From: an uncultured Chloroflexia bacterium
GTDB taxonomy: Bacteria > Chloroflexota > Limnocylindria > Limnocylindrales > CSP1-4
Length of the DNA stretch: 64,000 bases
Assembly (NCBI GenBank): GCA_963703155.1
Contig: OY969796.1
Coordinates: forward strand, 3,766,325 to 3,830,324
Direction of reading: 5' to 3'
Below are positions 1 to 64,000 of the stretch, one piece after another. How positions within the stretch are numbered: the stretch's first letter is position 1; the number at the start of each line of letters is the position of its first letter. The notes below the pieces were generated by a model. That model was not told the DNA's origin. It did not search any database and saw only the letters and a program-made list of their open reading frames with translations. Both the position numbers and the translations under genes were made by a program.

Positions 1-235
1 CTCCTCAAGGCGGATCACGTCGGCACCGCGACGGTGGGCCTCTCCTACAGCCGGCCCTGGGCTGGCGGCGAGAAGGACGTGTGGGAGTACACGCTCCACG
101 TGACGATCGACTGATCGTCACGGGCGATCGATGGGGATCGCCGCCCCGAGCCGCGGACCAGCGGGCTCCCGGGGCGGCGATCCCGTGCTGTCGACCGAAT
201 GTCGCCTGGCCAGCGGTCTCGTCGCCGGCCCCCGG

Positions 236-1096
236 TCAGCGGCTGCGGACGAAGACCGCGCCCATCAGGTCCGGGCCGAGGTGCGGACCCGTCGAAGCGC
301 CCAGCAGCCCGACGGACACGCGGGAGGGGTCGACGCCGCCCGGGACCTGCGCCAGCAGCGCGTCGCGGAAGTCGGCCACCTCTTCGGGTGTGGACGTCGG
401 CGTGTGGAGGATGGCCACTCGCTCAAGCGGCCGCTCGGCGATGAGCTCCACCACGCGCCGGCGCGCCTTCGTGCGCGTCCGCGGCTGCTCCGCCACGACG
501 ATGTCGCCGCCGCGCACGGTGATGATGGGCTTGACCGAGAGCACCGTCCCCACCATCGCCCTCGCAGCCGAGAGACGGCCGTTCCGCCGCAGGTACTCGA
601 GCGTGTCGACGGCGACGAAGAGGTCGACGTCGGGCAGTCGGTCGCGGACCGCCGCCGCGATCTCCGCCGCTGGGATCCCGGTCATCGCCATCTCGGCCGC
701 CATCAGGGCGGGGAACCCGGTCGCCATCGATGTCGACCCCGTGTCGATCAGGTGGATCTCGCGCCCCGGCAGCAGCTGCACCGCGACACTCGCGCTCTGG
801 TACGTGGACGAGATCCGCGACCCGATCAGCGGGCAGACCACGGCGTCCGCGCCCTCGGCGAAACACGCCTCGAACACCTGCTTGAACGCGCCCGGAGACG
901 GCGACGCAGTGGATGGCATGGGTGCGTCCGGTGCGAGCAGACGCTGCCAGAACTGCTCCGTGGTCAGGTTGACCCCGACCTGGAACAATTCCTCACCGAA
1001 CTGCACCGACAGCGGCACCACGCGGATCCCAGCCGCAGCGGCGGCGGCTGGCGACAGGTCCGCGGTTGAGTCGGTCACGATCGCGGTGCGGCTCAC
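236..1096 (-). CDS. DegV family (EDD-fold) fatty-acid-binding protein
   Basis: Translation AIVTDSTADLSP...GIRVVPLSV...EYLRRNGRLSAA matches the DegV fold. A GTG start at 1096 sits 6 nt after AGGAGG. The longer ORF running to 1783 has a non-homologous Arg/Pro-rich N-terminus. Confidence 0.8.
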   Translation of the reverse strand: MSRTAIVTDSTADLSPAAAAAAGIRVVPLSVQFGEELFQVGVNLTTEQFWQRLLAPDAPMPSTASPSPGAFKQVFEACFAEGADAVVCPLIGSRISSTYQSASVAVQLLPGREIHLIDTGSTSMATGFPALMAAEMAMTGIPAAEIAAAVRDRLPDVDLFVAVDTLEYLRRNGRLSAARAMVGTVLSVKPIITVRGGDIVVAEQPRTRTKARRRVVELIAERPLERVAILHTPTSTPEEVADFRDALLAQVPGGVDPSRVSVGLLGASTGPHLGPDLMGAVFVRSR

Positions 1097-1265
1097 GGCG
1101 CCTCCTGGCCCGCCATCGGTTCGGCGCCGCTCTCGCCACGCTCGGCGCCAGTGTGCCAGTCCGCGCTCCGGCGCGGGGCCGTGGCGGCGCGACGTCAGCT
1201 CCCGATCGGTGCGCTTTGGCAATGACAGCGGCCAGGGCATCGGGCCATTGCGTCCTTCGGCGGGC

Positions 1266-1299
1266 TTGACAGGGTCTATATACAACCGTATGGTTGTAT
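1266..1299 (+). promoter_or_regulatory. Promoter (-35 TTGACA at 1266-1271) plus a perfect 20-bp palindrome ATACAACCGTATGGTTGTAT (1280-1299) abutting the arsR GTG start; candidate ArsR/SmtB operator and leaderless transcript
   Basis: Seen directly in sequence: the 8-4-8 inverted repeat ends 1 nt before GTG 1301. There is no room for a Shine-Dalgarno. Confidence 0.5.
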
Positions 1300-1300
1300 C

Positions 1301-1648
1301 GTGCAGATCGCTCCTCCGGACTTCGACCGCATGTTCGGCGCCCTCGCGGACGCCACCCGGCGCGACATCGTGCGCCGGGCGATCGACGGCGAGGAGGGCG
1401 TGGCCGAGCTGGCCGGGCACTACCCGATGAGCTTCGCGGCCGTCCAGAAGCATGTCGCGATCCTCGAGCGGGCTGGCCTGGTCACCAAGGTCCGCATCGG
1501 GCGCCGCAAAGTCGTCCGCGCCAACCCCGAGGCCCTCCGCGTTGCCCGACGCCTCCTCGACCAGTACGAGGCGCTGTGGCGAGGGCGAGTGGACCGCATG
1601 ACGGCGCTCATTGCCGACCCGTCCCAGAGCAAGGAGCCAGATCGATGA
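1301..1648 (+). CDS. ArsR/SmtB family HTH transcriptional regulator
   Basis: 115 aa. A winged-HTH pattern (AILERAGLVTKVRIGRRKV) and the metalloregulator-like size support the call. Confidence 0.8.
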   Translation: MQIAPPDFDRMFGALADATRRDIVRRAIDGEEGVAELAGHYPMSFAAVQKHVAILERAGLVTKVRIGRRKVVRANPEALRVARRLLDQYEALWRGRVDRMTALIADPSQSKEPDR

Positions 1649-2157
1649 CCGTGACCGCGATCCGCAAGGACCCCGAGTCCCTGACCATGACCGTTGACGC
1701 GGAGTTCGACGCCGCGCCGGAGCGCGTGTGGCAGCTCTGGGCCGACCCGCGGCAGCTGGAGCGCTGGTGGGGCCCGCCCGCATACCCGGCGACCGTGACC
1801 GCCCACGACCTCCGCACTGGCGGGCGTGTCGAGTACCACATGACGGGGCCCGAGGGAGACCAGCCGCGCGGATACTGGGAGATCGTCGAGGCCGAAGCGC
1901 CGCATCGGCTCGTGTTCCGCGACGGCTTCGCCAACGCCGACGGCCGGCCGAACTCCGACATGCCGATGACCGAGGCGCACGTGACGATCAGCGCCCTCGG
2001 CAACGGCCGAACGCGGATGTCCATCGAGAGCCACTTCCCTGACACGGCAGCCATGGAGCAGCTCCTCGCCATGGGCATGGAGCAGGGCATCCGCGAGGCG
2101 GTCGGCCAGATTGATGCCATCATCGCCGCCGTCATGTCGTCGCCGACTCGCGCCTGA
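1645..2157 (+). CDS. SRPBCC / Aha1-like (activator of Hsp90 ATPase homolog) domain protein
   Basis: The ATG overlaps the arsR stop (ATGA). The ERVWQLWADPRQLERWWGP motif is typical of the AHSA1/SRPBCC family, and ArsR-SRPBCC is a common gene pair. Confidence 0.75.
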   Translation: MTVTAIRKDPESLTMTVDAEFDAAPERVWQLWADPRQLERWWGPPAYPATVTAHDLRTGGRVEYHMTGPEGDQPRGYWEIVEAEAPHRLVFRDGFANADGRPNSDMPMTEAHVTISALGNGRTRMSIESHFPDTAAMEQLLAMGMEQGIREAVGQIDAIIAAVMSSPTRA

Positions 2158-2230
2158 CGGCTTCCGCTGGCAAGCGCGCCGCGCTTCGCCGCTCCACGCG
2201 TCCAACCTCTTCGTCCCCAGGAGGCGTGCC

Positions 2231-3121
2231 ATGAACACCCGCACCATCACCACCCAGACCCTCGACGCTCCCGGCGCAACCCTCGCGTACGACGTGCGGC
2301 CGGCCGAGGCCGACCGCGAGCCGGTCGACCAGCCGGTGCTGCTGTTCGTGGGGTCGCCGATGGCGGCCTCGGGCTTCGCGGCCCTCGCCGACCGGTTCCC
2401 CGAGCGGACCGTCGTCACCTACGACCCGCGGGGCTGCGAGCGCAGCGTCAAGGCTGACCCCGCCAGCACGAGCACTCCCGAGCAGCACGCCGACGACATC
2501 CACCGGCTCATCACGGCGCTCGGCGTCGGGCCGGTCGACCTGTTCGCGAGCAGCGGCGGGGCGGTCAACGCCCTCGCGCTCGTCGCGACGCACCCCGAGG
2601 ACGTTCGGACCCTCGTGGCGCACGAACCGCCGCTGGCCTCGATCCTCCCCGACCGGGAGCAGGCGCAGGTCGCGGTCCTCTCCATCGGGGACGCCTACCA
2701 GCGGCGCGGATTCGGCGCGGGGATGGCGAGGTTCATCGCCGTCACCGGGCACCAGGGGCCGTTCACGGCGGAGGATGCCGCGCAGCCCGGTCCGGACCCG
2801 TCCATGTTCGGCCTGCCCGCGGAGGACGACGGCACCCGCAACGACCCCCTGCTCCACCAGAACCTCGAATCCTGCACCTTGTACGTGCCCGACATCGACG
2901 CCCTGCGGTCCGCAACCACCCGGATCGTCATTGGCGCCGGGGAGGAATTGTCGGGCCAGCTGGCGAACCGGGGGGCTCACGCTGCTGCCGAGCAACTCGG
3001 GACGTCCGTCGTGACGTTCCCGAGCCACCATGGCGGCTTCGTCGGCGGGGACGGGCCCTACGCCGGCAAGCCCGACGCCTTCGCCGCCAAGCTGCACGAG
3101 GTTCTCGCCGCCGGCGCCTGA
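2231..3121 (+). CDS. alpha/beta-fold hydrolase
   Basis: 296 aa, with a nucleophile elbow in GSPMAASGFAAL / FASSGGAVNAL and a C-terminal His region. Confidence 0.7.
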   Translation: MNTRTITTQTLDAPGATLAYDVRPAEADREPVDQPVLLFVGSPMAASGFAALADRFPERTVVTYDPRGCERSVKADPASTSTPEQHADDIHRLITALGVGPVDLFASSGGAVNALALVATHPEDVRTLVAHEPPLASILPDREQAQVAVLSIGDAYQRRGFGAGMARFIAVTGHQGPFTAEDAAQPGPDPSMFGLPAEDDGTRNDPLLHQNLESCTLYVPDIDALRSATTRIVIGAGEELSGQLANRGAHAAAEQLGTSVVTFPSHHGGFVGGDGPYAGKPDAFAAKLHEVLAAGA

Positions 3122-3232
3122 GCTCGCCCACCTCCCGGCCTGCCGGGGCCGCGTCTCCGGTCGGCCGACGGCCGCTCGCGGGCGAAGCGTTGCCGCACGG
3201 GGTCGGTGCAGCCGCCCCGGGGCGCCCGCGCC

Positions 3233-3760
3233 CTACATCCGCTTCGCGGCCGCGGTGCCAACCGCCAGCTCGGCGGCCTCCTGCTGGGCCTGGGTGTAGT
3301 TCGGATCGGTGCTGCCGACCGTGATCGTGATGGCGCGCCCACCCTTGCGGATGTCCAGCTCCGCGGTTGCGCCAGTTGCAGCCGAGGCGAAGAAGGCCGC
3401 ATCGCCGACGCCGCTCACGCTGGTCACGCGCGGGCTGGGCATGCCCTGGAGGCCGTACGGCAGCTGCCCCACCGAGTCCGGGCTGGTGGCGGCGATCGTG
3501 GCGCTGGCGCCAGGGTCCGTGCTGTCCTGCCACGAGCATGAGGGCGCGTTGACGCCCGACGGGACGCCGGCCGCGACCGCATTCCCCACAGCCGCGCTCA
3601 TCTCGGCCTGCGTCACCAGCGCGCACAGGTCGGCCGCGCTGAAGCCGCTGCCGCCTCCCTGGTCGGCGGGCGTCGTGGGGGATGCGGCCGACGCGCCGCA
3701 GGCAGCGACCAGGACGAGCGCCGCGAGCGCCGTGGCGAACCTGCGCGGCGCCCCGGGCAT
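3233..3760 (-). CDS. secreted lipoprotein (lipobox LVAAC)
   Basis: Signal peptide MPGAPRRFATALAALVLVAAC followed by a Ser/Thr/Ala-rich mature region. The start was placed at the ATG at 3760. Confidence 0.6.
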   Translation of the reverse strand: MPGAPRRFATALAALVLVAACGASAASPTTPADQGGGSGFSAADLCALVTQAEMSAAVGNAVAAGVPSGVNAPSCSWQDSTDPGASATIAATSPDSVGQLPYGLQGMPSPRVTSVSGVGDAAFFASAATGATAELDIRKGGRAITITVGSTDPNYTQAQQEAAELAVGTAAAKRM

Positions 3761-3798
3761 TCGAAGTCCCGCAGAGAGTTGATGCGAAGGGCGCGCTC

Positions 3799-4110
3799 TC
3801 ACCGGCCGTGGTCCGCTGCCCGCTCGCTCGCGGTGCCTGGCGTCGGCCGGATCGGGACGTGCCAGCCGACGACCTCGCAGCCGGGATGGTGCGGAACGCC
3901 GGCGCCGGGGGTGCACAGGGTGCAGCCCCAGGGCGTCAGGCCGCCGTCGTCGGCGAGGAAGGCGATGTCGCACACCTCTGCGCCGGGGTCGCACGACGGG
4001 CTGTGGCAGGCGCAGCGGCAGTCGAGCGCGTGCTCGCACGTGCAGCTCGCCTCGGCGGACGGCGCACGGACAACGCCTGCGGAAGTCGGGGTCAGGATGC
4101 GGAGCTGCAT
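3799..4110 (-). CDS. hypothetical small Cys-rich protein
   Basis: 103 aa carrying 11 Cys in CTCEHALDCRCACHSPSCD...CTLCTPG. The RBS is weak and no family was recognised. Confidence 0.3.
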   Translation of the reverse strand: MQLRILTPTSAGVVRAPSAEASCTCEHALDCRCACHSPSCDPGAEVCDIAFLADDGGLTPWGCTLCTPGAGVPHHPGCEVVGWHVPIRPTPGTASERAADHGR

Positions 4111-4228
4111 GGGACGCCTCTGCTCCAACGTCGCGGAGCCCGAGCGCGCCGCGACACCACTGGGTGGCCCCAATTGTCGTCAGGCCGTCAATCGTCGTGA
4201 CGGGCTGCGCCGTGGCGCGCTCAAGCTG

Positions 4229-5407
4229 TCAGCCCGCGGCGGCCACCTGCTTGCGGTACGCCTCCGCCTCCCAGTTCTCGATGAAGAGGCGCTCCTCGTC
4301 ACTGAGATGCCGCACGCCTCCCAGCCGGAACGCCGTCTCGCCCGTCCGCAGCATGTCGAGGTAGACGTCGCGCGCCGTCTCAGCCTGGCGCGCCGTGGCA
4401 GCCGTCGCGAACAGCCCGAGGCCGGGCACCACGGTGACGATGGGCGGCACACCGTGCGCTGCCTCGAACTCGGCCGCACGCGCGGCGGTCAGCTCGGTCA
4501 GCCGCTCCGGAGGAACTCGCTCGGTGTCGAGCACCAGGGGCCACGATCCCGTGTAGACGATCTGGTCGGGGATGAGGGGGCCGTCCATGAAGGCGCGGCC
4601 ATCCGGCGTGCCGGCGAACGCCGCGGCGAGCGGGTGCGGGTCGAAGACGACGGCGCGCCGCCCGAGACCGGCGGCGATCGCACTGACGACGGCCGGGTCG
4701 GGTGACGGGGCCGCAGGTGCCGGTGCGCCGCTGCCCTCGGCAGCCGCGGACGCGCGCAGCTCGGACTCGATCGCCGAGACCAGCCACGCCGTCTCGCCCC
4801 CGATCTCCTCCGCGGTCTCGCCGCCGACGATCAGCCCGTGGTTCCCGAGCAGCGTCACCCGCGGCGCTGCTCTCCCGGTGCGCGCCTCGTGGGCTCGCCG
4901 GGCGCCGAGGATGGCGTGTGCCAGCGGCAGGCCGGGGTCCGTGTACGGCACCCAGACCGCGCGATCGCCGAAGAGGCGCTCGGCGAGGGCGGGCCCGTTG
5001 CTGTTGCACGTGACCGCGTTGACGAGGACCGGGTGCGTGTGCAGGACGAACTGCTCCGGGAGGAGGGCATGGAACAGCAGCTCGACGCTGGGCCGACGAC
5101 CGTGCGCCTCGGCCAGGCGCGCGGCGGCCGCGGTCGTCATCACCGGGTCGCCCTCGCCCGGGATGGCGGCCGGGTCGTGCTCGAGCAGCGCCAGCAGCCG
5201 CGCCCGGTCGAGCGGGACAAGGTCATCAGCCGCGAGCGTGGCCAGCGGCACCCCGGACGGTTTGATCCACAGCACGCCGTCGGCCTTGGCCGACGAGTTG
5301 CCGCCGCCGGCGCGGACGAACATCGGGTCGGCGCCGAAGCGGTTCGACAGGCCGATCAGCTCGCCAATCTCGGGGGGCTGGGCGAGAGGCGGCACGAGCG
5401 CGCTCAC
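4229..5407 (-). CDS. class II aldolase/adducin-domain protein, resembling the N-terminal aldolase domain of actinobacterial bifunctional rhamnulose-1-phosphate aldolase/short-chain dehydrogenase, with no SDR domain
   Basis: Contains the class II aldolase signature GGGNSSAK. The GTG start at 5407 overlaps the rhaD stop (GTGA). 392 aa. Confidence 0.7.
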   Translation of the reverse strand: MSALVPPLAQPPEIGELIGLSNRFGADPMFVRAGGGNSSAKADGVLWIKPSGVPLATLAADDLVPLDRARLLALLEHDPAAIPGEGDPVMTTAAAARLAEAHGRRPSVELLFHALLPEQFVLHTHPVLVNAVTCNSNGPALAERLFGDRAVWVPYTDPGLPLAHAILGARRAHEARTGRAAPRVTLLGNHGLIVGGETAEEIGGETAWLVSAIESELRASAAAEGSGAPAPAAPSPDPAVVSAIAAGLGRRAVVFDPHPLAAAFAGTPDGRAFMDGPLIPDQIVYTGSWPLVLDTERVPPERLTELTAARAAEFEAAHGVPPIVTVVPGLGLFATAATARQAETARDVYLDMLRTGETAFRLGGVRHLSDEERLFIENWEAEAYRKQVAAAG

Positions 5408-6229
5408 ACGAGGTCCGTTTCGACGCCGAATGCCGTGACGATCGAGCGCAGCTCCTCGTCGCCGAGGCGCTCCCCGCGTCCTCCGGCGACGAGATCCATG
5501 TACTCGTACCGGGCGCCCGCCTCTGCGTACTCGATGCGGTCCACCGCGCGGGTGACCGAGATGTCGCTGCGGGCCATGACGCCGTGCTTGCCCCAGACGT
5601 CGATCCGGTGGCTCCGCAGGCTCTCGACGTTGGCGGCCATCAACGCCTCCGAGCCCGGGATCATGAACCGCAGGATCCCTACACCCTGCGGCAGCTGGAC
5701 GATCGTCTCTGGCTCCCAGCGCATCACCCGCGCATTGAAGTAGGCCTCGTCCTGGTAGGCCGGCACGTGCGAGAGGTACGTGATGTGCGGCGGCTGGGCG
5801 TGGACCACGGCGTGGAAGTTGGTGCCAGTGCGGTCGACCGTGTCGTCGTGGACGGCCAGGTGGCTGTTCCACTCGGAGGTGAGCCGCTCGAACAGGCGGG
5901 CGGGCGCGGACCACAGCGTCGCCGTGGCGCCGTCGTCATCGATCGACCACCGCGCCGATGTTGGCGATCGGGTTCGCCCCGATGTCCCGCAGCCGGCGCC
6001 CCGACCCGGTGACGAGCACGGTGTGGCCGGCCAGGTGCGGCGCCGGGACCGGCAGGGCGATCGGCTCGCCCCTCGGGAACCTCCGACGGACCTCGACCTG
6101 CCAGCCGAGGCACACGCTGATGTTGCCGGCCGCGCCCTCGCCCGCGTCGAGAAGGGCGATCCGGCGGCCGCCCTCGCCCATCGAGGCGAGGATCTCGTCG
6201 AGGTCCGGGAGCGGTGAGGTCAGCGGCAT
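5404..6229 (-). pseudogene. rhaD: L-rhamnulose-1-phosphate aldolase (E. coli RhaD type), interrupted by a +1 frameshift near 5938-5947
   Basis: ORF 5936-6229 ends ...VTGSGRRLRDIGANPIANIGAVVDR*, matching E. coli RhaD FIVTGSGKFFRNV...NLGIV. The other frame continues IDDDGATATLW...HAQPPHITYLSH...GVGILRFMIPGSE..., matching DSDGAGYHILW...HFLSH...GVGILPWMVPG. The shift falls in the repeat gatcgatcgatg. Confidence 0.7.
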
Positions 6230-6236
6230 CTGGGGC

Positions 6237-7454
6237 TCACCAGCTCGCGGCGGTCCCGCCGACCCGCGCGGCGTACTTCGCCTCCTCCTCGCCCGAGGCG
6301 AGGTAGGCGCGGTACGGGTCCGCGGGCAGCCCGCGCGCCACGCGCAGCTCGGCGAGCAGCGGCCGGACGTCGGTCTGGAAGGCGTCCCACAGCGCGCCGT
6401 TCGCCTCGAGCACGTCGCCTGCGGCCTGGGCCGCCTGCAGCCGCTCGCGGTCCACGAGCAGGGCCTTGGCGACCGTCTCCTGGAGGTTCATGACGCTCCG
6501 GATCATGGCCGGCACCTTGGGCTCGATGTTGTGGCACTGGTCGAGCATGTACGTGGTTGCGTTGGCGGTCGCCTGGGCGACCGGGTCGTCGCCGTCCCGC
6601 ATCGCGTTCACCAGCTCGTGCGTGATGCGGAAGAGCTGGTACGGGTCGATCGAGCCGACCATCAGGTCGTCATCGCCGTACTTCTTGTCGTTGAGGTCGA
6701 AGGCGAACAGCCTGCCCTCGGCCAGGAGCAGTGCCACGATCTGCTCGATGTTCACGCCCATCGCGTGGTGGCCGGTGTCCACGCAGACCCCGGCGCGGTC
6801 GCCCAGCTGGCGGACCACGTTGAGGCTCTGGCCCCAGTCCTGGACGTCGGTGCTGTAGAGGGCCGGCTCGTAGAGCTTGTACTCGAGGTACATGCGGGCG
6901 TTGGCCGGCAGGTGCGCGTACGCGTCCTGGAGCCCCGCCACCAGCCGCCGGTGCCGACCGCGCAGGTCGTCCTGGCCCGGGTAGTTCGTGCCGTCGCCCA
7001 GCCACACCTTGACGGCCTGCGCGTCGAGCTTCGTCGAGATCTCGCAGCACTCGACGATCGCCGAGACGGCCTTCGCCCGCACTCGAGCGTCCGGGTGGCA
7101 GATGGAGCCCAGCCTGTAGTCGAGGTCCTGGAACGTGTTGCTGTTGATGCCGCCGAAGGTGAGCCCGTTCGCCTTCGTGTGGGCCGCCAGCTCGTCCCAG
7201 TCGTCCACCCTGTCCCACGGGATGTGGAGTGACACCGTCCGGGCGATCCCCGTGAACCGGTTGACGGTCCCGGCGTCGTCGATCTTCTCGAAGACCGTCC
7301 GCGGCACGCCCTGCTGGGGGAACACGCGGAACCGGGTCCCGGTGTTCACGAACCCCCACGAGGGGATCTCGATGTTGAGCCCGTCCACCGCCCACGCCAC
7401 CCGCTCGAGCGCGGGGGTCGAGGCGGGAAGGGCGACGACGGGGTTGGCGGCCAT
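6237..7454 (-). CDS. rhaI: L-rhamnose isomerase (actinobacterial xylose-isomerase-like TIM barrel type)
   Basis: 405 aa. IEIPSWGFVNTGTRFRVF matches the RhaI N-terminal motif. It lies between rhaB and rhaD. Confidence 0.85.
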   Translation of the reverse strand: MAANPVVALPASTPALERVAWAVDGLNIEIPSWGFVNTGTRFRVFPQQGVPRTVFEKIDDAGTVNRFTGIARTVSLHIPWDRVDDWDELAAHTKANGLTFGGINSNTFQDLDYRLGSICHPDARVRAKAVSAIVECCEISTKLDAQAVKVWLGDGTNYPGQDDLRGRHRRLVAGLQDAYAHLPANARMYLEYKLYEPALYSTDVQDWGQSLNVVRQLGDRAGVCVDTGHHAMGVNIEQIVALLLAEGRLFAFDLNDKKYGDDDLMVGSIDPYQLFRITHELVNAMRDGDDPVAQATANATTYMLDQCHNIEPKVPAMIRSVMNLQETVAKALLVDRERLQAAQAAGDVLEANGALWDAFQTDVRPLLAELRVARGLPADPYRAYLASGEEEAKYAARVGGTAASW

Positions 7455-7466
7455 GGCGGTGACTCC

Positions 7467-8942
7467 TCAGCAGCGGGTGATGGCGGCGAACCGGGCACGG
7501 GCCCCGGTCCAGTCGCCCTCGGGATCGACGGTGGTGAAGGGGAAGGAGCGGGCGACGATCTCGCGGCCCTCGGCGAGCGATCCGATGTGGCCGGTGGCGA
7601 GCGCCTGGACGAGCAGGTTGCCGATGGCGGTGGCCTCGACCGGGCCTGCGCGGACCGGGAGGCCCGTCGCGCCGGCCGTCAGGCGGTTCAGGAGGCCGTT
7701 GTTCGCGCCGCCGCCCACGACGTGGACGCTGTCGGGCACGACGCCCGAGGCCGCCGCGAGCTGGTCGAGCACGACGGCATAGCGCAGGGCGAGGCTCTCG
7801 AGCAGGACGCGGAACAGCGTCCCCTCATCGGCGGGCGCGGGCTGGCCGGTCTCGGCGCAGAAGGCGCGCACGTTGGCGGGCAGGTCGCCAGGGTGGAGGA
7901 ACCGCTCGTCGTCGGGGTCGATGAAGGCGGTGAACGGGGGCGCGGCATCGGCAAGCGCGGCGATCGCGGCGTACGTCGGGGCGTCGCCGTCGGGCCACAC
8001 GGACCGGCGCGCCTGCTGGATCAGCCACAGCCCCGCCACGTTCCGCAGGAGCCGGATCGTCCCGCCGACGCCCCCCTCGTTGGTCAGGTTCGCCGCCGCC
8101 GATGCCTCGTTGATGACGGGCCCCGGCACCTCGAGCCCCAGCAGCGACCAGGTGCCCGACGAGAGGAACGCCGTGCGCGGCGAGGCGAGGGGCGTCCCAG
8201 CGACGGCCGATGCCGTGTCGTGGGAGCCGGCGAGCACCACGCGGCTGCTCCCCAGTCCGGCGGCCTCGGCGAGTGCCGGCAGCAGTGGACCGACGTCGGT
8301 CCCCGGGGCGGCGACCTCGGGCAGCAGGCCGGCGGGAATGCCGATGCGCTCGAGCATCGACGTCGCCCAATCGCGCGAATGCGCGTCGAGGCACTGCGTG
8401 GTGGTGGCGTTCGTGTACTCAGCAACCTCGGCGCCCGACAGCCAGTTGGCCATCAAGTCCGGCATGAGCAGCAGCCGACGGGCCTGCGCGAGCAGGGGGT
8501 CCCGCTCCAGCGCCATCGCCGCCAGCTGGTAGAGCGTGTTGATCGGCATCACCTGGATGCCGGTCGTGGCGTAGACCTCGGCGCGCGGGACCAGGCCGAA
8601 CACGCGCTCGGGGACGCCATCGGTCCGGCGGTCGCGATAGTGCACCGGGTTCGCCAGCAGCCGGCCGCGCTCGTCAAGCAGCCCGAAGTCCACGCCCCAC
8701 GTGTCCACCGCGACGGACGCGACATCGCCCGCTGCACCGGCACGCCGGAGCCCCGCCTCGACGTCCGCCCACAGGCGCAGCACGTCCCAGTGGAGGGTCC
8801 CGCGGACGCGCACGGGCGCGTTGGCGAAGCGGTGGATCTCCTCGAGCGCGAGCCGTCCCCCGTCGAGCGTGCCGACGAGGACCCGGCCGCTCTCGGCGCC
8901 CAGGTCCACGGCCGCGTGCCGGGGGCCGCTGCGGTCAGTCAA
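7467..8942 (-). CDS. rhaB: rhamnulokinase (FGGY carbohydrate kinase)
   Basis: 491 aa with FGGY motifs (AVDLGAESGR, VDTWGVDFGLLD, HVVGGGANN). Confidence 0.85.
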   Translation of the reverse strand: MTDRSGPRHAAVDLGAESGRVLVGTLDGGRLALEEIHRFANAPVRVRGTLHWDVLRLWADVEAGLRRAGAAGDVASVAVDTWGVDFGLLDERGRLLANPVHYRDRRTDGVPERVFGLVPRAEVYATTGIQVMPINTLYQLAAMALERDPLLAQARRLLLMPDLMANWLSGAEVAEYTNATTTQCLDAHSRDWATSMLERIGIPAGLLPEVAAPGTDVGPLLPALAEAAGLGSSRVVLAGSHDTASAVAGTPLASPRTAFLSSGTWSLLGLEVPGPVINEASAAANLTNEGGVGGTIRLLRNVAGLWLIQQARRSVWPDGDAPTYAAIAALADAAPPFTAFIDPDDERFLHPGDLPANVRAFCAETGQPAPADEGTLFRVLLESLALRYAVVLDQLAAASGVVPDSVHVVGGGANNGLLNRLTAGATGLPVRAGPVEATAIGNLLVQALATGHIGSLAEGREIVARSFPFTTVDPEGDWTGARARFAAITRC

Positions 8943-9264
8943 GGCGGAACACCTCGTCGAGGCGGCGGTGGAAGCCCGTGGCGGGGTCGGTGCACGGGTC
9001 GATCAGGCGCGCCATGTCGGCCTGCCAGCGGTCGTTGACCTCCTGGGCGGCCATGTTGGCGCGGAAGCGGGCGAAGTCCTCGACGTCGAAGATGCCGATC
9101 AGGCGGTCGTCGAGCTGGTAGATGGAGTAGTTGCTGACGCCGGCATCCTTGAGGGCCCCGAGCATCTCGGGCCACACGTGGGCGTGGCGCTCGCGGTACT
9201 CGGCCTCGGCCCCCGGCAGCAGGCGCATGGTGAAGGCGACGCGTTCCACGGCAGGGTCCATCAA
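8935..9264 (-). CDS. rhaM: L-rhamnose mutarotase
   Basis: 109 aa. ...YRERHAHVWPEM...AGVSNYSIY resembles the RhaM family. Confidence 0.8.
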   Translation of the reverse strand: MMDPAVERVAFTMRLLPGAEAEYRERHAHVWPEMLGALKDAGVSNYSIYQLDDRLIGIFDVEDFARFRANMAAQEVNDRWQADMARLIDPCTDPATGFHRRLDEVFRLD

Positions 9265-9318
9265 GGGTGACCCCGGCGGGCTCGGAGAGCTCGCCGGGGT
9301 CGTTGGAGGAGCTTCGGA

Positions 9319-10464
9319 TCAGAAGCCGAAGGACGTCACGAACTGGTCGATGTTGTCCTTGTTGAACACGAATGGCGGCCCGAGGACGACAACGCTGTCC
9401 TTGCCGATGGTGTACGGCTGACCGTTGTTGAGGGACGGGACCGTGAAGGTCTCGCCCTCGGTGCCCTTGATCGTCCCGGCAGCCAGCTGCGAGGCCACGG
9501 CGTACGCGAGGTAGCCGAGGTCGGTGACGTTCCAGAGCGCGAACTCGGGCGACTCGCCGCCCTTGACGTAGTCGACCATGCCCTTGGGGGTGCCGAGGCC
9601 GGTCACGAAGACGGAGCCCGTCTTCTTGGCGGCGCGGACGACCTGGGCGGCGGCAACGATGCCGACGGTGGTCGGGGCGATGATGACCTTCAGGTTCGGG
9701 TGCGCCTGGAGGAGCGCCTGCGCCTGCTGGGTCGAGACCTGCGGGTCGTCGTTGCCGTAGACAACGCCGTCGAGCACGAGCTTGCTGTACTTGGCGTCCT
9801 TGAGGGTCGTCTTCATGGCGTCGATCCAGGCGTTCTGGTTCGTCGCCGACTGCGCGGCCGACAGGACCGCGATCTCGCCGGTGCACGACGGGGCGATGTC
9901 GCAGGCCATGTCGGCGAGGCCCTTGCCGATGCCGGCCGTGTCGGCCTGGTTCACGAAGACGTTGTAGGCGCCGACGGCCGGGCTGGAGTCGTAGCCGACG
10001 ACCTTGATGCCCGCCTGCATGGCGGCCTTGAGGGCCGGGGCGACGGCGGTGGCGTCGTCAGCGGAGATGATGATCGCGCCCACGCCCTGGGTGGTGGCCG
10101 TCTGGATGAACGGCACCTGCTGGGTGGCGTCGGCGGCGCTGGGGCCAACCTGGGTGACCGTGCCGCCGAGGTCGGCGGCGGCCTTCTGGGCGCCCTTGAA
10201 GGCGACGTCGAAGTACGGGTTGTTGATCTGCTTGGGGATCACGACTGCCGTGACACCCGCGGATCCGGCCTGGGATGCCGGGGCCGAGGCCGGGGCGACC
10301 GACGCCGGGGCGACCGACGCCGGGGCGACCGACGCGGGTGCCTGCGAGGCCGGGGCCGCCTGGGATGCGGGAGCGGAGCTGGGGGTGGACGAGCTGCAGG
10401 CCGACAGCACGATGGCTGCCGTCGTGAGCCCGACCGCGAATCTTCGGACCGAAGTTCCGGTCAT
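9319..10464 (-). CDS. rhaS: rhamnose ABC transporter substrate-binding lipoprotein
   Basis: Lipobox LSAC, a Pro/Ala/Ser linker, and a periplasmic-binding-protein type I sugar-binding fold (KQINNPYFD...VVGYDS). Confidence 0.75.
   Translation of the reverse strand: MTGTSVRRFAVGLTTAAIVLSACSSSTPSSAPASQAAPASQAPASVAPASVAPASVAPASAPASQAGSAGVTAVVIPKQINNPYFDVAFKGAQKAAADLGGTVTQVGPSAADATQQVPFIQTATTQGVGAIIISADDATAVAPALKAAMQAGIKVVGYDSSPAVGAYNVFVNQADTAGIGKGLADMACDIAPSCTGEIAVLSAAQSATNQNAWIDAMKTTLKDAKYSKLVLDGVVYGNDDPQVSTQQAQALLQAHPNLKVIIAPTTVGIVAAAQVVRAAKKTGSVFVTGLGTPKGMVDYVKGGESPEFALWNVTDLGYLAYAVASQLAAGTIKGTEGETFTVPSLNNGQPYTIGKDSVVVLGPPFVFNKDNIDQFVTSFGF
10291..10340. repeat. tandem 15-bp repeat x3 (gcgaccgacgccggg) encoding the PASVA linker of the binding protein
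   Basis: Repeated nucleotide unit and PASVAPASVAPASVAPAS seen in the sequence. Confidence 0.6.
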
Positions 10465-10488
10465 GTGTCTACGTGTCCTCCTCACGGG

Positions 10489-11535
10489 TTAGGGGTTGAC
10501 CTCGCCGGCAGCGATCGAGCCGGCCGGCGGACGCCGACCCCTTCGAGCACGATCGGCAACTGCCTTGGCTTGGCGAGCGAGTTGGGGGACGATGACCGAG
10601 AAGACCAGGAGCAGCCCGACGGCGATGCCCTGGTACTCGCTCGAGACACCGGCGAGCCGCAGGACGTTCTGCAGCACCGCGAGTACGAAGACGGCCAGCA
10701 CGACCCCGGGGATCGAGCCCTTGCCGCCGTTGATGTCGACACCGCCCAGCAGCACGACGGTGACCACGGTCAGGGTCATGCCCGTGCCGTTGTCGTTGCG
10801 TGCCGACGAGAAGCGGGCGGCCAGGATGATCCCGGCCAGGGCGGATACAAGCCCGCTGAGAATGAACAGGCGGGTCCGCATCGCGCTCACCGGGACGCCC
10901 GAGTAGCGCGCGGCGTCCTTGCTCTTGCCGATCGCGAAGACCTGGCGGCCGATCCACGTCCCGTGGGTGACCAGCCAGAACACGACCGCGAGGATCGCGA
11001 ACACGACGAGCGCGTAGGGGATGGGCGACTTGAGGATGGTGCCGAAGCCGAACTCGGTGAACCAGTCCGGCCACACGCTGATGACCTTGGGGCCCAGAAG
11101 CACGTTCGCCAGGCCGCGGAACAGGGCCAGCGTGCCGAGCGTGACCACCAGGGCGGGCAGGCCGGCCCGGGTCACGAGCGCGCCGTTCACCCAGCCGCCG
11201 AGCGCCCCGACCACCAAGACCACCACGATGGCCAGGGGGAGCGGGAGCCCGGCCACCATCAGGGTGCCGAGGATCGCGCCTGCGAGGCCCACCATCGATT
11301 CGACCGAAAGGTCGATGTCGCCCGTGATGATGATCAGCGTCATCGGCAGGGCGATGATCGCCACCTCCATCACGGAGCTGCTGAGGTTCGCGAAGTTGTT
11401 CCCGGTCAGGAACACCTTCGAGAGCTGGGTGCCTGCGAACACGAGGCCCGCGAGCAGGATGACGAGCAGCGTCTCCCAGCGGGCGAACGAGCCCAGGCTG
11501 ACGCGGCGCCGCGCGACGGCGGCCGGAGCCGTCAT
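10489..11535 (-). CDS. rhaQ: sugar ABC transporter permease
   Basis: Multi-pass membrane protein of the branched sugar permease family. The ATG at 11535 overlaps the upstream stop (ATGA). Confidence 0.75.
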   Translation of the reverse strand: MTAPAAVARRRVSLGSFARWETLLVILLAGLVFAGTQLSKVFLTGNNFANLSSSVMEVAIIALPMTLIIITGDIDLSVESMVGLAGAILGTLMVAGLPLPLAIVVVLVVGALGGWVNGALVTRAGLPALVVTLGTLALFRGLANVLLGPKVISVWPDWFTEFGFGTILKSPIPYALVVFAILAVVFWLVTHGTWIGRQVFAIGKSKDAARYSGVPVSAMRTRLFILSGLVSALAGIILAARFSSARNDNGTGMTLTVVTVVLLGGVDINGGKGSIPGVVLAVFVLAVLQNVLRLAGVSSEYQGIAVGLLLVFSVIVPQLARQAKAVADRARRGRRPPAGSIAAGEVNP

Positions 11536-12563
11536 CGGGCTGCCTCCCGGGCGGCTGCCTGACTGAGGTGCCGGCGGCTCAGGACCGCGTCGGCGCTGAC
11601 GGCGACCAGGATCACCGCGCCGTAGATCGCCTGGAGGAGCTCCTGCGGCAGCTGGAGCACCAGCAAGGCGTTGTTGATCAGGGCGAGGAACAGCGCACCC
11701 AGCGCGGCCCCGACCACGGTGCCGGTGCCGCCCGCGATTGAGACCCCGCCAACCACCACGGCGGCCACGATCTGGAGCACGACGCCGCTCGCCGAGGTGG
11801 CGTAGATGGTGCCGAAGTAGATGCCCCACATGATCCCGGCGATGCCGCCGAGCAGGCCCGCCAGGGCGAACACGGAGAAGGTGACCAGGCGTGACCGGAT
11901 GCCCAGGATGGCAGCGGCCTCGGCGTTGCTGCCCACGGCGTAGATCTGGCGCCCGAACCGGGTCTTCCAGAGCATCAGTCCCACGGCCGCCACGATGACC
12001 ACGGCGATCAGCACGAAGACCGGGATCCCCAGAACCGTGTCGGTGGCCAGGTTCGCGTAGCCGGGCGGCAGGTCGACGAGGTTGACCTCCTTGCCGCCGG
12101 CGATGATGAACACGAAGCCGCGGAAGATGCTCAGCGTGCCCAGCGTCACCACGATCGCAGGGATCCGGAACAGCGCGATCACCGCGCCGTTGGCCATGCC
12201 GAGCAGCAGGCCGACGCCCATCCCCAGCAGCCAGGCGGCGGGCACGGAGACCTCGCCCGAGCGCAGCATCACGCCCACCAGGAACGCGACCAGGCCGATC
12301 GTCGATTCGAGCGACATGTCGATGTTCTTGGTCATCACGACCATCGCCTCGCCCGCGGCGACGATCGCGATGATCGCGGCCAGCGCGGTGACCTGGCCGA
12401 GGTTCGAGGCGGACAGGAACTGCGGGGCGCCCGTGCTCACGAGCGCGGCCATCGCCACCATCAGGGCCACGAGGGTCAACTCGCGCGAGCGGCCCAGCGC
12501 CTCGACGACACGGCCGATGACGCTCCGGCCGCCGCGGGCCTCGGGCATTGCGCTAGCGGCCAT
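11532..12563 (-). CDS. rhaP: sugar ABC transporter permease
   Basis: 343 aa hydrophobic permease. Confidence 0.75.
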
Positions 12564-14070
12564 CGCTGGCCCCCATGCCCGCTGCCTCGACCTGCCCCGT
12601 GGCGGCGAACATGACCCGCTCCTCGGAGGCGTCGGCGCGGGCGATCTCGGCGGCGATGCGGCCCTCGTGGAGGACGAGGATCCGGTCGCTCATCGCGAGC
12701 ACTTCGGGCAGATCGGACGAGATCATGATGATCGCGAGGCCGGTCGCGGCGAGCTCGGACACGATCCGGTGCACCTCGACCTTGGCGCCAATGTCCACGC
12801 CTCGGGTCGGCTCGTCGAGGATCAGCACCCGGGGCTGGGTGGCCAGCCACTTGGCGATGACCACCTTCTGCTGGTTGCCGCCCGAGAGCGCCGAAACCGC
12901 CTGGCCGACCCCGGTCGCCCGGACGCGCAGCCGCTCCGAGAAGCGCGTCGCGACCTCGTCCTCCTCCCGCGACCGGAGGAAGAGTCGCGGGAAGAGTCGA
13001 GGCAGGATCGGGAGCGTGATGTTGTTGGCGATCGAGAAGTCGAGGATCAGGCCGTCCTGGTGGCGGTCCTCAGGCACGTAGGCGATCCCGGCGCGGAGCG
13101 CCTCCGCGGGCGACCGGAACGTGACGGGCCGACCCTCGAGGAGCACCTCGCCCGAGGTCCGCGGCTCGATGCCGAACAGCACCCGCGCGATCTCCGTGCG
13201 GCCCGCGCCCACCAGCCCCGCGAGCCCCAGGATCTCGCCAGCCCGCACGGTGAACGAGACGTCCGAGAACCCGGCCGCGTCGGAGAGGTGGCGCACCTCG
13301 AGCAGCGGCTCGCCGGGCGTGCTGGCCTCCTTGGGGAACAGCGACACCTCACGGCCCACCATGTAGCGCACGAGCGAGGCGGTGGTGAGCTCCGTCGTGG
13401 GCGCGGTGACGACGCGGCGCCCATCGCGGAAGACCGTGGCGCGGTCGCACAGCGCGAAGACCTCGTCGAGGCGGTGGCTCACGAACAGGACCGCGACGCC
13501 GCGCTCCTTCGTGCGCCGGACGATCGAGAACAGCCGCTCCACCTCGTGGGTCGAGAGCGACGCCGTCGGCTCGTCGAGGATCAGGACGCGGGCGTCGATC
13601 GAGAGGGCCTTGGCGATCTCGATCAACTGCTGGTCGGCCATCGAGAGGCCGCGCACGGGCGCGGACACGTCGATCTTGACGTCGAGCTGCTCGAACAGGT
13701 CGGCCGCCCGGCGGCGCATCTCCTTCCAAGCGATGGTGTGGAGGCGGTCTGTCGGGGGTGCGATGAGGAAGATGTTCTCGGCGACCGACAGGTCGGGGAA
13801 GAGGCGCGGCTCCTGGTGGACCACCGCGATCCGCATGGCTCGGGCGGCTGCCGGGCTGGGGATCGAGATGAGCTCGCCGTCGAGCCGGATCACGCCAGCG
13901 TCAGGCTGGTGGACACCGGCAATCGTCTTGACCAGCGTGCTCTTGCCGGCGCCGTTCTCTCCCACGAGGGCGTGGATCTCGCCCGGCAACAGCTCCAGCG
14001 ACACGTCCGTGAGGGCGGCGGTCGCCGCGAAGCGCTTCGAGATGCCGGTGAGTTCGAGGCGCGCGGTCAT
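12553..14070 (-). CDS. rhaT: sugar ABC transporter ATP-binding protein (two NBDs)
   Basis: Walker [10 protein letters not shown], signature LSGGNQQK, and a duplicated NBD. 505 aa. Confidence 0.85.
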
Positions 14071-14180
14071 CGCCCGCTCTCGGCAGGGGCGATCTGCCCG
14101 ACCGTCGTGCGACGCGCGCTGACCCGGCTCACGGCGCCAGTAGCCACGTCCACGAAGTCAGCCACCTCCCAGAGCGCAGG

Positions 14181-14194
14181 TTGAAGCGCTTCAA
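14181..14194. promoter_or_regulatory. perfect 14-bp palindrome TTGAAGCGCTTCAA, a LacI-family operator candidate; related half-sites at 14339-14350 and 14403-14416
   Basis: Located in the rhaT/rhaR divergent intergenic region. The motif recurs three times. Confidence 0.5.
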
Positions 14195-14497
14195 TCCATC
14201 ATGAATGGTTGCGGCATCCGACGTCAATAGGCAACTTCTGAAACTGTCTCGCAATGCGGCCTGGGCGACTCGCTTCGGCGCGCCTGAATGACAATTCCAC
14301 GCTTGCGCACCTGGCATCGACCGGTCGTGCCCCGTCCCATTGAAGCGCACTCGGGCGTGGATCGACCGGTCAGCGCCTTCGAGAACTTCCTTGACAGGGC
14401 ATGTGAAGCGGTTCACTTCGCGCGTATGATCACGGCAGGCTCACGCCCATCCACCCCAGAATGGCGAGGTGGGTGCCAGGCTCGGGAGCAGGAGGGG

Positions 14498-15553
14498 ATG
14501 GCTGGCATGACCAGCGAGGCCAGGCCGATGCGGGGACCGCTCCTGCGCGATGTCGCGCAGCGGGCAGGCGTCGCCACGGGCACCGTGTCGAACGTCCTCC
14601 ACAACCCGGCCAAGGTCGCGCCCGAGACGCTCGCCAGGGTTCAGGCGGTCATCGCCGAGCTTGGCTACGTCCCCAACGCGGCGGCGCGACAGCTCAGCCG
14701 GGGACGGAGCGGCTCCGTCGGCCTCCTGGTCCTCGACGCGCGGAACCCGTTCTTCAACGACCTCGCCGCAGGGGTCGAGGAGGCCGCGGGCAGCATGGAC
14801 CTCGCCGTCCTGCTCGCCACGAGCGCCGAGCGGGCCGATCGCGAGCGCCTGTACCTGGACCGCTTCGAACAGAGCCGCGTGGACGGCCTGCTCGTCACGC
14901 CGGTCGGCGGGTCGGTCAAGCAGCTCAAGGCGATCCGCGACCGGGGCACGCCCATCGTCCTGCTCGACCGCCTGACCACCACGCTAGGCTTCAGCTCCGT
15001 CGCTGTCGACGACATCGAGGGCGGCCGCCTCGCCGGCCAGCACCTCGTCGACGTCGGCTGCCGGCGGATCGCCTTCGTGGGCGGGCCGGTCACCCTCGAG
15101 CAGGTCCGGAACCGGCTCGCCGGGGCCGGGCGGGCGGCAGAGGCAGCTGGCGTGGGGCTGTCACACCTCGCCACCACGCGGATGTCTGCCGAGGAGGGCC
15201 GGCGGATCGGGTCCGAGATCGCGGCGATGCCGCGCCACGAGCGGCCCGACGGCGTCTTCGCCGCGAACGACCTGCTCGCGCTCGCGATCCTCCAGGCGCT
15301 GACGCTGGCCGGGATCCGGGTGCCCGACGAGGTCGCCGTGATCGGCTATGACGACATCGCGTTCGCCGCGCTGGCCGGCGTCCCGCTGTCCTCGATCCGC
15401 CAGCCGGCCTACCAGATGGGCCGCCGGGCGATGGAGCTGCTCGCGGGCGCGATGCAGGCTGATGCGGAGAGCTGGGCCACCTCCCAGCAGGTCGTGTTCA
15501 TGCCCGAGCTCGCCGCCCGCGCGTCCACGCTCCGCGATGGAACCCCGGACTAG
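14498..15553 (+). CDS. LacI family transcriptional regulator (rhamnose locus)
   Basis: HTH LRDVAQRAGVATGTVSNVLHNP plus a periplasmic-binding-like effector domain. GGAGGGG sits upstream of the ATG at 14498. Confidence 0.8.
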   Translation: MAGMTSEARPMRGPLLRDVAQRAGVATGTVSNVLHNPAKVAPETLARVQAVIAELGYVPNAAARQLSRGRSGSVGLLVLDARNPFFNDLAAGVEEAAGSMDLAVLLATSAERADRERLYLDRFEQSRVDGLLVTPVGGSVKQLKAIRDRGTPIVLLDRLTTTLGFSSVAVDDIEGGRLAGQHLVDVGCRRIAFVGGPVTLEQVRNRLAGAGRAAEAAGVGLSHLATTRMSAEEGRRIGSEIAAMPRHERPDGVFAANDLLALAILQALTLAGIRVPDEVAVIGYDDIAFAALAGVPLSSIRQPAYQMGRRAMELLAGAMQADAESWATSQQVVFMPELAARASTLRDGTPD

Positions 15554-15576
15554 CGGGGAACGGCGCTCGCGATCTG

Positions 15577-15990
15577 TCAGGCGGGCCGAGGAACCGCATC
15601 GGATCCGCGCCGGGCTGGCGCGTGCTGCGGTGCCCGCGCCGCGAGGTAGACGAGGGCGCCCAGCAGCGGGACCTGGATGATCCGCAGGGTGACGCCCCAG
15701 ACCTCGAACGGCGGCGTGCGCTGCTTCGACACGTCGATGTAGGCCCAGTAGACGAAGACCTGGAAGACCACGCCCAGGATCCACACCCAGCGTCGGTCGG
15801 ACCGGACGAGCAGGATCGCGCCCAGCAGGAACGCACCGCCGGCCATCGCGCCGAAGGCGAGCAGGAAGGTCCTGTCCGACCCCGACCCGCCGAGGTCCAG
15901 CACTCCGAGGCCGATGCCGAAGTAGATCAACGCCATCACGGATGCGACGGCGGCCCCGGCCAGCCGGATTGCGCGCCGGGCGGTTCGCAT
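15577..15990 (-). CDS. hypothetical membrane protein
   Basis: 137 aa with 4 predicted TM helices. Confidence 0.5.
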   Translation of the reverse strand: MRTARRAIRLAGAAVASVMALIYFGIGLGVLDLGGSGSDRTFLLAFGAMAGGAFLLGAILLVRSDRRWVWILGVVFQVFVYWAYIDVSKQRTPPFEVWGVTLRIIQVPLLGALVYLAARAPQHAPARRGSDAVPRPA

Positions 15991-16022
15991 CGTCAGTCGT
16001 CCTTCCTGGGACGCACAGCGCT

Positions 16023-16271
16023 CTAGCCGTTCAGGTGCTGGAAGACTTTGTACACCAGCAGGGCCGGCCAGACGATCGCCTTGGGTGCCGCCAGCGCCTT
16101 GTCCCGTCCGGTCTGGGCCGACGTGACGAAGTACACGAGCGCGCCGATCATGCCGATCCCGTAGACGGCGCCCCCTCCCCCGCCTGTTGAGCCGTCCGGT
16201 CGCGGCCGGGTGGCCTTCCACGGCGCCTGCCGATCCACCGGGAGGACGGGGGCTTCAACTGCGGCGTTCAT
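16023..16271 (-). CDS. hypothetical small membrane protein
   Basis: 82 aa with two hydrophobic helices. Confidence 0.4.
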   Translation of the reverse strand: MNAAVEAPVLPVDRQAPWKATRPRPDGSTGGGGGAVYGIGMIGALVYFVTSAQTGRDKALAAPKAIVWPALLVYKVFQHLNG

Positions 16272-16544
16272 CGCTCTTGACTCCTACGTGCTGCGGTCGC
16301 GGCGTGATTCCCGACAGCACGACGGTAGGCCCCGCGCGATCCGCCGCCCAGCCCGCCTCCCGGCATCTTCAGGGTGGGGATTGCCCCATGCCGGACCAGC
16401 CTGGTGGGACGCTTCGGTCGGCGGAGGCCCCAGCGCCCGTCGTCGCGGCCCACGAGGCGGGGCAGCGGGCCCGTCCGGGGCGGATCGCGGCGCGACCCGG
16501 CGGTAGGCCGTTCGGCGGGACCCAGCCGCAACGCGGCGGCGGAC

Positions 16545-17180
16545 TCACTCGACGCGTTGACGACCCTCGGCGTACAGCCCGCGGATCGCGAGGTCGAGGA
16601 GGCGTGCCGAGGTCTCGGCGCCCTCCGGTGAGCCCTCGCCCGACCGTGCGATCGCGGTCGCGAGCTTGAAGACGTCGTCGAGCTCAAGCTGGGGATCGAT
16701 CCTGCCGGCGGCCTTTGCCGCGTCGAGCAGCTTCCCGCCGGTGACGAAGACATTGGCTCGACACTGGGCGAAGACGGCCCGCTGCTCGGGCGCATCGCTC
16801 GAGAGCGCCCCCGCCAGACCCCGCTTCTCCCCGACATAGCTGACGAAGCGCCGAAGCCATGCAGCGAACGCCTCATCCGGCGGCAAGGTCACGAGCAGCC
16901 GCTCACCCTCGGCGCACAACTCGTCCACGACCTCGCGATAGACGGCCTCGAGCAGCGCGTGACGCGTTGGGAAGTGCCGGTAGAGGGTGCCGGGGCCGAC
17001 GCCTGCGGTGCGGGCGATCTCGTCGAGCGATGCGCTCGGTCCCTTGGCAGCAAAGGCGGTTCGAGCGGCGGCCACGAGGAGCGCGACATTGCGGACGGCG
17101 TCAGCGCGCTTGGCCCGCGGGCCAGTGCCCTCCGCGGCTCGAGGCTCTTGTGTCGCCGACCCCCTCGCAAGGGAATCCAT
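16545..17180 (-). CDS. TetR/AcrR family transcriptional regulator
   Basis: N-terminal HTH (LDEIARTAGVGPGTLYRHFPTRHAL) and divergent pairing with the MFS pump gene. Confidence 0.8.
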   Translation of the reverse strand: MDSLARGSATQEPRAAEGTGPRAKRADAVRNVALLVAAARTAFAAKGPSASLDEIARTAGVGPGTLYRHFPTRHALLEAVYREVVDELCAEGERLLVTLPPDEAFAAWLRRFVSYVGEKRGLAGALSSDAPEQRAVFAQCRANVFVTGGKLLDAAKAAGRIDPQLELDDVFKLATAIARSGEGSPEGAETSARLLDLAIRGLYAEGRQRVE

Positions 17181-17193
17181 CACTGCTCCTGCC

Positions 17194-17258
17194 TTGACAA
17201 CCGGAGACTGTCTCCGTATAGTTCCCGCCACGTAACCGGAGTCGCTCTCCGACTACGA
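17194..17258 (+). promoter_or_regulatory. sigma70-like promoter TTGACA-N17-TATAGT with the 15-bp palindrome CGGAGACTGTCTCCG in the spacer; second IR CGGAGtcgctCTCCG; candidate TetR operators for the MFS gene
   Basis: Seen in sequence at 17194-17222 and 17243-17258. Confidence 0.5.
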
Positions 17259-17402
17259 CGCCCATACTAGCAGGTGGCCGCCAGGGATCCACGCAGCCAC
17301 CGCGCGCAAGAATGCAAGGAGTCCTGCGTCCCCGTGTCCCTGTTCACTCGCGCCCCTGAGCGGCAGCGCCCTGACGCGCCCGCTCCCGGCGACCGACCGG
17401 CG

Positions 17403-18833
17403 ATGACCCTCGCTGCCATCGCCCTCGGCTACCTGATGATCGTGCTCGACGCGACGATCGTGAATGTCGCCCTGCCGAGCATCCAGACGGACCTCCACTT
17501 CGACCGGGCGACCCTCGCCTGGGTCTTCAACGCCTACCTGCTTGCCTTCGGCGGCCTGCTGCTGCTCGGCGGACGGATCGGCGACATCTACGGCCGACGA
17601 CGCGCCTTCACGGTCGGCGTCGCAGTGTTCACGCTGGCGTCGCTGCTCGGCGGGCTGGCGACATCTGCCGCCTGGCTGGTCTCCACCCGCGTGGTCCAGG
17701 GCGTCGGGGCGGCGATGATCGCCCCCAACACGCTGGCCCTTCTGGCGGCCAATTTCCCGGAGGGCCCGAGGCGGACCCGCGCGCTCAGCGTCTACGCCAC
17801 GGTCGCGCTGACGGGCGGCTCGATCGGCCTCTTCCTCGGCGGCCTGATCACGACCTGGGCGTCGTGGCGCTGGGTGATGCTTGTCGTCGTCCCCGTCGGG
17901 GCTGTCGTCGTGCTCATCGTGCCGCGGGTCCTGGCCGAGACCCAGCGTCGTCCCGGGCGATTCGACCTCCCGGGCGCCCTCACCTCGACGCTCGGCATGG
18001 CAAGCCTCGTCTACGGCCTGATCACGGCCGGGGCGGACGGCTGGACGTCGGGCGTCTGGGCGATGCTCGTCTTCGGCGGCGTCCTGCTCACGGCCTTCGC
18101 GGCCATCGAGCAGCGGGCGGGCCAGCCCATCGTGCCGCTGCGGCTGTTCGCTGAGCGGCACCGGGCAGGCTCGTACCTCAACCTGATGCTGCTCACGGGC
18201 GCCATGTTCGGCACCTTCTTCCTCCTGACCCAGTACCTGCAGGACGTGCGCGGGTTCGGCCCGTTCATGGCCGGCCTCGCCTTCCTGCCGCAGACCTTCT
18301 CGGCGATCGTCGCCGTCCGGCTGGTGCCGCGCGCCATCTCCCGGTTCGGGACGCGGGTGCCGATGCTGGCGGGCGGCGCCCTGGCCGCGATTGCGATGGT
18401 CGGGTTCAGCCGCCTCTCCCCGAGCAGCACCTACCTGCCTGACCTCGTCGTGCCGATGATGCTGCTCGGGCTCGGGATCGGCTCAAGTGTCCTGCCCCTC
18501 AACCTCACGATCCTGGCCGGGATCACGAACGAGGACGCCGGCGCTGCCTCGAGCGTCGCCTCGGCGATGCAGTGGGTTGGCGGGTCCCTCGGGATCAGCG
18601 TGCTCGTGAGCGCCTTCGGGGCGGCCACGCGAGGAGCCGCTTCGGCTGGCGCCTCAAGCGTGGCCGTGTTCAGCCTCGGGGCGTCGAGCGCGTTCTCGGT
18701 CGCGGTCGGGTTCATCGTCGCGGCTCTGGTCGTCGTGGCCCTCGTCATCCGCGTGCCGGGCTCCGCTCGGCGCGTCGCCCCCGCAACCGGCGATCCTGCT
18801 CGGCGCGACGCGCCGCACGTCGAGCTCGCCTGA
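17403..18833 (+). CDS. MFS transporter, DHA2 (EmrB/QacA-like) drug-efflux family
   Basis: 476 aa with 14 TM-like segments. Major facilitator signature motif GGRIGDIYGRRR (MFS motif A). Confidence 0.8.
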   Translation: MTLAAIALGYLMIVLDATIVNVALPSIQTDLHFDRATLAWVFNAYLLAFGGLLLLGGRIGDIYGRRRAFTVGVAVFTLASLLGGLATSAAWLVSTRVVQGVGAAMIAPNTLALLAANFPEGPRRTRALSVYATVALTGGSIGLFLGGLITTWASWRWVMLVVVPVGAVVVLIVPRVLAETQRRPGRFDLPGALTSTLGMASLVYGLITAGADGWTSGVWAMLVFGGVLLTAFAAIEQRAGQPIVPLRLFAERHRAGSYLNLMLLTGAMFGTFFLLTQYLQDVRGFGPFMAGLAFLPQTFSAIVAVRLVPRAISRFGTRVPMLAGGALAAIAMVGFSRLSPSSTYLPDLVVPMMLLGLGIGSSVLPLNLTILAGITNEDAGAASSVASAMQWVGGSLGISVLVSAFGAATRGAASAGASSVAVFSLGASSAFSVAVGFIVAALVVVALVIRVPGSARRVAPATGDPARRDAPHVELA

Positions 18834-18872
18834 CCACCCGGGCCTCAGGGCTCGGATCACGGTCGGTCGCGG

Positions 18873-18914
18873 CCGGCGAGAGTCGGGGCCCACCCGCTCT
18901 CGCCGGTCTTTCTG
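18873..18914. terminator. GC-rich hairpin (CCGGCGAGAG...CTCTCGCCGG) followed by TCTTTCTG, between convergent genes
   Basis: 10-bp perfect stem with a 14-nt loop. The T-tract is weak. Confidence 0.35.
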
Positions 18915-18950
18915 CGCCCGCGGCAGGCGAGCCGGGTCCTGAACGCGTGG

Positions 18951-19994
18951 TCAGCCGGCGCTCGGGGCCGGCAGCGGGGCGGGCAGTGGGCCAGTCTGGG
19001 CCTCGGCCAGAGGGGACCGCGCCTCCCCTCGCTGCTCGACCGGTCCGCGGCGATAGGCGCCGGCGATCGTCGCCTCGACGGATGCGGCGTCGGGCCTGGG
19101 CTCGAAGGCAGGAACGAGGAGCGCCGCATGGCGGCCGGGTGCCGGCATGTTCGCGGCGCGGACGACGTGAACGCGCACCGATCCACCCTCGGGCCTTGCG
19201 ATCAGGGTGGTTCCGTCATGCAGGTCCCGCGGCAGGTCATCGAAGCGAAGCTGGAAGAGATCCCAGATGGAGCGGCCCAGCACGCCCACCGCGGCCGGCG
19301 TCGCGTCCACGATCACGCCGCGATCGTCGGTGATGACCACCGCGGGACCCCTCGGGGTGAGGCGGAGCAGGCCGCTCGGGCGAAGCGCGAAGGTCTCGTG
19401 CGTGACGCCCCGGAGTTCGTGCTCGTCGGCGAGCCTGTCCCACCAGGCTGTCACCTGGTCCAGCCTCCCGGCGAGCGCCGTGGCGTCGCGCCAGGCCGTC
19501 AAGACCAGCAGCTCCGCGTCGTCACCGGCCCGTCGACTGGCAACCTGCGAGACGACGACGTCCGTCTGCGCCGGAACAAACTCCCGGGCTGCGCCGAGCT
19601 GGGCGATGACCGCATCCAGTCGGCCCACGGACACTCGGGTCCGCAGGAGCCGGAGGACCGTGGCGTCACCCGGCTCGAACGTGCTGACGACTTGGTCGAC
19701 CAGCTCCCATCGCTCAGTCCTCCCCAGCGCGACGATTGCCGCGATGGGGCCCGTCCGGCGAGGCAGGCGGTTGGCGCGCGCGAACTCGGCGATCGCGTCG
19801 TCTGACTCCCATCCGGACACGAGGGCGATCCGCGCCACCGTGCCCTGGGTTGAGACGCCGAACCAGTGAGCGAAGAGCCCCTCCACGCGCACAACGGAGG
19901 GGCCCTCGTAGAAGGCCTGGAGGTCCGGGTCGGCGGTCTGGAGGAGATCCAGGGGCACGGATGCCTCGAAGACCTGAACCAGACCTGCAGCCAC
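18951..19994 (-). CDS. hypothetical protein (possible duplicated ABM-like alpha+beta domain plus a PAS-like C-terminal region)
   Basis: 347 aa with no confident family. Pattern-based only. Confidence 0.45.
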   Translation of the reverse strand: MAAGLVQVFEASVPLDLLQTADPDLQAFYEGPSVVRVEGLFAHWFGVSTQGTVARIALVSGWESDDAIAEFARANRLPRRTGPIAAIVALGRTERWELVDQVVSTFEPGDATVLRLLRTRVSVGRLDAVIAQLGAAREFVPAQTDVVVSQVASRRAGDDAELLVLTAWRDATALAGRLDQVTAWWDRLADEHELRGVTHETFALRPSGLLRLTPRGPAVVITDDRGVIVDATPAAVGVLGRSIWDLFQLRFDDLPRDLHDGTTLIARPEGGSVRVHVVRAANMPAPGRHAALLVPAFEPRPDAASVEATIAGAYRRGPVEQRGEARSPLAEAQTGPLPAPLPAPSAG

Positions 19995-20184
19995 GGTTGC
20001 TCCTCATCAGGAGGGGTGTCGGGATTCCGCGGATTCTCCGCCCTCGACCGGCGTCCTCGTGCCAACGGGTCCGTTGCAAGACGGGCGAGGACCATTGCGG
20101 GCGCCTGACAATCGCACAGCCCGCGCGGGCCACCCTCAGCAGGACGGTGCCTCCGGCGCCGGGTCACCGACGGCATCTTCGGAT

Positions 20185-20214
20185 CACAATAGTTGCCTTA
20201 GGCTTGTAATTGTG
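20185..20214. promoter_or_regulatory. inverted repeat CACAAT-N18-ATTGTG in the AT-richest stretch upstream of marR-like gene
   Basis: Seen in sequence. Candidate autoregulatory site. Confidence 0.3.
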
Positions 20215-20229
20215 CTAGGTTCCTGCCCG

Positions 20230-20715
20230 ATGAAGCGGACGCTGGCCCCCGTCCCCAAGCCTCGGGCGGACTCCGCCGTGGCCCAGGCGCTGGCCGACGA
20301 CCTCGAGCGCATCGCGATTGGCGCCGTCGGCCTGACCACCCGCGCCTTCACGCTCGCGGCGCGCGAGCTCGACCTCACGTTTCCCCAGTGGCGCGCCCTG
20401 CTCGTGACTGGCGAGGATCCGTCGGGGATGCGAATCAGCGCCGTCGCCACCCGCCTGGGTGTGACCGTGCCGACCACGAGCCGTCTCGTGCGCCGCCTTG
20501 AGCGCCGGGGCCTGTTCTCCCTCACGGTGGACGAACAGGATCGGCGCGCGACCCGCGTCGCGCTCACGGCCCGCGGTCTTGCTGCCCGAACCGCCATCCT
20601 GGCGAACCGTCGTGCCGCACTTCGCGACATCGCCGCCGACCTGCCCGACGCGGCGCACGTCGATCTCGCGACAGGGCTCCGCGCGATCGCGCGCGCACTC
20701 GAGCCGTTCACGTGA
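20230..20715 (+). CDS. MarR family transcriptional regulator
   Basis: 161 aa winged HTH (MRISAVATRLGVTVPTTSRLVRRLERRGL). Confidence 0.8.
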   Translation: MKRTLAPVPKPRADSAVAQALADDLERIAIGAVGLTTRAFTLAARELDLTFPQWRALLVTGEDPSGMRISAVATRLGVTVPTTSRLVRRLERRGLFSLTVDEQDRRATRVALTARGLAARTAILANRRAALRDIAADLPDAAHVDLATGLRAIARALEPFT

Positions 20716-21125
20716 TTGCGTTCATCGAGGCGCACGCGAGCGGGCGATTCACCGTCGCCCCCTGGGCCTGACCGGCCCCATGCCCCTGAGCCGACTGGTG
20801 CGCGAGCGGGCGGCGTAGCGGGCCGATTGCTGAGGGAGGGTGCCGCTGCCAGCGGAGGCTGACGCGTGGCACGGGCGCCCTCCGCACGATGGACACCCGG
20901 GCGACGGCGCCACCACGGAAACTCATCCCAAACGGCCCAGCCCACCCCTTGACCGACGCGGTAGACTGGCGCAGCGGTAATGATACCGGCAATGATTTCG
21001 CCCACGACGAGATAGCGGTCCGAGGGCATTCGAGGAGGTGGACCTATCGAGCAGCTGAGTCTGTGGTCGGCCAGACCGGCCCGCCTGCAGGTCACCTCAC
21101 CCTCGTTCGAAAGGCGGCAGTTTCA

Positions 21126-22529
21126 TTGGGCAAATTGCACAGGTCAGCTCTCTCCACGCTGATGGTCGGCGCGCTCGTCGCAGGATGCTCCTCTCCGGCG
21201 GCGAGCGTGCCGGCATCAGTCTCGGCGCCCTCCACTCCCCCCTCGGCCGCGGCGGCGACCGTCGCTCCCACGGCGGCTCCCTCGGCATCGCCGAGCGCCG
21301 CCCCGAGCAAGTCGAACGTCACCATCGAGGTGCTGGCCAGCCAGGACTGGATCAAGTCCTCTGAGCAGGTCCTCGCAGGCAGGTTCGAGGAGCAGACCGG
21401 CATCCACCTCGACTTCCAGATCATCCCGTCCGCCCAGTACTTCGACGTCCTCAAGACCAAGCTCAACTCCGGGCAGGGCATCGACCTCTTCCTCGGCCAG
21501 GCCGGGAAGTCGGACATGAAGCTCCAGTACGACGCGGCCAACAACGCCGTTGACCTCACCAACGAGTCGTGGGTCAGCCGGCTTGATCCGATCGTTGCCG
21601 ACCAGTCGACGCTCGACGGCAAGCTCTACGGCGCCGAGGTCTGGGACGTCGTGGCGGCCAACTACTGGGTCATGGTCTACAACAAGGACCTCTTCACCAA
21701 GTACAACATCGCCGTCCCCAAGACCTTCGCGGACTTCGAGACGGCGGCCGAGACGCTCAAGTCCAACGGCATCACGCCGATCTACGAGCCCGTCTCCGAC
21801 GGCTGGCACCACGTGCTCTGGTTCCCCGAGGTCGGGGCGCAGGTCGAGGCGCTGGAGCCCGGCCTGAACGACAAGCTCAACGCGAACCAGGCCACCTTCG
21901 CCGGCGACGCCACGATGGAGAAGGCCCTCACCCAGATCAACGACCTCTACCAGAAGGGCTACTTCGGCAAGGACGCGCTGTCCGCCAAGGAAGCCGACAC
22001 GTCCAAGGCGATGGCGAGCGGCACCTTCGGGATGACCCTGTCCGAGCTGTCGCGCGGCTCGCAGATCGCCGCTGCCTACCCGAACCTCCAGGCAACCAGC
22101 TTCGGCTACTTCCCCATCCCGATCCTGGACAACCAGCTGCAGCCCACCCACCCCGCCGGCCCGACGTGGATGGTCTCGAGCAAGAGCCAGCATGTCGCTG
22201 AGGCGAAGCAGTGGCTCGACTTCATGATGCAGCCGGACAACCTCCAGTGGCTGATCAACAACACGCCTGACTTCGAGACGCTCCCGTTCACGGGCGTGAC
22301 CGCGAAGTGGGACGCCAGCCAGTCCGACTTCTTCACCACCTACACCCAGGCAAAGACCCTCGTCCTCCAGGACGCGGTCAACTACGTCAATCCGCAGTGG
22401 ATGGACCTGGGCAAGTGGATGGTCAACATGTTCACCGGCCAGAAGACGGCCGCGGACATGCTGAAGAACATCGATGCGGGACGGACGACGCTGGCCAAGG
22501 CGGCCGGCGACCCGGCCTGGTCCAACTAG
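21126..22529 (+). CDS. ABC transporter extracellular solute-binding lipoprotein (family 1, carbohydrate)
   Basis: Probable TTG start. Signal peptide/lipobox LVAGCSS, a Ser/Pro/Ala linker, and the SBP_bac_1 fold. Confidence 0.75.
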   Translation: MGKLHRSALSTLMVGALVAGCSSPAASVPASVSAPSTPPSAAAATVAPTAAPSASPSAAPSKSNVTIEVLASQDWIKSSEQVLAGRFEEQTGIHLDFQIIPSAQYFDVLKTKLNSGQGIDLFLGQAGKSDMKLQYDAANNAVDLTNESWVSRLDPIVADQSTLDGKLYGAEVWDVVAANYWVMVYNKDLFTKYNIAVPKTFADFETAAETLKSNGITPIYEPVSDGWHHVLWFPEVGAQVEALEPGLNDKLNANQATFAGDATMEKALTQINDLYQKGYFGKDALSAKEADTSKAMASGTFGMTLSELSRGSQIAAAYPNLQATSFGYFPIPILDNQLQPTHPAGPTWMVSSKSQHVAEAKQWLDFMMQPDNLQWLINNTPDFETLPFTGVTAKWDASQSDFFTTYTQAKTLVLQDAVNYVNPQWMDLGKWMVNMFTGQKTAADMLKNIDAGRTTLAKAAGDPAWSN

Positions 22530-22545
22530 CCCAGCACAGCGGTCC

Positions 22546-22572
22546 TCGGGGGCGAGTTGGCTGCTCGCCCCC
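22546..22572 (+). terminator. stem-loop CGGGGGCGAG-ttggctg-CTCGCCCCCG downstream of the binding-protein gene (intra-operon attenuator candidate)
   Basis: Perfect 10-bp stem. No T-tract. Confidence 0.3.
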
Positions 22573-22755
22573 GATCCGCCTCAGCGACCGTCCAGCAACT
22601 GGGATCATGCACACCATGGGGTCTGACGTGTCTGGCCGGCGTTTCCAGCTCCTGGCGCACGGCCGCCGCGAACGCCGCGCTGCCCGCTCCTGCAGCCAGC
22701 CGACCGGGCTCCAGAACCGGCTCCCGTCCGTGCGGGCATTCGGGCTGGGCCTGCC

Positions 22756-23619
22756 GTGAAGAACGCCTACCCCACGTGGTTCACCGGTTTCGCGCTCCTG
22801 CTCACAGGAGTGTTCGTCCTGCTCCCGAGCGTGCTCGGGTTCGGGTTCGCCTTCACTGACTGGAGCGCCTACTCGAAGAACCTCCACTGGGTGGGCGTGG
22901 ACAACTTCGCCACCATCTTCGACCCCAGCAACGACTACATCGGCGCCATCGAGCACACGGCCCTGTTCACCGTTGCGACGACCATCCTCAAGACGGCCAT
23001 CGCGCTCGGCCTGGCGATTCTGCTCACGTCGGGCATCCGGCGGCTCGCGTACCTGCATCGCGGCCTCATCTACCTGCCGGCGGTCCTGCCCGTCCTCGTG
23101 GTGGGCATCGTGTTCCGGTCCATCCTGGACCCCACCACCGGCCTGCTGAACACCTCGCTGCAGTCCGTCGGCCTTGGCGCGCTCGCCCAGCACTGGCTCA
23201 CGGACGTCGCGCTGACCATCTGGGCCGTGATCGGCGTGGACACGTGGCGCGGCGTGGGCTACATCATGGTCATCCTCATCGCCGGCGTCCTCGCGATCCC
23301 CCGCGAGTACTACGAGGCGGCCTCGATCGACGGCGCCTCGGGGCCCCAGGCGTTCCGCCACATCACGCTGCCCCTGCTGATGCCGGTCCTGGCGGTGACG
23401 ACCGTGCTCAACCTGCTCTACGGCCTGCGGGTCTTCGACATGGTGTTCGTCCTCACCAACGGCCAGTACGGGACCTCGACCGTCTACACGATCGTCTTCG
23501 ACAACTTCTCGCGCGGCCTGTACGGCGTGGCGACCGCGCTGTCCAGCCTGTTCTTCGTCGTGATGCTCGTGCTCAGCTACTTCGTCATTCGCGTCATGTC
23601 GCGCAGCGAGGTGGCCTGA
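22756..23619 (+). CDS. carbohydrate ABC transporter permease (MalF/UgpA-like)
   Basis: 287 aa with the EAA-loop region IPREYYEAASIDGAS. Confidence 0.8.
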   Translation: MKNAYPTWFTGFALLLTGVFVLLPSVLGFGFAFTDWSAYSKNLHWVGVDNFATIFDPSNDYIGAIEHTALFTVATTILKTAIALGLAILLTSGIRRLAYLHRGLIYLPAVLPVLVVGIVFRSILDPTTGLLNTSLQSVGLGALAQHWLTDVALTIWAVIGVDTWRGVGYIMVILIAGVLAIPREYYEAASIDGASGPQAFRHITLPLLMPVLAVTTVLNLLYGLRVFDMVFVLTNGQYGTSTVYTIVFDNFSRGLYGVATALSSLFFVVMLVLSYFVIRVMSRSEVA

Positions 23620-23621
23620 CG

Positions 23622-24446
23622 GTGCAATCCACTCGGATCCTGCGCACCGGCCTCCTCAACCTGGGCGCCGGTGGTGCCAGCCTCGTGGCCCTCACGCCCA
23701 TCTACCTCATCTTCGTCAACGCCCTCAAGACGCAGCCGGAAGCCAGCTCCATGGGCGTGGACCTCCCGGCGATCCCGCAGTGGGCCAACTTCGGCACCGT
23801 CATCGACCAGGGCAAGCTGGTGACGGCGTTCTTCAACAGCACGCTCTACTCGGTCGGCGGGACGGTGCTCGCCGTGCTCGTCTCGGCGTTCGCCGCCTAC
23901 GTGCTTGCGCGGAACCGGCGCCGACGGCACCAGGTCATCTACCTGCTGCTGATCATGGGGATCGCGATCCCCACCAACTTCGTCACCCTGATGAAGGTCA
24001 TGCAGGTCACCCACCTGATCGACTCCCAGATCGGGATGATCCTGCTGTACGCGGCGACGCAGATCCCGTTCAGCGTCTTCCTCATCTACGCGTTCGTCGA
24101 TTCGCTGCCCAGGGAGCTGGACGAGGCGGCGTTCATCGACGGCTGCTCGCCGGTGCGGACCTTCTTCGCGGTGGTGCTGCCCATCCTGCGCCCGGTCCTG
24201 GTGACCACCGGGATCCTCAGCCTGCTCAACATCTGGAACGAGTTCCTGATGCCGCTGTACTTCCTGAACAGCACGAGCCGCTGGCCGATGACCCTCGCGG
24301 TCTACAACTTCTTCGGACGGTTCGCGTCGGACTGGAGCCTGGTGTCGGCGGACATCGTGCTGACCATCCTGCCGGTGATCCTGGTCTACATCGTCGCGCA
24401 GCGCTGGATCCTGTCCGGCGTCTCCGCGGGCGCGGTCAAGGGGTAG
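23622..24446 (+). CDS. carbohydrate ABC transporter permease (MalG/UgpE-like)
   Basis: GTG start 3 nt after the upstream stop. EAA motif LDEAAFIDGCS. Confidence 0.8.
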   Translation: MQSTRILRTGLLNLGAGGASLVALTPIYLIFVNALKTQPEASSMGVDLPAIPQWANFGTVIDQGKLVTAFFNSTLYSVGGTVLAVLVSAFAAYVLARNRRRRHQVIYLLLIMGIAIPTNFVTLMKVMQVTHLIDSQIGMILLYAATQIPFSVFLIYAFVDSLPRELDEAAFIDGCSPVRTFFAVVLPILRPVLVTTGILSLLNIWNEFLMPLYFLNSTSRWPMTLAVYNFFGRFASDWSLVSADIVLTILPVILVYIVAQRWILSGVSAGAVKG

Positions 24447-24500
24447 CGGCGTGACGACTGCTGCACGCGCCGCCCAGAATCCCCGTTCCGAGACGGGGAC

Positions 24501-27002
24501 GTGCCGACGATGAGGATCCTGTCGCACGAGGTGGGTCCCGACGGGCTGACGATCCGCACCGACCGCGGGCTGCTCGCCCTCACGCCGCGGACCAGCCGGA
24601 CCGTGCGCGTCCGGTACACGCTCGCGGATTCGTTCAGTCAGAAGCCAAGCCTGGCGGTGTTGGCCGTCCCGTCCGGCGCGCCAGCCGTCGCGTTCTCCGT
24701 CAGCGATGGCCCGGATGGCATTGTGGTCGCGACGGACGCCCTCACGATCGAGGTGGCGCGTGACACCGCGGCACTGACCTACCGGACGGCCGGCGGCGCC
24801 CTGCTGACCCGGGAGCCCGCTCGCGGCGGCAAGACCCTGACGCCGGTGCAGGTCCTCCGCTCGGAGTTCGACGGGGCAACGCCCCACGAGAGCCGCGAGA
24901 ACGTGGACGGCGTGCGGATCGATGTGGACGGGGTCCGCCAGGTGGTGGATCGCACGGCGTTCCACACGAAGCTCGAGTTCTCCTGGGCGGACGGCGAGGC
25001 GCTCTACGGGCTGGGATCGCATGAGGAGGGCATGTTCAACCTCCGCGGCCAGCACCAGTACCTCTACCAGCAGAACCTCAAGGTGGCGGTGCCCGTCATC
25101 GTGTCCAGCCTCGGCTACGGCGTCTTCCTGGACTGTGCGTCGCTGGTCACCTTCCACGACGACGCGTCCGGGTCGTACCTGTGGGGCGACGTCGACGAGG
25201 AGCTGGACTACTACGTCATGCTCGGCCCGGACTTCGACCAGATCGTGGCCGAGTTCCGCGCGCTGACCGGGCCGGCGCCGATGCTTCCCCGCTGGGCCTT
25301 CGGGTACGTCCAGTCGAAGGAGCGCTACGAGAGCCAGGCGGAGCTGCTCGCCGTCGCGCACGAGCACCGGCGCCGGGGGCTGCCGCTGGACTGCATCGTC
25401 CTCGACTGGAAGTCGTGGACGGGCGCCGCGTGGGGCCAGAAGTCCCTCGACCCGACGCGCTTCCCGGATCCGGTCGCCATGACCCGCGAGCTGCACGCGC
25501 TCGGCGTGCACATGATGGTCTCGATCTGGCCCACCATGCGGCCCGGCGGCGATGACTGGCGCGAGCTCCAGGAGCGAGGTGAGCTCCTGGGCAACCAGGC
25601 CACCTACAACGCCTTCGACCCGGGAGCGAGGGAGACGTACTGGAGCCAGGCGGACCGCGGCCTCTTCTCGCATGGGATCGACGCCTGGTGGTCGGACTGC
25701 ACCGAGCCCTTCGAGGCGGACTGGACGGGCCCCGTCAAGCCTGAGCCCGAGGAGCGCCTCAGGATCAACACCGAGGAGGCGAAGCGGTACATCGACCCGG
25801 AGCTGATCAACGCCTATTCGCTCTTCCACGCGCAGGGACTGTACGAGGGCCAGCGCACCGACGGCTGCGGGAAGCGCGTCCTGAACCTCACCCGCTCCGC
25901 GTTCCCGGGCCAGCAGCGCTACGGCGCCGTGACGTGGTCGGGCGACGTCAGCGCAACCTGGGAGACGCTCCGGCGCCAGATCGCGGACGGCCTCAACTTC
26001 AGCGCGACCGGTATGCCGTACTGGACGACGGACGTGGGTGCGTACTTCGTGGCGCGACGCCCGGACCTGTGGTTCTGGGCTGGCGACTTCGACGACGGCG
26101 TGGACGACCTGGGCTACCGCGAGCTCTACCTGCGCTGGTTCCAGTACGCGGCATGGCTCCCGATGCTGCGCTCGCACGGCACTGACACGCCCCGCGAGAT
26201 CTGGCGCTTCGGCGAGCCGGGGGACACCGTCCACGACGCGCTCGTGAACGCGCTGCAGCTCCGGTACCGCCTGCTGCCGTACTTCTACTCGATGGCGGGC
26301 TGGACGACGCAGTGCGCCTACACGATGCTCCGATCGCTGCTGTTCGACTTCCGGGACGACCCCGAGGTCCTCGACGTGGCCGACGAGTTCATGTGCGGCC
26401 CGGCGTTCCTGGTCTGCCCGGTCCACGCGCCGATGGCGTATGGCCCAGAGTCGCTGCCGCTCGAGGACCAGCCCAAGACGCGCTCCGTCTACCTGCCGGC
26501 CGGGTGCGACTGGTTCGACCTCTGGTCCGACCGACGATTCGCGGGCGGGCAGCGCATGGAGGCCGAGGCGCCGCTCGAGCGGATCCCGGTCTTCGTCCGA
26601 GCAGGCTCGATCGTGCCCATGGGGCCGGTGCGCCTGCATGTCGACGACCACCCCGACGACCCGGTCGAGCTGCACGTCTTCCCGGGCCGGGACGCTGAGT
26701 TCACCCTCTACGAGGACGATGGCGACGGCTACGAGTACGAGGACGGCGCCTTCTCGCTGATTGCCATCGCCTGGGATGACACCGGGGAATGCCTGACGCT
26801 GGGACAGCGCAGGGGCGCGTTCCCGGGGATGCAGCTCGAGCGCGACTTCGTGGTGACCTTCCATGCCGCCCTCGACGCGGCGGGCGACGATCGGCCCGCA
26901 GGACGCACCCGCACCCTGCGCCTTCGCTACGCTGGTGAGCGGGTGGCCGTGCGCTGGGGCGACCCGGCGAACGCCACCCCCGGCGTCGCGGTCAGCGGCT
27001 GA
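24501..27002 (+). CDS. glycoside hydrolase family 31 (alpha-glucosidase/alpha-xylosidase-like)
   Basis: 833 aa with the GH31 architecture: an N-terminal beta-sandwich, KVAVPVIVSSLGYGVFLD, and the catalytic-region WSDCTEP motif. Confidence 0.7.
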   Translation: MPTMRILSHEVGPDGLTIRTDRGLLALTPRTSRTVRVRYTLADSFSQKPSLAVLAVPSGAPAVAFSVSDGPDGIVVATDALTIEVARDTAALTYRTAGGALLTREPARGGKTLTPVQVLRSEFDGATPHESRENVDGVRIDVDGVRQVVDRTAFHTKLEFSWADGEALYGLGSHEEGMFNLRGQHQYLYQQNLKVAVPVIVSSLGYGVFLDCASLVTFHDDASGSYLWGDVDEELDYYVMLGPDFDQIVAEFRALTGPAPMLPRWAFGYVQSKERYESQAELLAVAHEHRRRGLPLDCIVLDWKSWTGAAWGQKSLDPTRFPDPVAMTRELHALGVHMMVSIWPTMRPGGDDWRELQERGELLGNQATYNAFDPGARETYWSQADRGLFSHGIDAWWSDCTEPFEADWTGPVKPEPEERLRINTEEAKRYIDPELINAYSLFHAQGLYEGQRTDGCGKRVLNLTRSAFPGQQRYGAVTWSGDVSATWETLRRQIADGLNFSATGMPYWTTDVGAYFVARRPDLWFWAGDFDDGVDDLGYRELYLRWFQYAAWLPMLRSHGTDTPREIWRFGEPGDTVHDALVNALQLRYRLLPYFYSMAGWTTQCAYTMLRSLLFDFRDDPEVLDVADEFMCGPAFLVCPVHAPMAYGPESLPLEDQPKTRSVYLPAGCDWFDLWSDRRFAGGQRMEAEAPLERIPVFVRAGSIVPMGPVRLHVDDHPDDPVELHVFPGRDAEFTLYEDDGDGYEYEDGAFSLIAIAWDDTGECLTLGQRRGAFPGMQLERDFVVTFHAALDAAGDDRPAGRTRTLRLRYAGERVAVRWGDPANATPGVAVSG

Positions 27003-27016
27003 GAAAGGAGCGCGCG

Positions 27017-28048
27017 GTGGCTACCCGGCCGAAGTTGCCGTCGACGACGATCGTCGACATCGCCGCGGCCAGCGGAGTCTCGGTCGCGACGGTTTCGCGG
27101 ATCCTCAACAACAAGCCGGACGTTGCCGAGGAAACGCGTGAGCGGGTGCTCCGCGTCATGGACGAGATCGGGTTCGCGCCCCAGAGCGCGTGGCGCCAGA
27201 TCCGGTCCGGGCGGACGGGCCTGATCGCCATGCACGTCCCGCAGGAGTTCAACCCGCCCGCACACCGCCTGATCATGGCGGCAGCCCTGGGCGTCGAGGA
27301 CGCGGGCTACTCGATCAACATCATCACGCGGCCCCTCACGGACCCCGAGCTGCTGGGCATCTTCCGCGGCCGCCAGGCGGATGGGGCGATCCTCCTGGAG
27401 ATCCTCACAGACGACCGCCGAGCCGCGCTCCTGAGCGAGCACGGCTATCCGTTCGTGATGATCGGGCGTCGGGCCGACAACGCGGGCCTGAGCTTCGTCG
27501 ATGTGGACATTGCGCAGGGCATCGACCTCGCGGTCGAGCACCTGCTGGGGCTGGGACACAGCCGGATCGCCTTCCTCTCGGTGGACCCGGTGGTCCACCA
27601 GCAGACCTACGGCTTCGCGACATGGGCGCTGCGGGCCTACGAGCTCGCCTGCGAGCGGAGTGCGCTGCCCGTTCTCGCGGGTCTCGGCGGGCCGAGCGCA
27701 GACGAGCTGTCGTTCGCCGCCCGGAGACTGCTCGACGCGCACCCCGAGATCACGGCGCTGGTGGCACCGCAGGAGCAGTCGGTGATCGGTGCGCTCAAGG
27801 CGGCGCAGGATCGGGGCCTGCGCGTGCCGGAGGCGCTGTCCGTGGTGGGCATGGTCAGCGAGCCGATGGCCGAGATTGCGACGCCGGCGCTGACGACGAT
27901 CGACTTCCCGGCTGATGAGATGGGCGAGGTGGCCGCGCGGATCCTGCTGCGCAGGGTCGTGGGCGGCCAGACCGCGCCCGAGCAGGTCCTCGTCCGGCCG
28001 AGGCTCACGGTCCGCGACAGCACAGGGGCGCCGCGACCGCGCTCCTGA
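27017..28048 (+). CDS. LacI family transcriptional regulator
   Basis: HTH IVDIAAASGVSVATVSRILNNKP plus a sugar-binding effector domain. Confidence 0.8.
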   Translation: MATRPKLPSTTIVDIAAASGVSVATVSRILNNKPDVAEETRERVLRVMDEIGFAPQSAWRQIRSGRTGLIAMHVPQEFNPPAHRLIMAAALGVEDAGYSINIITRPLTDPELLGIFRGRQADGAILLEILTDDRRAALLSEHGYPFVMIGRRADNAGLSFVDVDIAQGIDLAVEHLLGLGHSRIAFLSVDPVVHQQTYGFATWALRAYELACERSALPVLAGLGGPSADELSFAARRLLDAHPEITALVAPQEQSVIGALKAAQDRGLRVPEALSVVGMVSEPMAEIATPALTTIDFPADEMGEVAARILLRRVVGGQTAPEQVLVRPRLTVRDSTGAPRPRS

Positions 28049-28247
28049 TGGCGCGGCGGCGGAGCGGGTGACCGTGCCGAAAGCCCCATTGGAGGCGGCC
28101 GGGGCGTTCGACAGATCGCGGGCACCGCGGTATCGTTGGTCCAGCGGCACCGAATGGGTGCCACAGAACGCGGCACACGATCACTCCCTCTCATCGGTTC
28201 TTCGGCGAGACAGGTTCGCTGGGGTCCGCACGAGAAGGAGTTTTTCT

Positions 28248-28631
28248 TTGTTCACACAGACAGCGGACAAGACGCTGACCTGCGCCGATTGCGGCCAGGA
28301 GTTCACCTTCACCGCGAGCGAGCAGCAGTTCTTCGCGGACCGCCAGTTCAGCGAGCCCCGTCGATGCCCGTCGTGTCGCGCCAGCCGGAAGGCGGCGCGC
28401 GGGTCCTCCGACGGCGGCGGGTACTCGGGCGGCGGCTACTCGGGCGGTGGCGCAACGAGCGGCTACTCGGGCGGCGGCTACTCCAGCGGCGGCTACGACC
28501 GGCCCCAGCGTGAGATGTTCAGCGCCACGTGCTCAAGCTGTGGTCGCGAGGCCCAGGTGCCGTTCCGCCCGAACGGCAGCAAGCCCGTCTACTGCAGCGA
28601 CTGCTTCAAGACGCAGCGCCGTTCGTTCTAG
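28248..28631 (+). CDS. double zinc-ribbon protein with a Gly/Tyr-rich linker (CxxC-x20-CPxC ... GGGYSGGGYSGGG ... CxxC-x17-CxxC)
   Basis: TTG start 8 nt after AAGGAG. 127 aa with two CxxC...CxxC modules and a low-complexity GY linker. Confidence 0.6.
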   Translation: MFTQTADKTLTCADCGQEFTFTASEQQFFADRQFSEPRRCPSCRASRKAARGSSDGGGYSGGGYSGGGATSGYSGGGYSSGGYDRPQREMFSATCSSCGREAQVPFRPNGSKPVYCSDCFKTQRRSF

Positions 28632-28645
28632 CACTTCGCCACACA

Positions 28646-28675
28646 GAAGGGCCCGAGGGAGACCTCGGGCCCTTC
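28646..28675 (+). terminator. perfect 13-bp GC-rich hairpin GAAGGGCCCGAGG-gaga-CCTCGGGCCCTTC immediately after the zinc-ribbon gene
   Basis: Seen in sequence. Followed by a weak T-tract (TTCTGGCGTCT). Confidence 0.5.
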
Positions 28676-28765
28676 TGGCGTCTAGCGTTTCGGAGGCCTG
28701 ACGGCGCATCGTCACATTGGCCGCCCGCGCTGCCAGCCACGCAATCCCGCCGTACTATCGGCGCC

Positions 28766-29290
28766 ATGTCAGCCAGCGCAGTCCTGGCGCCCTTCTACGC
28801 GGGATGGGCGACGCATCAGCAATTCCTTCTTGCCGCCATCGGCGATCTCGGTCCGGACCAGCTCGCGCTCCGGGCTGCCCCGGGTGAATGGACGATCTGG
28901 CAGCTCGCCAGCCACATGGCCGGGGCTCGGGCGTATTGGCTTCACGATGTGCTCGGCGAGGGCGACCCAGCCATCCGTGACATGTTCCGGGTTGCGAGCA
29001 CGACGGTCCCGGGCCTGCCCATCGAACAGGCGGGGTGGGAGGATGACGAGAGCCATCCTCGGACGGCAGCCGAGATCGCCGCAGCATTCCACCTGACCTG
29101 GGGCATGGTCGCGGAATGCCTCGAGCGCTGGACGGCGGACGACATCACGGTTGAGATTCCCCAGCGTGGAAGCGACAGGCACACCACGCGCGGATGGGTG
29201 GTCTGGCACCTGATGGAGCACGAGGCGCATCACGGCGGCGCGATCTCAGCCGTTCTCGGGACCCACGGATTGCCCGGGCTCGACATCTGA
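28766..29290 (+). CDS. DinB/YfiT-like (DinB_2) metal-dependent protein
   Basis: 174 aa with His-rich motifs WHLMEHEAHHGG. Confidence 0.65.
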   Translation: MSASAVLAPFYAGWATHQQFLLAAIGDLGPDQLALRAAPGEWTIWQLASHMAGARAYWLHDVLGEGDPAIRDMFRVASTTVPGLPIEQAGWEDDESHPRTAAEIAAAFHLTWGMVAECLERWTADDITVEIPQRGSDRHTTRGWVVWHLMEHEAHHGGAISAVLGTHGLPGLDI

Positions 29291-29425
29291 GGCGACTTGG
29301 CGGGCGGCCCGCCGGGTCGACGCCCTGGACCACTGAGCCACCCCGCCGTCCTGGAGGACCGTTCGACGCCGCGAGTTCGGCGGCGAGGCTCCAGCGACGA
29401 CATGGAGTGACACGGGGGATGGCAC

Positions 29426-30124
29426 ATGATGAGTGAGCCCATTGACCCGCGACGGCGCATCGTCCGCTTCCTTGACGAGCGCGACTTGCTGATGGCGGCG
29501 CACGCCCGATCGGCCGATCGGCGGTTGTGCCTGGCCGTGAACCCCGCCTCGGCATTCCGCGAGACGAGCCCGGCGAATGTGACCGCGTTCGACGGCGGCC
29601 GAATCCTCTGGGCACTGCCGCTGGACTTCGGTCGCCTCGCCCTCATCCCGACCACCCGCCCGGCGGCCCAGGTGTTCGACGCCTTCTGGACGCTGGTGGA
29701 ACGATCGCTCGGGGGCCCGCCGGAGGGCCCGGCCACGGTCTGGTTCAGCCCGACAGGCGTCGGCGGCCAACCGGAGCGTGACGCTCTGGGGGACGTTGCC
29801 TCCGGCCCGTGGGTCGAGTATCGCGGGGCGCGGCCCTGGGTCGAGCTCGGGACCGTCGGAGGCCTGCGCCTGCTGGTCCCGAGCAACAAGCCCAATGACA
29901 GCGCGGGCACTGAACCCGACCGGCCCTACCGCGTGCGGGTCCTCGCCGCCGCCGTGCAGCCGGCAGCCGACACGCGCGCGCTGCAACGGCGCGACTCGAT
30001 GATCGAGCTGAGCCACTTCGCAATCCTCGACCCGGCCGTCGAAGGCTGGACGAGAGAGGGGCTCATCGAGGCAGGCACGCTGGCCGACCTGCGCCTCCAG
30101 TTCCTTCGTTGGGCGGCCGGCTGA
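29426..30124 (+). CDS. hypothetical protein
   Basis: 232 aa with no recognised family. Confidence 0.45.
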   Translation: MMSEPIDPRRRIVRFLDERDLLMAAHARSADRRLCLAVNPASAFRETSPANVTAFDGGRILWALPLDFGRLALIPTTRPAAQVFDAFWTLVERSLGGPPEGPATVWFSPTGVGGQPERDALGDVASGPWVEYRGARPWVELGTVGGLRLLVPSNKPNDSAGTEPDRPYRVRVLAAAVQPAADTRALQRRDSMIELSHFAILDPAVEGWTREGLIEAGTLADLRLQFLRWAAG

Positions 30125-30133
30125 TCAGCGCCG

Positions 30134-31081
30134 TCAGGAACCGACGATGTGCGTCCCGGCTCGGCCGTGGAGCGCCAGCTCGAGGTTCCCGGGGCTGGAG
30201 ATGACCGCCTCGCCGCCGCCCCGCTCCAGGAACCCGATGCAGGCCTCGATCTTCGGGGCCATGCTGCCGGGCGCAAAGTGCGTCCCGTCGGCGAGATAGG
30301 CGCGCGCCTCATCGAGGGTCAAGCGGTCAACGAAGCGCTGCGTCGGCTTGCCCCAGTCGAGCGCGACCCGCTCAATCGAGGTGCTGATGACGAACAGGTC
30401 GGCACTGATGACGGTCGCCAGCAAGGCTGACGCATAGTCCTTGTCGATGACGGCAGCGATCCCGTGGAGCAGGCCGTGCTCGTCGGCCACGACGGGGATG
30501 CCGCCTCCGCCGACGGTGATGACCACGAACCCGTCGTGGAGCAGCGCCCGGACGGCCCGCTCCTCCACGATCCGGATCGGCTTCGGCGATGGCACCACCC
30601 GTCGCCACCCGCGGCCGGCGTCCTCCCGCACCGACCAGCCGTCGACATCGCGGCGCCGGAGCGCCGTCGCCTCGTCCATGAACGAGCCGATCGGCTTGCT
30701 GGGGTTCGCGAACGCGGGATCGTGGGCGTCGACCTCCACCTGGGTCACGACCGTGACAGCCTGACGCCGCATCCCCATCTGGCGGAAGTCGTTCGCCAGG
30801 TTCTGCTGCAGCTCGTACCCGATCGCGCCCTGAGAGTCCGCGCCGCACACGTCGAGCGGGACTTCGTGGAGTTCGTGCGCCGAGAGCTCGGATCGGCGCA
30901 GGATGAACCCCACCTGCGGGCCGTTCCCGTGGCCGATCGCGACGTGCCACCCTTCCTTGATGATCGCGGCGATGTGGCCGCTCGTCTCGCCGAGCGCCGC
31001 GTACTGGTCCGGGACCGTCATGTGCTGCGGGTCCCGGATGAGCGAGTTGCCGCCGATCGCGACGACGAGGGTCTTGGTCAC
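30134..31081 (-). CDS. arcC: carbamate kinase
   Basis: 315 aa. LVVAIGGNSL, HGNGPQVG and the amino-acid kinase fold support the call. Confidence 0.85.
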   Translation of the reverse strand: MTKTLVVAIGGNSLIRDPQHMTVPDQYAALGETSGHIAAIIKEGWHVAIGHGNGPQVGFILRRSELSAHELHEVPLDVCGADSQGAIGYELQQNLANDFRQMGMRRQAVTVVTQVEVDAHDPAFANPSKPIGSFMDEATALRRRDVDGWSVREDAGRGWRRVVPSPKPIRIVEERAVRALLHDGFVVITVGGGGIPVVADEHGLLHGIAAVIDKDYASALLATVISADLFVISTSIERVALDWGKPTQRFVDRLTLDEARAYLADGTHFAPGSMAPKIEACIGFLERGGGEAVISSPGNLELALHGRAGTHIVGS

Positions 31082-31151
31082 GCCGTCTCCTCCTGATTCG
31101 CCGCCAGCCGGCCAGGCGGCCGGGACGATGACCGCCTGCCCTGACTCGGCA

Positions 31152-32129
31152 TCACCGCATCGTCAGCGCCATGACGGCCTTCTGGGCGTGGAGCCGGTTC
31201 TCGGCCTGGTCGTAGACGACCGAATGCGGGCCGTCGATGACCCCGTCGGCCACCTCGACGTTCCGGTCCGCGGGGAGCGGATGCATGTAGATCGCATCCT
31301 CTCGGGCCAGCCCGATCCGGCGCTCGTCGGTGATCCAGTCCGTGTACCGCCGCGCGGTTGCGGCTCCCTCCTCCTCGGAGGTGGCCGTGAGCAGCGCGCC
31401 CCAGCTCTTCGCATACACGATGTCGGCGCCGCGCATGCCCGCGTCGAAGTCGTCCATCAGCTCGAAGCTGCCGCCGCTGCGGCGGGCGTTCTCGGCCGCC
31501 TGGTCCACGTACTCCTGTGGCAGCCGGAACTCCGGCGGGTGGACCAGCCGGACGTGCATCCCGTAGCGGGTGGTGAGGAGCGAGAGGTCCACGGGCACGC
31601 TGATCGGCTTCTGGTAGCTGGCGGCGTACGCCCAGCTGATGTCGATCGTCCGCCCGCGCGGATCGCCCTTCTGCTCGATGATCGTCAGCAGGTCGGCCAG
31701 CGACTGGTGGGGGTGGAACAGGTCGCACTGCATGTTGAGCACCGGGACGCGCGACGCCGCGGCCACCTCCCGGAGGTACGCGTTGCCGACGCCCCAGTCG
31801 CAGTGCCGGATCGCGATCCCGTCGTTGTAGCGGCCGAGGATCTCGCCGATCTCCTTGGGCGTGTCGCCGTGGGCGATCTGCGTGGTCCGGCTCTCGATGA
31901 ACTGGGCGTGGCCGCCCAGCTGCGCCATCCCGGCCTCGAAGGAGGCACGGGTCCGCGTCGACGAGAAGAAGAACAGCATCGCGAGGACGCGGTCCCGGAG
32001 CAGCGGGTGCGGGATCCCGAGGGCCCGCTCCCGCTTGAGCTGCATGGCCACGTCGAGGACGGTGTCGACCTCGTCCTTGGTCCACTCCTGGAGCGTGATC
32101 AGGTCGCGGCCCTTGAGCCCGGTCTGCAT
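31152..32129 (-). CDS. YgeW-type (knotted) carbamoyltransferase
   Basis: Block-by-block match to E. coli YgeW. TQIAHGDTPKEIGEIL...GVGNAYLREV, NMQCDLFHPHQSLADL, ISWAYAASYQKPISVP, SGGSFEL...ADIVYAKSW, AIYMHPLPAD and STRTR are all present. Confidence 0.8.
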   Translation of the reverse strand: MQTGLKGRDLITLQEWTKDEVDTVLDVAMQLKRERALGIPHPLLRDRVLAMLFFFSSTRTRASFEAGMAQLGGHAQFIESRTTQIAHGDTPKEIGEILGRYNDGIAIRHCDWGVGNAYLREVAAASRVPVLNMQCDLFHPHQSLADLLTIIEQKGDPRGRTIDISWAYAASYQKPISVPVDLSLLTTRYGMHVRLVHPPEFRLPQEYVDQAAENARRSGGSFELMDDFDAGMRGADIVYAKSWGALLTATSEEEGAATARRYTDWITDERRIGLAREDAIYMHPLPADRNVEVADGVIDGPHSVVYDQAENRLHAQKAVMALTMR

Positions 32130-32142
32130 CGTGGGCCCCCGG

Positions 32143-33096
32143 TCACTCGGCCGCGCCGAGGATGAGCGCGAGCATGCCCATCTTCAGTGCGACGCCGTTG
32201 AACGCCTCGGACCAGTACCGCTGGTGGCGCGTGGCGTCCACGTCTTCGGGCAGCTCGTCCATGCGCGGCAGCGAGTGGAGGATGATCGAGGAGCGCTTCG
32301 CCTTGTCGTGCAGCAGCTGCCGCGTGACGACGTACTCCGGCGGGGTAAGCCCCACCTTGTCGCCCCGCTCGACGCGCGACGCGGTGTAGTCGGCCTGGAC
32401 GACCGGCTCCATGTAGATGATGTCCGCCTCGCCGATGACGTCGCGGACGTCCCCGGCCTCCTGGTAGTCCACGTTGAGCGCGTCGATCTCCGCCTTGAAC
32501 TCGGGCAGCAGGCTCATGTCGGGCGGGCCGACCACGATCGCCTTGGCGTCGAACTGCGACAGGGCGTACAGGATCGAGTGCATCGTCCGCATCCGCATGT
32601 CGCCGACGAGCAGGTATGTCAGCCCGTCGAGGGTGCCCTTCTCGTGGAGGATCGTGTAGAGGTCGGTCAGGATCTGGGTGGGATGCTCGCCCCATCCGTC
32701 GCCGCAGTTGATGACGGGGACCGACGCCCACTTCGCGGCCTCCGCCGGCGCGCCCTGCTGGAAGTGGCGGATCGCGATGACGTCCGCGTAGTACTCCAGC
32801 ATGTGGAACGTGTCCTTGATCGACTCCTGGTAGAAGTCGCCGGCGCGGGTCATCTTCGAATCGGAGAACCCGAGCACCTGCCCTCCGAGGCGGTGCATCG
32901 CGGCCTCATGGGAGAGCCGCGTGCGCGTGCTGGGCTGGTAGAACGCGGTGAGCAGGGTCTTGTCCTTCAGCAGGTCCGTGTTCCGGCGGTCCCGGGCGAA
33001 CGGGCGCAGGTCGTCGGCGACCTGGAAGACGCGGAAGAACTCGTCGCGGCTGAAGTCCTTGAGCGACAGGATGTCCCGGCCGAGGAAGCTTCTCAT
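32143..33096 (-). CDS. aspartate/ornithine carbamoyltransferase family protein (ATCase-like)
   Basis: STRTRLS, HPTQ and HSLPR motifs. 317 aa. The ATG overlaps the upstream stop (ATGA). Confidence 0.75.
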   Translation of the reverse strand: MRSFLGRDILSLKDFSRDEFFRVFQVADDLRPFARDRRNTDLLKDKTLLTAFYQPSTRTRLSHEAAMHRLGGQVLGFSDSKMTRAGDFYQESIKDTFHMLEYYADVIAIRHFQQGAPAEAAKWASVPVINCGDGWGEHPTQILTDLYTILHEKGTLDGLTYLLVGDMRMRTMHSILYALSQFDAKAIVVGPPDMSLLPEFKAEIDALNVDYQEAGDVRDVIGEADIIYMEPVVQADYTASRVERGDKVGLTPPEYVVTRQLLHDKAKRSSIILHSLPRMDELPEDVDATRHQRYWSEAFNGVALKMGMLALILGAAE

Positions 33097-34552
33097 CGTG
33101 CGATCTGCTCCTGTGGACGCGAGGTGGCGGCCGCGACGATGGGCGGTGGCACCCGCCCGTCGTCCCTCCGGACGCCGGTGAACAGGACGGCCACGGTCTC
33201 GCCCTCCCGGACGAGGCCGCTCCGTGTCAGTGAGAGGAGGCCGGCGAGGCCGGCCGTACCGGTGTGGTCGACATCGATCCCAGTCGACGTGCGCCCGAGC
33301 TCGTTCGCCGCACGGACGGTGGCCTCGTCAACGGCGACCGCGCCGCCGCCGGTCCGCTCCATCGCCTCGACGACGGCTGCCCAGTCGTACGTCTCGTCGT
33401 CGAGGATGCCGTGCGCGACGCTCGATGGCTCGGTTTCCCAGGGCCGCATGTACGCGGAGCGGTGCGTCCGGGCATGCGCGAGGGCCGGTCCGGGGCCTGT
33501 GAGGGCGACACGCTCTCGGAACCGCTGCCACGCGCGAACGAGCGGCGCGCACCCCTCGGTCTGGACGGCGTAGAGCCTCGGCTCGCGCTCGATGGTCCCG
33601 AGCACGTGCGCCTCGGCGAAGGCTGCCGCGACTGCGGAGGCGAGTGCGCCGCCACCGACCTGGATCACGACCGCATCCAGACGCGCCCGAGCCTCCGTGC
33701 GGCTGGCGCGCGCCTGGCGGACCAACTGCGCGACCATCTCGTAGCCGATGGTCTGGCCGCCCTCGATGGCGAGGCCGTTCTCGTTGCCCTGGCAGGTGAA
33801 CGGGACGGCCCCATGGGCAATCGCTTCGCGCAGGCGGCGGTAGGTCGGGTCGCCCGTCTCGCCGGCCTCTCGCCGACAGGCGACGACGTCGGCACCGAGC
33901 TCACGCAGCCTCGCGACCACGACCGGGTCCGCCCAGGTGGGGACGTAGACGTCGAGGGGCCGGGCTGCGGCGCGCGCGACGACGGCGGCCGCCAGCGCCG
34001 CGTTCCCGCAGCTGGCGATCGCGAGGCGGCCCGTCACGATGCCGGGCGCGAGCTCGTCGGCGACCAACAGGTCGATCATGACCCCCATCAGGTGGCGCGC
34101 CTTGTGCGAGCCCGTGACGTTCGTCGTCTCGTCCTTGACGAGGAGGCGTCCTGCTGCCAACCCGGCCCGGGCGGCGAGCACCGGGGCCGGCTCGAATGGC
34201 GTCTCGCGGAACCCGTGCCCGTCGACCGCCGCGACGCTCGCGTCCAGGCGCCCGACGAGGGCGACGTAGCGCTCGTCCGACCACCCCTCGGCACGGGCGA
34301 TGTGGTAGGCGCGCGAGAGGGTGCGGTAGCGCGCGAACGTCCCGGCATCGAGCCCCGCGTCCGGTCCGGCGTCGGGGAACGCGAGGCGGGCCGGGTCGAT
34401 GGAGCGGCGGAGGACGTGGTCGATGTCATCCCCGTCCCGCGCGGCCGGGCAGCGGGCGATGAAGGCGATCTCATCGGGCACCACGTGCCCGCACCCAGCG
34501 CAGGCGAGCCGGATCGGAAGCGGCCGCCTGGCGGCTGACCCGCGCGGAGCCG

Positions 34553-34556
<4 letters not shown>
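33093..34556 (-). CDS. PLP-dependent enzyme (fold type II, threonine synthase-like) with an N-terminal Cys4 zinc ribbon
   Basis: TGSHKAR PLP-lysine motif and CAGCGH...C. The GTG start overlaps the upstream stop (GTGA). Confidence 0.6.
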
Positions 34557-36052
<1,496 letters not shown>

Positions 36053-36219
36053 CTGCTCCTCCAGGGCCTCCGCCTCGTCACGGACGCCTTCGGGTCTGAA
36101 CGGGCCGCCGTCCTCGGGACGAACAGCAGGGTCTCGCTCGCGACTACCTCCGTACGATTGGGGATGGCAGCATGCCGCCGATAGGGCCGGATGGCGCCTG
36201 CGGCGGAGAAGGACGGTCC

Positions 36220-38961
36220 GTGGAGTTCACCCTCAACGGCCGACCGGTCTCGATCGAGGCCGCGCCGGATGACAGCCTCCTCGATCTCCTGCGAGGCAGC
36301 CTGGGTCTCCGGTCCATGAAGGACGGGTGCGCGCCCGAAGGTTCCTGTGGGGCGTGCACCGTGATCGTGGACGGTCACGCCGTGGTCTCCTGCGCGCAGC
36401 CCGCGACCCGGGTCGCCGGCCGGACGGTCGAGACGCTCGAGGGTCTGTCCGAGGCGACGCGCACCTCGTGGGCCGACGCCTTCGCGCGCACCGGGGCCTC
36501 ACAGTGCGGGTTCTGCTCGCCGGGCATCGTGATGAAGGCCGAGGCGCTCCTGCGCCGCCAGCCCGACGCGACCGCCAGCGACATCGCGCATGCCCTCGCC
36601 GGGAACCTCTGCCGGTGCACCGGGTACGCGCGCATCGTCGAGGCGGTGCTCGCTGTGGCGAAGGCCCGGCGCGGGGAAGCGACCGACGCCCGGCGCCGGA
36701 GCAGCAGGGCGTCTCGCAGCCCGGCGTCGATGGCTCCTGGCCGATCGGGACGCCAGCGGAGCGGTACCACGCACGCGAACTGGCCCTGGGGGAACAGGCC
36801 TTCGTCGCTGACATGCGGGCGCCCGGGATGCTCCACGGTGCCCTCCGCTTCTCGGACCACCCCCGGGCGGTCGTCCGCCGCATCGACATCTCGCGGGCGC
36901 TCGCCGAGCCCGGCGTCGTCGACGTCATCACGGCTCGAGACGTGCCGGGCAAACGCCAACAGGGGCTGATCGTGGACGACTGGCCGCTGCTCGTGGCCGA
37001 GGGCGAGACGACGCGCTATGTCGGTGACGTGCTCGCCGCCGTCGCCGCGACGACGCGGGCCGCCGCTCGTCGGGCGGCCTCCCTGATCGAGGTGGACTAC
37101 GACGTCCTCGAGCCCCTCACCGACCCGTTCGCCGCGCTCGCTGACGGCGCCCCGGCCCTCCACCCGGGCGGCAATGTGGTGTCGCGGTCCGTCGTCCGCC
37201 GGGGCGACGCGGCCTCGGCGATCGGCGCAGCTGCACACGTCGTGACCGACTCGTTCCGGACCCAGGCGATCGAGCACGCGTTCCTCGAGCCGGAATCGTG
37301 CCTCGCGGTGCCGGGTCGGGCCGCCGACAGCGGATCGGCCGCGGCGGGGACGCCCGCGGACGCCGAGGCGGTGCGCGTCTTCTCGCAGGGGCAGGGCGCC
37401 TGGGAGGACCGCCGCCAGATCGCCTCGTTCCTCGGCCTCCCAGAGCGCGCGGTGCGCGTGACACAGGTCGCCACCGGCGGCGCGTTCGGCGGCAAGGAGG
37501 ACCTCAACGTCCAGGGCCAGGCCGCGCTGCTCGCGATCCGCACGGGACGACCGGTGCTGATCGCCCTCAGCCGGCGCGAGAGCCTGCGGTTCCACGTGAA
37601 GCGCCACCCGTTCTGGATGACGTACACCGTCGCCTGCGACGCGGACGGTCGGCTGACGGCGGTGCGCGCGCAGATGGTCGGCGACAACGGCGCGTACGCG
37701 AGCGTCGGCGGCAAGGTCCTCGAGCGTGCCGCCGGTCATGCCTGCGGGGCGTATCGCGTGCCCAACGTCGACGTGGAGGCGACCGCCGTCTATACGAACA
37801 ACCCGCCGTCGGGGGCGATGCGCGGCTTCGGCGCCAGCCAGGCGAACTTCGCGCTCGAGTCGCTGATCGACGCTCTTGGCCGAGCGGGTCGGGATCGACG
37901 GCTGGGAGATGCGCTGGCGGAACGCGCTCGACGTCGGCGACCGGTTCGGCACGGGTCAGTTGCTCGGGCCGGGCGTTGGCGTGAAGAAGACGCTCCTCGC
38001 CGTCCGCGACGCCTACCGGTCGGCCCGCTTCGCCGGCATCGCCTGCGCCGCGAAGAACACCGGGATCGGCAACGGGCTGCGCGAGTTCGGACGCGCCGTC
38101 ATCCGCGCGGAGGCAGACGGGACGCTGACGCTGTACCACTCCTGGACCGAGATGGGGCAGGGCTGCCACACCGTGTTCCGCCAGATCGCCGCCGCCGAGC
38201 TCGACGTCGACCCCGGCCGGATCCGCGTGGTCGTGGACACCGACCACGAGCTCGACACCGGCGAGACGACGGCCTCGCGGGCGACGATGCTCGGCGGGCG
38301 GGCGGTGGTCGAGGCGGCGCGACGCCTCCTCGCTGCCCTGGGAGGACGCCCACCCGATCCGGCAGCCATCGCCGCCCTGGCCGGCCAGGAGTTCGCAGAC
38401 GAGGTGGTCATCGACTGGACGACGCCGCTCGGGGCCGAGGGCGAGCCCGTCACCCACTTCGCCTACGGCTGGGCGACCCAGGTCGTCATCCTCGATGACG
38501 ATGGCGTCATCGAGCGGGTCATCGCGGCGCACGACGTCGGGCGCGTCCTGAACCCCACGCTGCTCGCGGGGCAGGTCGAGGGCGGGGTGCACATGGGTCT
38601 CGGCCAGGCGCTGACCGAGGAGTTCGTCGTCGAGGGTGGCGTTCCGCGGACGGACACGCTCAAGTCACTGGGGATCATCCCGGCCACGGCCATGCCGCCG
38701 GTCGAGTGCATCTTCGTCGAGGAGCCCCAGCCCGAGGGTCCGTACGGCGCCAAGGGCATGGGCGAGGCCGTCCTCGTGCCGACCGCGGCCGCTGTCGCAG
38801 GCGCCCTCCACAGCTTCGACGGCATCCGCCGGACGAGCCTCCCGATGCACGATTCGGCCGCCGCGAGAGCGGTGCTGCCGCGGCTGGCCGCGAAGGCTCA
38901 CCCCCATGCCGACGCCCGGCCCGTCACGGTTGCCCGCGTCGTCGAAGACGCCCCGGCATGA
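36220..38961 (+). pseudogene. XdhD/MOP-like fused [2Fe-2S] plus molybdopterin-binding oxidoreductase, with two apparent frameshifts (about 36650-36730, and a +1 at 37875-37879)
   Basis: The N-terminal 2Fe-2S domain (CGACTV..., CGFCSPG, CRCTGY) starts at GTG 36220 after GGAGAAGGA. The Mo domain (GTPAERYH...PGMLHG...) is in another frame with no start codon near its conserved N-terminus. The C-terminal part (AERVGIDGWEMRWRNAL...) is in a third frame after cttggcc. Confidence 0.65.
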
Positions 38962-39993
38962 CGCCGCTCGGCCCCGCCGTCACGCCGGGTCTTGTCGACG
39001 CCCACCACCACCTCTACTCGGCCCTCGCCCGCGGGATGCCCGCGCCCCGGACCACGCCGACAACGTTCCGCGGCATCCTCGAGCAGGTCTGGTGGCGCCT
39101 CGACCGCGCGCTCGACCTCGAGATGATCGCCGCGTCGGCCCGGCTGGGAGCCCTCGAGGCCCTCGAATCCGGGACCACCGCGATTGTGGACCATCACGAG
39201 TCGCCGAACGCGATTGAGGGGTCCCTCTCGATCATCGCCGACGCCTGTGCCGAGGTAGGCGTCCGGGTCGTCTGCGCCTACGGCGTCTCGGACCGGAACG
39301 GTGAGGACGGCGCGAAACGTGGATTGGCGGAGAATCGCCGGTTCCTGGCAGCGGGCGGCCGTGGCCTCGTCGGGATCCATGCCGCGTTCACCTGCTCGGA
39401 TGCGACGCTCGAGGCGGCGGCGGATCTTGCCCGCGAACACGGGGTGGGGTGCCACGTCCACGTGTGCGAGGGGCGGGAGGACTGGGACGCGCCGGCACGG
39501 CTCACGTCGCTGGCGACCGATCGGTGGCTGCTTGCCCACGCGGTCCATCTGCCGGCCCCCCACCAGCTCGCTGGCACGATCGTGCACAACCCGTTCTCCA
39601 ACCTGAACAACGCCGTCGGGTACGCACGCCCCGCGCGCTTCAGCGGGCCGGTGGCGCTGGGGACCGATGGCATCGGCGCGCAGATGCTCGAGACGTTCCG
39701 CCTCGCGTACGCGCTGCATCGGTCGGTCGACGTGACCGCGGAGCCGACCACCGCCTGGCGCTGGCTCGAGGCGGGGTGGGACCTGGTGCCCGCAGTGCGC
39801 GAGGACCGGGTGACGTGGTCGTACGAGCCGATCGAGCCATGGCACGTGGCCTTCACGCCCGGGATCCGCCCGCTGCGCGTGGAGATCGGCGGGGAGCTGG
39901 CCCTCGACGACGGCGTGCCGACCCGGGTCGACGCGCGCGGAGATCAGGGCGCACGCCCGCGAGCAGGCCGCGCGACTCCATGCGCGGCTCTGA
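38958..39993 (+). pseudogene. SsnA/chlorohydrolase-like amidohydrolase with a +1 frameshift in gcgcgcgg (39933-39940)
   Basis: Metal-binding HHH (VDAHHHLY), HxH and D motifs. The native C-terminus ...VDAREIRAHAREQAARLHARL* is only read after a 1-nt shift. Confidence 0.65.
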
Positions 39994-41911
39994 GGTGGTG
40001 GGGCCCGCCGCCGATCGTGGCCCAGTCGCCGCATTCTCGCCGCTCCCCCTCAGCGTCCTGCTCCGACGCATCGCCCACGAATGGCGGACGAGACACGCCA
40101 TCTTCGACCTGGCGCCAGGCCACTTCTTCAACGCGTCGGCCGGCCCGGACCTCTCGGTCCGCTTCCTCGGCCGCCCGGCCGCGACCCCGCTCGGCCCTGC
40201 TGCCGGCCCGCACACGCAGCTCGCGCAGAACATCGTGCTCGGCTGGCTCGGCGGCGCGCGGATCGTCGAGCTCAAGACCGTCCAGGCGCTCGACCGGCTC
40301 GAGATCCCGCGGCCGTGCATCGACATGGAGACCGTGGGCTACAACGTCGAGTGGAGCCAGGAGCTCCGCCTCGAGCAGTCGCTCGAGGAGTACGTCAAGG
40401 CCGCGATGATCGTCGAGATCCTCGGCGGCTGGGACGAGCTGGGCCCGTTCCTGGGCCCCGACCCGGGCCCGCGCATCTTCGACCTGTCAGTGGGCTACGA
40501 CCTCGCCGGCATCGCATCGCCCCGGGTCGCGGCGTTCATCGACGGGATGGTCGACGCGCGACCGACCATCGACCGCCTCCGGGCCGAGATCCCCGAGCCG
40601 TTCGCCGCCTGGCGCGATCACCCCTTCGCGAGCGCCGTCTCGGGCTCCGCCACGGTCTCGACGTTCCACGGCTGTCCGCCCGGCGAGATCGCGGCCATCG
40701 CCCGCCACCTCATGACACGCCACGGCCTCGATGTCGTCGTCAAGCTCAACCCGACGCTCCTCGGGCGCGAGCGCGTGTCGGCCATCCTGCACGACCGACT
40801 CGGGTACGAGGAGATCCAGCTGCGGCCGGAGGCCTTCGACGCCGACCTGTCGCTCGAGGGGGCGGTGGACCTCATCGGGGAGCTCGACGCCTTCGCGCGC
40901 GGGCACGGGCGGCGCTTCGGCATCAAGCTGACCAACACGCTGGTGGTCGCGAACCATCGTGGCGTGCTGCCCGCCGACCCGATGTACCTCTCCGGGCCGC
41001 CGCTGCACGTCCTCGCGGTCACGCTCCTCGACGAGCTTCACCAGGCCCTGCCCGGGACGCTGGCCATCGGGGAGGGGAGCGGCTCCGTGGAGGTGAGCTT
41101 CTCGGCCGGGGTCACGAAGCACAACATCGCCGATGTCGCGGGGCTTGGCGTCGCGCCGATCTCGGTCTGCTCGGACCTCCTCCGACCCGGGGGCTACGGA
41201 CGGCTCAAGCCGATGCTGGTGGCGCTCGGCGAGCGGATGGCGGCAGCGGGGTGCCCCGACATCGCCGCCTGGCGGGGGCACCAGGCTGAAGAGGCGGTCG
41301 GCGCTGGGGCGACCGATGCCGTCGCGGGATACGCCGGGCACCTGAACACCGTGGAGGGCGCGCTGCCCTACACCAGATCGACGACGGGGCACCCGCTCCG
41401 CCACGTCGACCGGGTGCTGGCGCGGTGGGACTGCGTGGCCTGCAACGAGTGCGTGACCGTCTGCCCGAATGACGCCTTCTTCCGCGTGGAAGCCGGACCG
41501 GACGTCGCCCTGTCGTCAGCGCACCAGTACGTCTACCTCGCCGAGCTCTGCAACCGCTGCGGCAACTGCGCGGTCTTCTGCCCCGAGGAGGGCGACCCCG
41601 CCGCCGTCAAGCCGGCCCTGTTCCTCGACCCTGGCTGTTTCGCCGCCAACGACCGTCTGGGGTTCCTCCTGGCGCGGGAGGGCGACAGGCTGCTGGTGGT
41701 CCCCGCGCCCGGCATCGACCAGGCCGACGCGGAACGGCTCGGGCGGCTCCTCGACGCCCCGAGGGGCCTCCCCCTCGACCCGCGGGATCTCGCCGTCACC
41801 CGCGGCGCCGGGCCGCCGGCAGGGCACGAGCGACGGATTGTCCCCGTCGAGCCGCGCGCATCCTCCGAGACGCACCGGTGCGATCGATCGCCGAGCGGGA
41901 GTGGCCGATGA
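39980..41911 (+). CDS. Fe-S flavoprotein: DHOD/DPD-like TIM-barrel oxidoreductase with a C-terminal 2x[4Fe-4S] ferredoxin domain (PreA/YgfK-like)
   Basis: Two CxxCxxCxxxCP motifs (CVACNECVTVCPNDA, CNRCGNCAVFCPEEG). The barrel assignment is by pattern only. Confidence 0.55.
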   Translation: MRGSEVVGPAADRGPVAAFSPLPLSVLLRRIAHEWRTRHAIFDLAPGHFFNASAGPDLSVRFLGRPAATPLGPAAGPHTQLAQNIVLGWLGGARIVELKTVQALDRLEIPRPCIDMETVGYNVEWSQELRLEQSLEEYVKAAMIVEILGGWDELGPFLGPDPGPRIFDLSVGYDLAGIASPRVAAFIDGMVDARPTIDRLRAEIPEPFAAWRDHPFASAVSGSATVSTFHGCPPGEIAAIARHLMTRHGLDVVVKLNPTLLGRERVSAILHDRLGYEEIQLRPEAFDADLSLEGAVDLIGELDAFARGHGRRFGIKLTNTLVVANHRGVLPADPMYLSGPPLHVLAVTLLDELHQALPGTLAIGEGSGSVEVSFSAGVTKHNIADVAGLGVAPISVCSDLLRPGGYGRLKPMLVALGERMAAAGCPDIAAWRGHQAEEAVGAGATDAVAGYAGHLNTVEGALPYTRSTTGHPLRHVDRVLARWDCVACNECVTVCPNDAFFRVEAGPDVALSSAHQYVYLAELCNRCGNCAVFCPEEGDPAAVKPALFLDPGCFAANDRLGFLLAREGDRLLVVPAPGIDQADAERLGRLLDAPRGLPLDPRDLAVTRGAGPPAGHERRIVPVEPRASSETHRCDRSPSGSGR

Positions 41912-42195
41912 TTGAGCATTGGTTCGCCGGGCAAGGCTGGACCGCGGTCGGCGTCGCCCTCCCGTTGTTCGCCTTGTCAGGGGGGATCCTCCTGTGGCTT
42001 CGCGGTCCCGGCGCCCGCCCGCACAACCCGCCCGTCAACCGCGCGGGCGTCCGCTGGGCGGCGGTCACATCTGCCCTGATGGGCGCGTTGTGGCTCGTCG
42101 ATGCAGTCGCGGGGACCGGGGGCGTCGTCGTGGTCGGGGCCATCGTGGTGGCCGTGGCGATCGGCGCTTCGGTGCGGTCGCGGTCTCGCTCGTAG
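41908..42195 (+). CDS. hypothetical small membrane protein
   Basis: The ATG overlaps the upstream stop (ATGA). 95 aa with 3 hydrophobic helices. Confidence 0.4.
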   Translation: MIEHWFAGQGWTAVGVALPLFALSGGILLWLRGPGARPHNPPVNRAGVRWAAVTSALMGALWLVDAVAGTGGVVVVGAIVVAVAIGASVRSRSRS

Positions 42196-42248
42196 CGCGC
42201 CGCCCCACAGCTGGCGACGCGGGAGATCAGCGGCGCAGCGTCGCCGGT

Positions 42249-43640
42249 TCAGCCAGGCGACTCGGCGAGGACCACCCGTCGCAGGATCCTGCCGCTGACG
42301 GCCCGCCGGTACTCGGCGGTGGAGCGCACATCGTCGATCGGCCGGACGTCGACCTGCGCGGCGAGGGCGGCCCGCTCAGCGACCTCGCGAGAGGGGATCG
42401 CGCCCTCGAGGACGTCCTCGGCGCGCTCAGCCCGAATCGGGACCTCGGCGACCGACCCGAAGGCGACGCGCACGTCGGACCACACCGCGCGACCGTCCGG
42501 GCGGCGCCACGACACCGCCAGCACGACCTTCGAGACCGCCTGCGCCCGCCGCGTCCCGACCTTGCGGAAACGGACCTGGCGGTCGGCGACGAGCGGGATG
42601 CGGATCGCCGTCAGCAGCTCGTCGTCGAGGCGGGCGGTGCGACGGTAGCCGGTGAAGAAGTCGGCGGCATTCACCGCGCGTTCCCCCGCGTGACCGCGGA
42701 GCACGAGCCGCGCATCGGTTGCGAGGAGGAGCGGCAGCGTGTCCCCAGCGGGCGATGCGGTCATGACGTTGCCGCCCACCGTCCCGCGGTTCTGGATCTG
42801 CCGGGCGCCGACGCACGCAGCGACCTCGGCGAACACGGGCAGCACCCCGGCGATCTGCGTGGACCGGCGCAGGTCGGTGTACGTCGTCAAGGCGCCGATG
42901 ACGAGCTCGGCGCCCTCGCGGCGCACGCCTCGCAGCCCCTCGATCGCGGTGAGGTCGACGAATCGCGCGTCGGGCGGGATCGACCCCGCCGCCAGGCCGG
43001 CCATCAGGTCGGTGCCGCCGGCGAGTGGACGCCAGCCGTCGGCGACGAGCTCGAGGGCCTCATCGAGCGAGCTGGCGCGCATGACGGTGGGCCCGCCGCC
43101 CAGGCTCGAGACCGGGCGGGCCGCCACGCGGGATCCGGGACTGCTTCGGAACGCACGTGGGGTCGATGCAGCCGCCGCGATCGCCTCGATGATCTTCGTG
43201 TAGCCCGTGCACCGGCAGAGGTTCCCGGCAATCGCCTCGCGGATGGACGCGTCCGTGGGCGCGGCATCCGATGCGAGGAGGGCATGAGCCCCGATGAGCA
43301 TGCCGGGTGCGCACATCCCGCACTGCACCGCGCCCGCATCGAGGAAGGCCGCCTGCACGGCGTCGAGCGGTCCGCCCTCCGCGGCGAGTCCCTCGACCGT
43401 CACCACGTCGCGGCCGTCCACCTGGCAGACCGGCAGCAGGCAGCTGTTGACGACCTCGCCATCGACGAGGACGGAGCACGCCCCGCACTCCCCCTCCCCG
43501 CAGCCCTCCTTCGTCCCGGTGAGGCCGAGGTCAAGGCGGAGGACATCGAGCAGGCGCCGCCCACCCGGGGCCTGGACCTCGACGGCCTCGCCGTTGATCG
43601 TGAAGGTGACCGTCGACGACGACGGGCGGACGAGCGTCAT
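42249..43640 (-). CDS. xdhA: xanthine dehydrogenase small subunit, fused [2Fe-2S] and FAD-binding (Rhodobacter XdhA-like)
   Basis: Two 2Fe-2S clusters (CGEGECGACSV, CGMCAPG, CRCTGY), then a CO-dehydrogenase-flavoprotein-like FAD domain. 463 aa. Confidence 0.8.
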   Translation of the reverse strand: MTLVRPSSSTVTFTINGEAVEVQAPGGRRLLDVLRLDLGLTGTKEGCGEGECGACSVLVDGEVVNSCLLPVCQVDGRDVVTVEGLAAEGGPLDAVQAAFLDAGAVQCGMCAPGMLIGAHALLASDAAPTDASIREAIAGNLCRCTGYTKIIEAIAAAASTPRAFRSSPGSRVAARPVSSLGGGPTVMRASSLDEALELVADGWRPLAGGTDLMAGLAAGSIPPDARFVDLTAIEGLRGVRREGAELVIGALTTYTDLRRSTQIAGVLPVFAEVAACVGARQIQNRGTVGGNVMTASPAGDTLPLLLATDARLVLRGHAGERAVNAADFFTGYRRTARLDDELLTAIRIPLVADRQVRFRKVGTRRAQAVSKVVLAVSWRRPDGRAVWSDVRVAFGSVAEVPIRAERAEDVLEGAIPSREVAERAALAAQVDVRPIDDVRSTAEYRRAVSGRILRRVVLAESPG

Positions 43641-45907
43641 CACGCCACCCCCGGTCCGACGACGCCATCGGGACCCGCCGCGAGCGCGGCGAGCACGCGC
43701 TCCGGGGTCGCCGGCAGCTCCGTGATCCACACGCCCACCGCGTCCTGGATCGCGGCGATCACGGCTGGCGCGCCCACGTCCATCGGCAGCTCGCCGAGGC
43801 CCTTCGCCCCGTGCGGGACACCCGAGAACGGTCGCTCGACGAAGAGCGCGGTGATCCGCGGCGCATCGACGGCGGTCGGGATGAGGTAAGTCGTCAGGCG
43901 GTCGTTCCGGTAGCGGCCCTCCTCGACCTTGAGCTCCTCGAGCGTCGCGTAGCCGACCGCCTGGAGCGTTCCCCCCTCGACCTGGCCCGTGGCGAGCCGG
44001 CGGTTCACCACGCGGCCGACCTCGTCCACCTGGACCACCGACCGCACGACGACTTCGCCGGTGTCGGTGTCCACGTCAACCTCGGCCACGGCCGCAGCCC
44101 AGCTGTAGGCCGGGTAGGCATCGCCATGGTGCGCCGCCTCGTCCCACTCAACCCCCGGGAAGCCGGCGAACTGCTCGTCGATCCGAACGGGCCCGTGCGC
44201 TGCGGCCCACGGGCGGTACGCGTCGGCGAACGGCTGGCCCGTCTGCGCCTCGACCTCGTCACGCAGCCGGCCGGCGGCACCGACGAGGAGACCGCCCACC
44301 ACCATCGTGGAGCGCGAGGCGACCGTGGGGCCGCTGTTCGGCACAACGGACGTGTTGACGCTCGCGACCGTGACCGCATCAGCCGGGATCCCCAGGCGCT
44401 CGGCGACCAGCTGGGCCAGGACGGTGCGCGATCCCTGGCCGATCTCAGCGGTGGACGCGAGGATCCGAACCTGCGCGTCGGCTGTCAGCTCGATCGCGGC
44501 GATGCTCGCGAGGCGGGTCTCGCCGCTCCCGGTGAAGCCGGCGCCGTGCCATCCGGTGGCGAGCCCGACCCCGGACGCGATGGGGCTGTCGAGGTCGCCT
44601 GCCGCGCGGGCCAGGCGTGCGTCGGCCGTGCACTTGCGCTTGTGCTCGAACTCAGACGCCTCGACCGCCCGGCTGAGCACGTCGAGCGCCCCGACGCTCT
44701 CGCGGAGCCGCTGGCCGGTCGCGGTCGTGTCGCCCTCCATGTACGCCCACCGCCAGCGCAGGGTGTCGGGCGAGACGCCGAGCCGCTCGGCGATGCGATT
44801 GACGTGCGTCTCCACCGCGAACTCGACCTGCGGGGCGCCGAAGCCGCGGAACGCCCCGTTCGGCGGCGTGTTCGTCGCCATGGCCCGAGCCCGGATCCGG
44901 ACGTTCGGGCAGGCGTACGGCCCGGCGGCGTGGATCGCCCCGCGGGAGAGGACCACCGGCGAGATCGTTGCGTACGCGCCCGCATCCAGGACGATGTCGA
45001 TCTCCTGGGCCAGCAGCCGCCCGTCAGCCGACACCGCCGTGCGGTGGGTGACGATCGAGGGGTGCCGCTTCGTCGTGGCGATCAGGTCCTCGTGGCGGTC
45101 GTAGGCCATGCGCACGGGGCGGCCAGCCGCGCGGGCGAGCAGCGCCGCGTGGATGGCGATCATCGAGGGGTACTCCTCCTTGCCCCCGAACCCGCCGCCG
45201 GTCTCGGCCTGGATGACAACCGTCCGTTCGTCATCGAGCCCCATCGCCCGCTTGACCGCGGCGTGGACGTAGTAGGGGCACTGGAGGGACCCAATGATGG
45301 TGACCCCGCCGTCGTCACGGGGTACGGCGATGATCGCCTGGTTCTCGAGGTAGAGCTGCTCCTGGTGGCCGGTCCGGTAGGTGCCCTCGAGGACGATGGC
45401 GTCGGCGGGGAGCGCCGCGAACGCCGCCTCCACGTCCCCCTTCACGATCTCGTACCGCGCGAACGCCCGCGTCGATGCCAGCGCATCGATGACGGCCTCG
45501 AGCGGCTCGGTGCGCAGGACGATGTGGTCGCGCGCGGCCCGCGCGGTCTGCGGGTCGGCGGCAGCAACGAGCGCGACAGGCTCCGCCACGTGGCGGATCT
45601 CGCCGTCGGCGAGCGCGGGCTGATCGTCGGAAATGAGGCTGACGACGTTCTGGCCGGGGATGTCCGCCGCGGTCACGAGCACGACGGACGACCAGTCGAA
45701 CGCGGGGTCACGCTCAACGGCCAGGAGGCGGGCGCGCGCATGGGTCGAGCGCACGGTCGCGCCGTACCAGGCGCCGGGCACGACGAGGTCGTCGGTGAAG
45801 AGGGCTTTCCCCGTTACCTTCTGCGGGCCGTCGGACCGCTGGACGTCACGCTGGCCATTCGGCGACTCAAGCGGTGGGCGGGCGACACGCTCGAGCAAGT
45901 CAGCCAT
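43640..45907 (-). CDS. xdhB: xanthine dehydrogenase molybdopterin-binding large subunit
   Basis: 755 aa. KVTGKALFTDD N-terminus and GGGFGGKE motif. Stop/start overlap with xdhA. Confidence 0.85.
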   Translation of the reverse strand: MADLLERVARPPLESPNGQRDVQRSDGPQKVTGKALFTDDLVVPGAWYGATVRSTHARARLLAVERDPAFDWSSVVLVTAADIPGQNVVSLISDDQPALADGEIRHVAEPVALVAAADPQTARAARDHIVLRTEPLEAVIDALASTRAFARYEIVKGDVEAAFAALPADAIVLEGTYRTGHQEQLYLENQAIIAVPRDDGGVTIIGSLQCPYYVHAAVKRAMGLDDERTVVIQAETGGGFGGKEEYPSMIAIHAALLARAAGRPVRMAYDRHEDLIATTKRHPSIVTHRTAVSADGRLLAQEIDIVLDAGAYATISPVVLSRGAIHAAGPYACPNVRIRARAMATNTPPNGAFRGFGAPQVEFAVETHVNRIAERLGVSPDTLRWRWAYMEGDTTATGQRLRESVGALDVLSRAVEASEFEHKRKCTADARLARAAGDLDSPIASGVGLATGWHGAGFTGSGETRLASIAAIELTADAQVRILASTAEIGQGSRTVLAQLVAERLGIPADAVTVASVNTSVVPNSGPTVASRSTMVVGGLLVGAAGRLRDEVEAQTGQPFADAYRPWAAAHGPVRIDEQFAGFPGVEWDEAAHHGDAYPAYSWAAAVAEVDVDTDTGEVVVRSVVQVDEVGRVVNRRLATGQVEGGTLQAVGYATLEELKVEEGRYRNDRLTTYLIPTAVDAPRITALFVERPFSGVPHGAKGLGELPMDVGAPAVIAAIQDAVGVWITELPATPERVLAALAAGPDGVVGPGVA

Positions 45908-47372
45908 GGCTCGCCGCCGCGCCCACCAGCGTCCGTCCGATCGCCTCGGGGACCTCTGCCGCCGATGGCCCGTGCGGCCGGCCGTCCTCCAGCCGTCGCC
46001 CGCGGACCCACGCCGCGCGGACCATGTCCGGATGCTGCCGGAAGATCAGCCGGCCGATCAGCTCCTCGGGCTCGTCGGCCTCGGCTCCGGGCACGGGCAT
46101 CGTGAACTGCGGGTCAACGGCGACCATGTCGGCCTCCTTGCCGGGTTCCAGCGAGCCCACCCGTTCGTCGATCCCGAGCGCCCGGGCGCCTTCGATCGTC
46201 CCGAGCGCCAGCCAGTCCAGCGGTGACATCGGCGAGATCCGCGAGATCGGCGCCAGGGCCGTCGTCGAGTCGGCGTCGGCCGTCGCGCGCAGCAGCCCGT
46301 GCGTGTACGCACCCGCGCGCATGACCGAGAAGAGCGAGAGCGTGGGGCCTCCCGCAACGTCCGAGCCGAGCCCGACGACCAGACCCGCGGCCCGATACCG
46401 CGACAGCGGCATCGCCCCGCTCCCGAGGAAGAGGTTCGACTCCGGGCAGTGCGCGATGACCGTCCCCGTCTCGGCCAACCTGCCGATCTCGCGCGCGGAG
46501 AGGTGGATGGCGTGGGCCATGATCGTCCGCGCCCCGAGACCACCGGCCCGGTCGTAGACGTCAACGTAGTCGCGCGCGGCGGGGAACAGCCTCGCCACCT
46601 CGGCGAGCTCGTCCCGGTCCTCGGAGAGGTGCGTCTGCCAGTAGGCGCCCGTCGCCCGGGCCAGCACGGCAGACTCCCGGAGCAGCTCGGCGGTGCAGCT
46701 CACCGCGAAGCGCGGCGTGAAGGCGTACGAGAGCCGCCCGTCGTCACGCCCGTGCCACCGCTCGCACAGCTCGGCCGACTCGCGGAGCTCCACCTCGAGA
46801 CGCTGTTCCGGGGGTGTGTCACGGTAGGAGATCCGATCCATCATCACCCGACCCGCGACGAGCCGGATGCCATGCGCCTCCGCCGCCCGGAACGTCTCGT
46901 GCAGGCTCGGGGCCCACGCCGCGCCGTAGAGCACGACGGTGGTGGTCCCGAGCGCGGCCATGCGCTGGAAGGCGAGCGGCGCGAGGCTCGCCGCCGCCGG
47001 CCCGTCGAAGGTGCGCTCGAGCGGATAGATGTACCGCCCGAGCCACTCGAGCAGGTGGAGGCCCGCCCCGAGGCCCGCGTTGGGCAGCTGCGGCAGATGG
47101 GCGTGCAGGTCGATGAGTCCGGGGAGCAGGGCGAGCGGCCGGATGTCGACCACGCTCAGCCTCGGCTCCGGGCCCTGCTCGCGGGCCGCCTCCCAAGCCT
47201 CGTGGTCGGTGACCTCGGCGATCCGTCCGGCCGCGTCCACAGCGATGACGCCATCCGGGAGGAAGCGCGTGCCTCCCTCCCCGAGAGGAGTCACGATCCG
47301 TGCCCGGACCACGAATGGCCCGCGCCGCGGCAGGGCATCGAGTGCCCCGACCGCCTGTCGGTCGTCGGTCAC
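45900..47372 (-). CDS. guaD: guanine deaminase (amidohydrolase family)
   Basis: PGLIDLHAHLPQ motif plus the HxxE (HLSE), HA/HCP and D motifs. The start is uncertain; GTG 47372 was chosen. Confidence 0.7.
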   Translation of the reverse strand: MTDDRQAVGALDALPRRGPFVVRARIVTPLGEGGTRFLPDGVIAVDAAGRIAEVTDHEAWEAAREQGPEPRLSVVDIRPLALLPGLIDLHAHLPQLPNAGLGAGLHLLEWLGRYIYPLERTFDGPAAASLAPLAFQRMAALGTTTVVLYGAAWAPSLHETFRAAEAHGIRLVAGRVMMDRISYRDTPPEQRLEVELRESAELCERWHGRDDGRLSYAFTPRFAVSCTAELLRESAVLARATGAYWQTHLSEDRDELAEVARLFPAARDYVDVYDRAGGLGARTIMAHAIHLSAREIGRLAETGTVIAHCPESNLFLGSGAMPLSRYRAAGLVVGLGSDVAGGPTLSLFSVMRAGAYTHGLLRATADADSTTALAPISRISPMSPLDWLALGTIEGARALGIDERVGSLEPGKEADMVAVDPQFTMPVPGAEADEPEELIGRLIFRQHPDMVRAAWVRGRRLEDGRPHGPSAAEVPEAIGRTLVGAAASHG

Positions 47373-47500
47373 GCCGCGATGATGCGACGAGCGCCCCGGG
47401 GGCGGCGAGGGCCGAACCTCCCGCAGGCGGAGGCCCGGGTTGACGCCCCGACGAACACTCCGTGCCGTCATGATGGGGATCGAGCCGGTGCGAGCAAGGA

Positions 47501-47986
47501 GTGGTCGTGAAGACAATGGCGGGCATCCTCCCGTGGGCCGTCGTCCTGGCGGCGGCGGGGGGCGCGATCTGGTGGATGCTGTCGATGGACATGGCCGCGG
47601 GGCGGTGGCTGTTGGCCGCCGTGCTCATCGGTCACGGCGTGGTGCACCTCATGTTCGCGGTGCCTGCGCCGACGGCGACCGCGAACGGTCCCGCCTGGCC
47701 GTTCGACATGGCACGCTCGCGGGTCGTCCGGGTCGGCGTGAACCTCACCTTCGTCCGCGCCGTCGGGGTGGCCCTGATCGCCGTGGTCGTCGGCGGCTTC
47801 GCGATTGCCGCCCTGTCGACGGTCGGCATCCTGGTGCCAGCCGGCTGGTGGCAGGCGAGCGTTGCGCTCTCGGCCGTCGCATCCGCGATCCTGCTGCTCC
47901 TGTTCTTCGAGCCGCAGCTCGTGCTCGGCCCCGGGATCGACGCCGTCCTCGTCGCGGCCGTTGCCACCGGGGCGTGGGCTCCCTGA
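47501..47986 (+). CDS. hypothetical membrane protein
   Basis: 161 aa with 4-5 TM helices. Confidence 0.5.
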   Translation: MVVKTMAGILPWAVVLAAAGGAIWWMLSMDMAAGRWLLAAVLIGHGVVHLMFAVPAPTATANGPAWPFDMARSRVVRVGVNLTFVRAVGVALIAVVVGGFAIAALSTVGILVPAGWWQASVALSAVASAILLLLFFEPQLVLGPGIDAVLVAAVATGAWAP

Positions 47987-48153
47987 GGATCGCTCGCACG
48001 CGATCGCGCCCGACCTCAAGGGCGAGCACAGAGGCCTCGTAGTCCGGCTGGGCGTGCTGACGCGGGCGGGCCGAACGGTCCTCCACGGCGGCGGCTTGGA
48101 TCCGTACTGTCGCAAGCAGGACTGCGTGTCCGCATCATCTGGAGGAGCCCGCG

Positions 48154-48948
48154 ACGTCCATCACCGGCGAGCCGCTCGCCATCCCATCGATCCCCAACCT
48201 GCGCGATGTCGGCGGGTGCCCTACCCGCTCCGACCGGCGCGTCCGCTCCGGTCTCCTCTACCGGTCGTCTGGTCTCGCCGACATCGACGATTCAGACATC
48301 GCCGCGCTCGCTGGGCTGGGCATCCGGACGGTGTACGACCTGCGCATGGCCCAAGAGCAGGCATCGGCGCCCGATCGGCTCCCGCCAAGGACGCGGCACC
48401 TGCCCGTGGACGTCCTGGCCGGCTGGATGGAAGGTGGCCCGAGGCGGCTGTTCGTGTGGATGGAGGACGCGGCGGCCGCCCGCGCTGGCCTGGGCGACGG
48501 GGGTGCGGAGGCCCTCTGGACTGAGCAGTACCGCGCCTTCGTTCGACTTCCGAGCGCCCAGGCCGGGTATGGCGCGTTGTTCCGGGACCTTGCGATCGGG
48601 GGGCATCGGCCGGCGCTCGTGCACTGCGCCACCGGCAAGGACCGCACAGGCTGGGCCGCGGCCGCGCTGCAGCTCCTGCTGCACGTGCCTGAGGCCGCCG
48701 TGATGGCCCATTTCCTCGAGAGCCGACAGCACCTCGGGCCCCTGGTGGCGTCGATGCTCAACGCCATCAGCGCGCGGGGCGGCGACCCCGAGTTGTTCGC
48801 TCCCATCATGGACGTCCGCCCTGACTACCTCGAGGCCGCGCTCGATGAGGTACGGCACGGGTACGGGACGATCGAGCGCTACTTCAGCCATGGCCTGCAT
48901 GTCGATGGGGCCACGCAGGAGGCCCTGCGCATCGCCTTCACGGAGTGA
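48154..48948 (+). CDS. tyrosine-protein phosphatase family (PF13350-like) protein with an atypical start: ACG at 48154, 6 nt after GGAGGAG
   Basis: HCATGKDRTG is a CX5R P-loop. The conserved N-terminal IPNLRDVGG...YRSS lies in frame upstream of the first canonical start (GTG 48331), and no ATG/GTG/TTG is found back to the in-frame stop at 48058. Confidence 0.6.
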   Translation, partial: TSITGEPLAIPSIPNLRDVGGCPTRSDRRVRSGLLYRSSGLADIDDSDIAALAGLGIRTVYDLRMAQEQASAPDRLPPRTRHLPVDVLAGWMEGGPRRLFVWMEDAAAARAGLGDGGAEALWTEQYRAFVRLPSAQAGYGALFRDLAIGGHRPALVHCATGKDRTGWAAAALQLLLHVPEAAVMAHFLESRQHLGPLVASMLNAISARGGDPELFAPIMDVRPDYLEAALDEVRHGYGTIERYFSHGLHVDGATQEALRIAFTE

Positions 48949-49111
48949 TCTTGGCCGCGCGATGAGGCAGCCGCGATGGCCCCGACCGCGCGACCGGGCA
49001 ATGCCCATGACCCTGCTGGCCGGCGCCGACCCAGGGCGCTCGTCCCCGTTGACCAATTCCGCCGCTCTGTATACTCTATCCTCGATAATCGATGATTACT
49101 GGAGGACGACG

Positions 49112-49897
49112 ATGGCGGAGCTCGACAGGTTCAGGCTCGACGGCCGCGTCGCCCTCATCTCAGGTGGTGGCGGGGCCATCGGTTCGGCGATCGGGGCGGC
49201 GCTTGCGTGCGTCGGTGCCACGGTCGTGGTCGTGGATCGGACGAGCGAGCGTGCCGAGGAAGCAGCCGCTCGCGCGTGTGCCCTCGGCGGCGTGTGCATG
49301 GGCGTGACCGCGGACGTGACGATCGAGGCGGACGCCGAGCGGATCGTGCAGGAGACGCTCGACGCCCACGGCCGTCTGGACATCGTCGTCAACGCGGTTG
49401 GCGGCGGCGCTGGCCGCGTCCTGTTCGACGCCGAGGTGTACCCGCGCGACGCCTGGGACTGGATCTACGAGTTGAACGTCCGCAGCACCCTCGTGGCGAC
49501 CCAGCCGGCCGTGCGCGCGATGATCGCCGGCGGCCGCGGCGGCCGCGTCGTGAACATCTCGTCGGTGCGCGCCGCGCTGGGCATCAATGCGGGGTATTCG
49601 GCGTATGTCGCCGCGAAGGGCGCGATCAGCTCGCTGACCCGCCAGTGGGCGACCGAGTGGGCGAAACACGGCATCACCGTCAACGCCATCGCGCCCACGT
49701 TCGTGGACACCCCCCAGGTCGCGATGCTGCTGGACGACCCCGCGTTCAAGGCCAGCATCGTGAACAGGATCCCGATCGGCCGCGTGGGCGGGACCGATGA
49801 CCTCACCGGGGCCGTGCTGTTCTTCTGCTCGGACGCGGCATCGTTCGTGACGGGCCAGATCCTCGGCATCGACGGCGGCCTCACCGCGACCCAGTGA
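49112..49897 (+). CDS. SDR family oxidoreductase
   Basis: GGGGAIG Rossmann motif and the YxxxK catalytic pair (YVAAK). RBS GGAGGA. Confidence 0.8.
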   Translation: MAELDRFRLDGRVALISGGGGAIGSAIGAALACVGATVVVVDRTSERAEEAAARACALGGVCMGVTADVTIEADAERIVQETLDAHGRLDIVVNAVGGGAGRVLFDAEVYPRDAWDWIYELNVRSTLVATQPAVRAMIAGGRGGRVVNISSVRAALGINAGYSAYVAAKGAISSLTRQWATEWAKHGITVNAIAPTFVDTPQVAMLLDDPAFKASIVNRIPIGRVGGTDDLTGAVLFFCSDAASFVTGQILGIDGGLTATQ

Positions 49898-49919
49898 CAG
49901 GATCGGAGACGCGAAGGCG

Positions 49920-50879
49920 ATGAACCAGGCGACCGCGTTCAGGATGGAATCAGTCACGCCCAACGTGTTCACCCACACGAGGCTGCGCGGCTGCAACCCC
50001 AGCTTCGTGGTGACCTCGGACGGCGTCGTCGTCATCGACACGCCGCAGCTGCCGACGAAGGCCGTGGCCATGCGCAGGCTCGCCGAGTCGCACGGCCCAA
50101 TTCGGTACCTGATCAACACCGAGCACCACGTCGACCACATCTTTGGCAATTACTACTTCCGGGGCGCCGGCGCGGTGGTCAACCACCAGGAGCTGTACGA
50201 CCGGTTCATGGTGGTCTTCCCGGAGCTCGACCCCTTCGCCTACGCCTATAAATCGCTGCCCGGGACCAATCCCAAGGGCACCGACCTCGATGACCCGGAG
50301 GCCCTTGCCCTGTGGCCGGACCGGGATGCGTACTACTGCGACCCGAACAAGGGCACGATCGTGTTCACCGGCGACCTGACGCTGCACGTCGGCGACCACA
50401 CATTCAACCTGCTCCACACGCCCGGCCACACCCCCGGTCAGCTCGCCGTCCATGTCCCCGAGGAGCGGGTGGTGTTCACCGGCGACACGATCTTCTCGGG
50501 CTGCCAGACCTGGCTCATGACCTCCGACGTGGACCAGTGGCTCGTTGCGCTGGAGCGCATCGGGACCCTGGACGTGGACTGGATCTGCCCGGGCCACGGG
50601 CCGGTCGTGTCCAAGTCGTACCTCGATGTCCAGCGCGCCCACCTCCTGGACTGGAAGGCGGCCGTTGCGGACGCGATCGCCAAGGGCTGGTCACGGGAGG
50701 AGACGATCGCCCGCGTCAACTTCGTGGGCGTGTTCGGTCCCGTCGACATCGGCCAGGGGTACATGCTGGACTACATCCAGTCCCGCAACGCGGCAGCGCT
50801 CTACGACAAGCTGACGGGGAGCACGCCGCAGCTGACGGCCCCTGACGACACCGCGGCGCAGGCGGTCGCCGCCCGCTGA
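49920..50879 (+). CDS. MBL-fold metallo-hydrolase
   Basis: HHVDH (HxHxDH) motif plus downstream His residues. 319 aa. Confidence 0.75.
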   Translation: MNQATAFRMESVTPNVFTHTRLRGCNPSFVVTSDGVVVIDTPQLPTKAVAMRRLAESHGPIRYLINTEHHVDHIFGNYYFRGAGAVVNHQELYDRFMVVFPELDPFAYAYKSLPGTNPKGTDLDDPEALALWPDRDAYYCDPNKGTIVFTGDLTLHVGDHTFNLLHTPGHTPGQLAVHVPEERVVFTGDTIFSGCQTWLMTSDVDQWLVALERIGTLDVDWICPGHGPVVSKSYLDVQRAHLLDWKAAVADAIAKGWSREETIARVNFVGVFGPVDIGQGYMLDYIQSRNAAALYDKLTGSTPQLTAPDDTAAQAVAAR

Positions 50880-50905
50880 ACGTCTCGTCAGGCCGAACGC
50901 AGTCA

Positions 50906-51534
50906 GGAGTCCGCCCCGTGCCCGAGACCATGCAGGCGCTCGTCGTGGTCGAGCCCAACCGCCTCGAGGTCCGCGAGGTGCCCGTGCCCGTGCCCGGGCC
51001 CAACGAGGTCCTCGCCCGCGTGCGCGCGGTGTCCATCTGCGGCACCGACGCCCACCTCGTCCGGGGCGACTACCCGGGCTTCTGGCCGCCCTCGTTCCCG
51101 TTCACCCCGGGCCACGAGTGGGCGGGCGAGGTGGCCGCCCTGGGCCCCGGCGCCGAGCGCTTCGGCTGGCGGGTGGGGGACCGGGTCGCGGGCACCAGCC
51201 ACGACGCCTGCGGCGTGTGCCAGAAGTGCGTCGAGGGCCGCTACAACCTGTGCGAGAACTACGGCCGGGCGGGGCTCCACCGGCAGTACGGCCACAGCGT
51301 CCAGGGCGCGGACGCCGAGTACGTCGTCCACGGGGTGAAGTCCGTGTTCCCGCTGCCCGACGCGCTCTCGTTCGACGACGGCGCGCTCGTCGACCCGGCC
51401 TCGATCGCGCTCCACGTCGCCAACCGCGGCGGCGTCGCCCCGGGCGACGCGGTGGCCGTCACCGGCGCCGGGGCCATCGGCCTGCTCGGCGGCGACGCCG
51501 CGCGGGTCCGGGGGGCGGCGCGCGTGATCGTCGT
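50906..51534. repeat. inverted repeat arm A (about 629 bp, apparently identical to 55548-56177 on the opposite strand), beginning at the RBS of the ADH gene
   Basis: All three reading-frame translations are identical between the two copies. Identity decays to roughly 85% protein identity beyond 51534. Confidence 0.75.
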
Positions 51535-51973
51535 GGGGAGAGGATCCCGGCTGGCGAAGGCGGCGGCCCTCGGGTTCGAGGTGGTGGACACCGCCGCCGG
51601 CGACCCGGTGGGGGCCGTCCGGGCCATGACCGGCGGCTTCGGCGTGGACGTCGTGCTCGAGTGCGCGGGGGTGCCCGCCACCGTTGAGTGGGGGCTCGAG
51701 ATGCTCCGGCGCGGCGGGCGCTGCGCGGCCGTGGGCATCCCCACCGTGGGCGTCGAGATCGCGATGCAGCGGCTCGTGCTCGACGAGATCGAGCTCGTCG
51801 GCTCGCGCGCCTCGGCGGGCGAGATGCGGCGCGTCATGCCCCTCGTGGAGCAGGGCCGGATGCGCGTGCGGGAGATGATCACGCATCGGTTCCCGCTCGC
51901 CGACTATGCGGAGGCGCTCGCCACGTTCAACGACCGCTCGAGCGGGGCCATCAAGATCATCATCGAGCCGTAG
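50918..51973 (+). CDS. zinc-dependent alcohol dehydrogenase (MDR family), copy 1
   Basis: GHEWAGEV, structural zinc Cys cluster CGVCQKC, and GAGAIG Rossmann motif. Confidence 0.8.
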   Translation: MPETMQALVVVEPNRLEVREVPVPVPGPNEVLARVRAVSICGTDAHLVRGDYPGFWPPSFPFTPGHEWAGEVAALGPGAERFGWRVGDRVAGTSHDACGVCQKCVEGRYNLCENYGRAGLHRQYGHSVQGADAEYVVHGVKSVFPLPDALSFDDGALVDPASIALHVANRGGVAPGDAVAVTGAGAIGLLGGDAARVRGAARVIVVGRGSRLAKAAALGFEVVDTAAGDPVGAVRAMTGGFGVDVVLECAGVPATVEWGLEMLRRGGRCAAVGIPTVGVEIAMQRLVLDEIELVGSRASAGEMRRVMPLVEQGRMRVREMITHRFPLADYAEALATFNDRSSGAIKIIIEP

Positions 51974-52021
51974 CGCAGAGTCGCGCGCGCCCATCCGCGG
52001 CGTGCTCGCCCGCGACGGTGC

Positions 52022-52867
52022 CTAGCCAGTCAGGTCCGCGAGGCCGAGGGTGAAGCCGCCGTCGACATCGATCGCCGCCCCGGTCACGAAGCGGCCGCCC
52101 GGCCCGCAGAGCCACGCGATCGCCTCCGCGACGTCGCGGCCGTCGCCAACCGTCGAGAGCGCCTGCCGCCCGAAGTTGGCCCCGGTCTCGAACCGCGCCC
52201 GCTCGTCGCCCTCGGCCAGGCCACGCAGCTCGCTCGGGATGATCCCCGGCCGGATCACGTTGACGCGGATGCCATCGCGCCCAAGGTCCACCGCCAGCGC
52301 CCGGGTCATCGCCTCCACCGCGCCCTTCGCGGACACGTAGCCGAACCGACCGCGCGGCGGCCGCGTCACCGCGGTCGAACCCAGGTTGATGACGACGCCG
52401 CGGTTCCGGCGGAGCTCCTCGAGGGCGGCGCGGGTGCACAGGAACACGCTGAGGACGTTGGCCCGCCACATGCCCTCGAGATCGGCCTCCGACAGCCGCT
52501 CGATCGGTCCCTGGACCTCGCTGCCCGCGTTGTTCACGAGGACGTCGATCCCGCCGAGGGCATCGACCGCGGTGGCGGCCATCGCCCGCACCCCGGCATC
52601 GTCGGTGACGTCGGCCACGACCGGGACGACGCGGCCGGGGAGGTCCGCCAGTTCGCTGGCGAGCCGATCGAGACGGTCGCCTCGGCGGGCGACGGCGACG
52701 ACATGCGCGCCCATCGCGGCCAGGTGCCGCACCATGTGCGCCCCGAGGCCGCTCGAGGCACCCGTCACGATGACCCGGCGCCCGGCGAGCGAGTGCGCCG
52801 GCGCGCCGGCGGGTGTGACGAAGTCGGCGGCCACGACCTTTCCCCCCGGTCCGGGTGCGCCCATCAC
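52022..52867 (-). CDS. SDR family oxidoreductase
   Basis: TGASSGLG Rossmann motif, NNAG, and YxxxK (YVSAK). Confidence 0.8.
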   Translation of the reverse strand: MMGAPGPGGKVVAADFVTPAGAPAHSLAGRRVIVTGASSGLGAHMVRHLAAMGAHVVAVARRGDRLDRLASELADLPGRVVPVVADVTDDAGVRAMAATAVDALGGIDVLVNNAGSEVQGPIERLSEADLEGMWRANVLSVFLCTRAALEELRRNRGVVINLGSTAVTRPPRGRFGYVSAKGAVEAMTRALAVDLGRDGIRVNVIRPGIIPSELRGLAEGDERARFETGANFGRQALSTVGDGRDVAEAIAWLCGPGGRFVTGAAIDVDGGFTLGLADLTG

Positions 52868-55041
52868 GCCCGCCCGGCAGCGGTCTCCGCAGCACGGCTG
52901 CGGCCGGCCAGCTGGATCAGGTCCTCGTGCAACTCGAACCAGATGCCGTGGTAGCTGTCCACGCGCGGCGAGGCGACATAGCGCTGGTCGCCCGCCTGGG
53001 CGGCAGCATTCGCCCGATCAAGGCGCTCCCGATACGCGGTGAGACGCGCGGGGGCCGACACCAGCGCGTCGAGCCAGGCCAGCGCGTCGAGGTGCAGCGC
53101 GGCGAGGTCGGCCAGGACCGCCGTGTCGTAGGCGGCATCCGAGTGGTCGTTGAACGCCTGGGCGCCCTCGACCTCCCGCATCTGCCAGGCCGTGACGGTT
53201 GACTTCATGCGGTGGTCCAGCGCGAGGAACGCGTCAAGCGCCCCCTCGGCGTTGGCGAGCCCCCACAGCTCCGTCTCCTCGGCGATCCGCTCCTTCGCGA
53301 TCGCCTTGCCGTCCGCGGTGAGCCGAAAGGATCCTGCGGCCATCTCCGCGAGCCCGTTCGCGACGAGCCCGTCGAGCACCGCGCTCGCCTCCTCGGACGA
53401 CACGAGGAGGGCTGTCCCCAGTCCTTCAGGGGTGGCGTAGCCCTTGACCGCGAGGACGCGGAGCCCGTCGTCGGCAGAGATGGCGCGCGGGCCCGCAGCG
53501 AACGGGCCCGCAGCGAACGGGACCGCCGGTGCGGCCGGGGCGCCAGATGCAGCCGAGGGGACCGTCTCCGGTCCTGGGGCGATCGGGATCCCGAGCCCCG
53601 CTGCCCAGGCTGCAAGCGTCGCCGCCTCCGGGACCACCGCGGCCGTGCCGGTCGCGGCTCCCGCGAAGACCTCGCCCGTGGTGCCGTCGATCGTGATGGT
53701 GTCCCCTGCCGACAAGAGACGGTCGCCAATCACCACCGATCCATCGCCAACCACGATGCTTGCGGCGCCGACCACCGCCGGGATGCCCCACCCACGGGCG
53801 ACCACGGCCGCGTGGCTTGCGAGCCCGCCCGTGGACGTCAGGACCCCGGCGGCACGGGCCATGCCGTGGACGTCATCCGGGGACGTCTCCGCACGGACCA
53901 GGATCACCGTCCGGCCGGCCTCCGCCGCCGCGACCGCGGCCTCCGGGGACGTCACGATCTCGCCGCACGCCACGCCGGGCGACGCCGCCAGGCCGGTCGC
54001 GATCGCGGGACCGACGTCGCCGCGCTCGGTGACCTCCGTCGGCGGATCGGCCAGGATCGACTGGACGCGCCGCACGGCCTCGGCCCTGGTCACCGGGAAG
54101 TCGGGATCCTCGGCCATGTCGCGCGCGATCCGGAGGGCGGCGTGGGGGCTGCGCTTGCCGACGCGGCACTGGAGCATCCACAGGCGCCCATGCTCGATCG
54201 TGAACTCGATGTCGCAGAGGTCGGCGTGATGGTGTTCCAGGCGTGCGGCGTAGTCGCGCAACTGCCGCCCCACCTCGGGAATCCGCTCGTCCAGCACCGA
54301 GATGGGCTCCGTCCGGTGCGTGCCGGCGACCACGTCCTCGCCCTGGGCGTTGAACATCACGTCGCCGTAGAGGACCGGCTCGCCGGTGGCCGGGTTGCGC
54401 GTGAACAGCACGCCCGTCCCCGAATCCACGCTTCGGTTCCCGAAGACCATCGCTTGAACCGTCACGGCCGTGCCCAGATCGTCGGGGATCCCCTCCCGCT
54501 CGCGATACGCCCGCGCCCGGTCGCCGTTCCAGGACCGGAACACGGCCTCGGTGGCGGCACGCAGCTGCTGCCACGGGTCCGCCGGCACGACCTCCGAGCC
54601 GACGATATCGCGGTACATCGTCTCGAAGCGGGACCTGCAGTTGGCCGCGAACTTGGGGCTCGAGGTGCGGGCGGCGAGGCCCGCCATGGTCGCGTCGTTG
54701 AGCCCGAGGTTGAGGATCGTGTCCATCATGCCGGGCATGGACACGGGGGCCCCGGACCGGACGCTCACGAGGAGCGGGTTGTCCGGATCGGCGAACCGCT
54801 GCCCCACTCCCTCCTCGATGTGCCCCATGTGGGCGCGCATCTCCGCATCGAGGCCCTCGGGCCAGCCGTGGGCGAGGTACTCGTTGCAGGCTTCCGTGGA
54901 CACGGTGAAGGCTGGCGGAACTGGGAGGTTCAGTTCAGCCGCCATCACGGTGAGGTTCGCAGCCTTGCCACCAACCAGGCGCTTGACCTCTTCGAATGTC
55001 AGGCCGTCGAACGGGTGGTCGCAGTCGAAGACGTAGGTCAC
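52864..55041 (-). CDS. PPDK/PEP-synthase-like phosphotransferase: N-terminal nucleotide-binding (ATP-grasp) domain plus phosphohistidine swivel domain, with a non-canonical ~230-aa helical C-terminal domain instead of a PEP/pyruvate TIM barrel
   Basis: PPDK_N-like N-terminus (GGKAANL...). His domain GGLASHAAVVARGWGIPAVVG. The linker has a tandem repeat VPFAAGPFAAGP. The C-terminus shows no PEP-utilisers signature. Confidence 0.65.
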   Translation of the reverse strand: MTYVFDCDHPFDGLTFEEVKRLVGGKAANLTVMAAELNLPVPPAFTVSTEACNEYLAHGWPEGLDAEMRAHMGHIEEGVGQRFADPDNPLLVSVRSGAPVSMPGMMDTILNLGLNDATMAGLAARTSSPKFAANCRSRFETMYRDIVGSEVVPADPWQQLRAATEAVFRSWNGDRARAYREREGIPDDLGTAVTVQAMVFGNRSVDSGTGVLFTRNPATGEPVLYGDVMFNAQGEDVVAGTHRTEPISVLDERIPEVGRQLRDYAARLEHHHADLCDIEFTIEHGRLWMLQCRVGKRSPHAALRIARDMAEDPDFPVTRAEAVRRVQSILADPPTEVTERGDVGPAIATGLAASPGVACGEIVTSPEAAVAAAEAGRTVILVRAETSPDDVHGMARAAGVLTSTGGLASHAAVVARGWGIPAVVGAASIVVGDGSVVIGDRLLSAGDTITIDGTTGEVFAGAATGTAAVVPEAATLAAWAAGLGIPIAPGPETVPSAASGAPAAPAVPFAAGPFAAGPRAISADDGLRVLAVKGYATPEGLGTALLVSSEEASAVLDGLVANGLAEMAAGSFRLTADGKAIAKERIAEETELWGLANAEGALDAFLALDHRMKSTVTAWQMREVEGAQAFNDHSDAAYDTAVLADLAALHLDALAWLDALVSAPARLTAYRERLDRANAAAQAGDQRYVASPRVDSYHGIWFELHEDLIQLAGRSRAAETAAGRA

Positions 55042-55106
55042 GGGTTCAGGCTCCAGGGATCCGAGGCGCGGTCACGAACCTGCGGACGAGCATCAGCGGC
55101 CACGCC

Positions 55107-56165
55107 TCACGGCCGGACGATGATCTTGATGGCCCCGCTCTTGGGGTCGTTGAAGGTGTCGAGGGCCTGCTGGTACTCGGCCAGCGGGAACTCGTGGGTC
55201 ATGACATCCCGCACGCGCATCCGGCCCTGCTCCACGAGGGGCATGACGCGCCGCATCTCGCCCGCCGAGGCGCGCGAGCCGACGAGCTCGATCTCGTCGA
55301 GCACGAGCCGCTGCATCGCGATCTCGACGCCCACGGTGGGGATGCCCACGGCCGCGCAGCGCCCGCCGCGCCGGAGCATGGCCAGTGCCCACTGCACGGT
55401 CACCGGCACCCCCGCGCACTCGAGCACGACGTCAACGCCGAAGCCGCCGGTCATCTCGCGCACGGTCGCGGCGGGATCTCCGACGCTCGAGTCAACCGTC
55501 TCAAACCCCATCTCGGCGGCCTTGGCGAGCCGCAGCGGGTTGCGCTCGACGACGATCACGCGCGCCGCCCCCCGGACCCGCGCGGCGTCGCCGCCGAGCA
55601 GGCCGATGGCCCCGGCGCCGGTGACGGCCACCGCGTCGCCCGGGGCGACGCCGCCGCGGTTGGCGACGTGGAGCGCGATCGAGGCCGGGTCGACGAGCGC
55701 GCCGTCGTCGAACGAGAGCGCGTCGGGCAGCGGGAACACGGACTTCACCCCGTGGACGACGTACTCGGCGTCCGCGCCCTGGACGCTGTGGCCGTACTGC
55801 CGGTGGAGCCCCGCCCGGCCGTAGTTCTCGCACAGGTTGTAGCGGCCCTCGACGCACTTCTGGCACACGCCGCAGGCGTCGTGGCTGGTGCCCGCGACCC
55901 GGTCCCCCACCCGCCAGCCGAAGCGCTCGGCGCCGGGGCCCAGGGCGGCCACCTCGCCCGCCCACTCGTGGCCCGGGGTGAACGGGAACGAGGGCGGCCA
56001 GAAGCCCGGGTAGTCGCCCCGGACGAGGTGGGCGTCGGTGCCGCAGATGGACACCGCGCGCACGCGGGCGAGGACCTCGTTGGGCCCGGGCACGGGCACG
56101 GGCACCTCGCGGACCTCGAGGCGGTTGGGCTCGACCACGACGAGCGCCTGCATGGTCTCGGGCAC
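55107..56165 (-). CDS. zinc-dependent alcohol dehydrogenase (MDR family), copy 2; paralog of 50918-51973
   Basis: The first ~214 aa are identical to copy 1. The remainder is about 85% identical. Confidence 0.8.
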   Translation of the reverse strand: MPETMQALVVVEPNRLEVREVPVPVPGPNEVLARVRAVSICGTDAHLVRGDYPGFWPPSFPFTPGHEWAGEVAALGPGAERFGWRVGDRVAGTSHDACGVCQKCVEGRYNLCENYGRAGLHRQYGHSVQGADAEYVVHGVKSVFPLPDALSFDDGALVDPASIALHVANRGGVAPGDAVAVTGAGAIGLLGGDAARVRGAARVIVVERNPLRLAKAAEMGFETVDSSVGDPAATVREMTGGFGVDVVLECAGVPVTVQWALAMLRRGGRCAAVGIPTVGVEIAMQRLVLDEIELVGSRASAGEMRRVMPLVEQGRMRVRDVMTHEFPLAEYQQALDTFNDPKSGAIKIIVRP

Positions 56166-56177
56166 GGGGCGGACTCC
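55548..56177. repeat. inverted repeat arm B (partner of 50906-51534)
   Basis: See arm A. Confidence 0.75.
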
Positions 56178-56187
56178 CTGGGACGCG

Positions 56188-57075
56188 TCAGATGACGGCG
56201 ACGGGATCGACCATCGATCCAGTGGCGCCGCGGATCTTCACTGGGAGGGCCACGAACAGGAACTCGTACACCCGCTGGCGGGCGAGCTCCTCCAGATCGA
56301 GGCTCTCCATGAGGTAGATGCCGTTGTCGATCAACAGCAGCGTGTGCACGGGCTGAGGGTTGCCGGTCGGCCCGGGATCGGGAGCCGGCTGGACCTCGTA
56401 GGTCTCGGTGTCGGTTCCCGTGGCGACCACTCCCCGATCGAGGAGCCAGCGGGCCGCCGAGATGTCCGGCCCGGGCGTCTTGTGCGCCGCCATCCGCTCG
56501 GCGTCGGGCCACAGGGACATGTACCCGGTCCGGATCACGACCACGTCCCAGGGGCGCACCTCGACGGCCTGGGCTGCGCAGATGGCATCCATCTCCGCGG
56601 CATCGATCGGCGAGCCGTGCGGCAGGCACTCGACCCCGCGGTGGCCGGCCGCGTCGAGCAGCACGCCGCGCGTGAAGAACGGGGGCAGGGCGGAGGCATC
56701 GAGATGCGTCGGGCCGAAATCGCTCAAGTGGTCGTCGGCCCGCCCGCCGCCATGCCAGCGCATGTCCTCGCCGATGGTCATGTGCGCCAGCGCGTCGATG
56801 TGGGCGCCGGAGTGCGAGGTGGCCATGACGTACTCGGCCATGTAGCCGAGGCCAACGTCGTTGACCGGACCCCAGGGCTTGGCGCCGACAACCCGGATGC
56901 CCCGCGGCGTGCGGTAGTTCAGCACCTGGAACGGCGGGTGCCCCGGGAACAGCGGCATCCCAGGGAACCGCGCCGCCGCGAGCGAGATCGTCCTGCCTTC
57001 GCGGACCAGGCCCGCGGCGCGGACGATCTGCTCCGGGGGCAGCGATGCAATCGGACCGATGTCGAAAGCGGTCAT
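56188..57075 (-). CDS. cyclase family protein (kynurenine formamidase-like)
   Basis: HSGAHIDALAH motif. The ATG overlaps the upstream stop (ATGA). Confidence 0.75.
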   Translation of the reverse strand: MTAFDIGPIASLPPEQIVRAAGLVREGRTISLAAARFPGMPLFPGHPPFQVLNYRTPRGIRVVGAKPWGPVNDVGLGYMAEYVMATSHSGAHIDALAHMTIGEDMRWHGGGRADDHLSDFGPTHLDASALPPFFTRGVLLDAAGHRGVECLPHGSPIDAAEMDAICAAQAVEVRPWDVVVIRTGYMSLWPDAERMAAHKTPGPDISAARWLLDRGVVATGTDTETYEVQPAPDPGPTGNPQPVHTLLLIDNGIYLMESLDLEELARQRVYEFLFVALPVKIRGATGSMVDPVAVI

Positions 57076-59336
57076 GACCCGTGCTCCTCGCGCTCGTTGG
57101 CTGGCCGGTCGCGCAGCGCCCGCCAGACGCGCTCTGGCGTCAGCGGCAGGTCTCGGACGACCACGCCGGTCGCCTCCCGGACGGCGGCCGCGACGGCCGG
57201 CGCCACGCACAGGAGCGCCCCCTCGCTCATGCCCTTGGCACCGTAGGGGCCCGGGCCGTCGCCGTTCTCCACCATGTCGCTGATCAACTCGAGCGGCAGG
57301 TCCATGCTGGTGGGGATCCGGTAGTCGATGGCGCCGAGGTTCCGGATTCGCCCGGCGTCGTCAAAGATGTACTGCTCCATCAGGGTGTGGCCGAGGCCCT
57401 GGATGGCGGCCCCCTCGTCCTGCGTCCGGACCTGGAGCGGGTTGATCGCCTTCCCCACATCGGACACGGTCACGTGGCGCACCACCGTCACGTCGCCGGT
57501 GCCCTCGTCGACCGCCGCCTCGATCGCGGTGCAGTTGAACTCGAAGAACGCGGGTGCGCCGCCGAGCGGGTGGTCCGGATCCGCGTCCTTGCGCATCTCG
57601 CCGTTGCCAACCAGCTCGCCGCCCAGCCGGCCCAGCCCGGGTCCGAGCAGGTCCCGGATCGAGAGGTCGCGGTCGGGCAGCGAGACGACGCCCCGGTCCA
57701 CGCGGATCAAGGCCTCGTCGAGGCCGTGGACGCGAGCCGCCATCGCCCGCAGCTTGCCTTGGATCTCGCGGCACGCCGCCAACACGGAGTTGCCCATCAG
57801 GACGGTGGACCGGCTCGCCGAGGTCTGCTGGTCGTACGGCACCACGGCCGTGTCGCCCATGATCACCGTGACCCAGTCCAGCGGGGCCCCGAGCTCCTGA
57901 CCGGCGATCTGGGCCAGCACGGTCCGCGCTCCCTGGCCCATGTCGGACGTGCCGGCGTAGACGACAACGCTGCCGTCGGCGAGCAGCCGGACGGTCGAGT
58001 AGGACAGCCCGGTCGTCGGCCCCGACTTGATCCCAACGGCGATGCCGCGCCCGTGTCCGGGCGGCCTGGGCGTGTCCCAGCCGATGAGCGCGGCAGCCCG
58101 CCGAACCACCTCTGCCCAGTCCCCGTCGGCGGGCGTGTCCCAAGGGATGAACGCCTCGCCCGGCCGGGCCAGGTTCCGCAGCCGGATCTCCAGGCGGTCC
58201 AGGCCCAGGATCAACGCGGCCTCGTCCAGGTTGGACTCCACCGCCCAGTTCACCTGCGGGTTGCCGAAGCCGCGCATCGCCGTCGACGGCACGGTATGGG
58301 ACAGGATCGGGCGGGCGACGATCCGGGCAGCCGGCATCCGGTACGGGCCAGCGCCCAGGTAGCTCCCCTTGCCCACCACCCGGTCGGCGATGTCGACGTA
58401 GGCGCCGATGAGATAGTCCGCCTCGATGTCCTGGAAGCAGATCGTCCCGTCGGCTCGGAGGCCGGTCCGGACGTGCACGTCGGACGCGGCGCGGCGGACC
58501 GCCTGGAACGTCTCCTCGAGCGTCAGCACCAGGCGGACCGGCCGCCCCGCCCGCAGCGCCATGAGCGCAACCAGCGGCTCGTACTTCGCGTGCTGCTTGC
58601 CACCGAAACCGCCGCCCGGGTCCGGGGCGACGACGCGGACCTTCGCGAGGGGCAGGCCGGTGATCTCGGCCAGAATCCGCTGCAGCCAGTTGGGGTGCTG
58701 GACCGTGCTCCACATCACCAGGCCGTCCCCGTCGGGGGCGGCGATGTAAGCGTGCGGCTCGATGGCGAACTGGGTGATGATCGGGAACGTGTAGCGGTGG
58801 TCCACGACCAGGTCGGCGGGCGTCGCGTCGACATCCCCCCAGCCCACCCGGTGCTCGCGCAGGATGTTGGATCCCGAGAGGGGATCCTTCGGCCGCCGCG
58901 ACGGGTCCTGGACCAGCGGTGCGGCGGGGGCGAGGGCACCGGCGATCGTCGTGACCGCGGGCAGCTCCTCGAAGGTCACGCGGACGAGCGCCGCAGCCTC
59001 CTGCGCCGCGTCCTTCGTCTCGGCTGCCACGATGGCCACCGGCTCGCCGTGGTACTTGACCTCGTCGACGGCCAGCACCGGGCGATCCCGGTACTGCGGT
59101 CCGAAGCGGGGGACGGGCTGCGGGAGGTCCGCGGCTGTCAGCACCAGCCGGACGCCAGGAACGCGCAGCGCCTCGCTCGTGTCGATCGCGACGATCCGGG
59201 CGTGGGCGCAGTCGATGGTCACCAGCTTCGCGTGCAGCTCGCCCGCGAGGTGGACGTCCGCGACGTACTCCTGGGCGCCCGTGACGCGATCGATCCCGCC
59301 TACCCGGTTGGGAGATGCCCCCACGCGCGCGGTCAT
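57072..59336 (-). CDS. xanthine dehydrogenase/CoxL-family molybdopterin-binding large subunit
   Basis: About 754 aa. N-terminus VGGIDRVTGAQEYVADV and GGGFGGKQ. Stop/start overlaps with the neighbouring genes. Confidence 0.8.
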   Translation of the reverse strand: MTARVGASPNRVGGIDRVTGAQEYVADVHLAGELHAKLVTIDCAHARIVAIDTSEALRVPGVRLVLTAADLPQPVPRFGPQYRDRPVLAVDEVKYHGEPVAIVAAETKDAAQEAAALVRVTFEELPAVTTIAGALAPAAPLVQDPSRRPKDPLSGSNILREHRVGWGDVDATPADLVVDHRYTFPIITQFAIEPHAYIAAPDGDGLVMWSTVQHPNWLQRILAEITGLPLAKVRVVAPDPGGGFGGKQHAKYEPLVALMALRAGRPVRLVLTLEETFQAVRRAASDVHVRTGLRADGTICFQDIEADYLIGAYVDIADRVVGKGSYLGAGPYRMPAARIVARPILSHTVPSTAMRGFGNPQVNWAVESNLDEAALILGLDRLEIRLRNLARPGEAFIPWDTPADGDWAEVVRRAAALIGWDTPRPPGHGRGIAVGIKSGPTTGLSYSTVRLLADGSVVVYAGTSDMGQGARTVLAQIAGQELGAPLDWVTVIMGDTAVVPYDQQTSASRSTVLMGNSVLAACREIQGKLRAMAARVHGLDEALIRVDRGVVSLPDRDLSIRDLLGPGLGRLGGELVGNGEMRKDADPDHPLGGAPAFFEFNCTAIEAAVDEGTGDVTVVRHVTVSDVGKAINPLQVRTQDEGAAIQGLGHTLMEQYIFDDAGRIRNLGAIDYRIPTSMDLPLELISDMVENGDGPGPYGAKGMSEGALLCVAPAVAAAVREATGVVVRDLPLTPERVWRALRDRPANEREEHGS

Positions 59337-59809
59337 CGGCCGGTCTCCTCGGCCGTCGCGAGGACGGCCTCGCTGATCTGCGCGTACCCGGCGCAGCGGC
59401 ACAGGTTCCCGGCCAGGCCCTCCTGGACCTCGGCGAGCGTCGGGTGCGGCGTGCGGGCCAGCAGGTCGTGGGCCGCCATCAGCTGGCCGGGGATGCAGAA
59501 GCCGCACTGCGCGGCGCCATGGTCGAGGAATGCCTGCTGGAGGCGCGTCAGCGGCCCATTCTCCGCAAGTCCCTCCACCGTGGTGACGCTGCTGCCGTCG
59601 GCCTCGACGGCGAGCACGAGGCACGAATCCACGATGCGCCCGTCCAGGCTGACGGTGCAGGCACCGCACTCGCCGACCAGGCAGCACTCCTTGGTGCCGG
59701 TGAGGGCCAAATCGTCGCGCAGCACGTCCAGCAACGTGTGATGGGGCGCCACCCGGAGCGACCGCGGTCGGCCGTTGACGGTGATCGTGATGGACACGAG
59801 GTTCGGCAT
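59333..59809 (-). CDS. (2Fe-2S)-binding small subunit (CoxS-like)
   Basis: CLVGECGACTV, CGFCIPG and CRCAGY motifs. Confidence 0.8.
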   Translation of the reverse strand: MPNLVSITITVNGRPRSLRVAPHHTLLDVLRDDLALTGTKECCLVGECGACTVSLDGRIVDSCLVLAVEADGSSVTTVEGLAENGPLTRLQQAFLDHGAAQCGFCIPGQLMAAHDLLARTPHPTLAEVQEGLAGNLCRCAGYAQISEAVLATAEETGR

Positions 59810-59813
59810 CACG

Positions 59814-60677
59814 TCACTCCCCAGCCGCCAGGCGACCAATCGCCGTGCGGATCGCGCGCTCACCCAGCACCCGGAGCATCGCGAGCCGGTACTCGGGACT
59901 CGCCCGCATGGAGCGCGGCGACGGGCTGGCATCGGCGAACATCCGCTCCAGGACGGCAGCCATCGCCTCCCGCGGCGCTGCCGGGTTCGCGAGGACGCCG
60001 CTGTCGTCCACGCCGAGCACGGGCCGGGGGCCGACGCTCCCATAGGCCAGGCGGGTCACGCCGGCCCGATCCACCGTGCAGGCGAGCGTCACCGAGGCCA
60101 GATCGTGGCCCCGCCGGCGGGTGCGGCGCACGTGGGTTGCGCCGAGGGGTCCGGCGCGCAGCGGGATCTCGACGGCGGTCACGAGTTCGCCCCGCCGGAG
60201 CGTGGTGACGCCCGACCGGACGAAGAAGCGGTCGATCGGGATCCGGCGCACGCCGTCGGGGCCCACCGCGATCACCTCGGCCCCGTACACGAGGAGCGAG
60301 GGCGCGGTGTCGGCCGCCGGCGATGCATTGCAGATGTTGCCCACCAGCGTCGCCCGGTTCCGAACCTGCACCGAGCCGACGACCTCGGCTGCCTCGGCAA
60401 GCGCGGTCAGGTGCGTGCGCACCCGCGAGTCGGCGGCGACGTCGGTCATGACCACCGTCGCGGGGATCACGAGACGGCCATCGGCCTCCCGGATCACTGG
60501 CTCCAATGCTGCGATCCGCTTGACGTCGACGACGACGCTCGGCGTGGCTGACCCGTCACGCAGCCGGATCACGAGGTCCGTGCCACCGGCGAGGACGCGG
60601 GCGTCAGGCCCGCGTTCCGCCAGGATGGCGACGGCCTCGGCGATCGTCGTCGGCCGGGCGTAGGAGAACGTGCGCAT
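59814..60677 (-). CDS. FAD-binding subunit (CoxM/XdhB-like molybdopterin dehydrogenase FAD domain)
   Basis: LAGGTDL and TLVGNICNASPAAD motifs. 287 aa. Confidence 0.8.
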   Translation of the reverse strand: MRTFSYARPTTIAEAVAILAERGPDARVLAGGTDLVIRLRDGSATPSVVVDVKRIAALEPVIREADGRLVIPATVVMTDVAADSRVRTHLTALAEAAEVVGSVQVRNRATLVGNICNASPAADTAPSLLVYGAEVIAVGPDGVRRIPIDRFFVRSGVTTLRRGELVTAVEIPLRAGPLGATHVRRTRRRGHDLASVTLACTVDRAGVTRLAYGSVGPRPVLGVDDSGVLANPAAPREAMAAVLERMFADASPSPRSMRASPEYRLAMLRVLGERAIRTAIGRLAAGE

Positions 60678-60692
60678 GGTCGGGAACCGCCC

Positions 60693-61511
60693 CTAGAGGA
60701 TCCGGTCGACCTCGTCCAGGAGCACCTGGGGAGTCGCCGCACGGATGAAGTAGAAGGGCCGCTCGCAGAAGCGGGCGACGAAGTCGGCGCGCCTGGCGCG
60801 CAGGCCGTCGTTGTCCACCAACGGCATGACGTGCCCCGGGGCGAGCAGCTCGTTGGTGAGGAAGTAGTTCTGCAGTGAGTGGAGGAACTGGAACTGGCGC
60901 TCGAACGGGATCAACTCGTTCGTCGCAGGGTCGAAGTTGCCATCGATTGCCGGGACGATGACGAGATCGATGTTCGGGGTGCCGTTGAACATGCCCCAGG
61001 TCGGCATGCTGCCCCAGAACTTCTCGACGCCCTTGTTGGGCGCTGCCTTGTCGGACCGCTCCGTGCCCTCGGTCCGCTTGCGCAGGAACGTGTCGACCGA
61101 GCCCATGGCCGCGCGGCCTTCCTCGTCGATGACCGTGGTCTCGGAAGCGACCTGGAGTGCGCCGCGGACGCCGGCCTCGATCAGCCCCATGCTCTTGCCG
61201 TGGTTGGACTCGCCGCCCAGGAACAGCATCGTCCTGCCGCGGTAGTGCACGGCGGCACTGTGGGACGGGTGGAGGCCAACGGCCTCCATGCGGAGGGCGA
61301 GCACCGCGACGATCACCTTCTGGATGGGCCCAGCGGGCCAGTCGCCGCGGAACGTCACCGTCCGGCCGTCGTACGAGACCTCCTTCGCGCCCTCCTGGAG
61401 GACCAGGATGTCGGGCTCGGGCAAGGTGACCTCGGGCGAGATGCGGACGTCGGCCAGGCGGTAGTTCGAGGAAGGTGAGGTCGTCGAGGACATGGTCGCG
61501 CGGTCCGCCAC
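60693..61511 (-). CDS. hypothetical P-loop protein with an HPr-kinase-C-like motif (LFLGGESNHGKS)
   Basis: 272 aa. A Walker-A-like GxxxxGKS sits in a context resembling HprK-related kinases. No other signature was found. Confidence 0.4.
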   Translation of the reverse strand: MADRATMSSTTSPSSNYRLADVRISPEVTLPEPDILVLQEGAKEVSYDGRTVTFRGDWPAGPIQKVIVAVLALRMEAVGLHPSHSAAVHYRGRTMLFLGGESNHGKSMGLIEAGVRGALQVASETTVIDEEGRAAMGSVDTFLRKRTEGTERSDKAAPNKGVEKFWGSMPTWGMFNGTPNIDLVIVPAIDGNFDPATNELIPFERQFQFLHSLQNYFLTNELLAPGHVMPLVDNDGLRARRADFVARFCERPFYFIRAATPQVLLDEVDRIL

Positions 61512-61613
61512 CCAGCACGTCCACGCGGAGTCGCGCGGCGCCCGCCGAGAACTCTTCGGTCAGCTGCAGCTTGTCGTTCATCGCGTCCTTTCGCGGGGAT
61601 GGGCCAGGCCGCG

Positions 61614-62321
61614 TCAGCTGGCCGGGAGGGCCTCTTCAAGATCGGTTGGGGCGCCGGGTGATCGAGTCTCCGCCCAGTGGCTGGCGAGCCCTGCGGCGGC
61701 ATCCTCGAAGTGCGAATGCATGACGGCGACGGCCTGGGCCGCGTCCCGGGCCCGCAACGCCCGGAGGATCGGAATGTGCTGGTCGGCGATCCACCGGCGG
61801 TCAGCGCCGGGCGCCACGATGGTGATGTACGTGCGCGAGAACGGCTCGAGGGTGCGCCAGACTCGCGCGAGCGTCGCGTTGCCGGCGGCCTCGACGATGC
61901 GTCCGTGGAACGCGGCATCTGCCGTCGCCTCGGCATAGGTGTCACCCGATTCGGCTGCCGCGCGCATCTGGTCGACATAGGTGGCGAGCTCGTCGAGGTC
62001 CTCGTCGCTGAGACTCGGGATGGCGAGCTGCGCGGCGAGCGACTCGAGCGTGGACCGGACGGCAAATCCCTCGAGGAGCTCGTCCGCCGACGGGCGACGG
62101 ACGCGAGCTCCCCGAAATGCGGTTGTCTCCACGACCCCCAGGCCCTCGAGGTCGCGCAGCGCCTCCCGGACGGGCGCCTGGCTCGTGCCGAGTTCCCGGG
62201 CAACCCGGGTCTCGACGATCCGGGCGCCCGGCGGATAGCGACCGTCGAGGATCCCCTGGAGCAGGCGATCCTTGACCTGTGCGCTCAGGACGCTGCGCGC
62301 GATCGCGGCCTGGGGAATCAT
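61614..62321 (-). CDS. GntR family transcriptional regulator (FCD effector domain)
   Basis: HTH ...IVETRVARELGTSQAPVREAL plus a helical FCD-like C-terminus. Confidence 0.75.
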   Translation of the reverse strand: MIPQAAIARSVLSAQVKDRLLQGILDGRYPPGARIVETRVARELGTSQAPVREALRDLEGLGVVETTAFRGARVRRPSADELLEGFAVRSTLESLAAQLAIPSLSDEDLDELATYVDQMRAAAESGDTYAEATADAAFHGRIVEAAGNATLARVWRTLEPFSRTYITIVAPGADRRWIADQHIPILRALRARDAAQAVAVMHSHFEDAAAGLASHWAETRSPGAPTDLEEALPAS

Positions 62322-62329
62322 GGCGCGGG

Positions 62330-64000
62330 TCAGTCCTTCATCCCGACGGCCGTGAGCGTCGGCATCGCAGCGAGGATCTCGACCTCGCCGGTCGTGCCGT
62401 TGATGCGGATCCGGTCGCCGTTCTTGATCTGCTCGGTCGCCACGGAGGTGCCGACGACGGCCGGGATCCCGAACTCCCGGGACAGGACGGCCGGATGCGA
62501 CACCGTGCCGCCTGCGTCCGTCACGAGCCCCACGATCTTGGTGAACAGCACGACCCACGCGGGGTTCGTCATCTGGCAGACCAGGATGTCCCCGGCGCGC
62601 ACATCGTCGAACTGGTCCTCGCGGAGGACCACCCGGGCGATGCCCTCGACGACGCCCGGCGAGGCGCCGAGACCGGCGATCTGCCCGGCGACCAGCGACT
62701 GCTTCCGGTAGAACTTGTCGGGGAAGCCCCACAGGTTCAGGTACGGGAAGGCAAGCTGGGTGGCGGTCACGGTCCCGACCCACTCCTTGGGGCGGAACGT
62801 GTACGCCTTCTCCCGAGCAGCCTTGGCCGTGGCGACGATCGCCCGCCCGTCCATGGCCGCCGGGTTGCCCATGAACACCCGGAGCTCGTTGTACCGGAAG
62901 TACACGACGTCGTCCGGGGCGTCGAGGTGGCCCGCGGCCACGAGCTTGCGCCCGATCGCGAGGAGGACCTGGCGGACGTGGGCGTTCGCGCCCTGGTCAA
63001 TGTAGAAGTGGTGGTCCGGCGTGAGCGGGGCCATCCGCAGGTTGATCTCGTTCGCTGCCCGCATCTCCTCGAGCGCCTCGCCCTCGAGACCCGCGAGGAT
63101 CTCCTTGGCGGCGGCGGCGATGTCTGCGGCGAGCACGCCGATGGTCTTGGGATAGTCGTAGTCGTTCTCGATGTAGCCGCGGACGAGCTCGATGACGGGC
63201 TCCATCACCTCGACCACGTTGGGGAAGATGAACTCGTGGCTCCAGACCGCGTGCCAGCCGTATTCCTTCTGGTACGGCGCGACGCGGTCGGCGATGAAGC
63301 GCCTGCCGCGCTCGCTGGCCTTCAGGCTCAGGATGATCTCGCCGGCGGTGTCGGCCTTGAAGATCGAGGCGAGCTCCGGATCGGCCTTCGCCTCCTCCTT
63401 CATCCGCCACAGGGCGTGGATCGAGTCCCAGTTGCGGTCCTTGGCCGAGTTCTGGAGCCGGCCGAGGAGCACCTCGTCGATCTTGCCGTGGGTCTTCTCC
63501 ATGACGGCCCGGAGGTTGAGCGTCGCGCTGAGCTGCGCGAAGTTCAGCATCCAGTGGATCTTCCAGTGGCGGTCGTGGACGTCGATCGCGTCCTCGAGCA
63601 GGCAGGCCAGCTCCATCAGGCTGAGCGCATCCTGCTTGTCCAGCATCGACTCGAGGTACGCGAAGTTGCGATCCATCTCGGGGACGAGGCGGTCGCGCCA
63701 CCAGTTCACGAACTCGAGCCCGTAGGTCGGGAGGACGGCGCCCAGGTACGTGCCGATCTTGGCCGCGTAGTCGGGGTCCTCGGGGACGATCGGGCTCGTC
63801 CGGTAGTTGTACTCCTGCGTCTCAACCGCCAGCCCGGCCTCGGCCGGAACCGCCGCTGTGTACAGGTAGCCGTTGATGTTCTTGTAGATCCAGTCCGTCG
63901 CGAACGGCGTGCCAAACCGACGGAACATGTGATCGCAGGACAGCCACCAGCCGCCGATGTCCTCGTACATCGGGCTCAGCGGGTGCGGGCAGTGCAGGTC
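62330..64000 (-). CDS. PEP-utilising-enzyme family protein with a C-terminal phosphohistidine swivel domain (PEP synthase / rifampin-phosphotransferase-like); N-terminus beyond the window edge
   Basis: C-terminal GGTVSHPAVLSREFGIPAVVG. The frame is open through the ATG at 63970 to the window end (…DLHCPHPLSPM…), so the true start is probably upstream of 64000. Confidence 0.65.
   Translation of the reverse strand, partial: DLHCPHPLSPMYEDIGGWWLSCDHMFRRFGTPFATDWIYKNINGYLYTAAVPAEAGLAVETQEYNYRTSPIVPEDPDYAAKIGTYLGAVLPTYGLEFVNWWRDRLVPEMDRNFAYLESMLDKQDALSLMELACLLEDAIDVHDRHWKIHWMLNFAQLSATLNLRAVMEKTHGKIDEVLLGRLQNSAKDRNWDSIHALWRMKEEAKADPELASIFKADTAGEIILSLKASERGRRFIADRVAPYQKEYGWHAVWSHEFIFPNVVEVMEPVIELVRGYIENDYDYPKTIGVLAADIAAAAKEILAGLEGEALEEMRAANEINLRMAPLTPDHHFYIDQGANAHVRQVLLAIGRKLVAAGHLDAPDDVVYFRYNELRVFMGNPAAMDGRAIVATAKAAREKAYTFRPKEWVGTVTATQLAFPYLNLWGFPDKFYRKQSLVAGQIAGLGASPGVVEGIARVVLREDQFDDVRAGDILVCQMTNPAWVVLFTKIVGLVTDAGGTVSHPAVLSREFGIPAVVGTSVATEQIKNGDRIRINGTTGEVEILAAMPTLTAVGMKD

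Follow-up and report, generated by a model that had tools for sequence, protein, structure and literature searches.

A truncated pyruvate, phosphate dikinase fused to an Rv1126c-like domain beside a molybdenum hydroxylase: a possible phosphohistidine donor of a multi-component small-molecule kinase

Gene content of the locus

The window, by which we mean the whole 64-kb stretch of DNA that was analysed, contains at 52864..55041 an uninterrupted open reading frame of 725 codons with a GTG start. It lies on the minus strand, which the initial annotation had not stated, and encodes a truncated pyruvate, phosphate dikinase (PPDK) of the VadK-like type fused to an Rv1126c-like C-terminal domain (CTD). 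The protein begins with an ATP-grasp nucleotide-binding domain (residues 1 to ~340; 54022..55041, minus strand), recognised by PPDK_N (E 2e-45) and by ATP-site motifs aligned to 1ggo, and continues with a swivel phosphohistidine domain (residues ~345-465; 53647..54009, minus strand), found by motif search and by the PEP-utilizers mobile domain PF00391 (residues 379-456, E 2.5e-22). A linker (residues 466-520; 53482..53646, minus strand) consists of a PPDK-like helix to about residue 483 and a Pro/Ala-rich low-complexity spacer, whose length and sequence vary among the aligned homologues. The CTD itself has two parts, both on the minus strand: an acidic winged helix (residues 521-576; 53314..53481), delimited by AlphaFold2 secondary structure and Foldseek, and a helical bundle with a beta-hairpin (residues 577-725; 52867..53313), delimited by alignment and modelled with pLDDT above 90. 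The order first proposed from the sequence, ATP-grasp, His-swivel and then an unknown helical domain of ~200 residues, is thus borne out by both Pfam and AlphaFold2.

The other genes of the operon lie on the same minus strand. Furthest upstream is the gene (62330..63970) for a 546-residue protein resembling HpeH, CreH, PpsA and Rph, here called the HpeH-like protein, which combines an Rph-type substrate-binding region with a C-terminal swivel that carries the motif GGTVSH (His492). Its NCBIfam matches are PRK08296, RedH, PigC and the C-terminal two-thirds of Rph, and its PDB matches are limited to the swivel (residues 418-533), where they are to the Listeria rifampin phosphotransferase (5fbs/5hv1). 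There follow a GntR/FCD-family transcriptional regulator (61614..62320; PF00392, PF07729), whose start is approximate and whose reading frame reaches 62783 and overlaps the HpeH-like gene, and a 272-residue protein (60693..61511) with a P-loop-like GGESNHGKS motif, which shares 84-90% identity with more than 100 homologues, belongs to no Pfam or NCBIfam family and gave only weak hints of PEPCK/HprK. The three subunits of a molybdenum hydroxylase come next: the FAD-binding medium subunit (59814..60677; PF00941, PF03450), the [2Fe-2S] small subunit (59333..59815; NCBIfam models of the XdhC, HcrC and PucE type, E ~1e-50) and the molybdopterin-binding large subunit (57072..59330; PF01315, PF02738, PF20256; start approximate, reading frame to 59687), which scores below every equivalog cut-off. 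Between these and the target gene are a putative cyclase or arylformamidase-like hydrolase (56188..57210; PF04199), whose reading frame probably starts too far upstream, and, immediately upstream of the target, a Zn-dependent alcohol dehydrogenase (ADH; 55107..56165; PF08240, PF00107). Downstream is an SDR oxidoreductase (52022..52867) whose GTG start overlaps the TGA stop of the target gene (GTGA). The co-orientation of the target with the ADH and the SDR had been described correctly.

An intact PPDK-type module without the PEP/pyruvate barrel

In PPDK, phosphorylation of the swivel histidine from ATP is experimentally established. The target and PPDK (EC 2.7.9.1; Clostridium symbiosum 1KBL) have the first ~480 residues in common, including the nucleotide site, the histidine motif and the swivel linkers. 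The top PDB sequence matches of the target, among them 1ggo and 1kbl (E ~1e-117), are to PPDKs, and these span only residues 19-480, corresponding to PPDK residues 14-527. A full-length Streptomyces PPDK is 44% identical to the target over residues 1-462, and the N-terminal module is ~46-48% identical to mycobacterial plasmid homologues of the truncated-PPDK type. The nucleotide-site motifs GGK, SVRSGA..SMPGMMDT, NAQGEDVVAG and LQ.R.GKR are kept, as is the catalytic motif GGLASH, of the GGxxSH type, with His410, whose codon (53812-53814) lies within the motif TSTGGLASHAAVVARG. Both PPDK-type swivel linkers are retained as well, and the linker helix, which is also present in PPDK, matches PPDK residues 467-531 by profile. 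Direct reading of the sequence places Ala408 where PPDK has its regulatory Thr. From these conserved catalytic residues we infer that the N-terminal module is intact and that its ATP-grasp domain would phosphorylate His410 with ATP/Mg2+. The same PPDK-type ATP-grasp and swivel His without a PEP/pyruvate barrel, and the same Ala in place of the regulatory Thr that precedes the catalytic His, are found in VadK (Rv1127c), a virulence kinase of M. tuberculosis, and VadK autophosphorylates on His422 with ATP/Mg2+ (PMC13400623).

Beyond the swivel, the likeness to PPDK ends, and the TIM barrel is replaced by an unrelated winged-helix and helical domain. PEP-utilizers_C (PF02896) was absent from the target in the Pfam search even at E<=1, and a tblastn search of the whole window with the C-terminal barrel of the Streptomyces PPDK returned nothing better than E 0.34 over 16 residues, in agreement with the proposed absence of the barrel. 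The target passes the NCBIfam truncated-PPDK model NF004531 (497.9 bits against a cut-off of 456, covering residues 18-471) and falls below the equivalog cut-offs for PPDK (TIGR01828; 516.1 against 843.45 bits) and PEP synthase (TIGR01418; 89.5 against 739.75 bits) as well as that of the Rph model NF041857 (47.6 against 999 bits); the earlier statement that the protein is neither PPDK/PpsA nor Rph therefore stands. That the protein is nevertheless a bona fide PPDK or PEP synthase, with a degenerate or separately encoded pyruvate/PEP domain, might be suggested by NF004531 and JGI, which label truncated-type proteins 'pyruvate, phosphate dikinase', and by the N-terminal 480 residues, which are ~44-48% identical to those of genuine PPDKs. 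This assignment is effectively refuted by the missing PF02896 match, the helical, non-barrel AlphaFold2 model, the lack of any barrel-like sequence in the window and the scores below the equivalog cut-offs. In M. tuberculosis, a 13C flux analysis cited in PMC13400623 detected no flux through PPDK for the truncated type. We agree with the initial annotation that pyruvate is an unlikely substrate.

Fold, conservation and charge of the C-terminal domain

The AlphaFold2 model of residues 521-725 (205 residues) is confident, with a mean pLDDT of 96.1 and a pTM of 0.91, and shows a winged helix followed by a helical bundle with one beta-hairpin and not a barrel. No Pfam, NCBIfam or PDB family matches the CTD. 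Foldseek aligns only its winged-helix part (62-92 columns, E>=0.013), the partners being IdeR, MntR, MarR and the dimerisation domains of O-methyltransferases, and it reveals no fold likeness to any small-molecule-binding domain. The alignment of the CTD has 35 invariant columns, which are concentrated in the helical part and include the motifs TAWQ, NDHxD..YD and SPRVDSYH..WFELHED, and the C-terminus ..GRA is conserved.

The structures nearest to the winged helix, those of the IdeR, MntR and MarR repressors, could point to a transcription factor that binds DNA and is switched by the PPDK-derived module according to ATP/PEP status, and RefSeq and JGI do tag several standalone CTD homologues 'MarR family transcriptional regulator' (others are 'hypothetical'). 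The likeness is weak, however. MarR/MarR_2 profiles match 9 of 38 CTD members far below the gathering score (best E 5.7e-4), they match only one of the 23 standalone members, and they do not match the target itself. In none of the 38 homologues is the winged helix net positive; its net charge lies between 0 and -7 (mean -3.3), which speaks against binding of DNA by the CTD, and the remainder of the domain averages -8. Moreover, conservation is not concentrated in the putative recognition helix, the operon already contains the GntR/FCD regulator, and in M. tuberculosis loss of vadK left transcription of the methylcitrate-cycle genes unchanged (PMC13400623). We therefore consider a transcription factor improbable; the winged helix likely mediates protein-protein contacts or dimerisation.

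A natural fusion of two proteins that are separate in other bacteria

The CTD occurs either fused, in proteins of ~700-780 residues, or as a standalone protein of ~200 residues beside a truncated 'pyruvate, phosphate dikinase'. Of the 76 related loci in which the PPDK-N and CTD halves are near each other, 71 have them joined in frame, and the fusion is thus not an assembly accident. In Mycobacterium, Rhodococcus, Streptomyces, Diaphorobacter and Methylibium, the standalone CTD gene has as its neighbour a gene for either a truncated PPDK or a swivel protein. The target CTD is homologous from end to end to mycobacterial proteins of ~201 residues (hhalign probability 100%, E 1.9e-48) that are encoded directly downstream of a truncated PPDK, a gene order that is that of vadK-Rv1126c in M. 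tuberculosis. The CTD very probably belongs to the Rv1126c family, the membership of Rv1126c itself following from annotation, synteny and length, and the Rv1126c-like partner of ~200 residues that accompanies the truncated PPDK type would be present in the target as residues 521-725. What are two proteins in VadK and Rv1126c are one chain of 725 residues in the target, connected by the Pro/Ala-rich spacer. The target lies in an operon with a molybdenum hydroxylase and an HpeH-like protein in a Chloroflexota-like genome, whereas vadK lies in a prpDC/methylcitrate context. VadK and its operonic partner form a complex that resists salt, holding together so firmly during purification that 2 M NaCl served to separate them, and co-expression of Rv1126c raised the solubility of VadK (PMC13400623).

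At 50% identity the CTD family forms at least 1,964 clusters, and it is present in the genomes of at least 585 species. The domain had been called novel, which holds only in the sense that it lacks a previous description; the family is nevertheless large and no oddity, and its standalone members go under the MarR or 'hypothetical' labels mentioned above. Its partners vary: the CTD is also fused to, or adjoins, other swivel proteins bearing extra domains of their own. In Rhodococcus opacus B4 there is a swivel-X-CTD fusion, and proteins of 1,230-1,256 residues (P0145, P0173 and P0205) are triple fusions of an HpeH-like protein, PPDK-N and CTD. Such pairing with varied swivel proteins is more in keeping with an adaptor than with a fixed substrate site.

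Conserved neighbours and proposed function

The conserved neighbours of the target family are the HpeH-like protein and the three-subunit molybdenum hydroxylase. Among 80 loci of the closest relatives, examined with 8-kb flanks and phylogenetically biased in that most are from Chloroflexota, at least 30 have an HpeH-like protein close to the CTD, and the FeS, FAD and large subunits of the hydroxylase are found in 55, 54 and 48, respectively. The large subunit is encoded directly upstream of the target homologue in most related loci. The ADH and SDR, which had been taken as the functional context, are missing from many related loci and are peripheral, the molybdenum hydroxylase being the more widely conserved partner.

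Since the operon also encodes a molybdenum hydroxylase and another phosphohistidine protein, the target is most likely one component of a multi-protein small-molecule kinase. Our best explanation, to which we assign a probability of about 0.5, is that it joins, in a natural fusion, a truncated PPDK of the VadK type and a ~200-residue partner encoded adjacently in other bacteria, and that it serves a multi-component small-molecule dikinase as the phosphohistidine donor charged from ATP, with the CTD as a partner or phosphotransfer module. After charging of His410, the swivel would carry the phosphoryl group to a second, non-barrel site formed by the tethered CTD, that is, by the acidic winged helix and the helical bundle with its predicted pocket rich in invariant His, Arg, Asp and Tyr and its conserved tail. 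Homology, operon structure and gene fusions suggest that the CTD then docks on the HpeH-like protein or passes the phosphoryl group on to it. With its own swivel His and its Rph-type substrate-binding domain, the HpeH-like protein may phosphorylate a hydroxylated aromatic or N-heteroaromatic compound, and this step could be coupled to the adjacent molybdenum hydroxylase, for which Ensifer adhaerens (see below) offers a precedent. The link to the HpeH-like protein is supported by the shared operon, by its occurrence near the CTD in related loci and by the triple and R. opacus B4 fusions; on the other hand, fewer than half of the 80 loci have an HpeH-like protein within the 8-kb flanks. The ATP-dependent phosphorylation of a small molecule proposed initially fits this context; a role in antibiotic resistance finds no support.

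An alternative would be a self-contained dikinase acting on an alcohol or another small molecule, in which the CTD replaces the PPDK barrel as both substrate-binding and catalytic site. The CTD does occupy the exact position of the barrel, after the retained linker helix, and its invariant polar cluster is of the kind expected in an active or phosphate-binding site. The vadK-Rv1126c pair, for which no HpeH-like partner has been reported (PMC13400623), and the detection of the HpeH-like protein in only 30 of the 80 loci would also suit such an enzyme. Against this, the operon supplies in the HpeH-like protein a dedicated Rph-type substrate binder with its own swivel His, which elsewhere is fused to the target architecture, the varied swivel partners favour an adaptor, and Foldseek showed no small-molecule-binding fold in the CTD. 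We regard a self-contained dikinase as possible and rather unlikely; the CTD probably does not act as a regulator that binds DNA, nor does it probably form the substrate site on its own, contrary to what had been suggested for the latter.

The target could also be a regulatory histidine kinase that, once phosphorylated, controls the molybdenum hydroxylase or the HpeH-like dikinase through protein interaction or phosphorylation and does not supply phosphate to a metabolite. VadK reportedly interacts with methylcitrate synthase and dehydratase and tunes flux, and its proposed regulation of methylcitrate-cycle enzymes through protein-protein interaction, as opposed to phosphorylation of a small molecule (PMC13400623), counts against our preferred reading; the acidic winged helix and the conserved tail also resemble interaction surfaces. 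However, the models of these VadK interactions are of low confidence by the authors' own figures (ipTM 0.36-0.41; PMC13400623), and the tight operon and fusion link to a substrate-binding protein of the Rph/HpeH type points to small-molecule chemistry. A regulatory role is, in our view, slightly less plausible still than a self-contained dikinase.

Precedent for the chemistry of the proposed multi-component dikinase comes from the two-component aromatic dikinases HpeHI, CreHI and PpsAB (PMC12167813). In these, as in Rph, an ATP-grasp domain, a swivel His and a non-barrel substrate domain move phosphate from ATP to an aromatic hydroxyl, and the HpeH/PpsA/Rph-type component of the target operon is the HpeH-like protein. 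The target lacks the Rph-type substrate-binding domain, which sits in this neighbour instead; when the CTD profile was compared with the alignment of HpeH-like proteins, the only match was in the swivel, and none involved the Rph-type substrate domain. The ATP-grasp subunits HpeI, CreI and PpsB have neither a swivel nor an extra domain (HpeI architecture: PMC12167813), whereas the ATP-grasp protein described here is of PPDK type with its own swivel His and the ~200-residue CTD, so that the system would have two phosphohistidine carriers. That the characterised two-component dikinases manage without a swivel in the ATP-grasp subunit and without a third protein counts against our reading.

[quoted passage not shown] Only 2,5-dihydroxypyridine was detected there, and no phosphorylated intermediate (bioRxiv 10.1101/2020.01.08.898148), which would also suit the regulatory alternative. 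Both loci have a multi-subunit molybdenum hydroxylase beside PPDK-like and PEP-utilizing-type genes with a GntR gene nearby, the likeness to orf9 and orf10 being one of annotation, synteny and length; plasmid searches gave no Ensifer match. Unlike clusters of the 3hpd type, the window contained no separate SRPBCC subunit and no maleamate-pathway genes among the reading frames scanned.

Beyond the SDR gene lies a second ADH paralogue in inverted orientation (50918..51973, plus strand), which over its first 629 nt and the 12 nt preceding them shares 100% identity with the ADH gene upstream of the target.

A truncated PPDK fused to a further domain

The open reading frame at 52864..55041 (725 codons, minus strand, GTG start, in a window of about 72% G+C) encodes a truncated pyruvate phosphate dikinase (PPDK) fused to a C-terminal domain (CTD). 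Pfam recognizes PPDK_N (E 2e-45) and the PEP-utilizers mobile, or swivel, domain at residues 379-456 (E 2.5e-22), the closest solved relatives are PPDKs such as 1ggo and 1kbl (E ~1e-117), and residues 1-462 are 44% identical to the full-length Streptomyces enzyme. The ATP-site motifs and the catalytic GGLASH sequence (His410) are intact, and an alanine stands where true PPDKs carry the threonine that is phosphorylated by PDRP. A PPDK-like linker helix is kept to about residue 483, followed by a Pro/Ala-rich spacer and then the CTD.

The initial annotation held that an unknown helical domain replaces the PEP/pyruvate barrel in this protein, and our data bear this out. Alignments to the PPDKs in the PDB end at residue 480, PEP-utilizers_C is absent from the target as had been expected, with no Pfam match even at E ≤ 1, and no degenerate barrel was found, the CTD being modelled instead as a winged helix and a helical bundle. 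A tblastn search of the whole 64-kb window with the C-terminal barrel of the Streptomyces PPDK also returned nothing (best E 0.34), so a pyruvate barrel encoded elsewhere in the window is rejected, and a cryptic genuine PPDK is excluded. Against NF004531, the 534-position NCBIfam model of 'truncated' PPDKs, the protein scores 497.9 bits and passes the cut-off of 456, and it falls far under the NCBIfam cut-offs for genuine PPDK, PEP synthase and Rph. The architecture is common and is of a recently recognised kind, that of truncated PPDK/VadK and multi-component dikinases. The aromatic kinase MarK (UPF0261) was considered and rejected as unrelated.

The C-terminal domain

The CTD spans 205 residues (521-725), and we found no description of it in the databases and literature searched. 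An alignment of 38 homologues contains 35 invariant columns, nearly all in the second half of the domain, with the motifs TAWQ, NDHxD..YD, SPRVDSYH..WFELHED and GR.R..E and an invariant ..GRA C-terminus. AlphaFold2 predicts, with a pLDDT of 96.1 and a pTM of 0.91, a winged helix (domain residues 1-55) and, after it, a helical bundle that includes a single beta-hairpin. Searching the CTD profile against PDB sequences gave matches only to the PPDK linker and, weakly, to the winged helices of IdeR, MntR and MarR, and in Pfam and NCBIfam the helical part of fused and standalone CTDs falls in no family, the winged helix giving scattered weak matches only.

The predicted winged helix raises the alternative that the CTD is a phospho-controlled transcription factor. 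The fact that it is net-positive in none of the 38 homologues (mean charge -3.3; -8 for the helical part), and that conserved positions avoid the putative recognition helix, argues against DNA binding by the CTD.

Gene neighbourhood

The target is part of an operon. It is followed by a short-chain dehydrogenase (SDR, 52022-52867), which overlaps its stop codon in a GTGA, and is preceded, all on the minus strand, by genes for an alcohol dehydrogenase (ADH, 55107-56165), a cyclase/formamidase-like protein (56188-57210), the large (57072 to ~59330), FeS (59333-59815) and FAD (59814-60677) subunits of a molybdenum hydroxylase, a conserved protein here called C6 (60693-61511), a GntR/FCD regulator (61614 to ~62320) and a 546-residue protein, C2 (62330-63970). 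The stretch of Rph, RedH, PigC and PRK08296-type proteins to which C2 corresponds is their C-terminal two-thirds, comprising an Rph-type substrate-binding domain and a swivel with a conserved His, which is His492 in C2. This marks C2, by sequence, as a putative HpeH/CreH/PpsA-type component of the two-component phenol dikinases (PMC12167813). Derivation of the CTD from the Rph/HpeH substrate-binding domain was also considered, and was rejected by hhalign of the CTD and C2 alignments, the match between them being confined to swivel residues carried by some alignment rows.

With one genome scanned per species, at least 585 CTD loci were confirmed, the closest genomes being MAGs of uncultured Chloroflexia / Limnocylindrales. 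We compared the best-matching 80 loci, which come mainly from Chloroflexota (Limnocylindria), with some from Acidimicrobiia, Dormibacterota and Nocardia. Within 8 kb, the FeS, FAD and large subunits of the molybdenum hydroxylase are found in 55, 54 and 48 of these 80 loci, C6 in 37 and C2 in 30. The last count is a minimum, since about 9 kb separate C2 and the CTD when the genes are arranged as in the window. The initial annotation had relied on the neighbouring ADH and SDR in proposing an alcohol or antibiotic substrate; many of the 80 loci are without these two genes.

C6 has 272 residues in the window and usually 295. Over 100 homologues in Chloroflexota show 84-90% identity, a conservation far above that of the neighbouring genes. 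C6 belongs to no Pfam or NCBIfam family, and a P-loop-like GGESNHGKS motif comes after a beta-hairpin. Its match to the PEP carboxykinase profile is weak (E 0.2), and the top Foldseek matches of its model, to HprK/PEPCK, are non-significant; the model has a pLDDT of 55 because the available homologues are too alike. C6 may serve the same phosphotransfer system as a kinase or phosphorylase, and with the CTD it makes two large protein families that lack a description and are flagged here.

Just beyond the cluster is a second molybdenum hydroxylase set (42249-47516, minus strand), with a large subunit at 43640-45907, an upstream 493-residue reading frame at 42249-43730 that clusters with FAD/FeS subunits, and an amidohydrolase at 45900-47516. 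With this second set and the amidohydrolase nearby, the target region looks like an N-heterocycle catabolic island. Downstream of the target a convergent metallo-beta-lactamase-fold gene and an SDR (48845-50879, plus strand) form a pair kept in about 35-42 of the 80 best-matching loci. Elsewhere the target homologue is followed by a PFK-family kinase gene (L012, L017, L018, L023 and L031) or by GMC oxidoreductase, aldehyde dehydrogenase and DHDPS-like genes.

Fused and standalone forms

Clustered at 90%, the proteins that match the CTD number more than 1,247. An exhaustive profile search gave 1,964 cluster representatives (50% identity), of which 504 have E ≤ 1e-30. They include fused proteins of about 700-780 residues and many standalone proteins of about 200-210. 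Where both halves lie close together, which is the case at 76 of the best 80 loci, they are fused in frame in 71. Annotated plasmids of Mycobacterium avium, M. branderi, Rhodococcus pyridinivorans, Streptomyces atratus, Diaphorobacter and Methylibium place the standalone CTD beside either a 'pyruvate, phosphate dikinase' that is truncated or a 'PEP-utilizing enzyme' that contains a swivel. The CTD itself is labelled 'hypothetical protein', 'transcriptional regulator' or 'MarR family transcriptional regulator' there. The MarR label for standalone CTDs is probably a systematic mis-annotation, as probably is 'pyruvate, phosphate dikinase' (NF004531, JGI) for the barrel-less proteins, a name they carry in thousands of genomes.

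Three metagenomic proteins (P0145, P0173 and P0205; 1,230-1,256 residues) join C2, PPDK-N and the CTD, and thus two swivel domains, in a single chain. A 793-residue protein on a Rhodococcus opacus B4 plasmid (locus L086, 9793-12174) consists of an N-terminal swivel, a middle region of about 450 residues without known identity, and a C-terminal CTD.

P0147 (1,049 residues) is also among the fusions of these parts. They are fully split on a Methylibium petroleiphilum PM1 plasmid (L089, 4291-7180), where two hypothetical proteins precede a 149-residue standalone swivel protein and a 190-residue CTD homologue annotated as MarR, beside the plasmid's cobalamin-dependent acyl-CoA mutase and MeaB genes. 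Outside Chloroflexota, on four actinobacterial plasmids (L082, L084, L086 and L087), truncated PPDK, CTD and PEP-utilizing protein form a module that lies amid cytochrome P450, ferredoxin, aldehyde dehydrogenase and alcohol dehydrogenase genes, clusters that resemble the cre/hpe aromatic-catabolic type rather than the molybdenum hydroxylase type. In Diaphorobacter and M. avium a 'hypothetical' protein of about 300 residues with a WGFRD motif accompanies the gene for the PEP-utilizing protein; these proteins were considered as C6 homologues and rejected as not homologous.

Relation to VadK and Rv1126c

Rv1127c of M. tuberculosis, long annotated ppdK and now named VadK, is a truncated PPDK that is needed for virulence and autophosphorylates on His422 (PMC13400623). 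Its solubility was improved by co-expression with its 'operonic partner Rv1126c', from which it was separated using 2 M NaCl washes (PMC13400623, Methods); Rv1126c is otherwise undiscussed in that paper (PMC13400623). In other mycobacteria the truncated PPDK gene is followed by a gene for a 201-residue CTD homologue, an order identical to that of vadK-Rv1126c; such homologues are abundant in Mycobacterium chromosomes and align with the target CTD end to end (hhalign probability 100%, E 1.9e-48). This gene order, and the 201-residue length of Rv1126c, lead us to infer membership of Rv1126c in the CTD family, which would make the target a natural VadK-Rv1126c fusion.

Such a fusion is a Rosetta-stone link, by which truncated PPDK and Rv1126c-like protein are predicted to be one functional unit. 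It also yields a specific hypothesis, open to testing, as to which protein partners VadK or accepts its phosphate. Further fusions tie the unit to HpeH/Rph-type small-molecule dikinases. On the fusion evidence, VadK-type kinases gain a partner domain and are linked with HpeH-type dikinases and with molybdenum hydroxylases. The target may alternatively be a regulatory kinase in the style of VadK.

A possible phosphotransfer relay

In Ensifer adhaerens HP1 the four-component molybdenum hydroxylase HpdA converts 3-hydroxypyridine to 2,5-dihydroxypyridine, and needs the adjacent orf9 ('pyruvate-phosphate dikinase') and orf10 ('PEP-utilizing protein mobile subunit') to do so; knock-out of either abolishes growth, and their roles were left open (bioRxiv 10.1101/2020.01.08.898148). 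By annotation and gene content, the cluster in the window shares these three ingredients plus a GntR regulator. Our searches of the plasmid collection for the 3hpd genes gave no Ensifer match.

By homology to characterised proteins, the target would autophosphorylate its swivel His with ATP, and the swivel could then carry the phosphate to a site that the tethered CTD helps to form. The cluster of invariant His, Arg, Asp and Tyr in the CTD, and its conserved tail, would suit phosphate handling or tight protein docking. From there the phosphate would pass, by way of the HpeH-like partner, to a hydroxylated (hetero)aromatic substrate, whose phosphorylation may be coupled to the molybdenum hydroxylase. 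An alternative is that the CTD itself is the substrate site, to which its invariant cluster would also be suited; the Rph-type substrate-binding domain of the cluster is in C2, and the CTD profile has no similarity to it.

A bolder reading, to which we give a probability of about 15%, is that the CTD is a new phosphotransfer module, either a relay of the HPt/HPr kind or a catalytic docking site. It would use one of three histidines that are invariant across the family, His633, His698 and His705 (domain positions 113, 178 and 185), to move phosphate between the PPDK-type swivel His and that of the HpeH-like partner, in that direction and in a PTS-like, ATP-driven phosphohistidine relay that activates substrates for, or gates, molybdenum hydroxylases, and Rv1126c would be the missing 'third domain' and the immediate phospho-acceptor of VadK. 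The links drawn from the fusions may explain why the Ensifer molybdenum hydroxylase needs a 'PPDK' and a 'PEP-utilizing' protein.

Alcohol dehydrogenase paralogues

Two inverted Zn-ADH paralogues flank the target and its SDR (50906-51998, plus strand; 55082-56177, minus strand). Their first 629 nt, including 12 nt before the start, are 100% identical, and the rest about 83%. In the related genomes L004 and L061 the pair shows 99-100% identity over its first ~300 nt, which is not so in L002 and L057. The matching 5' parts in the window, L004 and L061 suggest recurrent gene conversion between these inverted genes, and the ~4-kb segment that separates them may also have inverted.
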